Source of the DNA: Bacteroidota bacterium
GTDB lineage: Bacteria > Bacteroidota > Ignavibacteria > Tepidaquicellales > Tepidaquicellaceae
Direction of reading: 5' to 3'
DNA length: 55,993 bases
Assembly: GCA_023429265.1 (NCBI GenBank)
Contig: JAEYVS010000103.1
Coordinates: forward strand, 1 to 55,993
The notes under the pieces: model-generated
Databases searched by the model: none
Told to the model about the DNA's origin: nothing
Seen by the model: the letters and a program-made list of their open reading frames with translations, nothing else
In this document: positions 1 to 55,993 of the stretch, one piece after another
Layout of the letters: each line of letters starts with the position of its first letter
Numbering within the stretch: position 1 is the stretch's first letter
Position numbers and translations under genes: made by a program

Positions 1-877
1 TCGAATAAATTCCAGATGTTTCCTTCGAGTTTTGCCCTGGTAACTGAATTATCAGATGTCGTGCAGGATGAAAGGAAGAACACACCAAAGATGCTTGATA
101 TTAGAATTATCCTTTTCAAAATAGGTCCTTTATTCAACTTTTAGATTTAAACGAAAGACATCAAGTGTGTGTTCCAGAATTCATTAAATAAATTTGAATT
201 AACATACATTTAAAAAGAATAAATTACAGGTTGATTTTCCGGGTCTATTAAAACAATATTTAGATATTTTGAATTATTATTAGTCAAGATTGAAAAATCA
301 GAGCTTTAAAAAATTTTTGGATTCGTTCCACAAATTTGAATTGAAAAAACAAGATATTGCTAATTAGTATTTCCAACAACATTTTCTTACACTATTTTTT
401 ATATGTCAAAGAACTAAAAGTTACTCTTAATTTTAAATTAATATGGTAGAGTAAAGCTTACATACAAATATATGTAAGGAGCGGGGTAAGAAGCAAATAA
501 AAAAAGGATAGATAGCGCATCTATACAAAAAGGTGTTTAAGTGATTAATAAACAATGGTGATGATTTTTAGGGTTGACGAGCTAAATATGGTAAACAAGC
601 ATTTTTTCTTCGAATTTTTATTTTCATCCGGGTTAACTCACGTAACATGGGCAACCCACCCGGTTACGATAAATCGGACCACTCCTCCCGATGGAGGGGG
701 AATAATTACATTAATGATTTGTCGGGAAGAAAAGTTAGTGGCTAAAGCCAAGTTTTAATGTTATTCTTATCCACGAGTTAAAACTCGTGGCAATTCAGTA
801 TAAATTATAAAATGCTTCTGGAGTGCAATTTTGGGACTTGAAAAATCACATTAATAGCTTTAATTTGTAGATTCTAA

Positions 878-950
<73 letters not shown>

Positions 951-960
951 CAAAGTTCTT

Positions 961-984
961 GTTCCCAAAGTCCCCTTTGGGAAC
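961..984 (+). other. Perfect 10-bp hairpin in the tRNA-Gly/tRNA-Cys spacer
   Basis: GTTCCCAAAG-tccc-CTTTGGGAAC lies between the two tRNAs. No U-tract follows it. Confidence 0.6.
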
Positions 985-995
985 ACTCATTTTAG

Positions 996-1069
996 GGCGT
1001 CGTACCCAAGTGGCTTAAGGGAGCAGTCTGCAAAACTGCCATTCATCAGTTCGAATCTGATCGACGCCT
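996..1069 (+). tRNA. tRNA-Cys (anticodon GCA)
   Basis: Acceptor GGCGTCG/CGACGCC, anticodon stem GCAGT/ACTGC with loop CTGCAAA, T arm ATCAG-TTCGAAT-CTGAT. Confidence 0.9.
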
Positions 1070-1080
1070 CAAAGCTTATA

Positions 1081-1108
1081 AAAAAACCCGCTGGAAGGCG
1101 GGTTTTTT
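1081..1108. terminator. Bidirectional rho-independent terminator (tRNA pair on +, gap on -)
   Basis: AAAAAA-CCCGC-tggaag-GCGGG-TTTTTT. The GC stem is flanked by an A-run and a T-run and sits between convergent transcription units. Confidence 0.75.
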
Positions 1109-1135
1109 GTTTAAACTTTAAACATATACTTATAT

Positions 1136-2146
<1,011 letters not shown>

Positions 2147-2347
2147 TTAAATTTTTTCGTGAAATTTTATGAGAATAGACCAAAATAACTAAAAAACGAG
2201 TGATTTACAATGAATAATGGGAATCATTGGGTTTGCTACAGGTTTAAGAATTGTATAAAATGGTAAATTGATTTTGAAGCAATTTTTGAGTATTTTAGTA
2301 TGTTTTTTACCCATTTTAACTAAAAATTAACCAATTTTTTCAAATTT

Positions 2348-2911
2348 ATGGCAGAAGCATCAGATCTAAAGACCGGTAACGTAATAATGTATAATAATGA
2401 ATTACACCAGATCTTTGAAGTGGAACACCGCACACCGGGAAATTTACGCGCATTTTACCAGGTAAGAATGAAACATCTGAAAAATGGTAAAATGATCGAG
2501 AACAGATTCAGACCAAATGAAACCGTAGAAATGGTCAGGCTCGAAACAAAGGAATTTCAGTATCTTTATAAAGATGGAGACGATTACCAATTTATGGATA
2601 ATGAAACATACGAACAGACTCACATTCCGTCGGATGTGGTGGGAAAGCAGGGAGATTTTATGAAGGAAGGTCAGATGGCTCAGATAGTATTTCATAACGG
2701 AAAGGCTCTGAATCTTGAGCTGCCTCCACACGTAGAGCTAAAGGTAACTGAAGCCCCTCCCGCAGTAAAAGGAAATACGGCAACAGGCGCAACAAAAGTA
2801 GTAATCGTCGAAACCGGAGCATCAGTAAACGCGCCGCTTTTTATTGAAGAAGGTGAAGTGATCAAGGTCGATGTAAGGACCGGAGATTACATTGAAAGAG
2901 TAAAATCATAA
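2348..2911 (+). CDS. efp: Translation elongation factor P
   Basis: 187 aa and aligns ungapped by eye to E. coli EF-P through the first ~50 residues. C-terminal [17 protein letters not shown]. The loop reads TPGNLRAF instead of KPGKGQAF. Confidence 0.9.
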
Positions 2912-2942
2912 CCCGTTTCTTTATCAACATAAACCATCGGAA

Positions 2943-3422
2943 ATGGATCTAAACTATCTAAAAAAATTAATCAAAATCCTCGACTCGAGTAATCTAAATG
3001 AACTTGAGGTGGAAGAGGAAGGCTTGAAGCTAAGGCTCAGTAAAGGAGAAGGAATACCAGTTCAGCAATATACTACAGCTGTTCCGGCTACTGCCGTTCA
3101 AAACCAGGGTGGACAGGCTGCTCCAAAGGAAGAGCCAAAGACCGAGAAACAGGAATCAAGTGAAGAAACATCTTCATCGAACCTTTTTGAGGTTAAATCG
3201 CCGATGGTGGGTACATTCTACAGAGCACCCTCACCGGATGCCGATCCTTTCATAAACGTAGGGGATAGTATCAGCACAGGTAAAGTCCTTTGTATCGTAG
3301 AGGCAATGAAGCTAATGAACGAGATTGAAGCTGAAGTCTCCGGAAAGATTGTGAAGATACTGGTAGAAGACGCTCAGGCAGTTGAATACAACCAGCCATT
3401 GTTTTTGGTTGAATTGAACTGA
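2943..3422 (+). CDS. accB: Acetyl-CoA carboxylase biotin carboxyl carrier protein
   Basis: 159 aa. Biotinyl-lysine motif [11 protein letters not shown] and a Pro/Ala/Glu-rich linker. Sits immediately upstream of accC. Confidence 0.9.
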
Positions 3423-3459
3423 TCTCATTCTAAATCCTTTTTATCATTATACATACCCA

Positions 3460-4800
3460 TTGAAAAAGATAAAGAAAATACTAATTGCAAACAGAGGTGA
3501 GATAGCTCTCCGCATAATAAGAACCTGCAGGGAAATGGGAATACAGACTGTAGCGGTATATTCGCAGGCAGATGCAGATTCACTTCACGTGCGATTCGCG
3601 GACGAGGCTGTATGCATAGGTCCCGGACCATCAAAGGAAAGCTACCTGAATATTCCCCGCATCATCGCAGCTGCAGAAATAACTAATGCTGATGCTGTTC
3701 ACCCGGGTTACGGCTTTCTTGCGGAAAACGCTGAGTTTTCGGATATTTGCAAGGATTCCCAATTGATATTCATAGGTCCTGACGGCAAGATGATCAATGC
3801 AATGGGTAATAAATCATTTGCAAAGGAAACGATGAGAAATGCCGGTGTACCGGTTGTACCGGGCAGCGGCGGTGTAGTGAATACAGTAGATGAAGCAAAA
3901 AAGCTCGGAGCAGAGATTGGCGCGCCATTAATGATAAAGGCCTCCGCTGGCGGCGGCGGTAAGGGCATGAGAATCGTGAAACATCTGGATGAAGTTGAAC
4001 ACGCATACCAAACTGCAAAAAGTGAAGCCGAGATAGCATTTGGTAATTCCGATGTTTACATAGAGAAATTCGTTGAGAATCCGCGACACGTAGAAATACA
4101 GGTGCTGGGGGATAAGTTCGGTAACGTGATCCACCTCGGAGAGCGCGACTGTTCGGTACAAAGAAGGCACCAGAAACTGATCGAAGAATCCCCTTCCCCG
4201 GTTGTAGATGAGGATCTGAGACAGAGGATGGGTGAAGCTGCCATACTTGGAGCTAAGAGCGTGAACTATCTTGGCGCAGGAACAATAGAATTCCTGGTAG
4301 ATAAGAATAAGGATTTTTATTTCATGGAAATGAATACCAGGATACAGGTAGAGCATCCTGTAACTGAGGAGGTAACGGGATTTGACCTGATCCAGGCACA
4401 GATAAAAGTTGCAAACGGTGAACAGATAAAACTTAAAGAAGCTGAATTCAAAGGACATTCAATCGAATGCAGAATAAACGCTGAAGACCCTGACAATAAT
4501 TTCAGACCATCCCCGGGATTAGTAACAGCATTTCACGTACCCGGCGGGCATGGGATCCGGGTCGATACTCATTGCTACGCGGGATATACCATTCCCCCTT
4601 ATTATGACTCAATGATAGGAAAGCTCATAGTAATAGGAAAGGATAGAGATGAAGCAGTAAGAAAGATGTCGAGAGCGCTGGATGAATTTATTATTGAAGG
4701 GGTAAAAACTACTATACCATTCCACCAGAAGATAATGACCAATAAAGATTTTCTAAATAATAACTACGATACGTCCTTCATCGAAAAGATGAAGGAATAA
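3460..4800 (+). CDS. accC: Acetyl-CoA carboxylase biotin carboxylase subunit
   Basis: 446 aa. [12 protein letters not shown]-terminus and ATP-grasp motifs ([22 protein letters not shown]). The start in the ORF track is TTG. Confidence 0.95.
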
Positions 4801-4805
4801 ACAAT

Positions 4806-5357
4806 ATGAGAAAGATAACCACATACATAGGGCTGGTATTGATGATATTCGGAATGGCATTCAACGTAAATGCATTTCAGAAAGGAAAAGATACGACTAA
4901 AACCAAAAAAGATACTACTCTTACAAAAGATACCGGTACCACCGGCGGACAAACCCAGCTGCAGATAGATACTGTATTGAATCAATTAGGAATAGACACA
5001 CAGCAAACATTAATAGATACTACTCAGCTGGTCGATTCAACATTGATAGAGCCGGTGACAGAGAATAAGCTAACCAACTTTAAGTTATTTTTATACATAA
5101 TACTCAGCTTGCTTGGTATGGCATTGTTTTATTATCTGTTCGTTCAGATGATGTTTAAGACATTCCACAAGACAAGGGGTACACGTCAATCAATGTTATT
5201 ATCGTGGAATTTATTTTTTGCTGTGAGTATTGTATGGCTGTTTATCATATGGGGAATCGTAGCAGAATTCTGGACATCGGCGGCATTTATGGTTACAATG
5301 ATCTTTTTATTCATCGTATCTCTTGTAATGCTGATAATTTCAGTAAAAAGTAAATAA
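4806..5357 (+). CDS. Hypothetical membrane protein
   Basis: 183 aa. N-terminal hydrophobic signal/anchor, a Thr/Lys/Gln-rich segment, then 3-4 hydrophobic helices. Lies 5 nt after the accC stop. No family recognised. Confidence 0.55.
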   Translation: MRKITTYIGLVLMIFGMAFNVNAFQKGKDTTKTKKDTTLTKDTGTTGGQTQLQIDTVLNQLGIDTQQTLIDTTQLVDSTLIEPVTENKLTNFKLFLYIILSLLGMALFYYLFVQMMFKTFHKTRGTRQSMLLSWNLFFAVSIVWLFIIWGIVAEFWTSAAFMVTMIFLFIVSLVMLIISVKSK

Positions 5358-5434
5358 AGTTATCCATTTCTATTTTAGTCCGAAATTGATATTTTTTGAG
5401 ATACTTAAAAAATCATAACACAATTTTATAGTCT

Positions 5435-6232
5435 ATGGACAAACAGTATGCACTCATATTAGGGGCATCGAGCGGTTTTGGAAAAGCACTGGCATTAGCT
5501 TTAGCAAAAGACGGAGTAAACATAATCGGACTTCACCTCGACAGATCATCAACCATGCCCGGTGTAGAGGAATTAATTTCCGATATTAAAGCAGCCGGTG
5601 TAGAGGCGCATTTTTACAATATGAATGCTGCTGACGAGGGCAAACGCAAGCAAACCATAGATACCATTAAAAATGAGATTTTCAAAGGTGATGCTAACTG
5701 TACGATAAAAGTATTAGTACATTCTCTTGCCTTCGGTACATTAATGAATTTCATCGATGAAGACCCTGCCAAACAGATCACGAAGAGACAGATAGACATG
5801 ACCCTGGACGTTATGGCATGCAGCCTTGTTTACTGGACGCAGGATGTTGTTTCAAACGGATTGATGAAAAAGGGCGGTAAAGTCTATGCAATGACCTCAT
5901 CAGGGGGTACCAGGCAGATAAAATATTACGGCGCAGTATCCGCGGCCAAAGCATGTTTGGATTCATTCGTCAGGCAGCTTGCAATGGAACTTGCACCGAA
6001 AGGGATATCCGTAAATGCATTAAAAGCAGGGGTAACGAATACACCGGCTTTGCAAAGGATACCGGAAGCAAATAAAATTATAGACAATGCTCTTCAAAGA
6101 AACCCGATGCACATACTGACCGACCCTAAGGACGTAGCCGATTTTGTAATAGACAATTACAAATTGGAATCCCACTGGATGACAGGAAACATCATAGGCA
6201 TAGACGGGGGCGAAAGCATAGTGGAAATTTAA
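5435..6232 (+). CDS. SDR-family oxidoreductase, enoyl-ACP reductase (FabL)-like
   Basis: 265 aa. N-terminal GASSGFGKA dinucleotide-binding motif. Active-site spacing is Y-x6-K (YGAVSAAK), as in FabI/FabL, rather than the classical YxxxK. Adjacent to accBC. Confidence 0.6.
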   Translation: MDKQYALILGASSGFGKALALALAKDGVNIIGLHLDRSSTMPGVEELISDIKAAGVEAHFYNMNAADEGKRKQTIDTIKNEIFKGDANCTIKVLVHSLAFGTLMNFIDEDPAKQITKRQIDMTLDVMACSLVYWTQDVVSNGLMKKGGKVYAMTSSGGTRQIKYYGAVSAAKACLDSFVRQLAMELAPKGISVNALKAGVTNTPALQRIPEANKIIDNALQRNPMHILTDPKDVADFVIDNYKLESHWMTGNIIGIDGGESIVEI

Positions 6233-6283
6233 ATGGATTTTCACTTGTTAGCTAATTGAAGTAATTTATATGGAGATGATATT

Positions 6284-9200
6284 ATGGCAGATTACCCACA
6301 AAATAATAAGATGTTCTCGCCTGAGAATACAATAAACCTTTCAGCAGAAGATAAAGGAAGTTTAGAGCTAAAGACCCAGGAATTCATGCCCACCATCATA
6401 ATCGGGCTTGGGGGAACGGGAAAGGAAGTAATGCTCAGACTCAGAAGGCAATTCGTTGAAAAATACGGATCGCTGAATGACTTCCCCATTATTTCATATC
6501 TATATATAGATACAGACAATGCTCCCACGGAAGAAGGCGGACTTGCCCGTGAGCAGGATCTGCTGATTAATGACATAGAATTTCAGCCAGCAGAAAAGAT
6601 TTTCAATCCCGTTAACCCATCGGATTACATCCATAAAATTCACGATGTACCGCACGTAAAACAGTGGCTCAGTACTACAGGTGAGATTGGGAAGCTCGGA
6701 ACAATGAATACAGGCGCGGGACAGATAAGACCTGCGGCAAGACTTGCGCTGTTTCATAATTACGATGAAATAGTCAGCAAGCTCACCTCGGCTAAATCTA
6801 GAATAACAGATTCAAAATCAATAAATCTCGTCAAGGATAAGCATAAGATAAAGAACGTAAACACGGACAAGATCAATGTTTATGTGATAACCTCAGTCAG
6901 CGGCGGTACGGGCTCGGGGATGTTTGTGGATTTTGGATTTATTATCAGGAATATATTTAAAAATACGGCTGTATCATCTTGTTACGTGGTGCTCCCGCAG
7001 ATATTCCAGGGATACGGCAAGGAGAGAGTTTACGCTAACGGGTATGCCGCTCTGAAAGAGCTGGAGTTTTATAATTTGAAGAACGTATTCGATGTGACGT
7101 GGAAGAAGAACTTCCCTCTCACATTTCAGCCGGGTGTATACGATGATGTTTACTTAATAGACGGTGAAAACGCAAAAAACCTTTCACTCTCGGATATCAG
7201 CAATAAAGATATTTACAAGATGTTGTCCGATTCGATATTCCAGGACTTCTCAAATTCGGATTTCGCAAATTACAAGCGCGGAGTACGAGTCAACTTAGTT
7301 CAATATAAACAAAGACTTTGGCCTGATGATAATACCGTAACGGAAAACACATATTCCAGGAAATATTCAACTCTCGGTCAAGCGACTATTTCCATACCTA
7401 TAGACAGGATAACACTTTCGTGTGCATATAAGCTGTGCGAGGATATAATTAATTATTACCTGACATTTGCAGACGGGTCACAGAGCGATGTGGACAATTA
7501 TTTGATGGATGAGTTCCTCCCATCTCTGGGAATCTTAGAGTCTAACCAGAAGCATCAATTACTCGAATCGCTGTACAGCATTGGAGAGAAATCATCAATT
7601 CCAGCAAAAATTAAGGGATTCCTGAATGCGCTGCAAAATGAGCTTATCACCGGGAAACGCGGAAACAACTGGTCTGCATTCATACTGGGTGAGATAAAGA
7701 AGTTCGATACGAATTTCAAAGATGACAATGACGTGCTAAGGCAGGGAATGTATTATTCACAGATCCACTCAAACCGAACGAATATCCTTAATAACGCTGT
7801 GGGCGACAGGGAAAGAAACATTATCGGTGGACTTGAGAAGCAGATCAACTCACTTGTTAACGATTCCACACGCGGTGTATTTTATTCTATAAACGTGCTC
7901 AGAAGGCTTCAATTCATCCTGTCGAATGAGAACTTCAATTACATACCGAAATTCGATAAGGATATTAAGGACCTCCAGGTAGTTATATCGAGGCTTGATT
8001 CGGAGGTTAAGAGACGCTTCCAGGATCTGCGCGAAGACGAAGCAATGTCAAAGATAAACGTACTCAAGAAAACCGCGATGTCGGGGACACTTGAGAAGCT
8101 TATAAAGACACTGGATGAGTATTATAACGCGCTCGTAAAGATAAGAGCGAGGTATTATGCTAAGGAAATCGCACAGAGGATTCTCAATACGGTAGAAAAA
8201 GGCGTTAAGACCGATTCCGGAAAGATACAATTCACGGGCTTAATATCAGATCTCGAAAAATTGACGGGAAATCTAGGTTTATTGAAGGAGAATTTCGAGA
8301 GAAAATATAAATACTTTGCTCAAAAGCAGAATACCAGCTTTAATCTGCAGATATATGAGCCGGAAGATATTAAGAATGAGTATTACATAAGGTACATTGG
8401 AACGGGACAGAATGCACAGGATAATATTAAATCCATCGCATACAAGCTTCTAAAGGAGCTTGGAGCGTCAGACGTGACTGATATTGTGAATATCCTCAAA
8501 GACAGTGACGCAAAAGTTGTTGAAGAGAAAATGATTGCTTTTGCGAAGAGGCATTTCGAAAAGATCAAAGAAGATTATAACATTACGGAGATATTGTTTG
8601 AGAAAGACCCGATCAGGAGTGAATCCAAGATAAGAGGTATGTTCCTTCAGGCATTCCCGTGGCTTCGCGTTAAAGATACCCCGGGCAGCTTTAAGCTCGA
8701 TGATTCGGCAAAGAAATATTACATAGGTATCAGGACCAATACTCCCTCATTCAGAAATTTCCAGAACCTGATCCGATCGATTGCAGGTTCATCGGTGGAA
8801 TTCAAAGATTCCGCGGATAACTCTTCGATTACGTTTTACACAGAGTGGGCCGGATTCCCGTTATTTTATTCCTACACGATCGCGGAAGAAATGAAGCCGT
8901 ACTATAAGCAGCTGACTCAAAACCAGAATATCGACCTTCACATCGACAGGAACCATTATCTTTATACTGATATCATTCCCCTATCGACGGACGAAAGAAA
9001 GCGGCTGGATGAATCTTACAGAGCATACCTGATGGGATTAATTTTTGGTGTATTTGACATTGTCTCGGAAATAGATACTGAGACGGGTAAACCGAAATCA
9101 ATCTATAAATATACATTGCAGGAAGGGATCACCGTCAGGAGAGTAGAACAGCTTGGGAACGAGAGAAGATTGATTAACAGGTTATTTGAAGAGCAGGGAC

Positions 9201-9715
9201 GAGATTCACTGAGATATAAGATACTAAAGGACGCGGAAAATATTCAGAGCCAGATGTATATGAGGAATTACCTGGCAGAAATGCTTGTGATTTTCGAATA
9301 TTACTATGAGAATATCTATAACTTACAGGAAATAGAAGTATCGGGTGATGCAAAGATAAAAGTTGAGACATATGAATACACGATTGCTAAGAATCTTGCG
9401 CGGGAAATAGAGAGCAAAGTTCATCCTAATGAAAAAGAAGCATTCATTCAAAGGGTAATGGAGCTAAAGAATAATATGGATTCATTTTCAGAATTATGCG
9501 GAGATGGTATGAAGCGAGTTCTTAAGGTAAAGGAAATATTGCTTGACAAAGAGCAGGATCTCGATGGCAATCTTGTAACGGAAAAAGTAAACCAAACTGA
9601 TACAAACGGCAATATTAACCTTAACAGGCTAAAAGAAATGAAATTAGCTCTGGATGAGGGATTGATAACGGAAGAAGAATACAACAATGCCAAGAAGGAG
9701 TTCTTAAAAATATAA
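6284..9715 (+). CDS. Giant tubulin/FtsZ-superfamily GTPase-like protein with C-terminal SHOCT-like motif
   Basis: 1143 aa. IIIGLGGTGKE (aa 38-48), GAGQIRPAARLA (aa 144-155) and tubulin-signature-like SVSGGTGSGMF (aa 204-214). About 800 aa of uncharacterised, helical-looking sequence follows. The terminus LKEMKLALDEGLITEEEYNNAKKEFLKI resembles the SHOCT domain. GGAG lies 7 nt upstream of the ATG. Confidence 0.7.
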   Translation: MADYPQNNKMFSPENTINLSAEDKGSLELKTQEFMPTIIIGLGGTGKEVMLRLRRQFVEKYGSLNDFPIISYLYIDTDNAPTEEGGLAREQDLLINDIEFQPAEKIFNPVNPSDYIHKIHDVPHVKQWLSTTGEIGKLGTMNTGAGQIRPAARLALFHNYDEIVSKLTSAKSRITDSKSINLVKDKHKIKNVNTDKINVYVITSVSGGTGSGMFVDFGFIIRNIFKNTAVSSCYVVLPQIFQGYGKERVYANGYAALKELEFYNLKNVFDVTWKKNFPLTFQPGVYDDVYLIDGENAKNLSLSDISNKDIYKMLSDSIFQDFSNSDFANYKRGVRVNLVQYKQRLWPDDNTVTENTYSRKYSTLGQATISIPIDRITLSCAYKLCEDIINYYLTFADGSQSDVDNYLMDEFLPSLGILESNQKHQLLESLYSIGEKSSIPAKIKGFLNALQNELITGKRGNNWSAFILGEIKKFDTNFKDDNDVLRQGMYYSQIHSNRTNILNNAVGDRERNIIGGLEKQINSLVNDSTRGVFYSINVLRRLQFILSNENFNYIPKFDKDIKDLQVVISRLDSEVKRRFQDLREDEAMSKINVLKKTAMSGTLEKLIKTLDEYYNALVKIRARYYAKEIAQRILNTVEKGVKTDSGKIQFTGLISDLEKLTGNLGLLKENFERKYKYFAQKQNTSFNLQIYEPEDIKNEYYIRYIGTGQNAQDNIKSIAYKLLKELGASDVTDIVNILKDSDAKVVEEKMIAFAKRHFEKIKEDYNITEILFEKDPIRSESKIRGMFLQAFPWLRVKDTPGSFKLDDSAKKYYIGIRTNTPSFRNFQNLIRSIAGSSVEFKDSADNSSITFYTEWAGFPLFYSYTIAEEMKPYYKQLTQNQNIDLHIDRNHYLYTDIIPLSTDERKRLDESYRAYLMGLIFGVFDIVSEIDTETGKPKSIYKYTLQEGITVRRVEQLGNERRLINRLFEEQGRDSLRYKILKDAENIQSQMYMRNYLAEMLVIFEYYYENIYNLQEIEVSGDAKIKVETYEYTIAKNLAREIESKVHPNEKEAFIQRVMELKNNMDSFSELCGDGMKRVLKVKEILLDKEQDLDGNLVTEKVNQTDTNGNINLNRLKEMKLALDEGLITEEEYNNAKKEFLKI

Positions 9716-9716
9716 T

Positions 9717-10037
9717 ATGCCGACTTACGATTACAAATGCGGGAATTGCGGGCACCAACTGGAGGTCTTTCAATCAATCAAAGCTGATGCCATCACAAAA
9801 TGTCCCGAATGCGGAGAAGACAAGCTTAAGAGATTGATAGGTGGAGGGGCAGGTTTGATATTTAAAGGAAGCGGCTTTTATTTAACCGATTATAAAAATG
9901 CGGGCACGAATTCCGGTAAATCTTCTTCGACATCAAGCAATGAGAAAACTGCCTCAACAGAAGCAAAATCTCCCGATACAACCACCAAAACCGAATCCAA
10001 AAGCCCCGACACAAAACCGGCAGACAAAGCAGATTAA
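9717..10037 (+). CDS. FmdB-family (CxxC_CxxC_SSSS) zinc-ribbon protein
   Basis: 106 aa. MPTYDYKCGNCGHQLEVFQS...KCPECGEDKLKRL, followed by a Ser/Thr/Lys-rich tail with the repeat KSPDT. The start is 1 nt after the stop of the 1143-aa gene. Confidence 0.8.
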   Translation: MPTYDYKCGNCGHQLEVFQSIKADAITKCPECGEDKLKRLIGGGAGLIFKGSGFYLTDYKNAGTNSGKSSSTSSNEKTASTEAKSPDTTTKTESKSPDTKPADKAD

Positions 10038-10121
10038 GCTTCTAAATTTACAACAGTTTATATCGCAACATTTAGGGTTTAAATACGTAATAATTTATAA
10101 AAGAAATTAAATATTTGGGTA

Positions 10122-11498
10122 ATGAAGAAAATTATTCTATTTATTTTCGGATTAGTTATTCTGGGCTCATCTTTATCACAAGCTCAAAATAATTTACCGG
10201 ACAATTTTTATTTTAAAAAGCTTAGTAATGGACTTGATGTACTTGTCATTCAGGATAAGACAGTTCCCCTTGCGACAATAGAGATTGCAGTAAGAAATGG
10301 AGCTTATACAGAAAGTCCGGAATTTGACGGTCTCTCGCATTTGTATGAGCATATGTTCTTCAAAGCAAATAAGGACATTCCCTCACAGGAAGAGTTTCTT
10401 AAAAGAACCCAGGAACTCGGCGCAATCTGGAACGGCACAACAAGCACAGAAAGAGTAAATTATTTCATAACAATAGGTACGCAGCACATAAGAGACGGAT
10501 TGAAATTCATGAATTCCGCGATAAGATATCCCCTCTTCATTGAACAGGAAATGAAGAATGAAAATCCTGTTGTGGATGGCGAATTCCAGAGAGCCGAATC
10601 AAATCCTGCATTCTTTTTATTCAATGATATGAACAGGTATATGTGGGGCGACCTTTACAGCCGGAAAAACGTGATTGGTGACCACGACATCATCTTAACA
10701 GCGACACCTGAAAAAATGAGAATATTACAGGAAAAATATTATTATCCAAATAATTCAATAATTGTAATTGGTGGTGATGTAGACCCATATAAAACATTTG
10801 ATGAAGTAGAGCAAATATTCGGAGACTGGCAGTCTTCTGATTTTGATCCATTTGAAAGATATCCAATTCCTGAGTTTGCTCCATTAAAGGAATCGAAGAA
10901 TTTCATTACAATCAATGAAAATGCTAAAAATCCAATGATAATGATTGACTGGCATGGACCTGATACAAGGACTGACATCCCGGCAACATATGCTGCGGAC
11001 GTTTTTTCATTCATTGTAAATCAAACAACATCAGAATTACAAAAGGATCTTATTGATGGTGGATTGGCTAACACAGTTAATGTTGGCTATCAAACTCAAA
11101 AATACGTAGGACCGATAAGCATATTCATAATCCCAAAACCTGACAAAATAAATGAAGTTCTCGCTAAAATAAATGAGCACATAGAAAGATGGGATTCGGA
11201 TGACTATTTTACCGAAGAACAGATCGAGACAGCTAAAACCCAGCTGGCAATAGGAGAAGCATATGGGGAAGAGAATATTACAAATTTCGTTCATACAGTG
11301 ACATTCTGGTGGGCATCGGCATCAATTGATTATTATACGGGCTACCTTGAAAATCTAAATAAAGTTACCCGTGAAGACATGAAGAATTATGTAAGAAAAT
11401 ATATTAAAGGAAAACCAAGAATCACAGGTATCCTTCTTTCTCCTCAAATGAAAGAATCGTTTACTTTAGAAAATTTTGAAACAGCAGGAAGCCATTAA
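10122..11498 (+). CDS. M16-family (pitrilysin-like) zinc peptidase, active subunit, secreted
   Basis: 458 aa. Signal peptide and inverted zinc motif HxxEH (HLYEH). Confidence 0.8.
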   Translation: MKKIILFIFGLVILGSSLSQAQNNLPDNFYFKKLSNGLDVLVIQDKTVPLATIEIAVRNGAYTESPEFDGLSHLYEHMFFKANKDIPSQEEFLKRTQELGAIWNGTTSTERVNYFITIGTQHIRDGLKFMNSAIRYPLFIEQEMKNENPVVDGEFQRAESNPAFFLFNDMNRYMWGDLYSRKNVIGDHDIILTATPEKMRILQEKYYYPNNSIIVIGGDVDPYKTFDEVEQIFGDWQSSDFDPFERYPIPEFAPLKESKNFITINENAKNPMIMIDWHGPDTRTDIPATYAADVFSFIVNQTTSELQKDLIDGGLANTVNVGYQTQKYVGPISIFIIPKPDKINEVLAKINEHIERWDSDDYFTEEQIETAKTQLAIGEAYGEENITNFVHTVTFWWASASIDYYTGYLENLNKVTREDMKNYVRKYIKGKPRITGILLSPQMKESFTLENFETAGSH

Positions 11499-11509
11499 AA
11501 CTCAAAAAT

Positions 11510-12841
11510 ATGAAGAAAATTTTTAAATTTATCGTAATAATTCCGGTCTTTATTGCAGTGTTTGGTATATCCAATAGTTTTGCCCAGGGAGATGAATTTG
11601 AAGTAGATGGAATTAAAGTCATTCTTAAACCCTCAATAAAAGAAGTTATAAGTGTAAGATTATTTATCGATGGAGGGACTGCAAATTACCCAAAAGAAAA
11701 GGAAGGCATTGAAGCTCTTACACTCAGCCTGGCTGTTTCAGGTGGTACTCAATCAATGTCGAAACATGAGTTTAACAATGAGCTCGAAAAGATCGGAACC
11801 AGCATCAACAGTAATACCGGTTATGATTTTGGAGACATCAGCATGATCTGCGTAAAAGATTACTGGGATAAATCCTGGAACCTATTCTCAGATGCAATAA
11901 TGAATCCCGCATTTGATTCCAAAGAATTCCAGATTATTAAAGACCAATATGTAGCCGGCGCTCAACAAAATGAATCCAATCCTGACGCACATATTCTAAA
12001 TATGTCTATGGCACACGTATTTGAAGGTAAAAATTATTCTAAGATACCTAATGGAACTGTTCAAAGCTTACAGGCTCTCTCAGATAGTGAAGTAATAGCT
12101 TATTACAAAGAAATAATGGTTAAAAAGCGGGTATTCCTGGTAGTTGTGGGCGATGTGAGCAAAGAAGATATTACATCAAAGATCAGAAGCTCATTAGGGC
12201 GTTTACCGGAAGGTACAGCCGCTTCAACTGACGAAAAGGTTTTAATCAATGAGGCGAGTGAAGTAATTGAGGACAGGGACATTGAGACTAATTATATCAG
12301 AGGAGTATTTTCTGCGCCTAAAATGTCAGATAAAGACGCTATTCCAATGAGACTTGCTATGGCTATCTTAGGAGATCGTTACTTTGTTGAATTAAGGACA
12401 AAAAGGAGCCTCTCATATGCTCCAAGCGCATTCTACTCTACGGGGGCAATCAGAAATCCATATAATGTACTTTATATCTCAACCCAAAAACCCAAGGAAT
12501 CGATGGAGGTAATGGTCGACATTGTACAAAATGTAAAAAATGATGGATTTACTGAGGAAGAGTTAAAGAATAAGAAAGAAATGTTTGCCACACAATATTA
12601 TATGAACCTTATGACTAATGCCGCTCAAACTCAGAATTTAGGTACTTACGAGCTGATATCCGACTGGACTTTAAGTGAAGACATAAATGAAATGCTCCAG
12701 AACGTAACTCTTGAAGATATAAATAATATATTCGATAAGTATTCCAATATTATTAAATGGTCATATCTTGGCGATGGTACAGCGGTAAGCAAAGAAGATT
12801 TTAAGCAGGTTAAAAAGAAAGAAAACAATGAAGCTCAATAA
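11510..12841 (+). CDS. M16-family peptidase, non-catalytic partner
   Basis: 443 aa. Signal peptide and similar length to its neighbour, but no HxxEH motif. Paired arrangement with the preceding gene. Confidence 0.65.
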   Translation: MKKIFKFIVIIPVFIAVFGISNSFAQGDEFEVDGIKVILKPSIKEVISVRLFIDGGTANYPKEKEGIEALTLSLAVSGGTQSMSKHEFNNELEKIGTSINSNTGYDFGDISMICVKDYWDKSWNLFSDAIMNPAFDSKEFQIIKDQYVAGAQQNESNPDAHILNMSMAHVFEGKNYSKIPNGTVQSLQALSDSEVIAYYKEIMVKKRVFLVVVGDVSKEDITSKIRSSLGRLPEGTAASTDEKVLINEASEVIEDRDIETNYIRGVFSAPKMSDKDAIPMRLAMAILGDRYFVELRTKRSLSYAPSAFYSTGAIRNPYNVLYISTQKPKESMEVMVDIVQNVKNDGFTEEELKNKKEMFATQYYMNLMTNAAQTQNLGTYELISDWTLSEDINEMLQNVTLEDINNIFDKYSNIIKWSYLGDGTAVSKEDFKQVKKKENNEAQ

Positions 12842-12880
12842 GCTATAAGATTCTCATCGGCTAAGGGTGAGTGCAATAAG

Positions 12881-12919
12881 GAGCGATTGGATGCGAAAGC
12901 AGAAAATCGCTCTTTTTTT
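12881..12919 (+). terminator. Rho-independent terminator after the M16 pair
   Basis: GAGCGATT-16 nt loop-AATCGCTC followed by TTTTTTT. The T-run overlaps the lptB stop codon on the opposite strand. Confidence 0.65.
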
Positions 12920-13673
12920 AATCGAAATTCTTTTTATTTTCCATATACCGCTCCAGGCTGAAACTTTCCCCTAAATATAATTTTCTCACCAGTTCATCAT
13001 TAGCCAGTTCTACTGCTGTACCTGAACGGAATATTTTGCCTTCAATAAGAATATACGCCCTATCCACTATCGAAAGTGTTTCGTGGACATTATGATCGGT
13101 TATCAGGATGCCTATTTTTCGCTTTTTAAGGCTCACCACAATCTTCATTATGTCTTCGGCAGCTATTGGGTCGATTCCTGCAAAAGGCTCGTCCAGAAGC
13201 ATGAATTTAGGGTCTGAAGCAAGAGCCCTGGCAATTTCAGTACGTCTTCTTTCACCCCCGGATAATGAATAACCCATTGTATCCCGTATCTTTTCCAGGC
13301 TAAAATCATTTATCAGCTGGTCACATTTTTCTTCTACTTCCTCCCTGTCCAGCCTCATAAACTGTAAGACAGCTTTAATATTCTGCGTAACGGTTAATTT
13401 TCGGAAAATTGACGGTTCCTGAGGCAGGTATCCTATCCCGTGCTGTGCCCTTTTATACATTGGCATCTTGGTTATATACTCACCATCCAGTTCGATCTCT
13501 CCGCTATTTGGTTTAACCAATCCGCATATCATATAAAAGCTAGTTGTCTTCCCTGCACCATTTGGCCCCAGTAATCCAACAACTTCTCCCTGTTCCAGAC
13601 TTACGGAAACATCATCTACAACTGTTCGCTTCTTGTATTGCTTAACAAGATTATATGTTTTAAGCTTACTCAT
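12918..13673 (-). CDS. lptB: LPS export ABC transporter ATP-binding protein
   Basis: 251 aa. Walker [10 protein letters not shown], signature LSGGERRR, Walker [10 protein letters not shown], and the LptB-typical length and N-terminus. Confidence 0.85.
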
Positions 13674-13680
13674 TTATGCA

Positions 13681-13707
13681 AAAAAACTAACGGGATTCCG
13701 TTAGTTT
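13681..13707 (-). terminator. Rho-independent terminator after pdxJ
   Basis: On the minus strand: AAACTAACGG-aatc-CCGTTAGTTT followed by TTTTTT. Confidence 0.7.
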
Positions 13708-13731
13708 AATGTAACTCCTTGTATTATGGGT

Positions 13732-14451
13732 TTAGTATGCAATTCTTAAGAGCTCCACCATATCTCTTACTGCTTTGTCAAGCCCTGTAAAAATAGCTCT
13801 GGATATAATGGAATGTCCAATGCTTACTTCGCCAATTTCCTTTATTGTCAGCATAGGTAATATATTTACATAATTCAGACCGTGTCCTGCTGTTACCATC
13901 AATCCCATCTCTGAAGCCATTCTTGCAACAACGGCTATCTTTGTCAATTCGTCAATTTTCTGGCGTTCTGATTTTGCGTTAGCATAATCTCCGGTATGTA
14001 TCTCTATAGTATCAGCGCTTAGCTCAACAGCGAAATCAATATTTTCAGGTACAGGATCAATGAATAAGCTGACAGGGATGTTATGTTCTTTTAAAGTACC
14101 AACTGTCTTTCTTATCTTTTCTAAATCTTTCGAAAGTACAAGTCCACCTTCTGTAGTCACTTCCTTTCTATTTTCAGGTACCAGCATAGCAATGTCGGGC
14201 TTGACCTCAAGTGCTATTTTTAACATTTCATCAGTAGCTGCCATTTCAAGCTCAAATTTGGTCTGTACTGTCTCTCTTAGAAGTCTAACGTCTCTATCAG
14301 TGATATGGCGTCTATCTTCCCTCAAATGGCATATAATTGCTTCAGCACCTGCTAATTCGCAAATTGATGCCCCTGCAACGGGATCGGGTTCACTTCCACC
14401 CCGGGCATTCCGTATAGTTGCAATATGATCTATATTAACTGCTAATCTCAT
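13732..14451 (-). CDS. pdxJ: Pyridoxine 5'-phosphate synthase
   Basis: 239 aa. N-terminus LAVNIDHIATIRNARGG, typical of PdxJ. Confidence 0.9.
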   Translation of the reverse strand: MRLAVNIDHIATIRNARGGSEPDPVAGASICELAGAEAIICHLREDRRHITDRDVRLLRETVQTKFELEMAATDEMLKIALEVKPDIAMLVPENRKEVTTEGGLVLSKDLEKIRKTVGTLKEHNIPVSLFIDPVPENIDFAVELSADTIEIHTGDYANAKSERQKIDELTKIAVVARMASEMGLMVTAGHGLNYVNILPMLTIKEIGEVSIGHSIISRAIFTGLDKAVRDMVELLRIAY

Positions 14452-15185
14452 TAGAATATTTTATAAAAAGAAAATTTTTCCCTTATAATCGAAATTGAAT
14501 CAATGGTAAACATAACTAGAAAGTGTAAAATCCAGCTGTATATAAAGGAGCCGCTACGCCAGGCTTGTATTCCCATAGCGAGACCGGCAATGATTGACCC
14601 AAAAAGCTCGAGTTCCGGCTTCCCTCTATGTAATATAAAGAATGGTATCATTTGAATAAATATAGAATAGTATCCAAATTTTTCCCTTAAACCAAATAGC
14701 ATATACCCTCTCCATAAAAATTCCCATCCGAGCATATAGATTAGTACGGCAAATTCATAAATGAGAAATGTTGTGATACTGGAGCTTACTTCAGACCCTC
14801 CCTGGGGGTATGTTCTCGCAAAATCAGGTGAGGCAGAGACAATCCACAAAAAGGGCAGCATAAAAAGGAAGAAACCGATCACGGTAAACATACCGAATTT
14901 ACCATCACCAATTGTCAAACCATAATCGGATAACTTTCCCTTTAATATGAACTTTATCGACAAAAGTGGAACAAGAAACATCAACAACCCATCACCCAGA
15001 AACCAATACAACCTGGAATCAAGCCTGTCCTGTCCAATATTATTGTAATAGAATAACGGGTTTACATACGATACACCTATGAATACAATTATTGAGACGG
15101 ACAGGAATATGTATACAACCTTAAAGTCGAGAGTTTTTATAATGGATAACAGGTCTTTCAGTTCGGAGAAGTATTTCCTGATCAT
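14451..15185 (-). CDS. CPBP-family (CAAX) intramembrane metalloprotease
   Basis: 244 aa and polytopic. Motif GWEFLWRGYM (EExxxR-like) and later conserved His residues. The stop overlaps the pdxJ start by 1 nt. Confidence 0.6.
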   Translation of the reverse strand: MIRKYFSELKDLLSIIKTLDFKVVYIFLSVSIIVFIGVSYVNPLFYYNNIGQDRLDSRLYWFLGDGLLMFLVPLLSIKFILKGKLSDYGLTIGDGKFGMFTVIGFFLFMLPFLWIVSASPDFARTYPQGGSEVSSSITTFLIYEFAVLIYMLGWEFLWRGYMLFGLREKFGYYSIFIQMIPFFILHRGKPELELFGSIIAGLAMGIQAWRSGSFIYSWILHFLVMFTIDSISIIREKFSFYKIF

Positions 15186-15198
15186 ATTTTGAGGAAAT

Positions 15199-16113
15199 TT
15201 ATTTCGATTTGATTATGTACTGAAGTCTTTCGGGATCAAGTTTTATTATCCCCGCTTCAATTGGAAGAATAATTTCCGGCACAATGTACCCCAGAGAATC
15301 GTTTTCTATTTCTGTATACCTAACCATTACCCTGATGTCCGCTGCATTAATACCTGCCAGATCATTTACACCACCTCTCAAAGTAATATTAATCCTTGGG
15401 GGAACAAGAAGCACCTCTTTATCATCAGGAGCTTCTTCAACTCCAATTGTTACATCATTTATGGTTTTTTCTCCCAAAAGATCCACATCAAACACAACTG
15501 TGACCATAGTTGGTTCTATTCTTATAATATTTGATAAAGTATCCTTCAAAGATATTGTTTCAGTTATACTTTCATTTACATCGCTGATGGTCTTACTAAC
15601 TGTCGACACAGACTTTATCTTAGAAATTACCGTTGAAGCTCCGGTTATTAAGACCGAATCCGGGGTCACACGCGGTTCTCCAACAATTTCATAACCTTCT
15701 GCCAGTTCAAGTTTTATATTATTTATTACTTTTACATATTTACTTGAGACTTTCTCAAAATTTATACTTATGGTTTCAGGCTCAACACTTATAATTGAAA
15801 TGTTTGAAGGTATGTTAACTCTCTCGGATAATAGCTGCCTCAGATTTAGCTTGGTATCATTTTTTACATTTGCCACATTAACCGAAAATTCATCCTCACG
15901 GGAAAGCATAAGATTAAGCAAATCCCACCCTTTTCCGCCTGCAACTACCGTTATAGTATCAGGGAGATTTTCAGAGAGAGCTTGATTTTGTGCTACTTCA
16001 AGGTTCAATGGTATCTGAAGTTCAACGTTATATACAACATTAAACTTCAGATATAGCCAAAGTATGAATGCAAAACCAAACGAGAAAAGATAAAGCCTCA
16101 GATTTTTTTTCAA
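15199..16113 (-). CDS. YbbR-like domain protein
   Basis: 304 aa. Single N-terminal TM segment followed by repeated beta-rich modules of the V.P..V.V.G type, as in YbbR/CdaR-like proteins. Confidence 0.55.
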   Translation of the reverse strand: MKKNLRLYLFSFGFAFILWLYLKFNVVYNVELQIPLNLEVAQNQALSENLPDTITVVAGGKGWDLLNLMLSREDEFSVNVANVKNDTKLNLRQLLSERVNIPSNISIISVEPETISINFEKVSSKYVKVINNIKLELAEGYEIVGEPRVTPDSVLITGASTVISKIKSVSTVSKTISDVNESITETISLKDTLSNIIRIEPTMVTVVFDVDLLGEKTINDVTIGVEEAPDDKEVLLVPPRINITLRGGVNDLAGINAADIRVMVRYTEIENDSLGYIVPEIILPIEAGIIKLDPERLQYIIKSK

Positions 16114-16131
16114 ATTTACAGGTGGAATTAT

Positions 16132-17520
16132 TTAATAATTCAGATCATTTTCCCAATTATCATTTCTTAACTCAGTTCTTAAAGTTGAATGTACCATATC
16201 GAAAAATCCGGAACCTTCCGGTGGTCTTTCAACAAAAACACAAATAGCACCACCTTCTATTTTTTCGTATGTCCATACCTCATGACTTTTTTGGTTGGCT
16301 TCAAACGAAAACCTTTCTATGTCATCTGGTTTGCCATAAATAACATAAATTCTTCCCCGGTCGGTCTTCCACCCTTCTCTCCCCTGTTCTTTAAACGAAG
16401 CATCAGCCTGTAAAACACGGTTTATGTATTCAATTTTATATTCATTTTGAGGTGTAGCCGGATTATCATCCCGTCGTTTCCAGAATTCATATAAAAATTT
16501 CCTTTTATCGTTTATATTACTTAGCTCTTCAAAGGCTCTTGTTTCCTGCGTGGTACGGATATAAGAAGTAATTTCAAATTCTTTATCAATTAGATCCTCA
16601 CGCATCTTGGAATAAGTACTTTTCAGATAATCATCGCTCCCTGTAAGGTCTATATCCTCAGTAATTCCGCTATTGTACGTGTGAAAAGTTTTTTCTTTAG
16701 TAACACGAGGTGTATTTTTACTATCAATAATAGATACGCTGAGTACATACGGAGCCGTAGGCAGACTATCTATTTCAAATGATCCATATTGAACAATGTC
16801 TTGAGATTCAACTCCCGACATTTTTTTGACATTTTTTAGAAATACCCTTTCTTTATTGAGATCCTTAATTTCACTCAAAATGTAAAAATCATCTGTTAAA
16901 ACACCCGGAGTTATACCATACAATTCAAAATAATAATATAGCTCCTCCATATTATTACCGTATAAATTATTCGGATTAGGAACCACTTCAAGTGTATTTT
17001 TATAGAAAATACTCGACGGATCTGATCCGGTTGAGATTCCCGTAGAAAGCTGCAGATCACTTAGCAACAGCCCATCCTGCATATTTGCGATTGTAATGTC
17101 ATTTGTGATTGTATCAGCATACACAGGATTATGTGAATCAGAAGCAATTACCTTGAGTACATATTCGCCCGGTTCAATCTGATAATTTAACTGCCCAACC
17201 AGATTATTATCCAACTCAGCTCTTGAAGTATCTTCTATTACTGCAGGAATTTTATAGGTCTGGGCAAAAACAAGATCATTAGTACCTTTTTTAAAAATAT
17301 CAATATCGATCTGTGCTTCGGCAGTATATGTACCATCATTGTAAATAAATACAAGACCTTTTTTGTAAAAAGAATAATAGAATTCAACTATTGATTTACC
17401 TTCACTTCCTTTGAAAACACTGTAATCGTATCTAAAAAGGTATGGGGATTCGGAAAATGCACTTGTTGAATAACTTGCAAATAATAAGGTCAAAAAAAAG
17501 ATTTTTAATGTTTTTTTCAT
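16132..17520 (-). CDS. GWxTD-domain protein, secreted
   Basis: 462 aa. Signal peptide and C-terminal REGWKTDRGRIYVIYGKPDDIE, which matches the GWxTD signature. Confidence 0.7.
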   Translation of the reverse strand: MKKTLKIFFLTLLFASYSTSAFSESPYLFRYDYSVFKGSEGKSIVEFYYSFYKKGLVFIYNDGTYTAEAQIDIDIFKKGTNDLVFAQTYKIPAVIEDTSRAELDNNLVGQLNYQIEPGEYVLKVIASDSHNPVYADTITNDITIANMQDGLLLSDLQLSTGISTGSDPSSIFYKNTLEVVPNPNNLYGNNMEELYYYFELYGITPGVLTDDFYILSEIKDLNKERVFLKNVKKMSGVESQDIVQYGSFEIDSLPTAPYVLSVSIIDSKNTPRVTKEKTFHTYNSGITEDIDLTGSDDYLKSTYSKMREDLIDKEFEITSYIRTTQETRAFEELSNINDKRKFLYEFWKRRDDNPATPQNEYKIEYINRVLQADASFKEQGREGWKTDRGRIYVIYGKPDDIERFSFEANQKSHEVWTYEKIEGGAICVFVERPPEGSGFFDMVHSTLRTELRNDNWENDLNY

Positions 17521-17550
17521 TGTTCTTAATATTAAAGCGCGCCCTCAAGT

Positions 17551-17590
17551 AAAATAAAAAAGGTAATTCTCTTATTAAAGAGAATTACCT
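17551..17590 (-). terminator. Rho-independent terminator after the PorV-family gene
   Basis: On the minus strand: AGGTAATTCTCT-ttaata-AGAGAATTACCT followed by TTTTTATTTT. Confidence 0.7.
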
Positions 17591-17614
17591 AATAATACTA
17601 AAATTAAATAAATT

Positions 17615-18637
17615 TTAAAATCCTACATTCAGAGTAAAAAATTGGTTTGTTGAGTTAAACCCTTCTTCATTAACTATCCTGTAGGCATAATCAAAGCCTA
17701 AGGTAACTCCGCCAAATGGATACTTTACACCTGCTCCAAAAGTTGGACCCCAAAGCTCTTCATTTTCCTCTTTGTCAGGCTTTAAGTTTAAAGCGCCTCT
17801 GATAAAGAAATTGTTATTGTAATTATACTCAAGACCAAATCGATATTCATCACTGGAGAACCCGGAGTTCATAAAAGTTGAAGCCAGCATAACCTGATTT
17901 TGTTTATTAAGGTTTGCAGTATATGAAACTCCAATTTCAAGATTTGTAGGAAGATCAAAACTCTGCAGGGTAACTCTCCTGGTAACGGTTTGACCATTCT
18001 CCACTAATTGTCTATCAAGTCCCTGTCCATCAAAAGTCATCGCAGGTCCAAGGTTTTTAAGAGCAATCCCAAACCTTAATCCTGTATTTCCTGCAAGATA
18101 CTGAAGACCAAAGTCGAAAGCAAATCCTGTAGCACTAACATTAGCAATGCTCTCGTTAATAAGCTTAACATTAGTTCCGAAATGGATCCTATCTGTCATT
18201 GCACGAGCAAAAGCAAGGTTAACAACTATGTAGGTAGGGCTAAAAGTAGACCCATCACCTTCTGGATTGTATTCAGTAGTTACAAGTTCTTCGCCAAAGC
18301 TCAGGGTTCTTAAAGAAGCACCCAGGACTCCGACGTTGCTGATATTAACTGCACCAGCTACATACTCCATATTAATGTCAGCGATATAATTCATGTGAGA
18401 AAAAATTGCTTCTCCTGTTGGGTTTTGCAATTGGGAAAGACCAGCCGGATTCCAATACATAGCATCAATTCCGGTCACGCTTGCCAAATTAGACCCTTGA
18501 AGAGAAGTTCCCACAGAACCTACCGGGATAAGTAATTCCGGAGCTGCCATAGTCCCAAACTTTGTCCTGGGACCTGCAAATGCAGTAGCACCTGTCAGAA
18601 TTACCATAATCACTATTAGTATACTTTTTAGGTTCAT
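17615..18637 (-). CDS. PorV/PorQ-family outer-membrane beta-barrel protein
   Basis: 340 aa. Signal peptide, N-terminal motif AAPELLIPVGSVGTSLQGSNLA...DAMYWNPAGLSQL (NPAGL is characteristic of PorV-family barrels), alternating amphipathic strands and a terminal Phe. Confidence 0.65.
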   Translation of the reverse strand: MNLKSILIVIMVILTGATAFAGPRTKFGTMAAPELLIPVGSVGTSLQGSNLASVTGIDAMYWNPAGLSQLQNPTGEAIFSHMNYIADINMEYVAGAVNISNVGVLGASLRTLSFGEELVTTEYNPEGDGSTFSPTYIVVNLAFARAMTDRIHFGTNVKLINESIANVSATGFAFDFGLQYLAGNTGLRFGIALKNLGPAMTFDGQGLDRQLVENGQTVTRRVTLQSFDLPTNLEIGVSYTANLNKQNQVMLASTFMNSGFSSDEYRFGLEYNYNNNFFIRGALNLKPDKEENEELWGPTFGAGVKYPFGGVTLGFDYAYRIVNEEGFNSTNQFFTLNVGF

Positions 18638-18661
18638 TTTTTAAACTCTCCTTTTTGTTTA

Positions 18662-18690
18662 GGAAGCCCCGGAATAAATCCGGGGCTTCC
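18662..18690 (-). other. 11-bp GC-rich intercistronic hairpin without a U-tract
   Basis: GGAAGCCCCGG-7 nt-CCGGGGCTTCC between the stop of the 1113-aa gene and the RBS (AAGGAGAG) of the PorV-family gene. Confidence 0.6.
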
Positions 18691-18706
18691 TTTGAATTTT
18701 GCTAAT

Positions 18707-21700
18707 TTAAAAGTCGGCTCTTTCTTGCCCGGTAAATATGGCAAGCTTAATTATTTTCTGTCCAATACCCGGAGCATCAATAAGTGCAATATACATACCT
18801 GAAGCTACCGGAACATCTTCAAACGTTCTGAGATTCCATTGCTGATCAGAAACCGTATTATTCTTTTCTATCTTCCTGACAAGATCACCATTGAGTGTAT
18901 ATATTTTAATAGTACATACCTCCGGTAATCTTCTGAAAGTTATGAATCTGTTTGCACTGCTGGATTCAAGAACGTTAAATCCTAAGTAAGGATTAGGTAC
19001 AGCTCTTATCTTTTCCATATCACCTCTGGTAACAGCGACTTCAGTGCTGACAGTAGTACCCTGGATATTGAAGTCATAGTATAAAGGATATCCGGGAGTA
19101 ACATTAGGTCTTGTAGTATAATATGGATAAATAGAAAATACGTCACCTACACTATACGTAGCACCCGGCGCGATAAGCTTTGGCGCCCAGACATACATTA
19201 TGTCAGTTTGCCCTTGCTGAAGGAAAAGATTCTTTGATGTGTAGAATGGATCCGGATTTGGATTATAATCTGATCTAAAGAAATATGTGATCAGCTTTCC
19301 ACCTAAACTATCAGCAGAAGGTTCCCATCCTGCAGGAGCAGGGTTTATATCGTTTGATACTACAAAAGCAACATTTATTTGTCGCCTCTGAGCAGTGCTA
19401 TCTGTTGGATCTACTTCATATGCCCTGAATGGAACCTCAACAAAATCCTGATATAAATACCAGTTATCCTGTCCCACTGTCGAAGTATCAAGGTAGCGGT
19501 ATGCCATTTGACCGGCACCACCTAATCCTGTAAACTCAATCTCAACATTTCTAAGTTCAGTTGAAGATACGAGTGAACCCAGACCTGTAAATGTTGTTTG
19601 AGTTGGCCAGGACAGATTCATTAATTGCGATTGCCATGGTCTATCCGCCTGTCTTACATATTTACTTCCTTCGAGATATTTATTCCCCGGAGGATTGTAA
19701 CTGAATCCATATTGTCTTGATTGATTTGAAGCAGGATTCTGAATTGAATCGCGTATTACACCTGTTCTGGTAATTCTATTAACTTTAAACTGAATTCCGT
19801 CAAAATTATATGAACCTACAGAATTGTTAAGTGCGATATTTTGAGCTAAAGGACCAAATGCACCACCATCAACAGATTTCAAAATATTATATGTTGTGTC
19901 GGCATTATATTGTACTCTATAAGATGCATTTGTTAAAGCATTTGCATCAAGAATGATCGGAGCCAGACCCAAATCTCTGCGATTTGTGTTTAAAGTATCC
20001 CCTGTGTTGTAATATGTTTGAGTACCTGCTAAAGTAGCAGTTGGTCTAACAGTAATCACAGAAGAGGATAAAGGCGAGAAGTTAGCTTTTAATCCTCTTG
20101 GAGCATTTGGACTGTATCCATAAGCTATTATTAAATATTTGTATTCCTGACCATAAATTAAAGCAGCATTTCCGTTATATTCACCAGGATAGTTTGTTTG
20201 AGTCACCCTAAAGTTTCTCATTAGCCCGCTATTTGGAAAACCTGAAGGCTGGCTATATGTGTAAGGAGGTACTACAGGGAAATAACCATATTGTAACTGG
20301 TTATTGACATTGAAGCCCATACTAATACTATCCTGAATAATTCCTACTGTATCTTGAATATCAAATATTGCCAATAGAGTCAAATCATCATTTATCGAAG
20401 CTGGATCGTAAAAGTTTGGCAATGAATTAGCAGATTTTCTAATTTCATAAATTTGATAACCCTGGAACTTATAAATACTTGAGTCTTGTGGACCGGCAAA
20501 AACTGTATCCAGGAACTGGTAGCTTTCTGCATTATTCTGCCATGCAAAGTTAATTGCTACTTCACCGTTTTCATTTAACTGCTCATAACTGACAGTTGAA
20601 ATTGGTGTTGGAGGAGGAGGAATAACATTGAAGTCTGCATCAAATAGTTTTTGAGCAGTTTCATCCATTCTCTTTAAAAGAGTTACAGAATTTAGGTTAT
20701 TGCTTCCTCTTGCAACAAACTGAGCTAATACAACTTCCTGAGTATCACCGGGGTTCATTGTAAACTGAAATGAACCGGAATTGAAGATGAATCTTCTATC
20801 ACCACCCGGACTCGGGTCTACTGTACCTGTTGTATCGCCACCACAGTTATTTATTCTACCATCAGCTTCAGCCCAGTTGGTATCACTGGTCGTGTTAGCT
20901 TCCGGATCTCCCGGGTAGCAAAACACTGTTTTTCTTGGTGGGCTGAATGCAGGATTTAACCAGGACGTACCATCACTTTTTAGTCCCTGTAAATATCTGT
21001 ATGACTGCTCGGGACTATCAGGATCCTGTTCACAAACTGCCTGACCGCTTCCCGGATTTGTAAAATACACAAAGGAAGTTAACCCTAAAGTATCACCTGT
21101 AACAGAATTAATAGGGCTTCGGAAAAAATCCATACCTGAAGCAGGAGGATTTGAACCATAAGTAATTCCTGTTCCTGTTCCGTCAGTATTTGAAGAATTA
21201 AAGCAATAAGCCATATTTAGAGCCGGATCACAACCGATCCAGTCATCAGTTGCATCACCAAGGTCAGGATCCACAACAATACCAAAAAATGTACTGTCCC
21301 ATGCAGAAGTATTCTTGTTTATGATCTTGAAACTCAAAAACTGCATATCCTCAATACCTGAAACATTATATGCCCACGCAGTTAAATGCATTTCAGCATT
21401 CATCGGAGCAGTTCCACCACCAAATCCTTCACTGGAATTATGCTCATCAACAAATCCATCTGTTAAGCAAACAAATATTGTTTCTGAAGCATCTCTAACT
21501 CCGGGAAGGTCAGTACCAGGATCGTATGTCCCATTATTATTGATATCTACATAAGGAGCACCAAATGGAACCATATCTCCCCAGTTTGCATAATCAGGAT
21601 TGTTATTGGCATTATCACCTACTTTAACACTGTAAAGCTTAAATCTGGCATCTGTTATGGGAACTCCATTTTCTACATATCCCGGAGCCCATTCACCTGA

Positions 21701-22048
21701 ATATGACGCAGCAACCATACGAAGGTCACCTTCAACCTTTCCTGCAATTGTAAGACCTGCTGTAAAGATTGCATATTTTCCGGTACCTTTTGGCCACTCA
21801 AAACCGGGAAAGTTATTCGTATTAATATCCTGATCAAATATACCTTTATTCCATATCTGAGCAGCGATGTTGTTTGCATCAAGCGTATCAGTATTTGGAG
21901 TGACGGCGTCTATATTGTCCGTCAGGCTCCCATAATACGGGGTAAACCCGTTATCCAGACCAACAATTCTTACTCTGGGCTTTGCTTCAAGCAATGTTGC
22001 TCCCAGGAAAGTTGTAAGCAGGATTATTATTAAAATTTTTATTTTCAT
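18707..22048 (-). CDS. Large secreted protein of unknown function with a T9SS-sorting-domain-like C-terminus
   Basis: 1113 aa. Signal peptide and Asn/Gly/Thr/Pro-rich beta-type sequence. The C-terminal segment VPNPY...ITFRRLP..CTIKIYTLNGDLVRKIE...ASGMYIALIDAPGIGQKIIKLAI resembles a T9SS type A/FlgD-Ig-like domain and is followed by 9 extra residues (FTGQERADF). Confidence 0.6.
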   Translation of the reverse strand: MKIKILIIILLTTFLGATLLEAKPRVRIVGLDNGFTPYYGSLTDNIDAVTPNTDTLDANNIAAQIWNKGIFDQDINTNNFPGFEWPKGTGKYAIFTAGLTIAGKVEGDLRMVAASYSGEWAPGYVENGVPITDARFKLYSVKVGDNANNNPDYANWGDMVPFGAPYVDINNNGTYDPGTDLPGVRDASETIFVCLTDGFVDEHNSSEGFGGGTAPMNAEMHLTAWAYNVSGIEDMQFLSFKIINKNTSAWDSTFFGIVVDPDLGDATDDWIGCDPALNMAYCFNSSNTDGTGTGITYGSNPPASGMDFFRSPINSVTGDTLGLTSFVYFTNPGSGQAVCEQDPDSPEQSYRYLQGLKSDGTSWLNPAFSPPRKTVFCYPGDPEANTTSDTNWAEADGRINNCGGDTTGTVDPSPGGDRRFIFNSGSFQFTMNPGDTQEVVLAQFVARGSNNLNSVTLLKRMDETAQKLFDADFNVIPPPPTPISTVSYEQLNENGEVAINFAWQNNAESYQFLDTVFAGPQDSSIYKFQGYQIYEIRKSANSLPNFYDPASINDDLTLLAIFDIQDTVGIIQDSISMGFNVNNQLQYGYFPVVPPYTYSQPSGFPNSGLMRNFRVTQTNYPGEYNGNAALIYGQEYKYLIIAYGYSPNAPRGLKANFSPLSSSVITVRPTATLAGTQTYYNTGDTLNTNRRDLGLAPIILDANALTNASYRVQYNADTTYNILKSVDGGAFGPLAQNIALNNSVGSYNFDGIQFKVNRITRTGVIRDSIQNPASNQSRQYGFSYNPPGNKYLEGSKYVRQADRPWQSQLMNLSWPTQTTFTGLGSLVSSTELRNVEIEFTGLGGAGQMAYRYLDTSTVGQDNWYLYQDFVEVPFRAYEVDPTDSTAQRRQINVAFVVSNDINPAPAGWEPSADSLGGKLITYFFRSDYNPNPDPFYTSKNLFLQQGQTDIMYVWAPKLIAPGATYSVGDVFSIYPYYTTRPNVTPGYPLYYDFNIQGTTVSTEVAVTRGDMEKIRAVPNPYLGFNVLESSSANRFITFRRLPEVCTIKIYTLNGDLVRKIEKNNTVSDQQWNLRTFEDVPVASGMYIALIDAPGIGQKIIKLAIFTGQERADF

Positions 22049-22095
22049 TTTTTCAAACTCTTTTGAATTTATATTTACGTTTTAATTCATCCTAT

Positions 22096-25011
22096 TTAAA
22101 AGCTTAATTTAGCACCAAATCTTATCTGTCTTGGAGGACCCCAGTTTGTGATATCACGGATTCTGTCACTCCAGTTTCTCTTAAACACATCATCTGCAGC
22201 AGCGCCCGTTGATGTATTCAAATATCCGTTATCATCAGGTACGCCGGTAGCTCCATACACATTATTGATAAGCTCAGTATCAAATACATTAAGCACATAA
22301 ATATAAATATTCAGATTTGTTTTCCATATATCGATAGATTTATCAAGCTTAAGATCTAGTCTTGTATTCCAATCGGTATATACGCCATTTTTCGTTGATA
22401 ATGCTACATCACCTGTTTCAAAAGCATTTCTTGGGAGATTTCTTACAGTGTATGGACGTCCGCTATTAAAACTGAACTGAAGATTAAGTCCAAGATTGCT
22501 TAAGATTGCTCCTGCAAATCCTTTGGGAACATCAGTACTTCCAAACCTATAATCAAGATTGATACTTCCGGTATGTCTTTGATCAAAGTCAGTGGGGAAG
22601 AGGAATTTTGGAAACTGTCCGTCCGGATTATTTGCTAATGAAAATTTAGAGAATGGATCAGAACCCACACCAGATGCATATGCTAATGTATAGGATATGT
22701 CAACGGATGCCCTCTGGAACCTTCTCATACTAAGATAAAATTCAAGACCTCTTGATAAGCTAAAATCAGTATTTTCGTAAACTGCATAACCATTAGGAAC
22801 TCCTGGTCCACGCAATATTCTTGCAGTACCAATCTGATCCTGAGTTTCTTTGTAAAATGCTGTGATTCCAAAATTAATAATGTCACCAACTTGCTGTTTG
22901 AAACCAACTTCGTATGAGGTTAGCTTTTCAGGCTTTAGCGATGAATTTTCAACAACATTCTGTACAGAGTTGCTAAAGAACTTCCTGAAATACTCTCTTG
23001 GAATGTACATCAGCTGTAACTGAGGAAGCTGAATAAACCTACCATAATTCGCAATGAATACTGTCTTATCCGTAACCGGGAATGAAAAACCGAGCCTTGG
23101 ACTAAATTCGATAACAGCTTCACTTTGCTGAAAATCATCGTCAGAAAGCAATTGTCCATCAGGTCCTATTATGTTATTCAGATCTTTGATCACCATCGTG
23201 TTTACATCGAAGTAATCCATCCTTAGACCTGCATTAACTGTCAAATCACCGAAATCGATCTTATCACGTAAATATCCTGCTCCAATAATTGGATTTCTTG
23301 GTGCAAAATCCTCACCGTCCACTATAATTGGATTACCATATTGATCACGAACTTCATATCCGTAGGATTTCAAAAGTACTTCACGTCCAAAGAACAGGTC
23401 TGTGGGATTTTGAGCATAAACCGGGTTTCCTAAAGGATCGTAGCTTAGAATAGAGTTATTCGCCAATGCCACAGGGCTAAGCTGTAATGACCTGAGAGTA
23501 TGATATTTGTATTCACCACCAAACTTAATTTCGTGGTCTCCGTATTTCTTTGTTAAAACTGATAAAGTAGCGTCACCTTTACCGCCAATGTAGCTTACTT
23601 CACTTTTGGTGAAAATATTATTCACCCTGCCTGCAAGGAAAAATACGTTCGAAGTAGAAGGGTCATTACCCATTCTGGTTCCCTGCAGCATAGCTGTTGG
23701 ATCCGTTGTGGATTGAATATTTCTTTGTCTTGCCATAAGTTCCGGTACACTATTAGTGTCACCATACGCAAACCAGTTGCCCATAAATAATGGATCACCA
23801 AATTCTGACCTGGTATTATAATGGCTAAATTGGAGTTCATAAAAGAACCTTGAAGATACATTATGTATTAGCCTGCCATAGTATTGCCTGTCTTTTGTTA
23901 TATCAAGAGGATTCCTGAATGAATTACTCTTATAATATGATTGAACAAAGTTTCTGCTGTGATCATCAGTCATTGTTAAACCACCCCGTAAATTGATAGG
24001 GATCTTACTTCCTTGAACCTCGGTTAAATTAATATTTAACCTTGCATTATATGAATAAAGGTTTTTCGTAAAGTTTGGGATGACACCATCTGTGAATAAT
24101 TCGTTAGAAATCCAACTCGGATTTGCAACTAACTGGAATTGTTTTTCAAAACCGCCGTAAAAATTTAAAACCTTGGAAAGTGATTTTGTAGGAATCAGTG
24201 GACCACCAAAGGTTATACTATATAGGTTATAACCCTGGGATGTTGTATTTGCCCAGTCACCTGCAAATTCATCTGTAATAGCTTCAATTGAGCCTGTGTA
24301 TTTGTCTGTACCACCCTTTGTAGTTACGTTAATAACACCGCTAAGTACGTTACCGTATTCAGCTCCGAAACCACCTGTGTACACAGCGATCTCTTGCAAT
24401 AGTCCGTTTGATACAAAAGCTGAAGAAGTACCATCGATTGGATTTGTAGTCACAACTCCATCCACAATGATAACTGTTTCATCTGTTCTACCACCTCGGA
24501 TATTAATGTTATTTCCGCGTTCATCCTGAACAACCCCTGCGGTTTTTGAAACGATATTTTGAATACCTCTAATACCGGTATTTTCAATTTGATCTTGAGT
24601 TATGAGCCTACCGCTCTGTTCAACATCAATACCTTTTCTCTCTGCAGTAATTTCGATTGTTTCAGTTGTAACCTCTGCATCTGACCTCATATCAAAGTTT
24701 ACAGTAGTCTTTTGGTCAACCGATACTCTCACTTCATTGACTTTTGTATCTGTATAACCAATGTAAGACGCAGTTACACTATAAGTACCTACGTCAACGT
24801 TTAATATCACATATTGTCCGTTGTCATCAGTTACCGCTCCCATTGATGTGCCATCTATTCGGATCGTGGCTCCGATCAAAGGAGTTCTATCAGATGCATC
24901 CAGTACTGTACCCCCGATACTACCAGTAGTCTGGGCAAGCAATGATGAAGTCATAATAGAACCGGCAAAAAAACTTAGGACTATAAAAAGGTATGTATAC
25001 TTACCCCTCAT
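22096..25011 (-). CDS. SusC-like TonB-dependent receptor (carboxypeptidase-regulatory-like N-domain, plug and barrel)
   Basis: 971 aa. Signal peptide, GSIGGTVLDASDRTPLIGATIRIDGTSMGAVTDDNGQYVILNV (CarboxypepD_reg-like), plug motifs (NIRGGRTDETVIIVDGV) and a terminal aromatic (KLSF). Confidence 0.8.
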   Translation of the reverse strand: MRGKYTYLFIVLSFFAGSIMTSSLLAQTTGSIGGTVLDASDRTPLIGATIRIDGTSMGAVTDDNGQYVILNVDVGTYSVTASYIGYTDTKVNEVRVSVDQKTTVNFDMRSDAEVTTETIEITAERKGIDVEQSGRLITQDQIENTGIRGIQNIVSKTAGVVQDERGNNINIRGGRTDETVIIVDGVVTTNPIDGTSSAFVSNGLLQEIAVYTGGFGAEYGNVLSGVINVTTKGGTDKYTGSIEAITDEFAGDWANTTSQGYNLYSITFGGPLIPTKSLSKVLNFYGGFEKQFQLVANPSWISNELFTDGVIPNFTKNLYSYNARLNINLTEVQGSKIPINLRGGLTMTDDHSRNFVQSYYKSNSFRNPLDITKDRQYYGRLIHNVSSRFFYELQFSHYNTRSEFGDPLFMGNWFAYGDTNSVPELMARQRNIQSTTDPTAMLQGTRMGNDPSTSNVFFLAGRVNNIFTKSEVSYIGGKGDATLSVLTKKYGDHEIKFGGEYKYHTLRSLQLSPVALANNSILSYDPLGNPVYAQNPTDLFFGREVLLKSYGYEVRDQYGNPIIVDGEDFAPRNPIIGAGYLRDKIDFGDLTVNAGLRMDYFDVNTMVIKDLNNIIGPDGQLLSDDDFQQSEAVIEFSPRLGFSFPVTDKTVFIANYGRFIQLPQLQLMYIPREYFRKFFSNSVQNVVENSSLKPEKLTSYEVGFKQQVGDIINFGITAFYKETQDQIGTARILRGPGVPNGYAVYENTDFSLSRGLEFYLSMRRFQRASVDISYTLAYASGVGSDPFSKFSLANNPDGQFPKFLFPTDFDQRHTGSINLDYRFGSTDVPKGFAGAILSNLGLNLQFSFNSGRPYTVRNLPRNAFETGDVALSTKNGVYTDWNTRLDLKLDKSIDIWKTNLNIYIYVLNVFDTELINNVYGATGVPDDNGYLNTSTGAAADDVFKRNWSDRIRDITNWGPPRQIRFGAKLSF

Positions 25012-25030
25012 AATTCCCTCCGATATTCGT

Positions 25031-25072
25031 TTTAATATTTAAAATTAATGACCCCCACAATAAGTGGGGGTC
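25031..25072 (-). terminator. Putative terminator after the 609-aa BNR gene
   Basis: GACCCCCA-7 nt-TGGGGGTC, followed on the minus strand by a moderately T-rich tract (ATTAATTTTAAAT). Confidence 0.5.
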
Positions 25073-25086
25073 AAACGGGTTGATAA

Positions 25087-26916
25087 CTATTTAACTAAAA
25101 CCATTTTTTTAGTCTCTCTGAAATTCTCAGTTTGTAAAGTATAGAAGTAAATTCCGCTGGATAAACCTACGGCATTAAAGTTTACTTCTTTAACCCCTGA
25201 TGTTACTCTCTCATTATTGAGAAGAGTAGCAACTTCTTTACCTGAAATATCATAAACCTTCAACACAACATTTGAAGCAGAAGGAAGTGAGAACCTGATT
25301 GATGTTGTTGGATTAAATGGATTAGGATAATTTTGTTCTAACCTGAATGATTCCGGTGTTTCACTTGAAATATTATTAATAAATACCGGACCGGGAATCT
25401 CTACCCTTACAAACATTTGTTGCGCCTGTGATTCACCATTTCCTGCACCATTCACAAAACTTCCTGGAATCGAATCTGAAAGCACAACCATATTAGCAAA
25501 ATAATTGCTTGATCCATTATTATCATTCCATTGAGATACTGATGGATACGACCAATCTCTTCGCGGAGTTGTAGGATTAATTCTTTCCGGGGCTTTCCAA
25601 GAAGCTCCATTATCACCGGAAGCTGTAAGATAAATATCTTTAAAAGATGTTGAGTCTAAACCACCGGTTTCTCCACTGGTAGCCATAAACGAAACCATTA
25701 ATACCTGTCCATCTCCCGAAACACCAATCGAAGGACGGCAAAGTGGTGCCATAACGTCGTTAGTTCCTGTATATGGGAAATATGGAACATTACCTGAATC
25801 TGCAATTGCAATACTCCTGTCCGGATCAGCTCCAGGAAGTGAAGGAGACCAGAACCTTATCTTTGAAGGGGCAGTAGGGATGAAAGTTCCTTCTGTTGTT
25901 TGCATAATTGTTTCAAATACAACTTTAGGACTATTTTCCTGATAAACCATAGAAATTCCTCTTAACAAACCAAGGCTGTCTGTGTTAAAATTAGCATCGA
26001 AAATCTTGAGAGGAGCACTAAATGTAGCTCCATCATCAGTTGACTCAATAAACCATCCATCACCATAATTAGCAGGATCGTTTAAATCATCATTAATATA
26101 TGCAATACCGATCCTTCCGTCTGTTCCCCTTGCTAATGAATATCCTTCTGCATTAGCGGCAGCTAAAGGAGAATAGCCTGTGTAAGAAGATGAAGTCAAT
26201 GAAGTTCCTACATTAGTATATGTTGAATCAGCCGTTGTAATATTAATGGAGGCTGCAATAATAAATTTATTAGGATTTAGAATGTTACTTGTCGCAATAA
26301 CTCTTGGCCAAATTGGGGCTCCTCCACTTACTACACCCGGATCGAGTGCTGTAAATGAACCTAATCCAGGAAATGCATCTACAAAAACCTGTGCCCTGGT
26401 TGACCCACCGCCGGCACCTGAGTGATTTGCTATTAAAGCATTACCATCACTCACACCGGTAATTGCTGCAAAACCGCTGTTTACGTTTGGAACATCAGCC
26501 ACAAATGCCCATGTAGCTCCTCTATCACTGCTAAAGAAATATTTTGTATTTCTTACAGCAAATGTCGGATCCAATGTTGCCATAAGAACAGCATGTATAT
26601 TGTCAGGATTATTTGGATCCTGCCATATCATCATTGGAGTTCCGTTTGATTCAAGGTCATAAACTGAAACACCACTTGTAGGCTCCATTGTAATTGAACT
26701 TATGAAACCTAGTCCATCATTTTGAATCGTGAAACCACTTTGAAAAAGATTCACAACCGGTGTTAAATTGTGATTTACTTTTGAAATTGTCTGCCCTGGC
26801 TTTAAGCCAACAAGTGCATCACCATTTTGATGAATTCTGTACTCTGTTCTCGGTCCTGCATAAGAGTTTGCGAAAAAAAGTACCGAAACGCTAAGTAGTA
26901 AAATTGCTCTTAACAT
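25087..26916 (-). CDS. Asp-box/BNR-repeat (sialidase-fold-like) protein with T9SS C-terminal sorting domain, paralogue 1
   Basis: 609 aa. Signal peptide, Asp-boxes SSDRGATW, STDDGATF and SGDNGASW, and CTD QNYPNPFNPTTSIRFSLP...GIYFYTLQTENFRETKKMVLVK. Confidence 0.75.
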   Translation of the reverse strand: MLRAILLLSVSVLFFANSYAGPRTEYRIHQNGDALVGLKPGQTISKVNHNLTPVVNLFQSGFTIQNDGLGFISSITMEPTSGVSVYDLESNGTPMMIWQDPNNPDNIHAVLMATLDPTFAVRNTKYFFSSDRGATWAFVADVPNVNSGFAAITGVSDGNALIANHSGAGGGSTRAQVFVDAFPGLGSFTALDPGVVSGGAPIWPRVIATSNILNPNKFIIAASINITTADSTYTNVGTSLTSSSYTGYSPLAAANAEGYSLARGTDGRIGIAYINDDLNDPANYGDGWFIESTDDGATFSAPLKIFDANFNTDSLGLLRGISMVYQENSPKVVFETIMQTTEGTFIPTAPSKIRFWSPSLPGADPDRSIAIADSGNVPYFPYTGTNDVMAPLCRPSIGVSGDGQVLMVSFMATSGETGGLDSTSFKDIYLTASGDNGASWKAPERINPTTPRRDWSYPSVSQWNDNNGSSNYFANMVVLSDSIPGSFVNGAGNGESQAQQMFVRVEIPGPVFINNISSETPESFRLEQNYPNPFNPTTSIRFSLPSASNVVLKVYDISGKEVATLLNNERVTSGVKEVNFNAVGLSSGIYFYTLQTENFRETKKMVLVK

Positions 26917-27110
26917 TTTTTTCCCTTTGTTTTAATTATAAAATATATTGTAAAGTAATTGTAAACTTTAAAAACAATATAATACTATTTCAAAATCTTG
27001 TCAATATAGATATTCATAGGCTAAATATTGGGTTATTATGACTTAAGGCCTGTATTCATAGTCAAAGACAACAATTTTGCATTGCTATCCTATACGTTTA
27101 CCTACATTAC

Positions 27111-27147
27111 AAAAAAACCGGGTAAAAGTAGATAACTAATACCCGGT
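27111..27147 (-). terminator. Rho-independent terminator after the 613-aa BNR gene
   Basis: On the minus strand: ACCGGGTA-15 nt-TACCCGGT followed by TTTTTT. Confidence 0.6.
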
Positions 27148-27168
27148 GTTATAGAATCTGTAATCAAA

Positions 27169-29010
27169 CTACTTAAGAAGTACCATTTTCTTTGTTTCTC
27201 TAAAATCACTTGTGGACAGGGTGTAGAAATACACTCCTGAAGAAAGATTCCTGGAATCAAAGCTTATATTATGAATTCCTGATTGAATATTTCCGTTTAC
27301 AAGTGTGGCCACCTCTAATCCGGCTGAGTTATATACTTTTAATGTTACGAAATCTCTTTGGGGAACATTAAAAGTAATTGTTGTAGATGGATTAAATGGA
27401 TTTGGATAATTCTGAAGTAATACATAAGCTTCAGGATTTGAAATCGTATTGTTGTTAATATTTGTCGTCGCCATAGTTATTTTCCTATATGTCTGGAAAT
27501 TATGTGATGGCGGAGCGGTTGGAGATGTTCCGTTAAACATAGTCGGTCCATCACCTACATCTTTCATATAAACTAAATTGAGTTCATATGTATTTGCATC
27601 CGTTCCTTTATTCCAAAGTGAAATAGAAGGGAAACCTTCATCAATTGTCGGAGTTTCTGTGATCCTTACGGGTGCTGACCAGCTTGTTCCTGCGTCAGTC
27701 GAATATTGATAAAAAACATCTCTGGTATTAAATCCGTTCATACCTGAATCCTGGGTAACAACATCATATGAGACATACAATACATTGTTATCTTCTGACC
27801 ATCCAAATTTTGGATGATCTACTGCCATTTGAAATGCCCAGGGTTTGAAAAATGTTCTTGCCATCATTGGCAGATTTACTGTATCTGCAATTACAGTCGT
27901 GGATGTTACAGTATTTCCTGTACCCCTGATTAAGAATAATCTTGTTTTTGCAAAAAGACCATCTGCTGTTCCGCTGGCTACCCAATACCAATCATCGGTA
28001 CCCTGTCTAAAAGTAAGATCATGTCCTCCAACTATTGCTACTGTATCCTGGTCTCCATTTTCTAAGAAAGGAGTAAATATATCAAATGCAGGTCCTAATG
28101 TCTGAGCATTATCGGTGGAAATTCTCATCCTAACTATTGGGTTCTCCAGTACATCTGTTTCAGTTTCAGGATTAGCGATCATTCCAACAGTTCCGTTGCC
28201 ATTGTTGGCTACATTAAATCCCATATTACTAAATGCTACCCCGCCTGCATATGGGGGGGTTGCAACCCATAATACATTTTGAGGACCTACAGTTGTACCA
28301 TTCCATATAGAATAAAATACCGTATCGTTTTGTGCGGAAGTTGCTGACTGAGGACGCGACACTATAACAATATTTCCATTACTTAATACTGACATTTGTG
28401 GCCATATTGAAACCCCCGGCTGTGTAAATTCAGTAAATGAGCCCAACTGTGCAAATGCATCCATATATAGTTGGACTGAAAGTGGATTTCCCACAGGCTG
28501 ATTGTGATTACTGATCGCTGCAACCCTGTCACCCGTACCCGGTGCCAACTGCATTACAGCAAAGCCAGATCTGATCAGAGGCACATCTGTTACATAGGAC
28601 CAGGTAGCTCCCCCATCGGAAGAAATACCATATTCTGTTCTTCTCGTAGTTGCTCCCGTTGGATCTGTTTCGTCTGCCTGCACATCAATTGCATGAAGTA
28701 ACATTGGATTTCCCGGATCAACCTGTATGTAGTGATTTGATTCACCATTGGTTTTATAATCACCCCATCCATCGAGACCTGTCAGAATTTCCGGACCTAT
28801 AATCACATCACCGGTCCTGAATCCGGGTGCTAAAACAAAGGGAGGAAGTATTGGTGAATTATTTAATGGAGCAAGTGAATTTGTAACTGCTCCAAAATCA
28901 TCTAATTTTCTAATAGGGGTTGTACTTGATCTGTCACTTTGAGAATACAGGTCCTGTACCGACATTCCCATAATGCAGAATACTAAACTCAGTAAAAAGA
29001 TTTTTTTCAT
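27169..29010 (-). CDS. Asp-box/BNR-repeat protein with T9SS C-terminal sorting domain, paralogue 2
   Basis: 613 aa. Signal peptide, Asp-boxes SSDGGATW and STDAGTSW, and CTD QNYPNPFNPSTTITFNVP...GVYFYTLSTSDFRETKKMVLLK. Confidence 0.75.
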   Translation of the reverse strand: MKKIFLLSLVFCIMGMSVQDLYSQSDRSSTTPIRKLDDFGAVTNSLAPLNNSPILPPFVLAPGFRTGDVIIGPEILTGLDGWGDYKTNGESNHYIQVDPGNPMLLHAIDVQADETDPTGATTRRTEYGISSDGGATWSYVTDVPLIRSGFAVMQLAPGTGDRVAAISNHNQPVGNPLSVQLYMDAFAQLGSFTEFTQPGVSIWPQMSVLSNGNIVIVSRPQSATSAQNDTVFYSIWNGTTVGPQNVLWVATPPYAGGVAFSNMGFNVANNGNGTVGMIANPETETDVLENPIVRMRISTDNAQTLGPAFDIFTPFLENGDQDTVAIVGGHDLTFRQGTDDWYWVASGTADGLFAKTRLFLIRGTGNTVTSTTVIADTVNLPMMARTFFKPWAFQMAVDHPKFGWSEDNNVLYVSYDVVTQDSGMNGFNTRDVFYQYSTDAGTSWSAPVRITETPTIDEGFPSISLWNKGTDANTYELNLVYMKDVGDGPTMFNGTSPTAPPSHNFQTYRKITMATTNINNNTISNPEAYVLLQNYPNPFNPSTTITFNVPQRDFVTLKVYNSAGLEVATLVNGNIQSGIHNISFDSRNLSSGVYFYTLSTSDFRETKKMVLLK

Positions 29011-29104
29011 AATTTAATTTTAATGGTTATGTAATCTAACGTAATATAATTTAAAGAATTAAGCTTTTCAATATAGATTAGCTTTTTAATAGCAATAATG
29101 CAGA

Positions 29105-30955
29105 TTACTTAAGTATTATCATTTTTTTTGATAAAATACCGTTATCAGATACTATTGAATAAAAATACACCCCGGAATTAAGGCTTTCTGAGTTAAAGTT
29201 AAAGTTATATTCTCCCGGAGAATAAATTACATTCTCAATCAGATCTTTTACTTTTCTACCACTCACATCATACAGTACAAGAGAAATATTTGTTCTTTCA
29301 TTTACCGAAAATCTTATGTTTGTTTCCGGGTTAAATGGATTAGGATAATTCTGATAGAGATAAAATTGTTCAGGCAAATTTCCCGAAACCTGAGAAACCA
29401 GTAAAGGCTTTTCGATCTCAACCCTTGCAAACATTTGTTCGGCAAGTGATTTTCCATTCGCTTGACCGCTGGGATATGAGCCCGGGATATTATCAGACTG
29501 CATAATTAGATTTACAAAGTACTTAGATGAATTCTGATCGTTTGTCGGTGAAATACTTACATATGTCCAGTCCTTTCGTGGTGAAACTCCATTTACCATT
29601 ACAGGACTTTTCCAGGATGTTCCGCCGTCCGCTGATGCTGTAAGAAAAATATTATTAAATGAAGTAGCTTCAAAAGTTCCTGCAAGTACACTGTCGGCAA
29701 CAAGAAATGCGGCAAACAACACGGAACCATCATCAGACTTTCCAATCACAGGCCGGCATATTCCTGTCAGAAGATCATTTGTCCCCTGGTGAGGATGATA
29801 TGGAACATCAAGTGAATCAACTATTATCTTACTTTTATGGGGATCAGTACCGGGCAGAGAAGGTGACCAAAATCTGATATTGGATGCTATTGCAGGAAAA
29901 AATCCAACACCAAACTGCTGAAACACTGTTTCAAAAACAACTCTGGGCTGATCATTTGAATATATTATTGAGATTCCTCTGAATGCTCCCATACTATCTG
30001 CATTTGGAGATGTAAGGTCCGCATCGAAAATTTTCAGCAGATTGGAAAATGTAACACCCTGGTCTGTGGATTCCATAAAATATACATCACCGATATCTGC
30101 AGGAAATTTTATATCATTATTTACAAATGCTACTCCGATCTTGCCGCTCTCAGAACGCGCTATGGAATAACATTCGTCATTTCTAGCACGCATAAATTTC
30201 CAGGAGCCAAAACTTGCAGGAGAAAAATTTGTGCAATAATTATAATATGCTGAGTCGGATTCATTCCCTGCGGACAGCAATGAAAATTTAACGCTGCTGT
30301 TTATGCTGTCAGTTGCAACCAGTCTCGGCCACTCTACCTGACTGGTACTTCCCAGCCCGGGATCTACCGTGGAAAAGGAACCAAGCTGAGGAAATGATTC
30401 TATGTGAACAAATGTTCTGGTTACATTTGGCCCATTGACATAATGATTTGCAATAGCAATACTCCCATCGTTAAAACCTGTTACAGTTCCATAACCGCTT
30501 CTCGTATTATTTGGAAGTTCAGACCTGAATTCCCAGGAAGCTCCGAAATTACTGCTGAAATAATACCGGGTCCTTCTTAATGGAAAAGTTGGATAAACAT
30601 CCGCCATTGGGGATTCCATGTAAACAGCGTGTAAATATTGGGGATTAACCGGATCCTGCCACAGCTGAACCGGACAAGAATTGGATTGCTGGTCAAATAT
30701 ACTTGTTCCTCCGGTTGGAGAAAAATGCACATTAACAAAAAAGTCAGTACTTGAGGATGTTATGGAAAATCTTCCCAGTTTCTCGCTGTGAGTCTTTACA
30801 ACATTGGTTTTAGTAAAAGAAGAATTTTGAGAATATACAGGTTTCCCAACAAAATAATCGTCAATCCTATTAACACTATATGGCTGGATTTGGATTTGAG
30901 CCTGCAATACTATAGAAGCAAAAAACGTAACCCATATTAACAATAATTTTCCCAT
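29105..30955 (-). CDS. Asp-box/BNR-repeat protein with T9SS C-terminal sorting domain, paralogue 3
   Basis: 616 aa. Signal peptide, Asp-box-like SSNFGASW, STDQGVTF and SADGGTSW, and CTD QNYPNPFNPETNIRFSV...GVYFYSIVSDNGILSKKMIILK. Colinear with paralogue 1 (e.g. RFWSPSLPG.DP). Confidence 0.75.
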   Translation of the reverse strand: MGKLLLIWVTFFASIVLQAQIQIQPYSVNRIDDYFVGKPVYSQNSSFTKTNVVKTHSEKLGRFSITSSSTDFFVNVHFSPTGGTSIFDQQSNSCPVQLWQDPVNPQYLHAVYMESPMADVYPTFPLRRTRYYFSSNFGASWEFRSELPNNTRSGYGTVTGFNDGSIAIANHYVNGPNVTRTFVHIESFPQLGSFSTVDPGLGSTSQVEWPRLVATDSINSSVKFSLLSAGNESDSAYYNYCTNFSPASFGSWKFMRARNDECYSIARSESGKIGVAFVNNDIKFPADIGDVYFMESTDQGVTFSNLLKIFDADLTSPNADSMGAFRGISIIYSNDQPRVVFETVFQQFGVGFFPAIASNIRFWSPSLPGTDPHKSKIIVDSLDVPYHPHQGTNDLLTGICRPVIGKSDDGSVLFAAFLVADSVLAGTFEATSFNNIFLTASADGGTSWKSPVMVNGVSPRKDWTYVSISPTNDQNSSKYFVNLIMQSDNIPGSYPSGQANGKSLAEQMFARVEIEKPLLVSQVSGNLPEQFYLYQNYPNPFNPETNIRFSVNERTNISLVLYDVSGRKVKDLIENVIYSPGEYNFNFNSESLNSGVYFYSIVSDNGILSKKMIILK

Positions 30956-30959
30956 ACAC

Positions 30960-31871
30960 TCAAATCTTATAATGTTTCATTAACTTATTATAAACTTCTT
31001 CAGAAATTAACTTTTTACTTTCAGGAGTCTTCCCTGCAATGTGATTGCTTAATATTACATTATCAAGCTCAAAAAATAAAGGATTTACATCAGGTTCATC
31101 CTTAAATACATCCAGGCAGGCGAATCTGATTTTTCGAGCTTGAAGTATACCTATAAGAGCATCTTCATTCACGATTTCACCTCGCGAAGTATTTATAAAT
31201 ATGCAATCATTTTTAAGGATTGAAAGTTTCTCCGCATCCAGGAATCCCCTGTTTTTTTCTGTTAGTGGTATGTGAATAGAAACTACATCGCATTTACTTA
31301 GAATATATTTCAGGCTTTTAAAACTCACCTTTCTATTCTTTGCCAATACTTTCGGGTCGATATCATTAGCATAGATATCCATACCGAAACACTTTCCCAT
31401 TTCAGAAACTTTTTTTCCTATCGAACCGTACCCAATCACGCCAAGTTTTTTACCTCGGAGCTCACTCCGTTCATATTTTAATTCGGTAAATTTATTTTTA
31501 CGCACCAGTTTATCAGCCAATAATAAATTCTTACTTGCAGCCAGTATCATAGCAAAAGTATGCTCTGCAGCTGAAGTGCTGTTACCGGTTTTTGAGTTAA
31601 ACACCTTTATTCCTCTTTTTCTGCAATTATCGATATCAATATGATCAGTACCTTTGGAAAAGGTAGCTATCACTTTGCCTTTAAAATTATCGATGAATTC
31701 GCGGGTGATTTTTCGGGTACTTCGTATCAGAATGGCATCATAATCCCCTTTTAGAATAGACTCATTGGAAATACCCGGCTTAATGTCTAAAGTAAATCGG
31801 GAAACGGGAAGCTTTGCGAAAGAAGATATCTCAATATCGTCTGCTGCCAGTATTTTAATTTTTTTAGGCAA
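30960..31871 (-). CDS. D-isomer-specific 2-hydroxyacid dehydrogenase family protein (phosphoglycerate dehydrogenase-like)
   Basis: 303 aa. NAD-binding GVIGYGSIGKKV. Catalytic-domain pattern ...SIHIPLT...INTSRGEIV...LDVF..EP....L....NVILSNHIAG. Confidence 0.75.
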   Translation of the reverse strand: MPKKIKILAADDIEISSFAKLPVSRFTLDIKPGISNESILKGDYDAILIRSTRKITREFIDNFKGKVIATFSKGTDHIDIDNCRKRGIKVFNSKTGNSTSAAEHTFAMILAASKNLLLADKLVRKNKFTELKYERSELRGKKLGVIGYGSIGKKVSEMGKCFGMDIYANDIDPKVLAKNRKVSFKSLKYILSKCDVVSIHIPLTEKNRGFLDAEKLSILKNDCIFINTSRGEIVNEDALIGILQARKIRFACLDVFKDEPDVNPLFFELDNVILSNHIAGKTPESKKLISEEVYNKLMKHYKI

Positions 31872-31939
31872 ATGGATTGATTAAATTCTTATTTGAATTT
31901 AATCCGCTGTAATGTAAAATGAAGTGAAAATCGAGGGTG

Positions 31940-32545
31940 TTACTTTTCGGATTTATTCTGCGCCAGAGCACCGGATATGAGACTTACTATGTCATTTTTA
32001 CCTTCACCCGAAACGATCGAGAATGGAATGTAGTCTCTGCAAAGATCCTCATTATGCACTATTTTAGAAGCGCGGTAGATTTGCTTCTCCATTTTGTTTT
32101 TAGATATCTTATCCGACTTAGTAAGTACGATAGCGTAAGGAATTTCATAATACTCCAGCCAGCTAACCATCAGCTCATCGAGATATGTAGGCTCATGACG
32201 GGAATCAATCAAAACAAAAACCATATTCACATTCTCTCTTTCACTGATGTAATCTTCTACAAGTTTTCGCCATCCCGCTCTTATCTGTTCCGGTACTTTT
32301 GCATAACCGTACCCGGGAAGATCAACAAGGTAATATTCTTCATTTATGAGAAAATAATTCAACTGCCTTGTCTTGCCTGGAGCAGAACCTACTTTAGCGA
32401 GGGATTTCTTACTGCAGATTGTATTTATGAGAGATGACTTACCTACATTTGACCTTCCAACAAAAACAAACTCGGAAAGTACCGATGAAGGTAAATTCCT
32501 AAGGTCGTATATACTTTTTATAAACTCTGCTGATTTTATCTTCAT
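31940..32545 (-). CDS. engB: Ribosome-biogenesis GTPase YihA/YsxC (EngB)
   Basis: 201 aa. G1 GRSNVGKSSLIN, G3 DLPGYGYA, G4 TKSDK. Confidence 0.9.
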   Translation of the reverse strand: MKIKSAEFIKSIYDLRNLPSSVLSEFVFVGRSNVGKSSLINTICSKKSLAKVGSAPGKTRQLNYFLINEEYYLVDLPGYGYAKVPEQIRAGWRKLVEDYISERENVNMVFVLIDSRHEPTYLDELMVSWLEYYEIPYAIVLTKSDKISKNKMEKQIYRASKIVHNEDLCRDYIPFSIVSGEGKNDIVSLISGALAQNKSEK

Positions 32546-32560
32546 TCTCTATGTTCCCCT

Positions 32561-32629
32561 TAAAAATAAAAAGTCCTTAACTTCATATTCATATTATGTC
32601 ATTCGTACATTAATAAGCAGTTAAGGACT
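32561..32629 (-). terminator. Putative terminator after rplQ (10-bp stem, large loop)
   Basis: On the minus strand: AGTCCTTAAC-38 nt-GTTAAGGACT followed by TTTTTATTTTT. Confidence 0.45.
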
Positions 32630-32658
32630 ACAAAATTATTTATCTAAAATACCATTCT

Positions 32659-33210
32659 TTAAGCTTCACTTGAAGCTTTCTTCGTTTTCTTTGGCTCTTT
32701 TTTAGTTTCTTTTTTCTTGGCTTCTTTTTTCTTAGCCTTTGGTTCGTCGGTGGTTTCCTTGTCCGCTTTTCTGCCCTTCTTCTTTGAATCTGCAGTATCA
32801 TCTACAGCTTCTTCTTTCTGCTGCACATAATTAAAATCTACAAATTCTATAATAGCAGTATCAGCGCCGTCACCGGGTCTGTGACCGGTTTTCAAAACGC
32901 GGGTATAACCACCCGGTCTGTCTGCGTACTTAGGTCCGATCTCGTCAAACAATTTCTTTACCGCAGCATCATCTTTCAAAAAGCTCTTTGCAACTCTACG
33001 CAAATGTACTTTTTGCTCCGAAACCGAAGAAGCATTTGCTTTTCTGGCTTTAGTTACCAGAGGCTCGATATACAATCGCAGCTCTTTTGCCTTGGCAAGA
33101 GTTGTTTTGATTCTGTCATGCTTGATTAAATTGACAGATAAGTTCGACATCATCGCCTTCTTGTGGCTCGCCGTTCTGCTGAATTTTCTTCCTTTGGTCC
33201 TGTGTTCCAT
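32659..33210 (-). CDS. rplQ: 50S ribosomal protein L17, with Lys/Glu-rich C-terminal extension
   Basis: 183 aa. L17 core (GRKFSRTASHKKAMMSNL...GGYTRVLK) plus a ~55-aa K/E-rich tail. Confidence 0.9.
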   Translation of the reverse strand: MEHRTKGRKFSRTASHKKAMMSNLSVNLIKHDRIKTTLAKAKELRLYIEPLVTKARKANASSVSEQKVHLRRVAKSFLKDDAAVKKLFDEIGPKYADRPGGYTRVLKTGHRPGDGADTAIIEFVDFNYVQQKEEAVDDTADSKKKGRKADKETTDEPKAKKKEAKKKETKKEPKKTKKASSEA

Positions 33211-33236
33211 TATCTATAAAAAAGAATAATTTAATA

Positions 33237-34232
33237 TTAAGTGGTTTCTTCGTTCAGATACTTGTCTACATCCATCCCAAAGTGAAGGTTAAAGCTTTCA
33301 ACTAGCTCACCCAGCTCTGCAAGGGACTTTCTTCCGAAATTCCTGTAGTGAAGCATCTCTGATTCGTTTTTTCTTACCAGGTCCGCGATTGTTTTGATAT
33401 TTGCTGACCTTAAGCAGTTTTGTGATCTGACAGACAGATCCAGTTCATCGACAGGCATCAGCAATATTTTCTTTACCATCTCGTCTTGTTCATCTTTCTC
33501 TTCCTTTACCGGCTCTGCCTGCTCAACTGTATCAGGCTGTAACCCCATAAATAGACCTACGTGCTGACTGAGGATTCTTGCGGCTGAAACTAATGCCTCC
33601 TCAGGATTTATAGAGCCGTCAGTGTGTATCTCAAGTGTAAGTTTCTCATAATCTGTCTTCTGACCTACCCTGGTATTTTCTATAAGGTAATTAACCTTTG
33701 CAACAGGAGTAAAAATTGAATCGATGCTGATAAATCCTAAAGGAAGTTCGGTCTTTTTATTCTCGTCAGATGGTACATATCCTACACCCTGACCGAGCCT
33801 AAATTCAATATCAAGATTTGCATCTTTATTCAATGTCGCGATATACTGATCCGGATTCAATACTTCAAAATCGGCAGTACCACTCTGAATATCCTTTGCT
33901 GTAAACTTCTTTGGTCCTTTGATATTTAATTCTATCTTTGAACCCTTCCCTGTTATCTCTTTAAATCTTACTTCTTTCAGATTTAATATAATTTCTGAAA
34001 GATCTTCGACAACACCTTTTATTGTTGTGAATTCGTGGGGAGCGTCGTTTACCTTTATAGCTGTTATTGCTGTTCCTGGCAATGAGGATATAAGTACCCT
34101 CCTTAATGAATTACCAATAGTAACGCCGTATCCTCTCTCCAGAGGCTGAATTATAAATTTTCCGTACGTATCAGAATATGTCGCTTCTTCTCTTACAACG
34201 TTCTCCGGCATTTGAATGTGAAATATCTTCAT
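33237..34232 (-). CDS. rpoA: DNA-directed RNA polymerase subunit alpha
   Basis: 331 aa. N-terminal domain GYGVTIGNSLRRVLLSS-like motif and C-terminal domain LDLSVRSQNCLRSANI. Confidence 0.95.
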   Translation of the reverse strand: MKIFHIQMPENVVREEATYSDTYGKFIIQPLERGYGVTIGNSLRRVLISSLPGTAITAIKVNDAPHEFTTIKGVVEDLSEIILNLKEVRFKEITGKGSKIELNIKGPKKFTAKDIQSGTADFEVLNPDQYIATLNKDANLDIEFRLGQGVGYVPSDENKKTELPLGFISIDSIFTPVAKVNYLIENTRVGQKTDYEKLTLEIHTDGSINPEEALVSAARILSQHVGLFMGLQPDTVEQAEPVKEEKDEQDEMVKKILLMPVDELDLSVRSQNCLRSANIKTIADLVRKNESEMLHYRNFGRKSLAELGELVESFNLHFGMDVDKYLNEETT

Positions 34233-34274
34233 AGTCCGCCTAAAATGATTTAATTTTATTAAAAACCTATGTTA

Positions 34275-34904
34275 CTATTTAGAGTAAAGCTCAACTATCA
34301 GCTGCTCGTTTCCAATAAACGGCACTTCTTCTCTCTCCGGATCCTTTAAATAGGTACCCGTCATAGTAGCTTTATCCAGCGAAAGCCATGGCATCATCAT
34401 ATTATCCTTCATTCTCTTCATTGAATCATGGAATACGGGAAGTTTCTTGCTTTTCTCTCTGATCTTAATCACATCACCTGACTTCAAATGATATGAAGAC
34501 CTGTCGACGATTTTATCATTCACAGTCAAATGTCTGTGAAGAATGATCTGTCTTGCAGCCTTTCTGGATGGTGCCAGTCCAAGCCTGTATAATGTATTAT
34601 CCAGTCTGCTTTCCAGTATTGAAACAAGATTGTTACCGGTTACACCTTTTTGCCTGGATGCTTCCTTAAAATAGTTTCTGAATTGCTTTTCCAGCAGTCC
34701 GTAAGTCTTTCTTACTTTTTGCTTTTCTCTCAGCTGAACTGCGTAGTCGGTCATTCTCGACCTTCTTGAGAGTCCGTGTTGTCCCGGAGGATAGTTCTTC
34801 TTTTCTATAGGGCACTTATCTGTAAAACACTTTGTACCTTTTAGAAATAATTTCTGCCTTTCTCTGCGGCATAGTTTACAACTCGCATCTGTATATCTTG
34901 CCAT
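34275..34904 (-). CDS. rpsD: 30S ribosomal protein S4
   Basis: 209 aa. MARYTDASCKLCRRE...; Cys-cluster (zinc-finger-type) N-terminus and an S4 RNA-binding domain. Confidence 0.95.
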   Translation of the reverse strand: MARYTDASCKLCRRERQKLFLKGTKCFTDKCPIEKKNYPPGQHGLSRRSRMTDYAVQLREKQKVRKTYGLLEKQFRNYFKEASRQKGVTGNNLVSILESRLDNTLYRLGLAPSRKAARQIILHRHLTVNDKIVDRSSYHLKSGDVIKIREKSKKLPVFHDSMKRMKDNMMMPWLSLDKATMTGTYLKDPEREEVPFIGNEQLIVELYSK

Positions 34905-34936
34905 TTAATGCAATTAAATTTGATTACAATTATATA

Positions 34937-35323
34937 TTAAACTCTTCTTCTTTTAGGAGGTCTGCATCCATTATGCGGAAGCGGAGTGATATCCTTTATA
35001 GAAGTTATCTCAAGACCGTTGGTATTCAATGAACGGACTGCGGCATCCCTTCCGGAACCTACACCCTTAATGAATACTTCGACCTTTCTTAGTCCGAGAT
35101 CGAAAGCCTCTTTCGCCGCAGACTCAGCCGCTACCTGCGCTGCAAATGGAGTACTTTTCTTGGATCCTTTAAATCCCATCTTACCTGAGGATGCCCATGA
35201 TATAGTATTACCATAAAGATCGGTAAGTGTTACTATTACATTGTTAAAGGTAGCCTTGATGTGAGCCACACCGCTGGAATCTACCTGGATCTTCTTTTTA
35301 TTCTTTTTAAATGTCTTTGCCAA
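34937..35323 (-). CDS. rpsK: 30S ribosomal protein S11
   Basis: 128 aa. [18 protein letters not shown]...[13 protein letters not shown]. Confidence 0.95.
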
Positions 35324-35350
35324 TGTATGTAATTTTTTCTTTAAACTTTA

Positions 35351-35734
35351 TTATTTCTTAGCTGCTGCTTTCTTTTTACCGGCAACAGTTTTCCTCTTAC
35401 CTTTTCTGGTACGGGAGTTGGTCCTGGTCCTCTGACCTCTTACAGGAAGACCTTTTCTGTGTCTTTTGCCCCTGTAGGTGCCGATTTCCATCAGACGCTT
35501 GATGTTCATCTGGATTTCTGACCTCAGTGCGCCTTCAACTTTTATCTCTGCGTCGATTGCAGAACGTATCTCGTTTACTTCCTCATCTGAAAGATCTGAT
35601 ACCTTCCTGCTCTCATCGATGCCTACTTTGCTTAGAATTTTTTCAGCTGTGCTTCTGCCGATACCAAAAATGGAAGTAAGACCGATCACGATCCTCTTAT
35701 TCTTTGGTAAATCTATTCCTGAAATTCTTGCCAA
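35351..35734 (-). CDS. rpsM: 30S ribosomal protein S13
   Basis: 127 aa. [14 protein letters not shown]...[20 protein letters not shown]. Confidence 0.95.
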
Positions 35735-35759
35735 TGTATATTAATTTATTGTTTTAAAA

Positions 35760-35873
35760 TTATCCTTGTCGTTGTTTGTGCTTTGGGTTTGGACATATCA
35801 CGCGTACCACACCGTTCCTCTTGATGATCTTACATTTAACGCACATCTTTTTTACCGAGCTTCTTACTTTCAT
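35760..35873 (-). CDS. rpmJ: 50S ribosomal protein L36
   Basis: Not in the ORF track because it is under 60 aa. Hand translation of the minus strand gives [37 protein letters not shown] (37 aa; CxxC...C....H zinc motif). Located between infA and rpsM as expected. Confidence 0.9.
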
Positions 35874-35893
35874 GGCTTTGTAATATTTAAAAG

Positions 35894-36112
35894 TTATTTA
35901 TATCTGTAAGTTATACGGCCCTTCGTCAGATCGTATGGTGAAAGTTCGACCGTTACCTTATCACCTTGCAATATCCTGATAAAATTCATCCTCATCTTTC
36001 CGGAAATATGAGCCAGAACCTCGTGACCATTTTCAAGTTTCACCCTGAAGGTCGTGTTTGGCAGAATTTCCGAAATAACACCGTCTACTTTTATCAAGTC
36101 CTGTTTGGACAT
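35894..36112 (-). CDS. infA: Translation initiation factor IF-1
   Basis: 72 aa. S1-like fold sequence ...[44 protein letters not shown]. Confidence 0.95.
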
Positions 36113-36131
36113 CTATACTAAATTACTCCTG

Positions 36132-36893
36132 TTAATTTCTATTTGTTAATATCCTGGGCTCACCTTCAGTAATCAATATCGTATGCTCGAAATGCGCCGA
36201 AGGTTTATGATCCTTAGTTACAACTGTCCAGCCGTCTTCCATTTCATACACACCTGCTCTTCCATAATTAACCATCGGTTCTATTGCCAGGGTCATTCCC
36301 TTTTTAAGTTTCATCTTACCGGAAGGTGAATAATAATTTGGCACTGCTGGTTCTTCGTGCAGGCTTTTTCCTATTCCGTGACCTACCAGCTCTCTCACTA
36401 TTGTGAAGCCGGACCCTTCCACATATTCCTGTATTGCAAGACCAATGTCATTGATCGTATTTCCGTCCCGGGCTTGCTTTATGCCTCTGTACAATGCTTC
36501 TTCGGTAACCCTTAAGAGCTTTTTTACTTCCTGTGAAACTTCACCAACCTCGTATGTATAAGCACTATCACCGAAATATCCGTTCTTTTTAACGCCAACA
36601 TCTATCGATAAAATATCGCCTGTCTCAAGTTTAATGTCGTTAGGAATTCCGTGAACAACTACCTCGTTCACAGAAGAACATATACTTGCGGGAAACTTCC
36701 TGTTCTTGACTCTATATCCTTTAAAAGCCGGCTCACCGCCCCTGGATAATATGAATTCTTCTACGATACTGTCCAGTTCTTTAGTCGTTACACCGGGTTT
36801 TACAAAAGCTCCAATATGTTTATGAACGTCTGCTACTATTTTACAACTTTCGGAGATAAGCATTATCTCCTTCTCACTTTTTACCAGTGACAT
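36132..36893 (-). CDS. map: Type I methionine aminopeptidase
   Basis: 253 aa. Metal ligand contexts VVHGIP, DVG...GYFGDSA, GHGIG, EPMV. Confidence 0.9.
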   Translation of the reverse strand: MSLVKSEKEIMLISESCKIVADVHKHIGAFVKPGVTTKELDSIVEEFILSRGGEPAFKGYRVKNRKFPASICSSVNEVVVHGIPNDIKLETGDILSIDVGVKKNGYFGDSAYTYEVGEVSQEVKKLLRVTEEALYRGIKQARDGNTINDIGLAIQEYVEGSGFTIVRELVGHGIGKSLHEEPAVPNYYSPSGKMKLKKGMTLAIEPMVNYGRAGVYEMEDGWTVVTKDHKPSAHFEHTILITEGEPRILTNRN

Positions 36894-36900
36894 CCGGATG

Positions 36901-38235
36901 TTACCTTCTTCCCTTCAGTTTTGTACCTTTCATAAATCCGTCATAATGTCTCATCAGTAAGTGTGATTCGATCTGCTGTAAAGTATCGAGAGCTACACCT
37001 ACTATGATAAGCAGGCTTGTGCCCCCAAAGAATGCAGCAAATCCTGAAGTAATCCCGGCTTTCATTACAAAAGTCGGAAGAACTGCTATTAGCGCCAGGA
37101 ATATTGCCCCCGGCAGCGTTATCTTTGTTAAAATGTTATCTATGAAATCTGAGGTTGGTTTTCCTGGACGTACTCCTGGAATAAACCCGCCCTGTCTCTT
37201 CATGTTATCTGCGACATCTTTTGGATTAAAAGCGATCGCTGTATAAAAATAAGTAAAGAACACAATCAGCAGTGAATATACAAAAGCATAAACAAAACTC
37301 GTATAATCAAAATATCCGGCTATTGTCTGCATTAATTGACTGTCCGGGAAAAACGATAAAAATGTGCTCGGTATGAACATAATTGACTGAGCAAATATCA
37401 AAGGCATTACACCTGCCTGATTAACTTTTAATGGAATATATTGTGTAACACCCCCAAAAACTTTACGCCCGACAACTCTCTTCGCGTATTGTACCGGTAT
37501 CCGCCGGGTGGCTACCGTTACCGCCACAACTCCTGCGACAATGAATACAAATGCTGCAATAAATACTACCTCTACAAGTATGTTTCTTACTCCCGAGGAT
37601 ACAAGCTGATATTCATCCAGCACCGCAAATGGAAACTGCGCGATGATTCCAATAAATATAATAAGCGATATCCCGTTACCTATTCCCCGGTCCGTTATCT
37701 GTTCACCAAGCCACATCATAAATATCGTTCCTGCCGTCAAAAATATAACAGTAGAGGCAGTGAACATAAAACCGGATATCTCGGGGTTTATGATACTAAG
37801 TCCCTCTACATTTCTGCTGGCAAGCTGTACGCTTACTCCCCATGCCTGCAATGCAGCAATAGGAATGGTAAAAACTCTTGTCAGCTGATTGATTTTCTTT
37901 CTTCCTTCTTCACCTTCTTTCTGAAGTTTCTGGAAGTAAGGAAATACAGCGCCTAAAAGCTGAATTATGATAGACGCGCTGATGTAAGGCATTATTCCCA
38001 GTGCAAATACTGCAGCATTATTAAATGCGCCTCCCACGAAAAGGTCATAAAGACCAAATAATGTATTGGAAGCCTGGTTCTGGGATGCTTCTGCAATTAG
38101 TCCCGCATTGATCCCGGGAAGTGTAATGTGTGCTCCAATCCTGACAATAATTAGCAGACCAAGTGTGAATAGTATCCTCTGCCTTAACTCCTCTATTTTG
38201 AAAACATTACGGAAATTCTCTACGAAACCACTCAT
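36901..38235 (-). CDS. secY: Preprotein translocase subunit SecY
   Basis: 444 aa with 10 hydrophobic segments. Conserved ...GIMPYISASIIIQLL... and position after rplO (4-nt overlap). Confidence 0.95.
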   Translation of the reverse strand: MSGFVENFRNVFKIEELRQRILFTLGLLIIVRIGAHITLPGINAGLIAEASQNQASNTLFGLYDLFVGGAFNNAAVFALGIMPYISASIIIQLLGAVFPYFQKLQKEGEEGRKKINQLTRVFTIPIAALQAWGVSVQLASRNVEGLSIINPEISGFMFTASTVIFLTAGTIFMMWLGEQITDRGIGNGISLIIFIGIIAQFPFAVLDEYQLVSSGVRNILVEVVFIAAFVFIVAGVVAVTVATRRIPVQYAKRVVGRKVFGGVTQYIPLKVNQAGVMPLIFAQSIMFIPSTFLSFFPDSQLMQTIAGYFDYTSFVYAFVYSLLIVFFTYFYTAIAFNPKDVADNMKRQGGFIPGVRPGKPTSDFIDNILTKITLPGAIFLALIAVLPTFVMKAGITSGFAAFFGGTSLLIIVGVALDTLQQIESHLLMRHYDGFMKGTKLKGRR

Positions 38236-38690
38236 ACTGTTTTAACTACGCCTCCCGCTTTTTCGATTTTTTCTTTTGCGGAATCACTGAATGCGTTTGC
38301 TGTAATCTCTATCTTCGTTTTTATGTCTCCATTACCCAGGATCTTTAATGGAAGAGTCTTGCTGATCAATCTCATTTTTACTAAGAAATCTTTATCAATA
38401 GCCGAATCACTGATCTTACCGCTATCTATCAATTTTTGTAATTGTCCAACATTAAGAATACTAAATTCTTTTCTGTTAATATTCTTAAAACCGAACTTGG
38501 GCACACGCCTTTGTATAGGCATCTGGCCGCCTTCAAACCATGCGCGGGATTTATAACCCGACCTTGACTTTTGACCCTTATGACCTTTTGTAGATGTATG
38601 GCCTCCATAACCTGACCCCTGGCCTCTACCTATTCTTTTTCTTTTTTTCCTGGAGCCTTCTGCGTATTTTAGATTGCTTAGTATACTCAT
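38232..38690 (-). CDS. rplO: 50S ribosomal protein L15
   Basis: 152 aa. KKRKRIGRGQGSGYGGHTSTKGHKGQKSRSG. Confidence 0.95.
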   Translation of the reverse strand: MSILSNLKYAEGSRKKRKRIGRGQGSGYGGHTSTKGHKGQKSRSGYKSRAWFEGGQMPIQRRVPKFGFKNINRKEFSILNVGQLQKLIDSGKISDSAIDKDFLVKMRLISKTLPLKILGNGDIKTKIEITANAFSDSAKEKIEKAGGVVKTV

Positions 38691-38720
38691 TGATCGATTA
38701 ATTGAAGATAAATTGATTAT

Positions 38721-38760
38721 AAAATAAATAAATTCCTTTGGGGGGTGACCCCCAAAGGAA
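38721..38760 (-). terminator. Strong rho-independent terminator after the inserted OMP gene, upstream of rplO
   Basis: On the minus strand: a 12-bp stem TTCCTTTGGGGG-tcac-CCCCCAAAGGAA followed by TTTATTTATTTT. Confidence 0.75.
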
Positions 38761-38784
38761 TTAAATATAAGTAATTTTTACTCT

Positions 38785-39501
38785 TTAGATATGAACGTTC
38801 ATTAATACACTCATTATTCCTGTTCCGAATGAGTTTCCATCAGGTCCGGTTAAAGTATTTGTTCCTGTTGTTTGCTCAGGTGCTGACCACTGTCTGAAAC
38901 CTAAAGTGTATCTGCCGCCTAATGAAATACCTTCGGTAAAGTACCAGTCAAATCCAAAATTTACACCTGCGCCGAATGAGTTACCTTTTCTTTCGGTTTC
39001 TGTTCCGCCTGTTGCTAACGGTGTTACAGTAGATGAGAACATACCGTAGTTCAGGTTAAGTCCGATATAAGGTGACACGCTGTATAGAGATCTGAAATGA
39101 TAATTGATATCTAAAGCGAGACCGAATGTTGAAGCACTGAAATCACTTGCAGTACTGTCAGGACCGTTTACAGTTGTAGAACCGAAATTGATACCACCAC
39201 CTAATGAAATGTTATTGCTAACATAGTATTGGAAACCAATACCTGCTAAGTCAATCTGTAACAGATCATTGTTTGTACCACCGGTAGCTGTGTATGAACC
39301 GGAATAAACTGATCCTAAATTGCTTTGGAAAGGTGTGTAAGTAAAGATGAATGATCTTGAACCTTTCTTAACTTCCGGCATAGGACCGTCAAAGTTTGTG
39401 TTCACCGGCTTATACTGAGCAGATGAGTAACCAGCAACAAATAATACTAAAGTTAATGCAACAAATAGTTTTTTAATTGTTGACATTTTTTCTCCTTTCA
39501 A
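38785..39501 (-). CDS. Small outer-membrane beta-barrel (porin-family/OmpA-like barrel) protein
   Basis: 238 aa. Signal peptide (the true start is possibly the MSTIKK Met at 39486). Alternating aromatic/Gly-rich amphipathic strands (GIGFQYYV, LALDINYHF, GAGVNFGFDWYF, GGRYTLGF). Confidence 0.65.
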   Translation of the reverse strand: MKGEKMSTIKKLFVALTLVLFVAGYSSAQYKPVNTNFDGPMPEVKKGSRSFIFTYTPFQSNLGSVYSGSYTATGGTNNDLLQIDLAGIGFQYYVSNNISLGGGINFGSTTVNGPDSTASDFSASTFGLALDINYHFRSLYSVSPYIGLNLNYGMFSSTVTPLATGGTETERKGNSFGAGVNFGFDWYFTEGISLGGRYTLGFRQWSAPEQTTGTNTLTGPDGNSFGTGIMSVLMNVHI

Positions 39502-39787
39502 AAGATTTTATAAAATAGAAGAATAATTTAAAATTAACTTCTATATTGACACCATTTTTATGGCATCAATACAATTTAAAAAAAAATAATTTAAATTTTA
39601 ATTCAAATTTTAAGGTTGAATTTTTCAAGCAAGGTTTTTTTGCGTGTTGCTGGTGTTATTTAACTTACTGTAAACTAATTAGTAAGCTATACGCGTAGTA
39701 CCAAACTTTACTATTTCAAACTTAGTCTAAATTAAAATTTTAAAAGAACGCGCTGATTACCCCTAAAAAACTCGTAATTTACTTCGA

Positions 39788-39967
39788 TTATAATACTTCG
39801 ATTTTCACCAAATGTTTCACTGCATCGACCATTCCTTTGATCTGTGGTGTCTCATCTTTTTCGACTGAACTGTTCATTTTTCTCAATCCTAATGCTTCCA
39901 TTGTTTTCTTCTGCCTTGCCGGTCTGTCTATGATACTTTTAATTTGTGTTATTCTTATCTTTGCCAT
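39788..39967 (-). CDS. rpmD: 50S ribosomal protein L30
   Basis: The ORF-track entry 39788..40072 was trimmed to the internal Met. MAKIRITQIKSIIDRPARQKKTMEALGLRKM... (59 aa) is the L30 sequence. The longer form would overlap rpsE. Confidence 0.9.
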   Translation of the reverse strand: MAKIRITQIKSIIDRPARQKKTMEALGLRKMNSSVEKDETPQIKGMVDAVKHLVKIEVL

Positions 39968-39968
39968 C

Positions 39969-40487
39969 TTATACTCCTTCGTAAAGTTCCTGCAGTGAGA
40001 TTCCTCTTGTTTCAGAAATAGAAACTGCATTTTCAAGATTCTCGAGAGCCACCATTGTTGCCTTAACAACATTATGATGATTTGAAGAGCCTAATAGCTT
40101 AGTAAGAATATCCTGGTACCCTGCAGATTCAAGAACGGCTCTAACACCACCACCTGCAATGATTCCTGTACCCGGTGCTGCAGGCTTTAACAAAACCTTT
40201 GCTGCGCCGTATTTCCCTATTATCATATGAGGAATAGTGCCTTTCCCGGTGATCGATACTTTGACCACATTCTTTCTTGCATCCTCTACACTCTTCTTTA
40301 TTGCGTCTGTAACTTCATTTGCCTTTCCAAGACCAATTCCAACGTGGCCTTTACCATCACCAACTACGCTCACTGCATTAAAGCTGAATCTTCGGCCACC
40401 TTTCACTACTTTTGCGACCCTGCCAACCTTAACAAGTTTCTCTTTTAACTCAAGCTCACCTGCTTTTATGAATTCCTTTTTCGCCAT
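39969..40487 (-). CDS. rpsE: 30S ribosomal protein S5
   Basis: 172 aa. [34 protein letters not shown]. Confidence 0.95.
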
Positions 40488-40518
40488 TTATAATAAGTAT
40501 TGTCTTTATTTTATGTTG

Positions 40519-40589
40519 TTCTCAGGGGAGGATTCGAACCTCCACGTACGGCTCCAAAGGCCGCTGTCCTGCCATTAGACGACCCGAGA
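40519..40589 (-). tRNA. tRNA-Gln (anticodon UUG)
   Basis: Minus strand reads TCTCGGG-TC-GTCT-AATGGCA-GGAC-A-GCGGC-CTTTGGA-GCCGT-ACGT-GGAGG-TTCGAAT-CCTCC-CCTGAGA-A. All four arms pair. Loop CUUUGGA gives anticodon UUG. U1:A72 is typical of bacterial tRNA-Gln. Confidence 0.85.
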
Positions 40590-40623
40590 AAATATTAAAT
40601 TGCACAAATATAATAATTTCTCT

Positions 40624-40995
40624 TTAAAAGTGTAAGCCACTTTCACGGGCGCCGTCTGCCAGTGCTTTTACTCTCCCATGATATAAATAGCCATTTCTGT
40701 CAAAAACTACCTTTTCTATATTGGCAGATTTAGCCTTTTCACCTATTAATTTGCCTACTTCTTTACTTCTATCAACTTTACCTTTCGCATTTTTTAGCTT
40801 ATCTTCGATTTCCTTGGAGTTAGAGCTTGCCGATACGATAGTCTTTGAATTTACATCATCCACAAGCTGAGCGTATACGTGATTCAGGCTTCTGAAAACC
40901 ACTAATCTTGGTCTTTCAGCTGTGCCCTGAATTTTCTTCTTTATCCGGAAACGGATCCTGTCTTTTCTTCTTCTGTTATTTTCCTGAAATCCCAT
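40624..40995 (-). CDS. rplR: 50S ribosomal protein L18
   Basis: 123 aa. [20 protein letters not shown]...[24 protein letters not shown]. Confidence 0.95.
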
Positions 40996-41006
40996 TACTT
41001 TAACCT

Positions 41007-41546
41007 TTATTTAGCTGCAGTTTTACCTGCTTTTCTTCTAATTACCTCGTCGCTGTACTTAATTCCTTTACCTTTGTAAGGCTCCGGTGGTCTGAATGAC
41101 CTTATTTTTGCGGCAACAAGTCCGACTAATTGCTTATCTACTCCGCTGATAAGGATAGTTGTATTATCTTTTGCCTCTATCGTTATTCCATCAGGTGCTG
41201 CGAATATTATTGGGTGTGAATATCCTACATAAAGAAATAGATTCGTTCCCTTTATCTCAGCTTTATAACCTACTCCTACAAGATTTAATGTCTTTGAGTA
41301 ACCATCCTTAATACCCGTTACCATATTCTGCAATAGAGACCTGTACAAACCGTGTAATGCCCTGTTCTCTCTTGAATCATTTGCTCTGGTAACTATGATC
41401 TCTTCATCTTTCACATCGACTGAAATACCGCCTTTGATGTCCAGCATTAAAGTGCCTTTAGGACCTGTAAGCTCGATGTGCTTATCTTCGGTTTTTACCT
41501 GGATGTCACCTGCTATTTGTATTGGCTTCTTGCCTATTCTACTCAT
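41007..41546 (-). CDS. rplF: 50S ribosomal protein L6
   Basis: 179 aa. MSRIGKKPI...; the two-domain L6 pattern and [11 protein letters not shown]. Confidence 0.95.
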
Positions 41547-41576
41547 CTTTTATAAATTTTTCTCTTTTATTAATGA

Positions 41577-41975
41577 CTACCAGACTTCACAGATTACTTC
41601 ACCGCCAACATTATTTTTCCGTGCCTGTTTATCGGTCATTACACCTCTAGAAGTTGAGACTATTGCCATTCCAAGACCGTTTAAAACCCTGGGAATTTCA
41701 TCTTTATTGACATATCTTCTCAGCCCTGGGGTGCTGGCTCTCTTTAAGCCCGCTATAACACTCTTACCGTTCCTATACTTCAGGTATACGGATATTGCGC
41801 CTTGCTTATTGTCGGTTTCATTCACTTTAAAATCAGTGATGAAATTATTTTCCTTTAATATCCTGGCTAATTCTTTTTTCAAATTCGATGCCGGTATATC
41901 AACGACTTTCTTCTCAGCCTTGATGGCGTTGCGTACTCTCGTTAAAAAATCGGCTATTGGATCTGACATCGACAT
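41577..41975 (-). CDS. rpsH: 30S ribosomal protein S8
   Basis: 132 aa. [13 protein letters not shown]...GGEVICEVW. Confidence 0.95.
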
Positions 41976-42000
41976 TAGTTATTCCTCTTACTTTATTGTT

Positions 42001-42270
42001 TTACCAGCTTGATTTTACTACACCCGGCAGTTTTCCCTGCAGAGCAAACTCTCTTAATACCAGCCTCGATACGCCAAACTTTCTGTAATAAGACCTTACT
42101 CTTCCTGTCACCATGCATCTGTTATTCATCCTGCTTGGACTGCTGTTTCTTGGAAGTTTTTGCAGGCCTTCATAGTCACCTTTTTCTTTCAGTTCTTTTC
42201 TCTTTGCAGCATATTTGGCTGTAAGCTTTTCTCTTTTTGCCTGCCTTGCTAATAATGATTTTCTTGCCAT
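42001..42270 (-). CDS. rpsN: 30S ribosomal protein S14 (long, non-zinc form)
   Basis: 89 aa. ...[39 protein letters not shown]. Confidence 0.95.
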
Positions 42271-42271
42271 T

Positions 42272-42952
42272 TTATTCTTGTGTTGCTTTTGTTTGTCTTG
42301 TTACAAAGGGTACACCGAATGCTTTTAAAAGCTCAAATGATTCTTCATCTGTTTTTGCATTCGTTACAAATGTAATATCCATTCCGCTTACCTTGGTCAC
42401 TTTGTCGACATCTATCTCCGGAAAAATTATATGCTCTTTAATACCTAGAGTATAATTACCTCTTCCATCGAAACTCTTATCGGAGAGTCCTCTAAAATCC
42501 CTGATCCTCGGAACCGCAATGTTTATGAACCTGTCAAGGAATTCATACATTCTTTCATTTCTCAATGTAACCTTTACACCAATGCTCATTCCTTCTCTAA
42601 GCTTAAAGTTAGACACCGATTTTTTTGCCTTCACCACAACAGGCATTTGCCCGGTAATGGTTGCAATATCATCAACTGTTTTATCCACAAGCTTAGGATC
42701 ATTAACTGCTTCACCGACTCCAACATTAATACAGATTTTTTGCAGCTTTGGAGCCTGCATTGTATTCTTATAGTTAAACTTCTTAATCAGTTCAGGGACT
42801 ACCTTCTCTTTATATCGTCCATAAAGTCTTGCAGGAACCTTCTCCTCAACAAAGTCGCCTTTGTCCTGTTTTGGCTTCTTGCTTTCTTTGGCTTCTGCCT
42901 TAGCCTTAGGCTGTTCCTGTCCTTTTTTTCTGTCTTCTTTAGTTTTAGCCAT
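42272..42952 (-). CDS. rplE: 50S ribosomal protein L5, with ~40-aa Lys-rich N-terminal extension
   Basis: 226 aa. The L5 core begins at [30 protein letters not shown]. No in-frame alternative ATG/GTG/TTG lies before the core. Confidence 0.9.
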
Positions 42953-42975
42953 TGTTATAAGTTACGCTTCTTTTG

Positions 42976-43308
42976 TTAGCTTAATATAATTTCACCTGAC
43001 TGCTTACTTACTCTCATTCTTTTAGTCTTTCCGTTTTCATCTTTTATCACTTCAGAACCAATTCTTGTCGGCTTGTTCGTCTTTGGACACACAAGCATCA
43101 CATTCGAAATATTAATGGGGGCTTCCCTTTTTATGATACCGCCTTGTTGATTTTTCTGGTTGGGCTTTGTGTGTCTGTGCATTATATTTACACCTTCCAC
43201 TATTACTCTGCCCTTTTCCTTATTGAGAAATAATATCTTACCGGTAGCTCCTCTGGAGTTACCTGCTATTACCTCTACATTATCACCTTTTTTTAATCTC
43301 GTCTTCAT
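42976..43308 (-). CDS. rplX: 50S ribosomal protein L24
   Basis: 110 aa. KOW motif KKGDNVEVIAGNSRGATGKI. Confidence 0.95.
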   Translation of the reverse strand: MKTRLKKGDNVEVIAGNSRGATGKILFLNKEKGRVIVEGVNIMHRHTKPNQKNQQGGIIKREAPINISNVMLVCPKTNKPTRIGSEVIKDENGKTKRMRVSKQSGEIILS

Positions 43309-43326
43309 TGTCGTTATTTAAAATCT

Positions 43327-43695
43327 TTATATTACTTCCGGTGCAAGGGAAATGATCTTCATGAACTGCTTTTCCCTCAGCTCTCTTGCTACAGGACCGA
43401 AAATCCTGGTGCCTTTTGGTTCGTTCTGGTTATTTATAAGCACTGCTGCATTCTCATCAAATTTTATGTAGCTTCCGTCTCTTCTTCTTTTTTCTTTTGC
43501 TGTCCTTACTATTACAGCTCTTGAAACTTCACCTTTCTTTACCGTACCGCCCGGGATAGCCGTCTTAACAGATACAACTATTATATCTCCTAATGAAGCA
43601 TACCTTTTACCCGATCCGCCAAGCACTCTTATACATCTAATCGCTTTTGCGCCCGAATTATCAGCTACCACCAGATTTGTTTCTTCCTGTATCAT
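43327..43695 (-). CDS. rplN: 50S ribosomal protein L14
   Basis: 122 aa. [17 protein letters not shown]...[11 protein letters not shown]. Confidence 0.95.
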
Positions 43696-43719
43696 TGTCT
43701 ATTATATACTAAAAATTAT

Positions 43720-44082
43720 TTATTTCGCTTTTTGAACTACCTCAACAAGTCTCCATCTCTTATTCTTACTGAGTGGTCTTGTTTCCATTATTTTCACAGT
43801 ATCACCTATTCCGCATTCATTCTTCTCGTCGTGAGCCATATACTTCTTAGTCTTTTTAAAGAACTTCTTATATATTCTGTGTTTAACTCTTCTTTCGATG
43901 GTTACCACAATGGATTTATCCATTTTATTGCTTACGACTTTCCCTACCCTGGTCTTTCTCATTCCTCTTTCGCCGGCAGTTTCTTCAGCCGAAGTCTCTG
44001 TCACCACAGACTCACTCTTAACTTCCGGTGTTTCCTGCACCTGCTCTTCCTGTAAACCTTCTGTTTTATTCTCTTCGCTCAT
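43720..44082 (-). CDS. rpsQ: 30S ribosomal protein S17, possibly with a ~40-aa acidic N-terminal extension
   Basis: 120 aa as the longest ORF. The S17 core begins at [20 protein letters not shown] (internal Met at 43962). The long form starts 10 nt after the rpmC stop, so tight operon spacing favours it. Confidence 0.85.
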
Positions 44083-44092
44083 TTATAAAATG

Positions 44093-44323
44093 TTATTTGC
44101 TTTCTTTTTTGCTTTTGTCAAGCCTCTCATTAATGCCCATTGCTCGCTCTTTTAGAATGGTTTTCATTTTCGCAATGTCGAGCCTGGTATTTTTCACAGC
44201 TTTGAAGTTCTCAAGCTGGCTTGTAGCGTGTTGGAATCTGTAATTTAGCAGAGCTTCCTGCGCCTGTTGGAGTTCATTCTCTATGTCCGTGGTGGACATC
44301 TCTCTATATTGATATGTCTTCAT
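44093..44323 (-). CDS. rpmC: 50S ribosomal protein L29
   Basis: 76 aa. LLNYRFQHATSQLENFKAVKNTRLDIAKMKTIL. Confidence 0.9.
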   Translation of the reverse strand: MKTYQYREMSTTDIENELQQAQEALLNYRFQHATSQLENFKAVKNTRLDIAKMKTILKERAMGINERLDKSKKESK

Positions 44324-44324
44324 C

Positions 44325-44738
44325 TTACTTGTCTGTTCTTTCTACAAATTTTGTTTTTATCGGGAGCTTGCTTGATGCCAATCTGAAGGCTTCCCTGGCA
44401 ATCGCTTCGGGCACTCCATCAGCTTCAAACATTATTCTGCCCGGTTTTATTACAGCCACCCAGTACTCGGGAGCTCCTTTACCTTTACCCATACGGGTTT
44501 CAGCAGGCTTCTTTGTTACCGGTTTATCCGGAAATATTCTTATCCATACTTTCCCATCCCTTTTCATAAACCTTGTCAATGCCACCCTTGCGGCTTCTAT
44601 CTGTCTCGATGTGAGCTTGCCGCGCTCCATTGCTTTTAGACCAAATGCACCAAAATCCACGCTGAACCCGCGAGTTGCATTTCCGCGGTTTCGGCCCTTC
44701 TGCATTTTTCTGAATTTTACCCTTTTGGGCATTAACAT
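44325..44738 (-). CDS. rplP: 50S ribosomal protein L16
   Basis: 137 aa. [16 protein letters not shown]...[20 protein letters not shown]. Confidence 0.95.
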
Positions 44739-44777
44739 AATACTATCCTCGTATCTTTATAAACTTTGTAATACTGA

Positions 44778-45422
44778 TTATTGTTGATAATTCATTTTTG
44801 TTAACTTCTCACCCCTGCAGATCCAAACCTTAACTCCAATTATACCATAAACTGTCTGTGCTTGCACAGATGCATAATCTATGTCAGCTCTCAGTGTCTG
44901 GAGAGGAATTCTTCCCTCTTTATACTGCTCGGTTCTGGCTATTTCAGTACCGCCTAATCTTCCTGCACACATTACTTTAATTCCTTCTGCGCCCATTCTC
45001 ATAGAAGATGTGATTGCGCCCTTCATTGCCCTTCTGAATGCCACCCTGTTTGAGATCTGGTTTGCAATGTTTTCAGCAACCAGCCTCGCACTGAGCTCAG
45101 GCTTCTTTATTTCGAATACGTTTATCTTTACATCCTTATTGGTGATCTTCTTGATCTCGCTCTCAAGCTGTGAAATTTCTTTACCGCTTTTTCCGATTAC
45201 GAAGCCGGGTCTTGATGTATGGATGGTCAGCGTTATCTTTTTGAGAGTTCTCTCAATCGCAACTTTAGCAACTCCTGCTTTCTCTAACCTCTTTCTGAGG
45301 TAACCCCTGATTAACAGGTCTTCCTGAAGCTTCTTTGAAAAATCTTTTTCGTCATACCAGTTAGAGTCCCAGGTGTTTATCACCCCAAGTCTAAAACCTA
45401 CCGGATGTGTCTTCTGTCCCAA
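44778..45422 (-). CDS. rpsC: 30S ribosomal protein S3
   Basis: 214 aa. [13 protein letters not shown]...; KH domain and [12 protein letters not shown]. Confidence 0.95.
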
Positions 45423-45440
45423 ATTATTCTTTAGTTAGTT

Positions 45441-46067
45441 TTATTTGTTTTCTATTGTTTCGTCTTCTTCAGCTTCTGCTTCATCTTCGTCATCAGCTTG
45501 CTTTTTATCAGCTTTTTCTTCAGCTACGGTATTCTCGTCTTCCGCATCCTCGATTTCTTCTACTTCTTCATCTTCTATGTCCTCTTCAGCCTCTTCTTTT
45601 ACTTTTTCCTTCTTTGCCTTTACAGTGGATTTCTTCTTAGCTGTTTTCTTAGGAGCTTTTTTCTCCTCTACTGCTTCCTCTGTATCTTCTTCAATTTCCA
45701 CTTCTTCGTCTAAAACTTCCTCTTCTTCGCCGTTGCTTACTACAACAGTAAGGTGAGCTGTTCTTTTTCTAATCCTGAAAGCTCTGCCCTGTGGCGCGGG
45801 TAATATTCTTTTATATGAAGGTCCGCCATCTACGAAGATCTCACTTATGAAAACTTCGTCCTGTCCGATCCTGCCTGTGTCAAGCTTATTGATCAGATTA
45901 TTATATGCAGAAACAACTGTCTTCTCAATTATGTCTGATGAATGGCTCTTTGAAAACTTTAATATTGCCACAGCATCCTGAACAGTTTGATTTCTAACCA
46001 GGTCTGCTGAGAGCCTCATCTTACGGGGTGAACCCTTTGAATATCTTTTAATAGCCCTTGCTTCCAT
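45441..46067 (-). CDS. rplV: 50S ribosomal protein L22, with ~95-aa Glu/Asp/Lys-rich C-terminal extension
   Basis: 208 aa. The L22 core ([25 protein letters not shown]...RIRKRTAHLTVVVS) is followed in frame by GEEEEVLDEEVEIEED...DEDEAEAEEDETIENK. Confidence 0.9.
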   Translation of the reverse strand: MEARAIKRYSKGSPRKMRLSADLVRNQTVQDAVAILKFSKSHSSDIIEKTVVSAYNNLINKLDTGRIGQDEVFISEIFVDGGPSYKRILPAPQGRAFRIRKRTAHLTVVVSNGEEEEVLDEEVEIEEDTEEAVEEKKAPKKTAKKKSTVKAKKEKVKEEAEEDIEDEEVEEIEDAEDENTVAEEKADKKQADDEDEAEAEEDETIENK

Positions 46068-46348
46068 TATCTGCCCTTCTCCTCTTTCCTCTGTCCTGAA
46101 TGAGCCCTGAATGTCCTTGTTTGCGCAAACTCACCTAATTTATGGCCTATCATATTTTCTGAAACGTAAACCGGAATGAATTTATTTCCGGTGTGAACTG
46201 CAAACGTGTGCCCTATGAATTCAGGGATTACCGTGCATGCTCTTGACCAGGTCTTGATTACCTTCTTTTGATTTTGCTCGTTAAGTTTTTCAACTTTCTC
46301 GACAAGCTTGTAATCTACGTGTGGTCCTTTTTTAAGTGATCGGGTCAT
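46067..46348 (-). CDS. rpsS: 30S ribosomal protein S19
   Basis: 93 aa. [12 protein letters not shown]...[29 protein letters not shown]. Confidence 0.95.
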
Positions 46349-46362
46349 TATACTTTATTGTG

Positions 46363-47184
46363 TTACTTTCTCTTTTTAACTATAAACTTGCTTGATAACT
46401 TCTTCTTCTTTCTTGTCTTCAATCCCTTAGCAGGCAGTCCCCACGGACTTACTGGATGTCCGCCGCCTGAAGTTTTACCTTCACCGCCGCCCATCGGGTG
46501 ATCCACAGGATTCATCGCAACCCCTCTTGTTTGAGGTCTTATACCTAACCATCTTGACCGTCCGGCTTTACCGTAACTTATGTTCTCGTGATCTATGTTG
46601 CTGACTACTCCAATAGTTGCTTTGCAGTTACTGAGGATCATTCTTACTTCACCTGATGGAAGTTTTACCTGGCAGTACTGCTTATCTTTTGCAACGAGCT
46701 GCGCGGAGTTTCCTGCGCTTCTTGCAATTTGACCGCCTTTGCCCGGCTTTAATTCCACGTTATGAATGAATGTTCCAACAGGTATGCTCTTAAGCTCTAT
46801 TGTGTTACCCGGCTTAAGGTCTGCATCATTTGAAGACTTAATCTTATCTCCGACTTTTATTTCGTGCGGAGCAATGATATATGCTTTTTCACCATCTTGA
46901 TATTGTACCAACGCAATTCGTGAAGTCCTGTTCGGATCGTATTCGATCGCGATCACTTCAGCCACGCCTTCTTTCACTCTCTTAAAATCTATTATTCTAT
47001 ATCTTCTCTTATGACCGCCGCCTCTATGACGAGAGGTTATTCTACCGAGATTATTTCTTCCACCTGATTTCTTTAACGGTTTCGTTAACGATTTTTCAGG
47101 CTCGGTTTTAGTGATCTCCTCAAAACTTGAGATCGAATAATAACGAGTCGCCGGAGTATTTGGTTTGAGTTTCTTTAACGCCAT
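46363..47184 (-). CDS. rplB: 50S ribosomal protein L2
   Basis: 273 aa. [22 protein letters not shown]...[18 protein letters not shown]. Confidence 0.95.
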
Positions 47185-47219
47185 TTTTGCTTATACCTAT
47201 CCAAAATTTGACAAACACA

Positions 47220-47248
47220 AAAATACCGATTCTAGCCGCAAAAGTCAA
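47220..47248 (-). promoter_or_regulatory. Candidate sigma70-like promoter for the rplB-led operon
   Basis: The minus strand reads TTGACT-17 nt-TATTTT. The -10 element ends 36 nt upstream of the rplB ATG. This is a motif match only, and promoter consensus in this lineage is uncertain. Confidence 0.3.
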
Positions 47249-47596
47249 CATAAGAAACTACTCAAATTACTAACCTTTAGAACACTGAATGATGTAATGT
47301 GCCCCTTCACCCAAAGTTCCATTACTGAGTGTAAATGAATAACTTATGCTTAATTAATTGGAAATTATTGATTTGTGGTTGCAAAAGGATATGTCAAAGT
47401 GTTAAAAAAAAGCAGAAAAAACGATCTTACCGGTTCAATAAAAACACCATTCGTATAATTAATAATTATCCCATTAATTGAACCGATAGTTTATACAAGG
47501 AGTTAACAATTCGCTGCATCGACCGACACACCAGCGTATGACAGGGATCACAATTATCAGTGTCCCATAGATCTTCACATTCCGCGCCGGAATTCC

Positions 47597-47848
47597 TCAT
47601 TTTACCAGTACCATCCTTTTGGTTTCGATGAAGTTTTCGGATTCGAGCTTATAGAAGTATACTCCGCTGGGAAGATTTATTCCGTTCCATTCATATTCGT
47701 AAGTGCCGGGATTTAATTTTTCATTAACTAGTGTTGCTACTTCCCGTCCAAGCATATCATACACCTTCAGCTTCGCGAGTGATTCTTTTGGGATGTCGAA
47801 TTTTATTTTTGTAGAGGGGTTGAATGGGTTTGGGTAGTTTTGGTGGAG
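47597..47848 (-). repeat. CTD-module repeat copy 1 (coding)
   Basis: About 250 bp that aligns without gaps to the copies at 49738, 51360, 52610 and 54676. Begins TCATTTTACCAGTACCATCC. Confidence 0.85.
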
Positions 47849-49741
47849 GTGAGGAGATGTTGGAGTTTCGAAAGAAATATTATTAATCCCTACATTTTGA
47901 TCTACATTAGTTAGAACTAATCCATTCAATCCAAACAACCATCCATCGCCATTATCTTTGAAATAATAATTTGAAAGTAGTCCCCCTGAATATTGCATCA
48001 TGCTATAATTTAAACCACCATCATTTGTTTTTCCCAAATCACTTCCTGTCCATAAGTACCCTTTATTAATATCAATAAAATGCATTTTTCTAAAGGAAGG
48101 TGGTCCTGAAAGATTGCTATTATATGATACCGAATTCCAACTAGAGCCTCCATTTGAGGATTTCAGAAACTCACCGTGATACCAGGTATATTGAGCGTGT
48201 GTGGTTGAACCCCAAAGATAAACAAAAATATTATTTTCATCATATGGAGTTATACTTGCAATTCTATAATCCCCATTATGAGAAGAATTAATATTAAGTT
48301 GATTCCAGCTTAAACCTCCATTTGTTGTTTTAAAAAATCTACAGTAATATGTTGCAATAAATCCCGTATTGGAGTTTAAAAAATGTATGTTAGTGATTTG
48401 ATAATTATTAAAAGTAGTATCCTTTTCCAGATTATGCATAATCCAGTTATCTCCGCCATTTGTAGTTTTTAAAACCTTCCCTCCCCAACCCGTGCCACCA
48501 ATATAACCTGTGTCACGGGATGGGAAATCCATACAATTAGAAACTACAACATTCGATGTATCCCAATTAGAACCTTTATCAGTAGATCTAAAAAACTTAT
48601 TGGATAATAAATAAACCGTGCTCTCCTCAAATGCTTCTATTCCTTTAATAGGACCCGGAGCAAGCAACTGAGTATTCTTTTGCCCGTAGTTGTCCATTCT
48701 ATACAAAATATTATTAGCATTTACATAGAATTCCCTCCCGTTGGGAGTTGCACCTGAATTAATTTTATAAGGGAATGGGTAGATTTCTTTATACCAATTG
48801 GTACCGCCATTAGTTGTTTTTACCAATGAGCCAGAACTTATACAGGCCCAACCGAGATTGTCATCCGAGAAATAGATGGATTTAATCTTACTGCCAATAA
48901 ATCCTTGCGAGGTCCAGTTGGCTCCCCCGGTTGTAGTTTTATAAATATTTCCAAGGGTACTCCCAAACCAACCGGTTAAGGAGTTTAAAAAGAAGACAGA
49001 TTTTACTGGTGTGGGAACGTTTGCCTGGATCCAGGAAATACCTCCGTCGGTTGTTCTCATTGATTTTGAACCATCACTAAAGAGCCAGCCATGCAAACCA
49101 TCAATAAATTTGATGTCCACAATACGACTTATGGTATTTAGATAGAGAGGATCCCAGTTTGATCCGCCATTGGTAGTTTTTAGAATATAATTAGAACTTT
49201 CACTTTGGTGATATGGTGTAGAAAAACCTTTTAAAGAGTCAAACATGTGAATTGAGGTTATCTTTGGCGACGGGATAGTAGTTTGTTTGGTCCATGTTGC
49301 TCCGTTTGTAGTTTTAATAATAAAATAATTATTGAGCTCAGAACCCACTATCCATCCGGTGAACCTATTTGTATACATTATATCTTCAAAATGTGTATTA
49401 GGAAAATATGTAAGCCCTCTGGTTCCCCAACTCTCTCCTCCATTTTGTGAATAATAGTAAGAAAGATTATTTACAGAATCATCTTGAATTGCATACCCAT
49501 ATGATTGATCAATATACATAGGCTCTTTTGGGTTAATAATACCCGGCATCCATACCCATTTTCCATTAAAATATTTATATGAAATTTCTTTTCCGTAAAT
49601 ATATCCTTTATCGGTATCAGTGAATGACATATTGACAAATTCAGAAGTCTTGAACAACAATTTAAAGTTATCAATGCCTTGGGCAAAAGCATTGCCTGCT
49701 GCTGCGATAAAAATAATAAATATAAATATCCTTTTCCTCAT
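47597..49741 (-). CDS. Ycf48/BNR-like beta-propeller repeat protein with T9SS C-terminal sorting domain (array gene 5)
   Basis: 714 aa. Signal peptide, many repeats of the type KTTNGG.NW / STDKGSNW / TTDGGISW, and CTD QNYPNPFNPSTKIKFDIP...ETKRMVLVK. Confidence 0.75.
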   Translation of the reverse strand: MRKRIFIFIIFIAAAGNAFAQGIDNFKLLFKTSEFVNMSFTDTDKGYIYGKEISYKYFNGKWVWMPGIINPKEPMYIDQSYGYAIQDDSVNNLSYYYSQNGGESWGTRGLTYFPNTHFEDIMYTNRFTGWIVGSELNNYFIIKTTNGATWTKQTTIPSPKITSIHMFDSLKGFSTPYHQSESSNYILKTTNGGSNWDPLYLNTISRIVDIKFIDGLHGWLFSDGSKSMRTTDGGISWIQANVPTPVKSVFFLNSLTGWFGSTLGNIYKTTTGGANWTSQGFIGSKIKSIYFSDDNLGWACISSGSLVKTTNGGTNWYKEIYPFPYKINSGATPNGREFYVNANNILYRMDNYGQKNTQLLAPGPIKGIEAFEESTVYLLSNKFFRSTDKGSNWDTSNVVVSNCMDFPSRDTGYIGGTGWGGKVLKTTNGGDNWIMHNLEKDTTFNNYQITNIHFLNSNTGFIATYYCRFFKTTNGGLSWNQLNINSSHNGDYRIASITPYDENNIFVYLWGSTTHAQYTWYHGEFLKSSNGGSSWNSVSYNSNLSGPPSFRKMHFIDINKGYLWTGSDLGKTNDGGLNYSMMQYSGGLLSNYYFKDNGDGWLFGLNGLVLTNVDQNVGINNISFETPTSPHLHQNYPNPFNPSTKIKFDIPKESLAKLKVYDMLGREVATLVNEKLNPGTYEYEWNGINLPSGVYFYKLESENFIETKRMVLVK

Positions 49742-49989
49742 TTTACCAATACCATCCTTTTAGTTTCAATAAAGTTTTCAGATTCGAGCTTATAGAAATA
49801 TACTCCGCTTGGGAGGTTTACTCCGTTCCATTCGTATTCGTATGTGCCGGGATTTAATTTATCATTTACCAGCTCCGCCACTTCCCGTCCGAGCATATCA
49901 TAGATTTTCAATTTCACGAGTGATCCTTTTGGGATATCAAATTTTATTTTAGTGGAAGGGTTGAACGGGTTCGGGTAGTTTTGGGATAA
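49738..49989 (-). repeat. CTD-module repeat copy 2 (coding)
   Basis: Begins TCATTTTACCAATACCATCC and is colinear with the other four copies. Confidence 0.85.
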
Positions 49990-51363
49990 GTGAAAGGATG
50001 TGATAGTTTCCGAGTTATTTTTCACATACACAACATTATCATATTTCATAGTTATGATATCAACTTTTCCGGAAGCTCTTTCGCTTGTACCGGATAAAAC
50101 CATACCCCTGGATTTATCAAACTTCATACTTTTAAGTAAATCATCTTTATTATTGACGGTATCGTTATAGTTTAATTTCCATAACAGATCGCCATTAATA
50201 TCATATTTAAGAATCAAAAAATCACTTCCGTGAGCTGTATCCTCAATTGAGGAACCTCCAACATATATGTCATTATATTTATCCAGAAGGATTTCATTAG
50301 GCATGTCATTTTTATCAGCATTTCCATTATAAACTCTTTCCCATATTACGTTACCCAATGAATCATACATTATAGTAGTAATATCTTTACTCTCTCCAAT
50401 ACCTCTTGACCCGGTTATAATAATATTTGAGTTATCATCAATAGACATATCCTGCAGCAGATCAACTCCATTCTGATAATCATGGACTCTCTCCCAAATA
50501 ATATTTCCATCAACATCATACTTTATAATCACTATATCACTACCGGTAATTGTATTAGTTACATTTCCAGCTACTATAACGTTCAAACTTTTATCAATCG
50601 CTAGAGACTGCGCACTGTCCATATTGCCAGCCGAACCATTGTAAAAATCAGACCACAACATTGTTCCACCAGAATCACATTTAATAGTCGTAAAACCCCA
50701 TTGCTGTGAAGAATTTAATCGGTTTCTTCCGGTGAGATAATAATTGCCCAAAGAGTCTAATTTAAAATCAAAAACTTTGCATGCTTCGGTACTTGGAGTA
50801 TTATGAGAATAATAATTTTTAGAAAAAATTATCCCAAACGGTGAATGTGGTCGCATTTTTGTAACAGTAAATGACGTAAATCCCATGCCCGGACTTCCGG
50901 GAGAAGACAATGAACCTGCAATGTAGATATAATCATTATTATCAATTTGAATAAAACTTCTGTTTTTCCTTCCATCCCAACTCACAAAAGCGGTAGATGA
51001 AGCAGTAACCCAAGCAGTATTAAAATAATATGCTTTTATATACAGGTCATCATAAACGGAACTAAAAATTAGACCGGAAGAATGTTCTGCCAATCCATAA
51101 CCTTTAGTTTTTGAATTGGAAAACTGGGCATTGAATAACAATTCCCCAGCTGAAGAATATCTGACAAAAGGAGCTCGGAAATTAATAGAAGAGTTGTATG
51201 AATGCCCTGTTAAAAAAATACTTCCATTTTTATCAATTAAAACTTCATTCACGTCGTTAATACTATCAAGGGAATACAATGCTGTCCATTGCAAATCAGG
51301 AGTTTGCGAATTAGATTCAGTTACGAGTATAAATATAAGAAATGTGAGCAGTATCTTCCTCAT
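49738..51363 (-). CDS. SBBP-like beta-propeller repeat protein with T9SS C-terminal sorting domain (array gene 4)
   Basis: 541 aa. Signal peptide, repeats such as DKNGSIFLTGHS, DSLGNYYLTGR, IIKYDVDGNIIWERV and TIMYDSLGNVIWERV, and the same CTD. 4-nt ATGA overlap with the next gene. Confidence 0.7.
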   Translation of the reverse strand: MRKILLTFLIFILVTESNSQTPDLQWTALYSLDSINDVNEVLIDKNGSIFLTGHSYNSSINFRAPFVRYSSAGELLFNAQFSNSKTKGYGLAEHSSGLIFSSVYDDLYIKAYYFNTAWVTASSTAFVSWDGRKNRSFIQIDNNDYIYIAGSLSSPGSPGMGFTSFTVTKMRPHSPFGIIFSKNYYSHNTPSTEACKVFDFKLDSLGNYYLTGRNRLNSSQQWGFTTIKCDSGGTMLWSDFYNGSAGNMDSAQSLAIDKSLNVIVAGNVTNTITGSDIVIIKYDVDGNIIWERVHDYQNGVDLLQDMSIDDNSNIIITGSRGIGESKDITTIMYDSLGNVIWERVYNGNADKNDMPNEILLDKYNDIYVGGSSIEDTAHGSDFLILKYDINGDLLWKLNYNDTVNNKDDLLKSMKFDKSRGMVLSGTSERASGKVDIITMKYDNVVYVKNNSETITSFHLSQNYPNPFNPSTKIKFDIPKGSLVKLKIYDMLGREVAELVNDKLNPGTYEYEWNGVNLPSGVYFYKLESENFIETKRMVLVK

Positions 51364-51611
51364 TTTACCAGTACCATTCTTTTAGTTTCGATGAAGTTTT
51401 CGGATTCGAGCTTATAGAAATATACTCCGCTGGGGAGGTTTATTCCGTTCCATTCGTATTCGTAGGTACCGGGGTTTAATTTTTCATTAACGAGTGTAGC
51501 TACTTCCCGACCGAGCATATCGTAAATTTTTAATTTCACTAGCGATCCTTTAGGGATGTCAAATTTAATTTTCGTGGACGGGTTGAATGGATTGGGATAG
51601 TTTTGATGAAG
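51360..51611 (-). repeat. CTD-module repeat copy 3 (coding)
   Basis: Begins TCATTTTACCAGTACCATTC and is colinear with the other four copies. Confidence 0.85.
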
Positions 51612-52613
51612 GGAGGAAATTTTTGGTAAATTACTATTAAGTTCATTAACACTAGTAGGAATTCCGCCCCCGTTTGTAGTCATGAGTAGTGTATCATCAT
51701 TATAAATGAATCCTGTATTAGGATCAATAAAATAAAAATCATTTATTGTGTTTAACCCGGTATTAAAATATACCCAAGAAAGACCTCCATTTGTTGTTTT
51801 AACTCCTTTAATAATTGAGTCCAAACCTACTGTTGGAATAGCATATCCAATATTTTCTGTAACTAATTCAACTTTTGCATCTCTATATAGAAACATTGAA
51901 CCATTCCACGTAAGACCACCATTTGTTGTAGATTTTATTTCCATTCTTCTAGATAGTAATCCATTATTTTCATTAAGACATGCATCAACATAGTCTGCGT
52001 GATTTCCACTTACTAAAATATTCCAATTGAATCCAACATCATGCGACTCCCTTATACTATAAATATATTGAAATGGTCCATTGGCTCTGCCAGAAACGAC
52101 AAAATATTTGTTTGTATGTGAGCTATTTGAACCAATATAATCTTCATTAGCAATAGAATTTGTAATCCAATTTATCCCACCATTTGAAGTAAAAAATGAA
52201 TTTATTGGATTTGAATTACCAGCAATTACAATTCCCGAATCAACACTTTGAAAAGAGATCAACTTCAAATCACCAGTAGTATTTAGCTTTAAACTATCCC
52301 ATGAATTACCAAAATTTGATGTTTTATAAGTCCATCCAGAGTTTGAAGCTATATAAATATAGCTGTGCGACATGGAAATAGAATTGAAATCATTTGAAAT
52401 ACTATTGGGAATTAACTGCCAGTTTAGTCCACCATTTGATGTTTTAGCAAAAACTCCTTCAGAACCAACGAGATAACCCGTTGAATGATCATAAAATGAT
52501 ATAGACCTGATTATTTTACCATTTAAAAAGTCTGTATTAATATGCGCCCAATTTGATTGAGAGAAAGTGTTATCCGCAAGAATTAAAAATATAAATAAAA
52601 TAACCTGTCTCAT
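51360..52613 (-). CDS. Ycf48/BNR-like beta-propeller repeat protein with T9SS C-terminal sorting domain (array gene 3)
   Basis: 417 aa. Signal peptide, repeats KTSNGGLNW, TSNGGINW, TTNGGLTW and TTNGGLSW, and the same CTD. ATGA overlaps at both ends. Confidence 0.75.
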   Translation of the reverse strand: MRQVILFIFLILADNTFSQSNWAHINTDFLNGKIIRSISFYDHSTGYLVGSEGVFAKTSNGGLNWQLIPNSISNDFNSISMSHSYIYIASNSGWTYKTSNFGNSWDSLKLNTTGDLKLISFQSVDSGIVIAGNSNPINSFFTSNGGINWITNSIANEDYIGSNSSHTNKYFVVSGRANGPFQYIYSIRESHDVGFNWNILVSGNHADYVDACLNENNGLLSRRMEIKSTTNGGLTWNGSMFLYRDAKVELVTENIGYAIPTVGLDSIIKGVKTTNGGLSWVYFNTGLNTINDFYFIDPNTGFIYNDDTLLMTTNGGGIPTSVNELNSNLPKISSLHQNYPNPFNPSTKIKFDIPKGSLVKLKIYDMLGREVATLVNEKLNPGTYEYEWNGINLPSGVYFYKLESENFIETKRMVLVK

Positions 52614-52861
52614 TTTACCAGTACCATCCTTTTAATTTCGATAAAATTTTCCGCTTCGATTTTATAAAAATAAACTCCGCTCGGTAGATTAATTCCATTC
52701 CATTCGTATTCGTAAGTACCGGGATTTAGTTTTTCATTTACGAGCGTAGCCACTTCCCGCCCGAGCATATCGTAAATTTTTAATTTCACGAACAAGCCCT
52801 TTGGTATGTCGAATTTTATTCTAGTTGAGGGATTGAATGGGTTTGGATAGTTTTGGTGGAG
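52610..52861 (-). repeat. CTD-module repeat copy 4 (coding)
   Basis: Begins TCATTTTACCAGTACCATCC and is colinear with the other four copies. Confidence 0.85.
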
Positions 52862-54679
52862 GAAGAATGAAGAGGGAATTTGGTTTTGAATAAGATTTAC
52901 ATTGGTAAATATACCCCCACCGTTAGTAGTTCTTGCTAAAGTAACACCTCCATATACAAATCCTGTGTTATAATCCAGGAAATAAGAGTTACTGATTTGT
53001 TGCATACCTGTATTGAAGGTTTCCCAGTTTTGTCCGCCATTTACTGTTTTTGCTCCAATTTGTCCACCAATTAAAAATCCAACATTAGAATTTATAAAAT
53101 GCATAGAGGATGGTAAGTTAGTAATATTATATGCTTGCCAATTCTCTCCGGCATTAAAGGTTTTGTATAGTAATCTAGAACTAGTATAAATTGTTGATAA
53201 AAATCCTATATCTCCTTTAAAATCCATAAATGAAAACCAGTTGTTAGAAATGAATAGTTTTTGATTCCATGATATTCCCCGATTTGAAGACTTAAAAAAC
53301 CTTCCATAATGATAATTTATTCCTGCTTCTTCGGAAATTACATAAACATTATTATCTTCATACTCAACATCATTTATCCATCCAAACCCATGAATATCTG
53401 ATGAAGTCCAATTTAAGCCTCCATTAGTAGTATTATAGGATTTTGGTATAAAAGAGATTGCATTTCCTTCATTTTCATTTGTAAAATTTACTCCAACTAG
53501 ATTTCTATTTACATTTAAATTTAGCTCAATCCAGTAATAACCTCCATTCGTACTTTTGTAAATTTTCCCGGTATCACTTGCCATATAAAAAATTGAATCA
53601 TATAAAATATCCATTTTGTAAAAATTACTTTCTATTCCTGTTTCTATTTTAGTCCAATTTATACCTGCGTCAGTTGTTTTGTAAAAAGTCCCTTTATTGC
53701 CAGCAAAATAACCTGTCTGATTATCAATAAATTCCATTGAATTAATACTGCCACCATTTAAAAAATCTATTAGCTTTTGATTCCAGCTATTTCCTGAATT
53801 GGTAGATTTTACTATTGCACCATAAGAGCCAACCATAACAAGATTAGAATCTGAATCAATATCAAAATTAGTTTCGAGTATATCAGAAGATATATCGCTC
53901 CAATTTATTCCACCGTTAGTGGTTTTATGTGTCTTGTTTAAATCTAACCCATACCCTGTATTTTGTGAAATAAATTTAATCTTGTCGTATGAACTCGTAC
54001 TGACCGCTACGGTAATCCAGCTTGTCCCACCATTTATAGTTTTGATAAATTTTCCACTAGTTCCGCTTGCATAACCTATTTGAGAATTTATAAAATACAT
54101 TGAATAGACTCTACCGACATACACCATATTCCAATTCAAACCGCCATTGCTCGTTCTGTACAAATTATTATTGTTTCCTACTACATAACCATGATTTTCT
54201 GTAAAAAAATAAGTTTCAACTATATTTCCAGCCCCTGGAACATTTATAGAATTCCAGGTCAAGCCCCCGTCTGTGGTTTTCTTTCCTCTACCAAATCCTA
54301 CCATTTCACTAACAAACATTGATATCTCGGGTGCAGATGCATTCACCAGTACCCAATTGATGCCTCCATTTGTTGATTTGTATAGTCCACCTTCAGAAAT
54401 ATAACCTGTAGAAAAATAACCGGTATCTTTATTTACAAAACAAACTTTTCTGATGGTTGAACTATTTAACGAAGTTGAAATTGTTTGCCAGGTTTCTCCC
54501 TTATCAGTTGATTTTATCAATGCATTATACCACCCGCACGCATAGAATACTCCGTCAATGTATTGAACATCCGTCAGATCATTTCCGGTGGGAAGCGGGT
54601 TCATCAAAGTAAAATTCGATTGAGAATTTACCTCCGATAGAAATAAAAACATTATTATTATTATCATCACCTTCCTCAT
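52610..54679 (-). CDS. Ycf48/BNR-like beta-propeller repeat protein with T9SS C-terminal sorting domain (array gene 2)
   Basis: 689 aa. Signal peptide, at least 10 repeats of the type STDKGETW / STNGGINW / TTDGGLTW / TINGGTSW, and the same CTD. Confidence 0.75.
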   Translation of the reverse strand: MRKVMIIIIMFLFLSEVNSQSNFTLMNPLPTGNDLTDVQYIDGVFYACGWYNALIKSTDKGETWQTISTSLNSSTIRKVCFVNKDTGYFSTGYISEGGLYKSTNGGINWVLVNASAPEISMFVSEMVGFGRGKKTTDGGLTWNSINVPGAGNIVETYFFTENHGYVVGNNNNLYRTSNGGLNWNMVYVGRVYSMYFINSQIGYASGTSGKFIKTINGGTSWITVAVSTSSYDKIKFISQNTGYGLDLNKTHKTTNGGINWSDISSDILETNFDIDSDSNLVMVGSYGAIVKSTNSGNSWNQKLIDFLNGGSINSMEFIDNQTGYFAGNKGTFYKTTDAGINWTKIETGIESNFYKMDILYDSIFYMASDTGKIYKSTNGGYYWIELNLNVNRNLVGVNFTNENEGNAISFIPKSYNTTNGGLNWTSSDIHGFGWINDVEYEDNNVYVISEEAGINYHYGRFFKSSNRGISWNQKLFISNNWFSFMDFKGDIGFLSTIYTSSRLLYKTFNAGENWQAYNITNLPSSMHFINSNVGFLIGGQIGAKTVNGGQNWETFNTGMQQISNSYFLDYNTGFVYGGVTLARTTNGGGIFTNVNLIQNQIPSSFFLHQNYPNPFNPSTRIKFDIPKGLFVKLKIYDMLGREVATLVNEKLNPGTYEYEWNGINLPSGVYFYKIEAENFIEIKRMVLVK

Positions 54680-54927
54680 TTTATTAGTACCATCCTTTTG
54701 GTTTCAATATAATTCTCCGCTTCAATTTTGTAAAAATAAACCCCGCTAGGCAAACTTATTCCATTCCACTCATACTCATATACCCCCGCATTCAGCTTTT
54801 CATTCACCAGCTCCGCCACCTCCCGACCGAGGACATCATAGATCTTTAATTTCACGAGTGATCCTTTGGGGACGTCGAATTTTATTTTTGTGGAGGGATT
54901 GAATGGGTTTGGGTAGTTTTGGTGGAG
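54676..54927 (-). repeat. CTD-module repeat copy 5 (coding)
   Basis: Begins TCATTTTATTAGTACCATCC. It is the most diverged of the five copies but remains colinear. Confidence 0.8.
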
Positions 54928-55587
54928 AGAAAAGGAGATTGGAATTTCATTTGTTATTATATTCACATTTGTTAAACTGGTATCCCCATAAACAATTCCA
55001 TTAATTCTGCAACCTTTAAGATTTAGGCTTTCACTTGTAAAATTTGACTGCAAAAAGTATGAATAAGTGTATTTTGTATAACCAAACTTCTTAGTGAAAG
55101 TTAGATTTGTTGATGCCCCTCCCATTGGAATACTTATACTCCATCTAAAATTTTTCCGATATGTTTGTTCTCCAAACACCGTCATTGAAGATGTATCATT
55201 ACACCTGGATGATGAAGTTTTGCACATATTTCCATTTAGGTCATTAATTTTTGCTCTCAGACTATCTTCGAAGTTTTCAAAAGAATAAAACGAACAACTA
55301 CCCGTTGAATCATATGAATAAAGACTTCCGGTAGTAGAATCTAGTCTTAACCACTTATTATACAGTCCATGTGCAAAATAGTATGTTCTACCATTAATCA
55401 TAGTATCATTCAAGATATTCATAACAATAATGGAATCAATATTGATTGTTTGACCATTTGAACTGGTGCTATAATGGTAATCATACACAAAGATATTCCC
55501 AACCTGTAATGGAAAATAATCTGAATATTGAGAATATAAATTGGAATGAAACATTGCCAGGAATAAAAATAGTAGAATCTTTCTCAT
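54676..55587 (-). CDS. Secreted protein of unknown fold with T9SS C-terminal sorting domain (array gene 1)
   Basis: 303 aa. Signal peptide, a ~200-aa N-terminal region with no TTNGG or SBBP repeats, and the same CTD (…ETKRMVLIK). Confidence 0.7.
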   Translation of the reverse strand: MRKILLFLFLAMFHSNLYSQYSDYFPLQVGNIFVYDYHYSTSSNGQTINIDSIIVMNILNDTMINGRTYYFAHGLYNKWLRLDSTTGSLYSYDSTGSCSFYSFENFEDSLRAKINDLNGNMCKTSSSRCNDTSSMTVFGEQTYRKNFRWSISIPMGGASTNLTFTKKFGYTKYTYSYFLQSNFTSESLNLKGCRINGIVYGDTSLTNVNIITNEIPISFSLHQNYPNPFNPSTKIKFDVPKGSLVKLKIYDVLGREVAELVNEKLNAGVYEYEWNGISLPSGVYFYKIEAENYIETKRMVLIK

Positions 55588-55708
55588 TTTTTCTCATTTT
55601 AGGTGGGAGCCTGTATAAAATTACTACTTTATACTTAAAGAATCAATAGTGTGTGCTGAGCAGGAAATGCTGTTTTAAAAAGATATTAAATGTAAAATAT
55701 AAGTGTTT

Positions 55709-55993
55709 TTACGCGAAGAGCATATCGATCATTTCGAGGACGCTTTTTCCGTCGGCTTCCGCGTTGAAGTTTAGCAGGAGGCGGTGGCGGAGTACGGGTC
55801 GTGATACACGCTTTACGTCATCGATAGTCGGAGAGTACCTGCCTTCGAGAATGCAGAGTGTCTTCGCTCCGAGTATGAGATACTGCGAAGCGCGGGGACC
55901 TGCTCCCCAGCTAATGTAGTCCTTTATGAACTGCGGGCTGTCGGGATTTGCAGGGCGTGTTTTTGCAACAAGGTTTACTGTGTAATCTATGAC
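55709..55993 (-). CDS. MoxR-family AAA+ ATPase, C-terminal fragment (5' end lies outside the window)
   Basis: Hand translation of the minus strand from the window edge gives VIDYTVNLVAKTRPANPDSPQFIKDYISWGAGPRASQYLILGAKTLCILEGRYSPTIDDVKRVSRPVLRHRLLLNFNAEADGKSVLEMIDMLFA*. The WGAGPRAS...VLRHR pattern is typical of the MoxR C-terminus. Confidence 0.8.
   Translation of the reverse strand, partial: VIDYTVNLVAKTRPANPDSPQFIKDYISWGAGPRASQYLILGAKTLCILEGRYSPTIDDVKRVSRPVLRHRLLLNFNAEADGKSVLEMIDMLFA

Follow-up and report, generated by a model that had tools for sequence, protein, structure and literature searches.

The locus and its genes

The window, as we call the whole 55,993-nucleotide stretch of Ignavibacteria DNA that was analyzed, contains a run of plus-strand genes built around a giant tubulin-like protein. 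The tubulin-like gene (TUB, nt 6284 to 9715) encodes an FtsZl1-class protein of 1143 amino acids. It is followed by an FmdB-family zinc-ribbon gene (nt 9717 to 10037) whose 106-residue product matches Pfam and NCBIfam models above cutoff. The junction reads ...AAA ATA TAA T ATG..., leaving the single nucleotide between stop and start (TAA-T-ATG) that a preliminary description of this DNA had reported. Upstream lies TM183 (nt 4806 to 5357), encoding a protein with a signal peptide, a Thr/Gln-rich extracytoplasmic stretch, and three C-terminal transmembrane helices; its cytoplasmic loop, KTFHKTRGTRQS, is short and basic. Between TM183 and TUB sits a gene for an SDR-family oxidoreductase, FabL/FabG-like (nt 5435 to 6232). 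It matches Pfam adh_short_C2 at 7e-40 and falls below every NCBIfam cutoff, the best being FabL at 142 bits versus a cutoff of 328.

Within the tubulin/FtsZ superfamily, TUB belongs to the FtsZl1 branch (Pfam Tubulin_2): Tubulin_2 (PF13809) matches it at E=1e-69, covering profile positions 1 to 355 of 356, and PF00091 is also matched by 28 of 39 full-length, diverse family members. FtsZl1 was defined computationally by Makarova and Koonin in 2010 (PMC2875224), in a survey that sampled no Ignavibacteria, and in 2020 Kaur et al. recast systems of this type, in part, as conflict systems (PMC7159879). The system is therefore not undescribed, as had been suggested. The resemblance to Tubulin_2-type giants that lack an established function is borne out, both by the PF13809 match and by a literature search on FtsZl1 that found no experimental function or data for any protein of the family.

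The GTPase domain

The nucleotide-binding domain, which gives the Tubulin_2 match, occupies residues 38 to 389 (nt 6395 to 7450, plus strand). The three N-terminal motifs lie exactly where they were first placed: IIIGLGGTGKE (nt 6395 to 6427, residues 38 to 48), GAGQIRPAARLA (nt 6713 to 6748, residues 144 to 155), and GGTGSG (nt 6902 to 6919, residues 207 to 212). In terms of tubulin loops, these regions hold a T1 loop, GLGGTG (residues 41 to 46), a T3-like GAGQIR (residues 144 to 149), and the T4 signature SGGTGSG (residues 205 to 211); an insert specific to the TUB family spans residues ~76 to 148. Residues invariant across the family include G41, G43, G44, G46, D76, T77, D78, G144, R149, G207 to G210, D216, N252, E259, and R332, and the nucleotide-binding loops of TUB are intact. 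The T4-T5 block also aligns to Escherichia coli FtsZ, as a weak match (E=0.02).

The AlphaFold (AF2) model of TUB (pLDDT 86.6, pTM 0.73) gave 168 Foldseek matches at E<=1e-3, and all 50 listed belong to the tubulin superfamily. CetZ2 comes first (4b45_A, E=8e-6, TM-score 0.50), CetZ1 (4b46) scores 0.52, and tubulins, gamma-tubulin, and TubZ (2xka) are also among the matches. Profile and structure searches thus agree that the N-terminal region has the tubulin/FtsZ fold, and the initial reading of a giant superfamily GTPase stands. The archaeal CetZ proteins, which act in cell shape (4b45, 4b46, 3zid), are the best structural match to the N-terminal ~360 residues, at E=8e-6 to 2e-5 with target-normalized TM-scores of 0.41 to 0.52. 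However, sequence identity is merely 12 to 15%, the Pfam families differ, and no gene context is shared; at ~330 to 360 residues with a canonical C-terminal domain, CetZ also lacks the ~700-residue extension of TUB.

The body and tail of TUB

What lies beyond the GTPase domain? TUB had been described as a GTPase fused to ~800 residues. Distant homologues (1050 to 1400 residues, 25 to 41% identity) align over TUB residues ~30 to 1080, so the body is conserved family-wide across phyla rather than a local fusion. As first noted, it has no recognizable motif: Pfam matched no family in the C-terminal ~700 residues of any of 40 diverse members, and neither PDB-sequence nor Foldseek searches matched the body to a solved fold. 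It was also called K/E/N-rich and probably helical. These three residues make up 24% of positions 390 to 1100 versus 20% of the N-terminal domain, and helices are indeed predicted at ~373 to 790, but residues 810 to 1090 are mixed alpha/beta.

The helical region (nt 7451 to 8683, plus strand; residues 390 to 800 by AF2 secondary structure) includes very long helices at 554 to 588, 595 to 637, and 653 to 679, which give the model a stalk-like or coiled-coil-like look. Searches matched it to apolipoprotein and designed helical bundles by composition only, and matches to SMC/Rad50 arms were not significant. Compared with one other locus (L004), the region has a pN of 0.067 versus a saturated pS of 0.87. 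The C-terminal alpha/beta region (nt 8684 to 9556, plus strand; residues 801 to 1091), confident in both AF2 runs, holds the best conserved family motifs outside the GTPase domain: FYTEWAGFPLFY (residues 851 to 862), Y874, DLHIDRN (residues 884 to 890, with H886 invariant), and G958. It had no match in Pfam, PDB sequences, or Foldseek.

The protein ends in a disordered linker (residues 1092 to 1112; pLDDT <50 over 1092 to 1108) and a SHOCT-like tail (residues 1113 to 1143), together nt 9557 to 9712 on the plus strand. AF2 predicts helices at 1113 to 1124 and 1130 to 1141, a two-helix hairpin containing most of LKEMKLALDEGLITEEEYNNAKKEFLKI (nt 9629 to 9712, plus strand; residues 1116 to 1143). 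The SHOCT profile scores 20.7 bits against the window protein, under the Pfam cutoff of 27 (E=3.5e-4), and matches 29 of 37 orthologues at E<=1e-3 (best, 2.7e-7), so a SHOCT-like end had been rightly recognized. In the diverse set, SHOCT matches are confined to Ignavibacteria members, and the tail is specific to this clade. The linker evolves quickly (pN 0.31 versus 0.07 to 0.10 in the body). The oligomerization role first attached to SHOCT is not an established one, and a test in the paper that introduced the domain gave it no support (PMC3581485); a later comparative study predicted that SHOCT is an inner-membrane anchor (PMC11237479).

Does TUB polymerize? Canonical head-to-tail filaments are uncertain because the C-terminal activation domain is not confirmed, and Makarova and Koonin likewise doubted them for FtsZl1 (PMC2875224). 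TUB could instead be a nonpolymerizing GTPase switch or chaperone-like regulator, a monomer or dimer whose nucleotide state controls the C-terminal body. The acidic T7 catalytic pair of FtsZ is not kept across the TUB family; in the T7/H8-like stretch DFSNSDFANYKR (residues 321 to 332), the window protein reads NSDFAN, with N at the place of FtsZ D212, and the family consensus retains only D321, K331, and R332. In addition, a ~420-residue helical region after S7/H9-like elements replaces the canonical C-terminal sheet, TM-scores against tubulins are merely 0.3 to 0.5, and chaperones (HSP70, GrpE, DnaJ-like) are partners in outgroup loci. Yet every tubulin-superfamily member characterized by 2010 polymerizes (PMC2875224), the expected T7/H8 intersubunit element coincides with R332, which is invariant, and with the near-invariant K331 and D321, and the long stalk-like helices, followed by a flexible linker and a terminal tail, recall architectures that tether polymers. 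We consider a pure switch unlikely, although it is the alternative to take most seriously.

Genomic setting

In Ignavibacteria the gene order is TM183, the SDR gene, TUB with its SHOCT tail, and the FmdB ribbon with its disordered tail. The trio of TM183, TUB, and ribbon sits in an efp-accB-accC operon, and its efp-accBC/lptB-pdxJ neighborhood recurs in every genome sampled, a synteny that is invariant over 28 reference genomes and the metagenome loci. TUB is 69 to 73% identical among these loci, as high as accC and lptB there, and its body has a pN of 0.07 to 0.10 versus a saturated pS of 0.86. The trio is vertically inherited under strong purifying selection. The SDR gene is found in every Ignavibacteria locus having DNA upstream of TUB, and no outgroup locus has it between the transmembrane and tubulin-like genes; it is a lineage-specific insert outside the conserved core. 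The M16 genes, a pair that one Ignavibacteria sublineage gained immediately downstream of the ribbon gene, are unrelated to the module.

The nearest relatives outside Ignavibacteria keep different company. They lie in clusters of DnaJ-like, GrpE, giant HSP70, TPR, beta-propeller, and vWA-like genes, in which RHS, trypsin, PP2C, or FGE-sulfatase genes also occur. The closest (P0122, 41% identity) lies among HSP70, vWA, and RHS genes, a combination typical of predicted conflict systems, and one outgroup locus adjoins cas3/cas5d. Kaur, Burroughs, Iyer, and Aravind describe such clusters as conflict systems (PMC7159879): the giant HSP70, GrpE-like, DnaJ-like, TPR, vWA-like, and PP2C genes are shared, and zinc ribbons at the N termini of partner proteins fit their component vocabulary. 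Is the Ignavibacteria locus, then, a reduced NTP-dependent anti-phage or anti-invader system with TUB as a threshold-setting assembly switch? Pfam searches of the window and of the inspected outgroup loci did not show the DO-GTPase/GAP1 pair that defines the systems of Kaur et al. Variable effector components and a GTPase partner are absent from the Ignavibacteria locus, PADLOC gave no matches, and no HSP70, vWA, or beta-propeller partner is present in the window, although these may be encoded elsewhere in the genome. The setting is an invariant one rather than a variable island, and TUB evolves as slowly as core genes. This reading is improbable and ranks below the switch.

Two conserved partners

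TM183 was missed in the preliminary description and is a third member of the module. An HMM built from Ignavibacteria orthologues only was searched against 4600 ORFs. Its best outside match (L109, E=8.9e-5) is an ORF that immediately precedes a distant tubulin-like gene, and all later matches likewise stand directly before the tubulin-like gene; in L108, 9 nt separate a TM183-family gene from the tubulin-like gene that follows it, which is 34% identical to TUB. An upstream ORF with at least two transmembrane segments in its last 120 residues occurs at 29 of 47 independent loci versus 17 of 466 in the background. TM183 thus corresponds to the gene that immediately precedes the tubulin-like gene elsewhere, and we propose it as a membrane partner.

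The downstream partner is an FmdB-type ribbon with a disordered Ser/Thr/Lys-rich tail, as originally described, scoring 65 bits with Zn_ribbon_8 (cutoff 34.4) and 69.3 with TIGR02605 (cutoff 31.3). Its N-terminal ~60 residues, with CxxC...CxxC and GLIFKGSGFYLTDYK, are near-invariant, and the tail evolves quickly (pN 0.12 and 0.37, respectively), a pattern that holds across 27 orthologous loci. In these 27 loci, which come from 26 reference genomes and the metagenome contig L033, −1 to 12 nt separate the TUB stop from the ribbon start, and the ribbon gene is kept in 27 of 27 Ignavibacteria reference-genome loci having DNA downstream. Elsewhere, TUB homologues of ~1320 to 1590 residues carry a C-terminal DZR fusion at ~1160 to 1290, the tubulin-like gene of L036 is followed after 9 nt by a ribbon gene, and other downstream ribbons form the N terminus of HSP70s or of transmembrane-plus-periplasmic proteins. 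In all, a ribbon is fused or downstream at 42 of 70 loci, including 26 of 46 nonredundant non-Ignavibacteria lineages, against a background of 2%. The linkage first noticed here thus recurs in unrelated lineages and is general. Because the ribbons fall into several Pfam families (FmdB, DZR, Zn_ribbon_1/3), they may recur by analogy rather than common descent.

Might the FmdB gene be an independent small regulator that merely follows TUB in a frozen syntenic block? Stand-alone FmdB-type ribbons are common (TIGR02605), and adjacency within Ignavibacteria is not independent evidence because the whole neighborhood is syntenic there, making it one evolutionary observation only. Against this, the short gaps persist despite the M16 insertion after the ribbon gene, and the ribbon recurs in lineages outside the clade; coincidence is very improbable.

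TUB therefore travels across many phyla with an upstream three-transmembrane-helix protein and a downstream or fused ribbon, and Ignavibacteria have the minimal version of this module. In the published literature searched, a trio of three-transmembrane protein, TUB, and N-terminal ribbon was not found described as a core.

Comparison with known systems

TUB resembles FtsZl1 in its full-length match to the family profile, its divergent GTPase domain, which has inserts between T1 and T4, its long helical or coiled-coil C-terminal part, and a canonical T6-H7 and C-terminal domain that are hard to recognize. FtsZl1 also occurs together with partner proteins that bind Zn or associate with membranes (supplement, PMC2875224), as TUB does. 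The Ignavibacteria form differs in having no adjoining vWA, OmpA-like, kinase, or P-loop GTPase gene, in its housekeeping operon and clade-specific SHOCT tail, and in an FmdB ribbon bearing only a disordered tail.

The FtsZ membrane tethers FtsA, ZipA, and SepF bind a C-terminal peptide behind a disordered linker. TUB has what may be an analogous layout (GTPase body, linker, short SHOCT end) and, by the same analogy, a dedicated membrane protein encoded alongside, but the tails and tethers are unrelated in sequence. TubZ/TubR and phage PhuZ share the superfamily fold (phage FtsZ/tubulin proteins are among the matches) and a small adaptor binding the C-terminal tail, which for TUB is proposed; the TUB adaptor is, however, a zinc ribbon rather than a winged-helix DNA binder. 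Superfamily membership and the TubZ match notwithstanding, a second cell division FtsZ or a TubZ-like DNA partition motor is the least credible reading, given three times the length of FtsZ, no FtsZ_C domain, no ftsA, ftsQ, mur, or other division/cell wall neighbors (all in line with the first judgment that this is not the division ftsZ), no TubR-like gene, plasmid, or phage context in a chromosomal housekeeping setting, and CetZ and tubulins as closest structural matches with low TM-scores.

A membrane-tethered assembly?

We favor, with a probability of roughly 0.55, an assembly that is tethered to the membrane, is regulated by GTP, and does housekeeping work; it would serve neither cell division nor defense. 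From the evidence above we infer GTP binding, polymerization, membrane localization, and ribbon-TUB contact. TUB would bind GTP and self-associate or switch conformation at the cytoplasmic face of the inner membrane, held there by the three-transmembrane protein and possibly also by the SHOCT tail. The zinc ribbon would dock on the C-terminal part of TUB and serve as the adaptor through which the assembly engages a client. Outside Ignavibacteria that client may be a giant HSP70 or else a transmembrane protein that carries a periplasmic domain; within the clade, the disordered tail alone would remain in its place, and the module would have become a housekeeping element that organizes the membrane or envelope.

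Identity of the tubulin-like protein

The 1143-codon open reading frame (ORF) at 6284 to 9715 on the plus strand encodes a protein, TUB, whose N terminus was taken in the preliminary description for a tubulin/FtsZ nucleotide-binding domain. The ORF, the motif coordinates, and the TAA-T-ATG junction with the next gene were all given exactly there, and the identity holds. Pfam Tubulin_2 (PF13809) covers amino acids (aa) 38 to 389 with an E value of 1e-69 (235.9 bits versus a cutoff of 27, profile positions 1 to 355 of 356) and is matched by 37/37 orthologs and 39/39 full-length diverse relatives as well. PF00091 matches TUB weakly, at the GGTGSG block (E = 0.0033), and finds 28 of the 39 full-length diverse family members. 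The T1 loop reads GLGGTG (aa 41 to 46) and the T4 signature SGGTGSG (aa 205 to 211), one substitution away from GGGTG[ST]G. The glycines of both loops are invariant among 118 diverse homologs, as are D76-T77-D78, G144, R149, D216, N252, E259, and R332. TUB is a member of the tubulin/FtsZ superfamily with its fold and nucleotide loops intact, and it belongs to the FtsZl1/Pfam Tubulin_2 family.

An AF2 model made with 37 close orthologs reached a pLDDT of 51.7; with a 118-sequence diverse alignment the values were 86.6 for pLDDT and 0.73 for pTM. Foldseek returned 168 PDB matches at E ≤ 1e-3, and the 50 listed all belong to the tubulin superfamily. The best among those listed is CetZ2 (4b45_A, E = 8e-6, 358 columns, TM 0.50), followed by CetZ1 (TM 0.52) and then by alpha-, beta-, and gamma-tubulins and TubZ; phage FtsZ and tubulin proteins match in a viral structure library. 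The order of elements in the model fits the tubulin plan: S1, T1, an insert, GAGQIR, S4, T4, H4, S5, H5, and S6, the insert (aa 76 to 148) being family specific and the GAGQIR T3-like. A helix-loop-helix at aa 306 to 345, with one long strand and then a helix predicted behind it, bears DFSNSDFANYKR, which resembles the NVDFAD of FtsZ with N329 where FtsZ has D212. Across the family this T7-like stretch keeps D321, F327, A328, K331, and R332 and shows no conservation of the FtsZ-like NxDxxD pair. The T7 assignment and a canonical C-terminal activation domain stay putative, a doubt that Makarova and Koonin had already raised; an hhalign alignment of the family profile with Escherichia coli FtsZ was confined to the T4-T5 block and did not extend to aa 306 to 345. 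Does such a protein polymerize at all? That TUB is a switch that does not polymerize is an unlikely alternative, with the unconserved NxDxxD pair in its favor.

Behind the GTPase domain, the model places a helical region (aa 390 to 800, helices of 27 to 43 residues), a mixed alpha/beta region (aa 801 to 1091), and, at the C-terminal end, a disordered linker and a two-helix tail. When 1.84 billion representative proteins were scanned with HMMER, 3737 of them emerged as relatives at E ≤ 1e-3, many being 1050 to 1400 aa long, 25 to 41% identical, and aligned across TUB residues ~30 to 1080. The distant ones come from Acidobacteriota (Pyrinomonadaceae, Blastocatellia, Bryobacteraceae), Thermoanaerobaculia, Eisenbacteria, and others. 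The ~700-aa region after the GTPase domain is the conserved body of the family. The preliminary description was right that these residues (~800 in its count) carry no known motif, with no Pfam or PDB match found, but what it saw as a fusion is not unique to this protein. No Pfam family was detected in the C-terminal ~700 aa of 40 diverse members; NCBIfam gave a lone below-cutoff match, at the tail (CcmI, 17 bits versus 29), and PDB sequence profiles (A1, A4) gave compositional helical matches only (apolipoprotein A-IV, designed bundles). Foldseek yielded nothing significant for this body: the matches of the pLDDT 86.6 model were dominated by the tubulin domain, and the pLDDT 51.7 model, used to bypass that domain, had no match below E = 0.1. 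Conservation outside the GTPase domain is strongest at FYxExAGxPxFY (aa 851 to 862), Y874, LHxDxN (H886 invariant), and G958. In the window, positions 8834 to 8953 (aa 851 to 890) encode FYTEWAGFPLFY and DLHIDRN, which hold the family-wide conserved E854, Y874, and H886. This best-conserved non-GTPase patch looks like a candidate functional site, binding or catalytic.

A housekeeping locus in Ignavibacteria

The exact TUB and ~700 clusters (90% identity) of full-length relatives are found in Ignavibacteria and Kapaibacteria-type MAGs, the best 120 matches being 67 to 89% identical across ~1130 aa. The surroundings of TUB in the window are unremarkable. Upstream of it lie gap (minus strand), efp, accB, accC, the membrane protein gene TM183, and a short-chain dehydrogenase-type (SDR) gene. 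Two M16 peptidase genes follow the zinc-ribbon gene that adjoins TUB, and then, on the other strand, come lptB, pdxJ, a CPBP protease gene, and YbbR. Elsewhere in the window are GWxTD, PorV-like, TonB-receptor, and T9SS-cargo genes; such genes are typical of the Fibrobacterota-Chlorobiota-Bacteroidota (FCB) group. Across 28 reference genomes the order efp-accB-accC-TM183-SDR-TUB-ribbon, with lptB-pdxJ-CPBP-YbbR convergent to it, is nearly invariant, and metagenome loci of the clade show a matching order. Ignavibacteria-type loci with broken synteny, which could part functional linkage from inheritance, were sought, and none was found.

TUB is 69 to 73% identical among these loci, on a level with accC and lptB and above efp, accB, and pdxJ. 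Compared with L004, the closest ortholog with available DNA, pN is 0.07 to 0.10 in the GTPase, helical, and C-terminal regions and pS is 0.86; pN and pS are given in place of dN/dS because synonymous sites are saturated even at this distance. The linker before the TUB tail (pN 0.31) and the tail of the ribbon protein (pN 0.37) evolve fast. The evolution of TUB in Ignavibacteria is core-gene-like.

Not every neighbor shares this history. The tandem insulinase-like M16 pair (10122 to 12841) occurs only in the window and L004 and is a recent insertion, as all other Ignavibacteria loci pass directly from the ribbon gene to lptB; its confinement to this sublineage rules the peptidases out as module members. 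Farther along, a 1112-aa ORF (18707 to 22048, minus strand) has no Pfam match at E ≤ 1e-4 and is apparently conserved, given an ORF of similar size at the same position in a metagenome contig, L033 (1161 aa, truncated where the locus stops). Clusters of paralogs of ~540 to 715 aa, with BNR/YCF48-like repeats and a Por_Secre_tail (T9SS), occupy 25087 to 30955 and 47597 to 54679 (minus strand), and genes for a PorV-like protein and for a TonB-dependent receptor are close by. In one long-read MAG (L026), accC, SDR, and the tubulin-like gene are apparently split by frameshifts, probably assembly errors rather than pseudogenes. A JGI contig (L046, Ga0079224_100048772) encodes proteins 98 to 100% identical to those of the window along accB-accC-TM183-SDR-TUB and is probably from the same organism or population.

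Relation to known systems

The preliminary description spoke of an undescribed system; the FtsZl1 family was in fact defined in 2010. Makarova and Koonin (PMC2875224) found it by profile searches, noted that the C terminus is a coiled coil and that neither T6-H7 nor the C-terminal domain can be recognized, and suggested a role in membrane remodeling. Santana-Molina et al. (2023) left the family aside, judging its divergence too great, and the literature searched yielded no experimental work on FtsZl1 proteins. NCBI labels such proteins "tubulin-like domain-containing protein." The family, then, is already known; the novelty lies in the minimal Ignavibacteria variant, embedded among housekeeping genes, and in a general three-protein core.

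How different is this variant? In the FtsZl1 operons known in 2010, a vWA gene was a neighbor in the majority, and OmpA-like, kinase, and P-loop GTPase genes were often present. The neighbors in the window, in contrast, are efp, accB, accC, TM183, SDR, the FmdB ribbon gene, two M16 genes, lptB, and pdxJ. Loci outside the Ignavibacteria clade (outgroup loci) additionally carry a giant HSP70 gene, in many cases accompanied by GrpE-like and DnaJ-like genes, as well as genes for a PQQ-like beta-propeller, TPR proteins, and a ~550-aa protein with repeated weak vWA matches; RHS, trypsin, PEGA, PP2C, and FGE-sulfatase are variable extras. In a single case, one Acidobacteriota genome (L032, positions 1 to 2805), type I cas3 and cas5d lie a few kilobases 5' of the tubulin-like cluster.

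Clusters of tubulin, HSP70, GTPase, and vWA genes have been reread as NTP-dependent conflict systems (Kaur et al. 2020, PMC7159879), in which a core pair of DO-GTPase and GAP1 is joined by variable effectors. Could the Ignavibacteria locus be such a system in reduced form? The variable extras of the outgroup loci are reminiscent of this arrangement. None of the outgroup partners (HSP70, GrpE-like, DnaJ-like, beta-propeller, vWA-like, and TPR proteins) or of those extras, however, was matched in the 56-kb window; neither operon nor window holds a P-loop GTPase, HSP70, or effector-like gene; and PADLOC defense models found no match. GAP1 was judged absent from the lack of an unexplained adjacent gene, not by profile. 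We regard a reduced conflict system as quite doubtful.

The zinc-ribbon partner and the SHOCT-like tail

The next gene (9717 to 10037, plus strand, 106 codons) encodes, as the preliminary description had recognized, an FmdB-family zinc ribbon, scoring above both the NCBIfam (TIGR02605, 69.3 bits, cutoff 31.3) and the Pfam (PF09723, 65 bits, cutoff 34.4, profile positions 1 to 41 of 41) cutoffs. The junction with TUB reads TAA-T-ATG, and in 27 orthologous loci the distance from TUB stop to ribbon start is −1 to 12 nucleotides (nt). The first ~60 residues of the ribbon protein are nearly invariant in these loci, and its Ser/Thr/Lys/Glu tail is variable, both in how long it is and in its sequence.

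Is the pairing peculiar to Ignavibacteria? In homologs of ~1320 to 1590 aa, a double zinc ribbon (PF12773) is fused directly behind the conserved body, followed by an acidic Pro-rich linker and a last CxxC...CxxC. The motif C..C-x(6-30)-C..C was counted in 86 nonorthologous loci, 70 of which have a complete 3' end: it falls inside the TUB homolog past residue 400 in 17 of the 70 and within 90 residues of the start of the following gene's product in a further 25, against a background of 33 of 1648 other ORFs. With the Ignavibacteria clade left out and the rest clustered at 70% identity, a ribbon is present in 26 of 46 lineages (11 fused, 15 downstream). The linkage that the preliminary description pointed to is general beyond Ignavibacteria, and a coincidental pairing of the two genes, for all the inherited synteny within that clade, is very improbable. 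Since the ribbons come from different Pfam families, they represent a recurrent architectural rule, common descent being unproven.

Downstream ribbons head proteins of several kinds: giant HSP70s (900 to 1040 aa), bitopic proteins with a transmembrane (TM) segment and a periplasmic domain (390 to 555 aa), small soluble proteins, and, in Ignavibacteria, a disordered tail only. The giant HSP70 proteins (~900 to 1040 aa; L034, 12365 to 15202, and L069, L073, L084, L088, L091, L099, and L116) open with a CxxC...CSWCG ribbon, behind which there are apparently Ig-like modules. Their genes lie directly 3' of the tubulin-like gene in several phyla; the Pfam HSP70 match was made in L034 only, the others being grouped by size and N-terminal ribbon. 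In the Acidobacteriota locus L036, the gene 9 nt 3' of the TUB homolog encodes a ribbon-TM-SPOR-like protein and the next a ribbon-TM-YARHG protein (12291 to 13809; periplasmic SPOR-like domain weak at 17.5 bits, YARHG at 49 bits), an architecture that suggests coupling of a cytoplasmic tubulin-like protein to the cell wall.

The end of TUB had been read as a SHOCT oligomerization motif. Two helices are predicted at aa 1113 to 1124 and 1130 to 1141 behind a disordered linker, and SHOCT (PF09851) is found at E ≤ 1e-3 in 29 of 37 orthologs (best 2.7e-7); TUB itself, at 20.7 bits, stays under the gathering score of 27, and its tail is best described as SHOCT-like. Among the orthologs and the diverse set, SHOCT is confined to the Ignavibacteria clade. 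As for oligomerization, in the founding SHOCT paper the authors' own assay gave it no support (PMC3581485). A comparative study published later predicts an anchoring role at the inner leaflet for SHOCT-like domains (PMC11237479).

A proposed membrane partner

The preliminary description was essentially right in its interpretation, but it missed a third partner, TM183 (4806 to 5357, plus strand), a 183-aa protein with three TM helices. TM183 shares its topology with the product of the gene directly 5' of TUB in all outgroup loci inspected: three TM helices close the chain, with a short basic loop on the cytoplasmic side. By hydropathy, such a gene is present in 29 of 47 independent loci, versus 17 of 466 background ORFs. 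A first hhalign comparison of TM183 with six outgroup TM proteins gave a probability of 6%. The case that TM183 has counterparts elsewhere rests on an HMM, built from Ignavibacteria orthologs alone and iterated over the 4600 ORFs of all loci, and on a bridging locus, L108. The best outside match was the ORF immediately 5' of TUB in L109 (E = 8.9e-5), and later iterations gained only ORFs sitting directly 5' of TUB. L108 has a TUB homolog only 34% identical to that of the window; 9 nt separate its gene from a TM183-family gene on the 5' side (pairwise E = 6e-7), and no SDR gene intervenes. The conserved core is the three-TM protein, TUB, and the ribbon protein.

The SDR gene (5435 to 6232, plus strand) is conserved in Ignavibacteria only and is an insert specific to them, as the outgroup loci inspected pair the TM gene directly with TUB. 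Its best score is to a FabL-like enoyl-ACP reductase (142 bits versus a cutoff of 328), with a weak second to the EF-P 5-aminopentanone reductase YmfI (88 bits versus 238). With efp and accBC just upstream, either role is conceivable, both scores being below cutoff.

Proposed role and significance

A role in division or partition is negligibly probable: for all its tubulin fold, TUB has no FtsZ_C domain and no fts or mur neighbors, is 1143 aa long against ~350 to 450 for FtsZ, and, with regard to TubZRC/PhuZ traits, has no DNA-binding Pfam domain among its neighbors and lies in a syntenic block of chromosomal housekeeping genes in 28 genomes.

What, then, might this machine do? In the mechanism that we consider most likely, TUB would self-assemble or switch under the control of GTP at the membrane's inner face, recruited by the three-TM protein and perhaps by its own SHOCT-like tail too. 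The ribbon would dock on the C-terminal part of TUB, where other lineages have it fused, and act as an adaptor for a client that in Ignavibacteria would be reduced to the disordered tail. The weakest step is a connection to membrane biogenesis, at which co-transcription with accBC and SDR hints.

A bolder and tentative reading, to which we give roughly one chance in five, is that the three-TM protein, giant GTPase, and ribbon adaptor form a minimal core ancestral to every long-type FtsZl1 system, an unrecognized transmembrane-coupled machine of the tubulin superfamily, domesticated in Ignavibacteria as an essential-like, membrane-organizing cytoskeletal element co-expressed with lipid-synthesis genes. 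If this bolder reading is true, TUB would represent a new class of bacterial cytoskeleton with an assembly chemistry unlike that of FtsZ and tubulin, K331/R332 replacing the acidic T7 pair and a ~420-aa helical insert perhaps interrupting the C-terminal domain as well.

Few branches of the tubulin/FtsZ superfamily are as divergent as FtsZl1, and its usual loci are hard to dissect because they are large and variable (HSP70, vWA, beta-propeller, TPR, effectors). The Ignavibacteria version, three conserved core-gene-like proteins, offers a tractable entry point and a minimal set with which to reconstitute GTP binding, filament formation, recruitment to the membrane by the three-TM protein or the SHOCT-like tail, and docking of the ribbon. 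The family-wide rule of a three-TM gene 5' and a ribbon fused or 3', heading HSP70s or proteins with periplasmic domains, leads to testable interaction hypotheses. Finally, the locus bears on the question of whether these are defense modules or cell-biological machinery: its fixation in a housekeeping operon argues for a use in normal physiology in at least one lineage.
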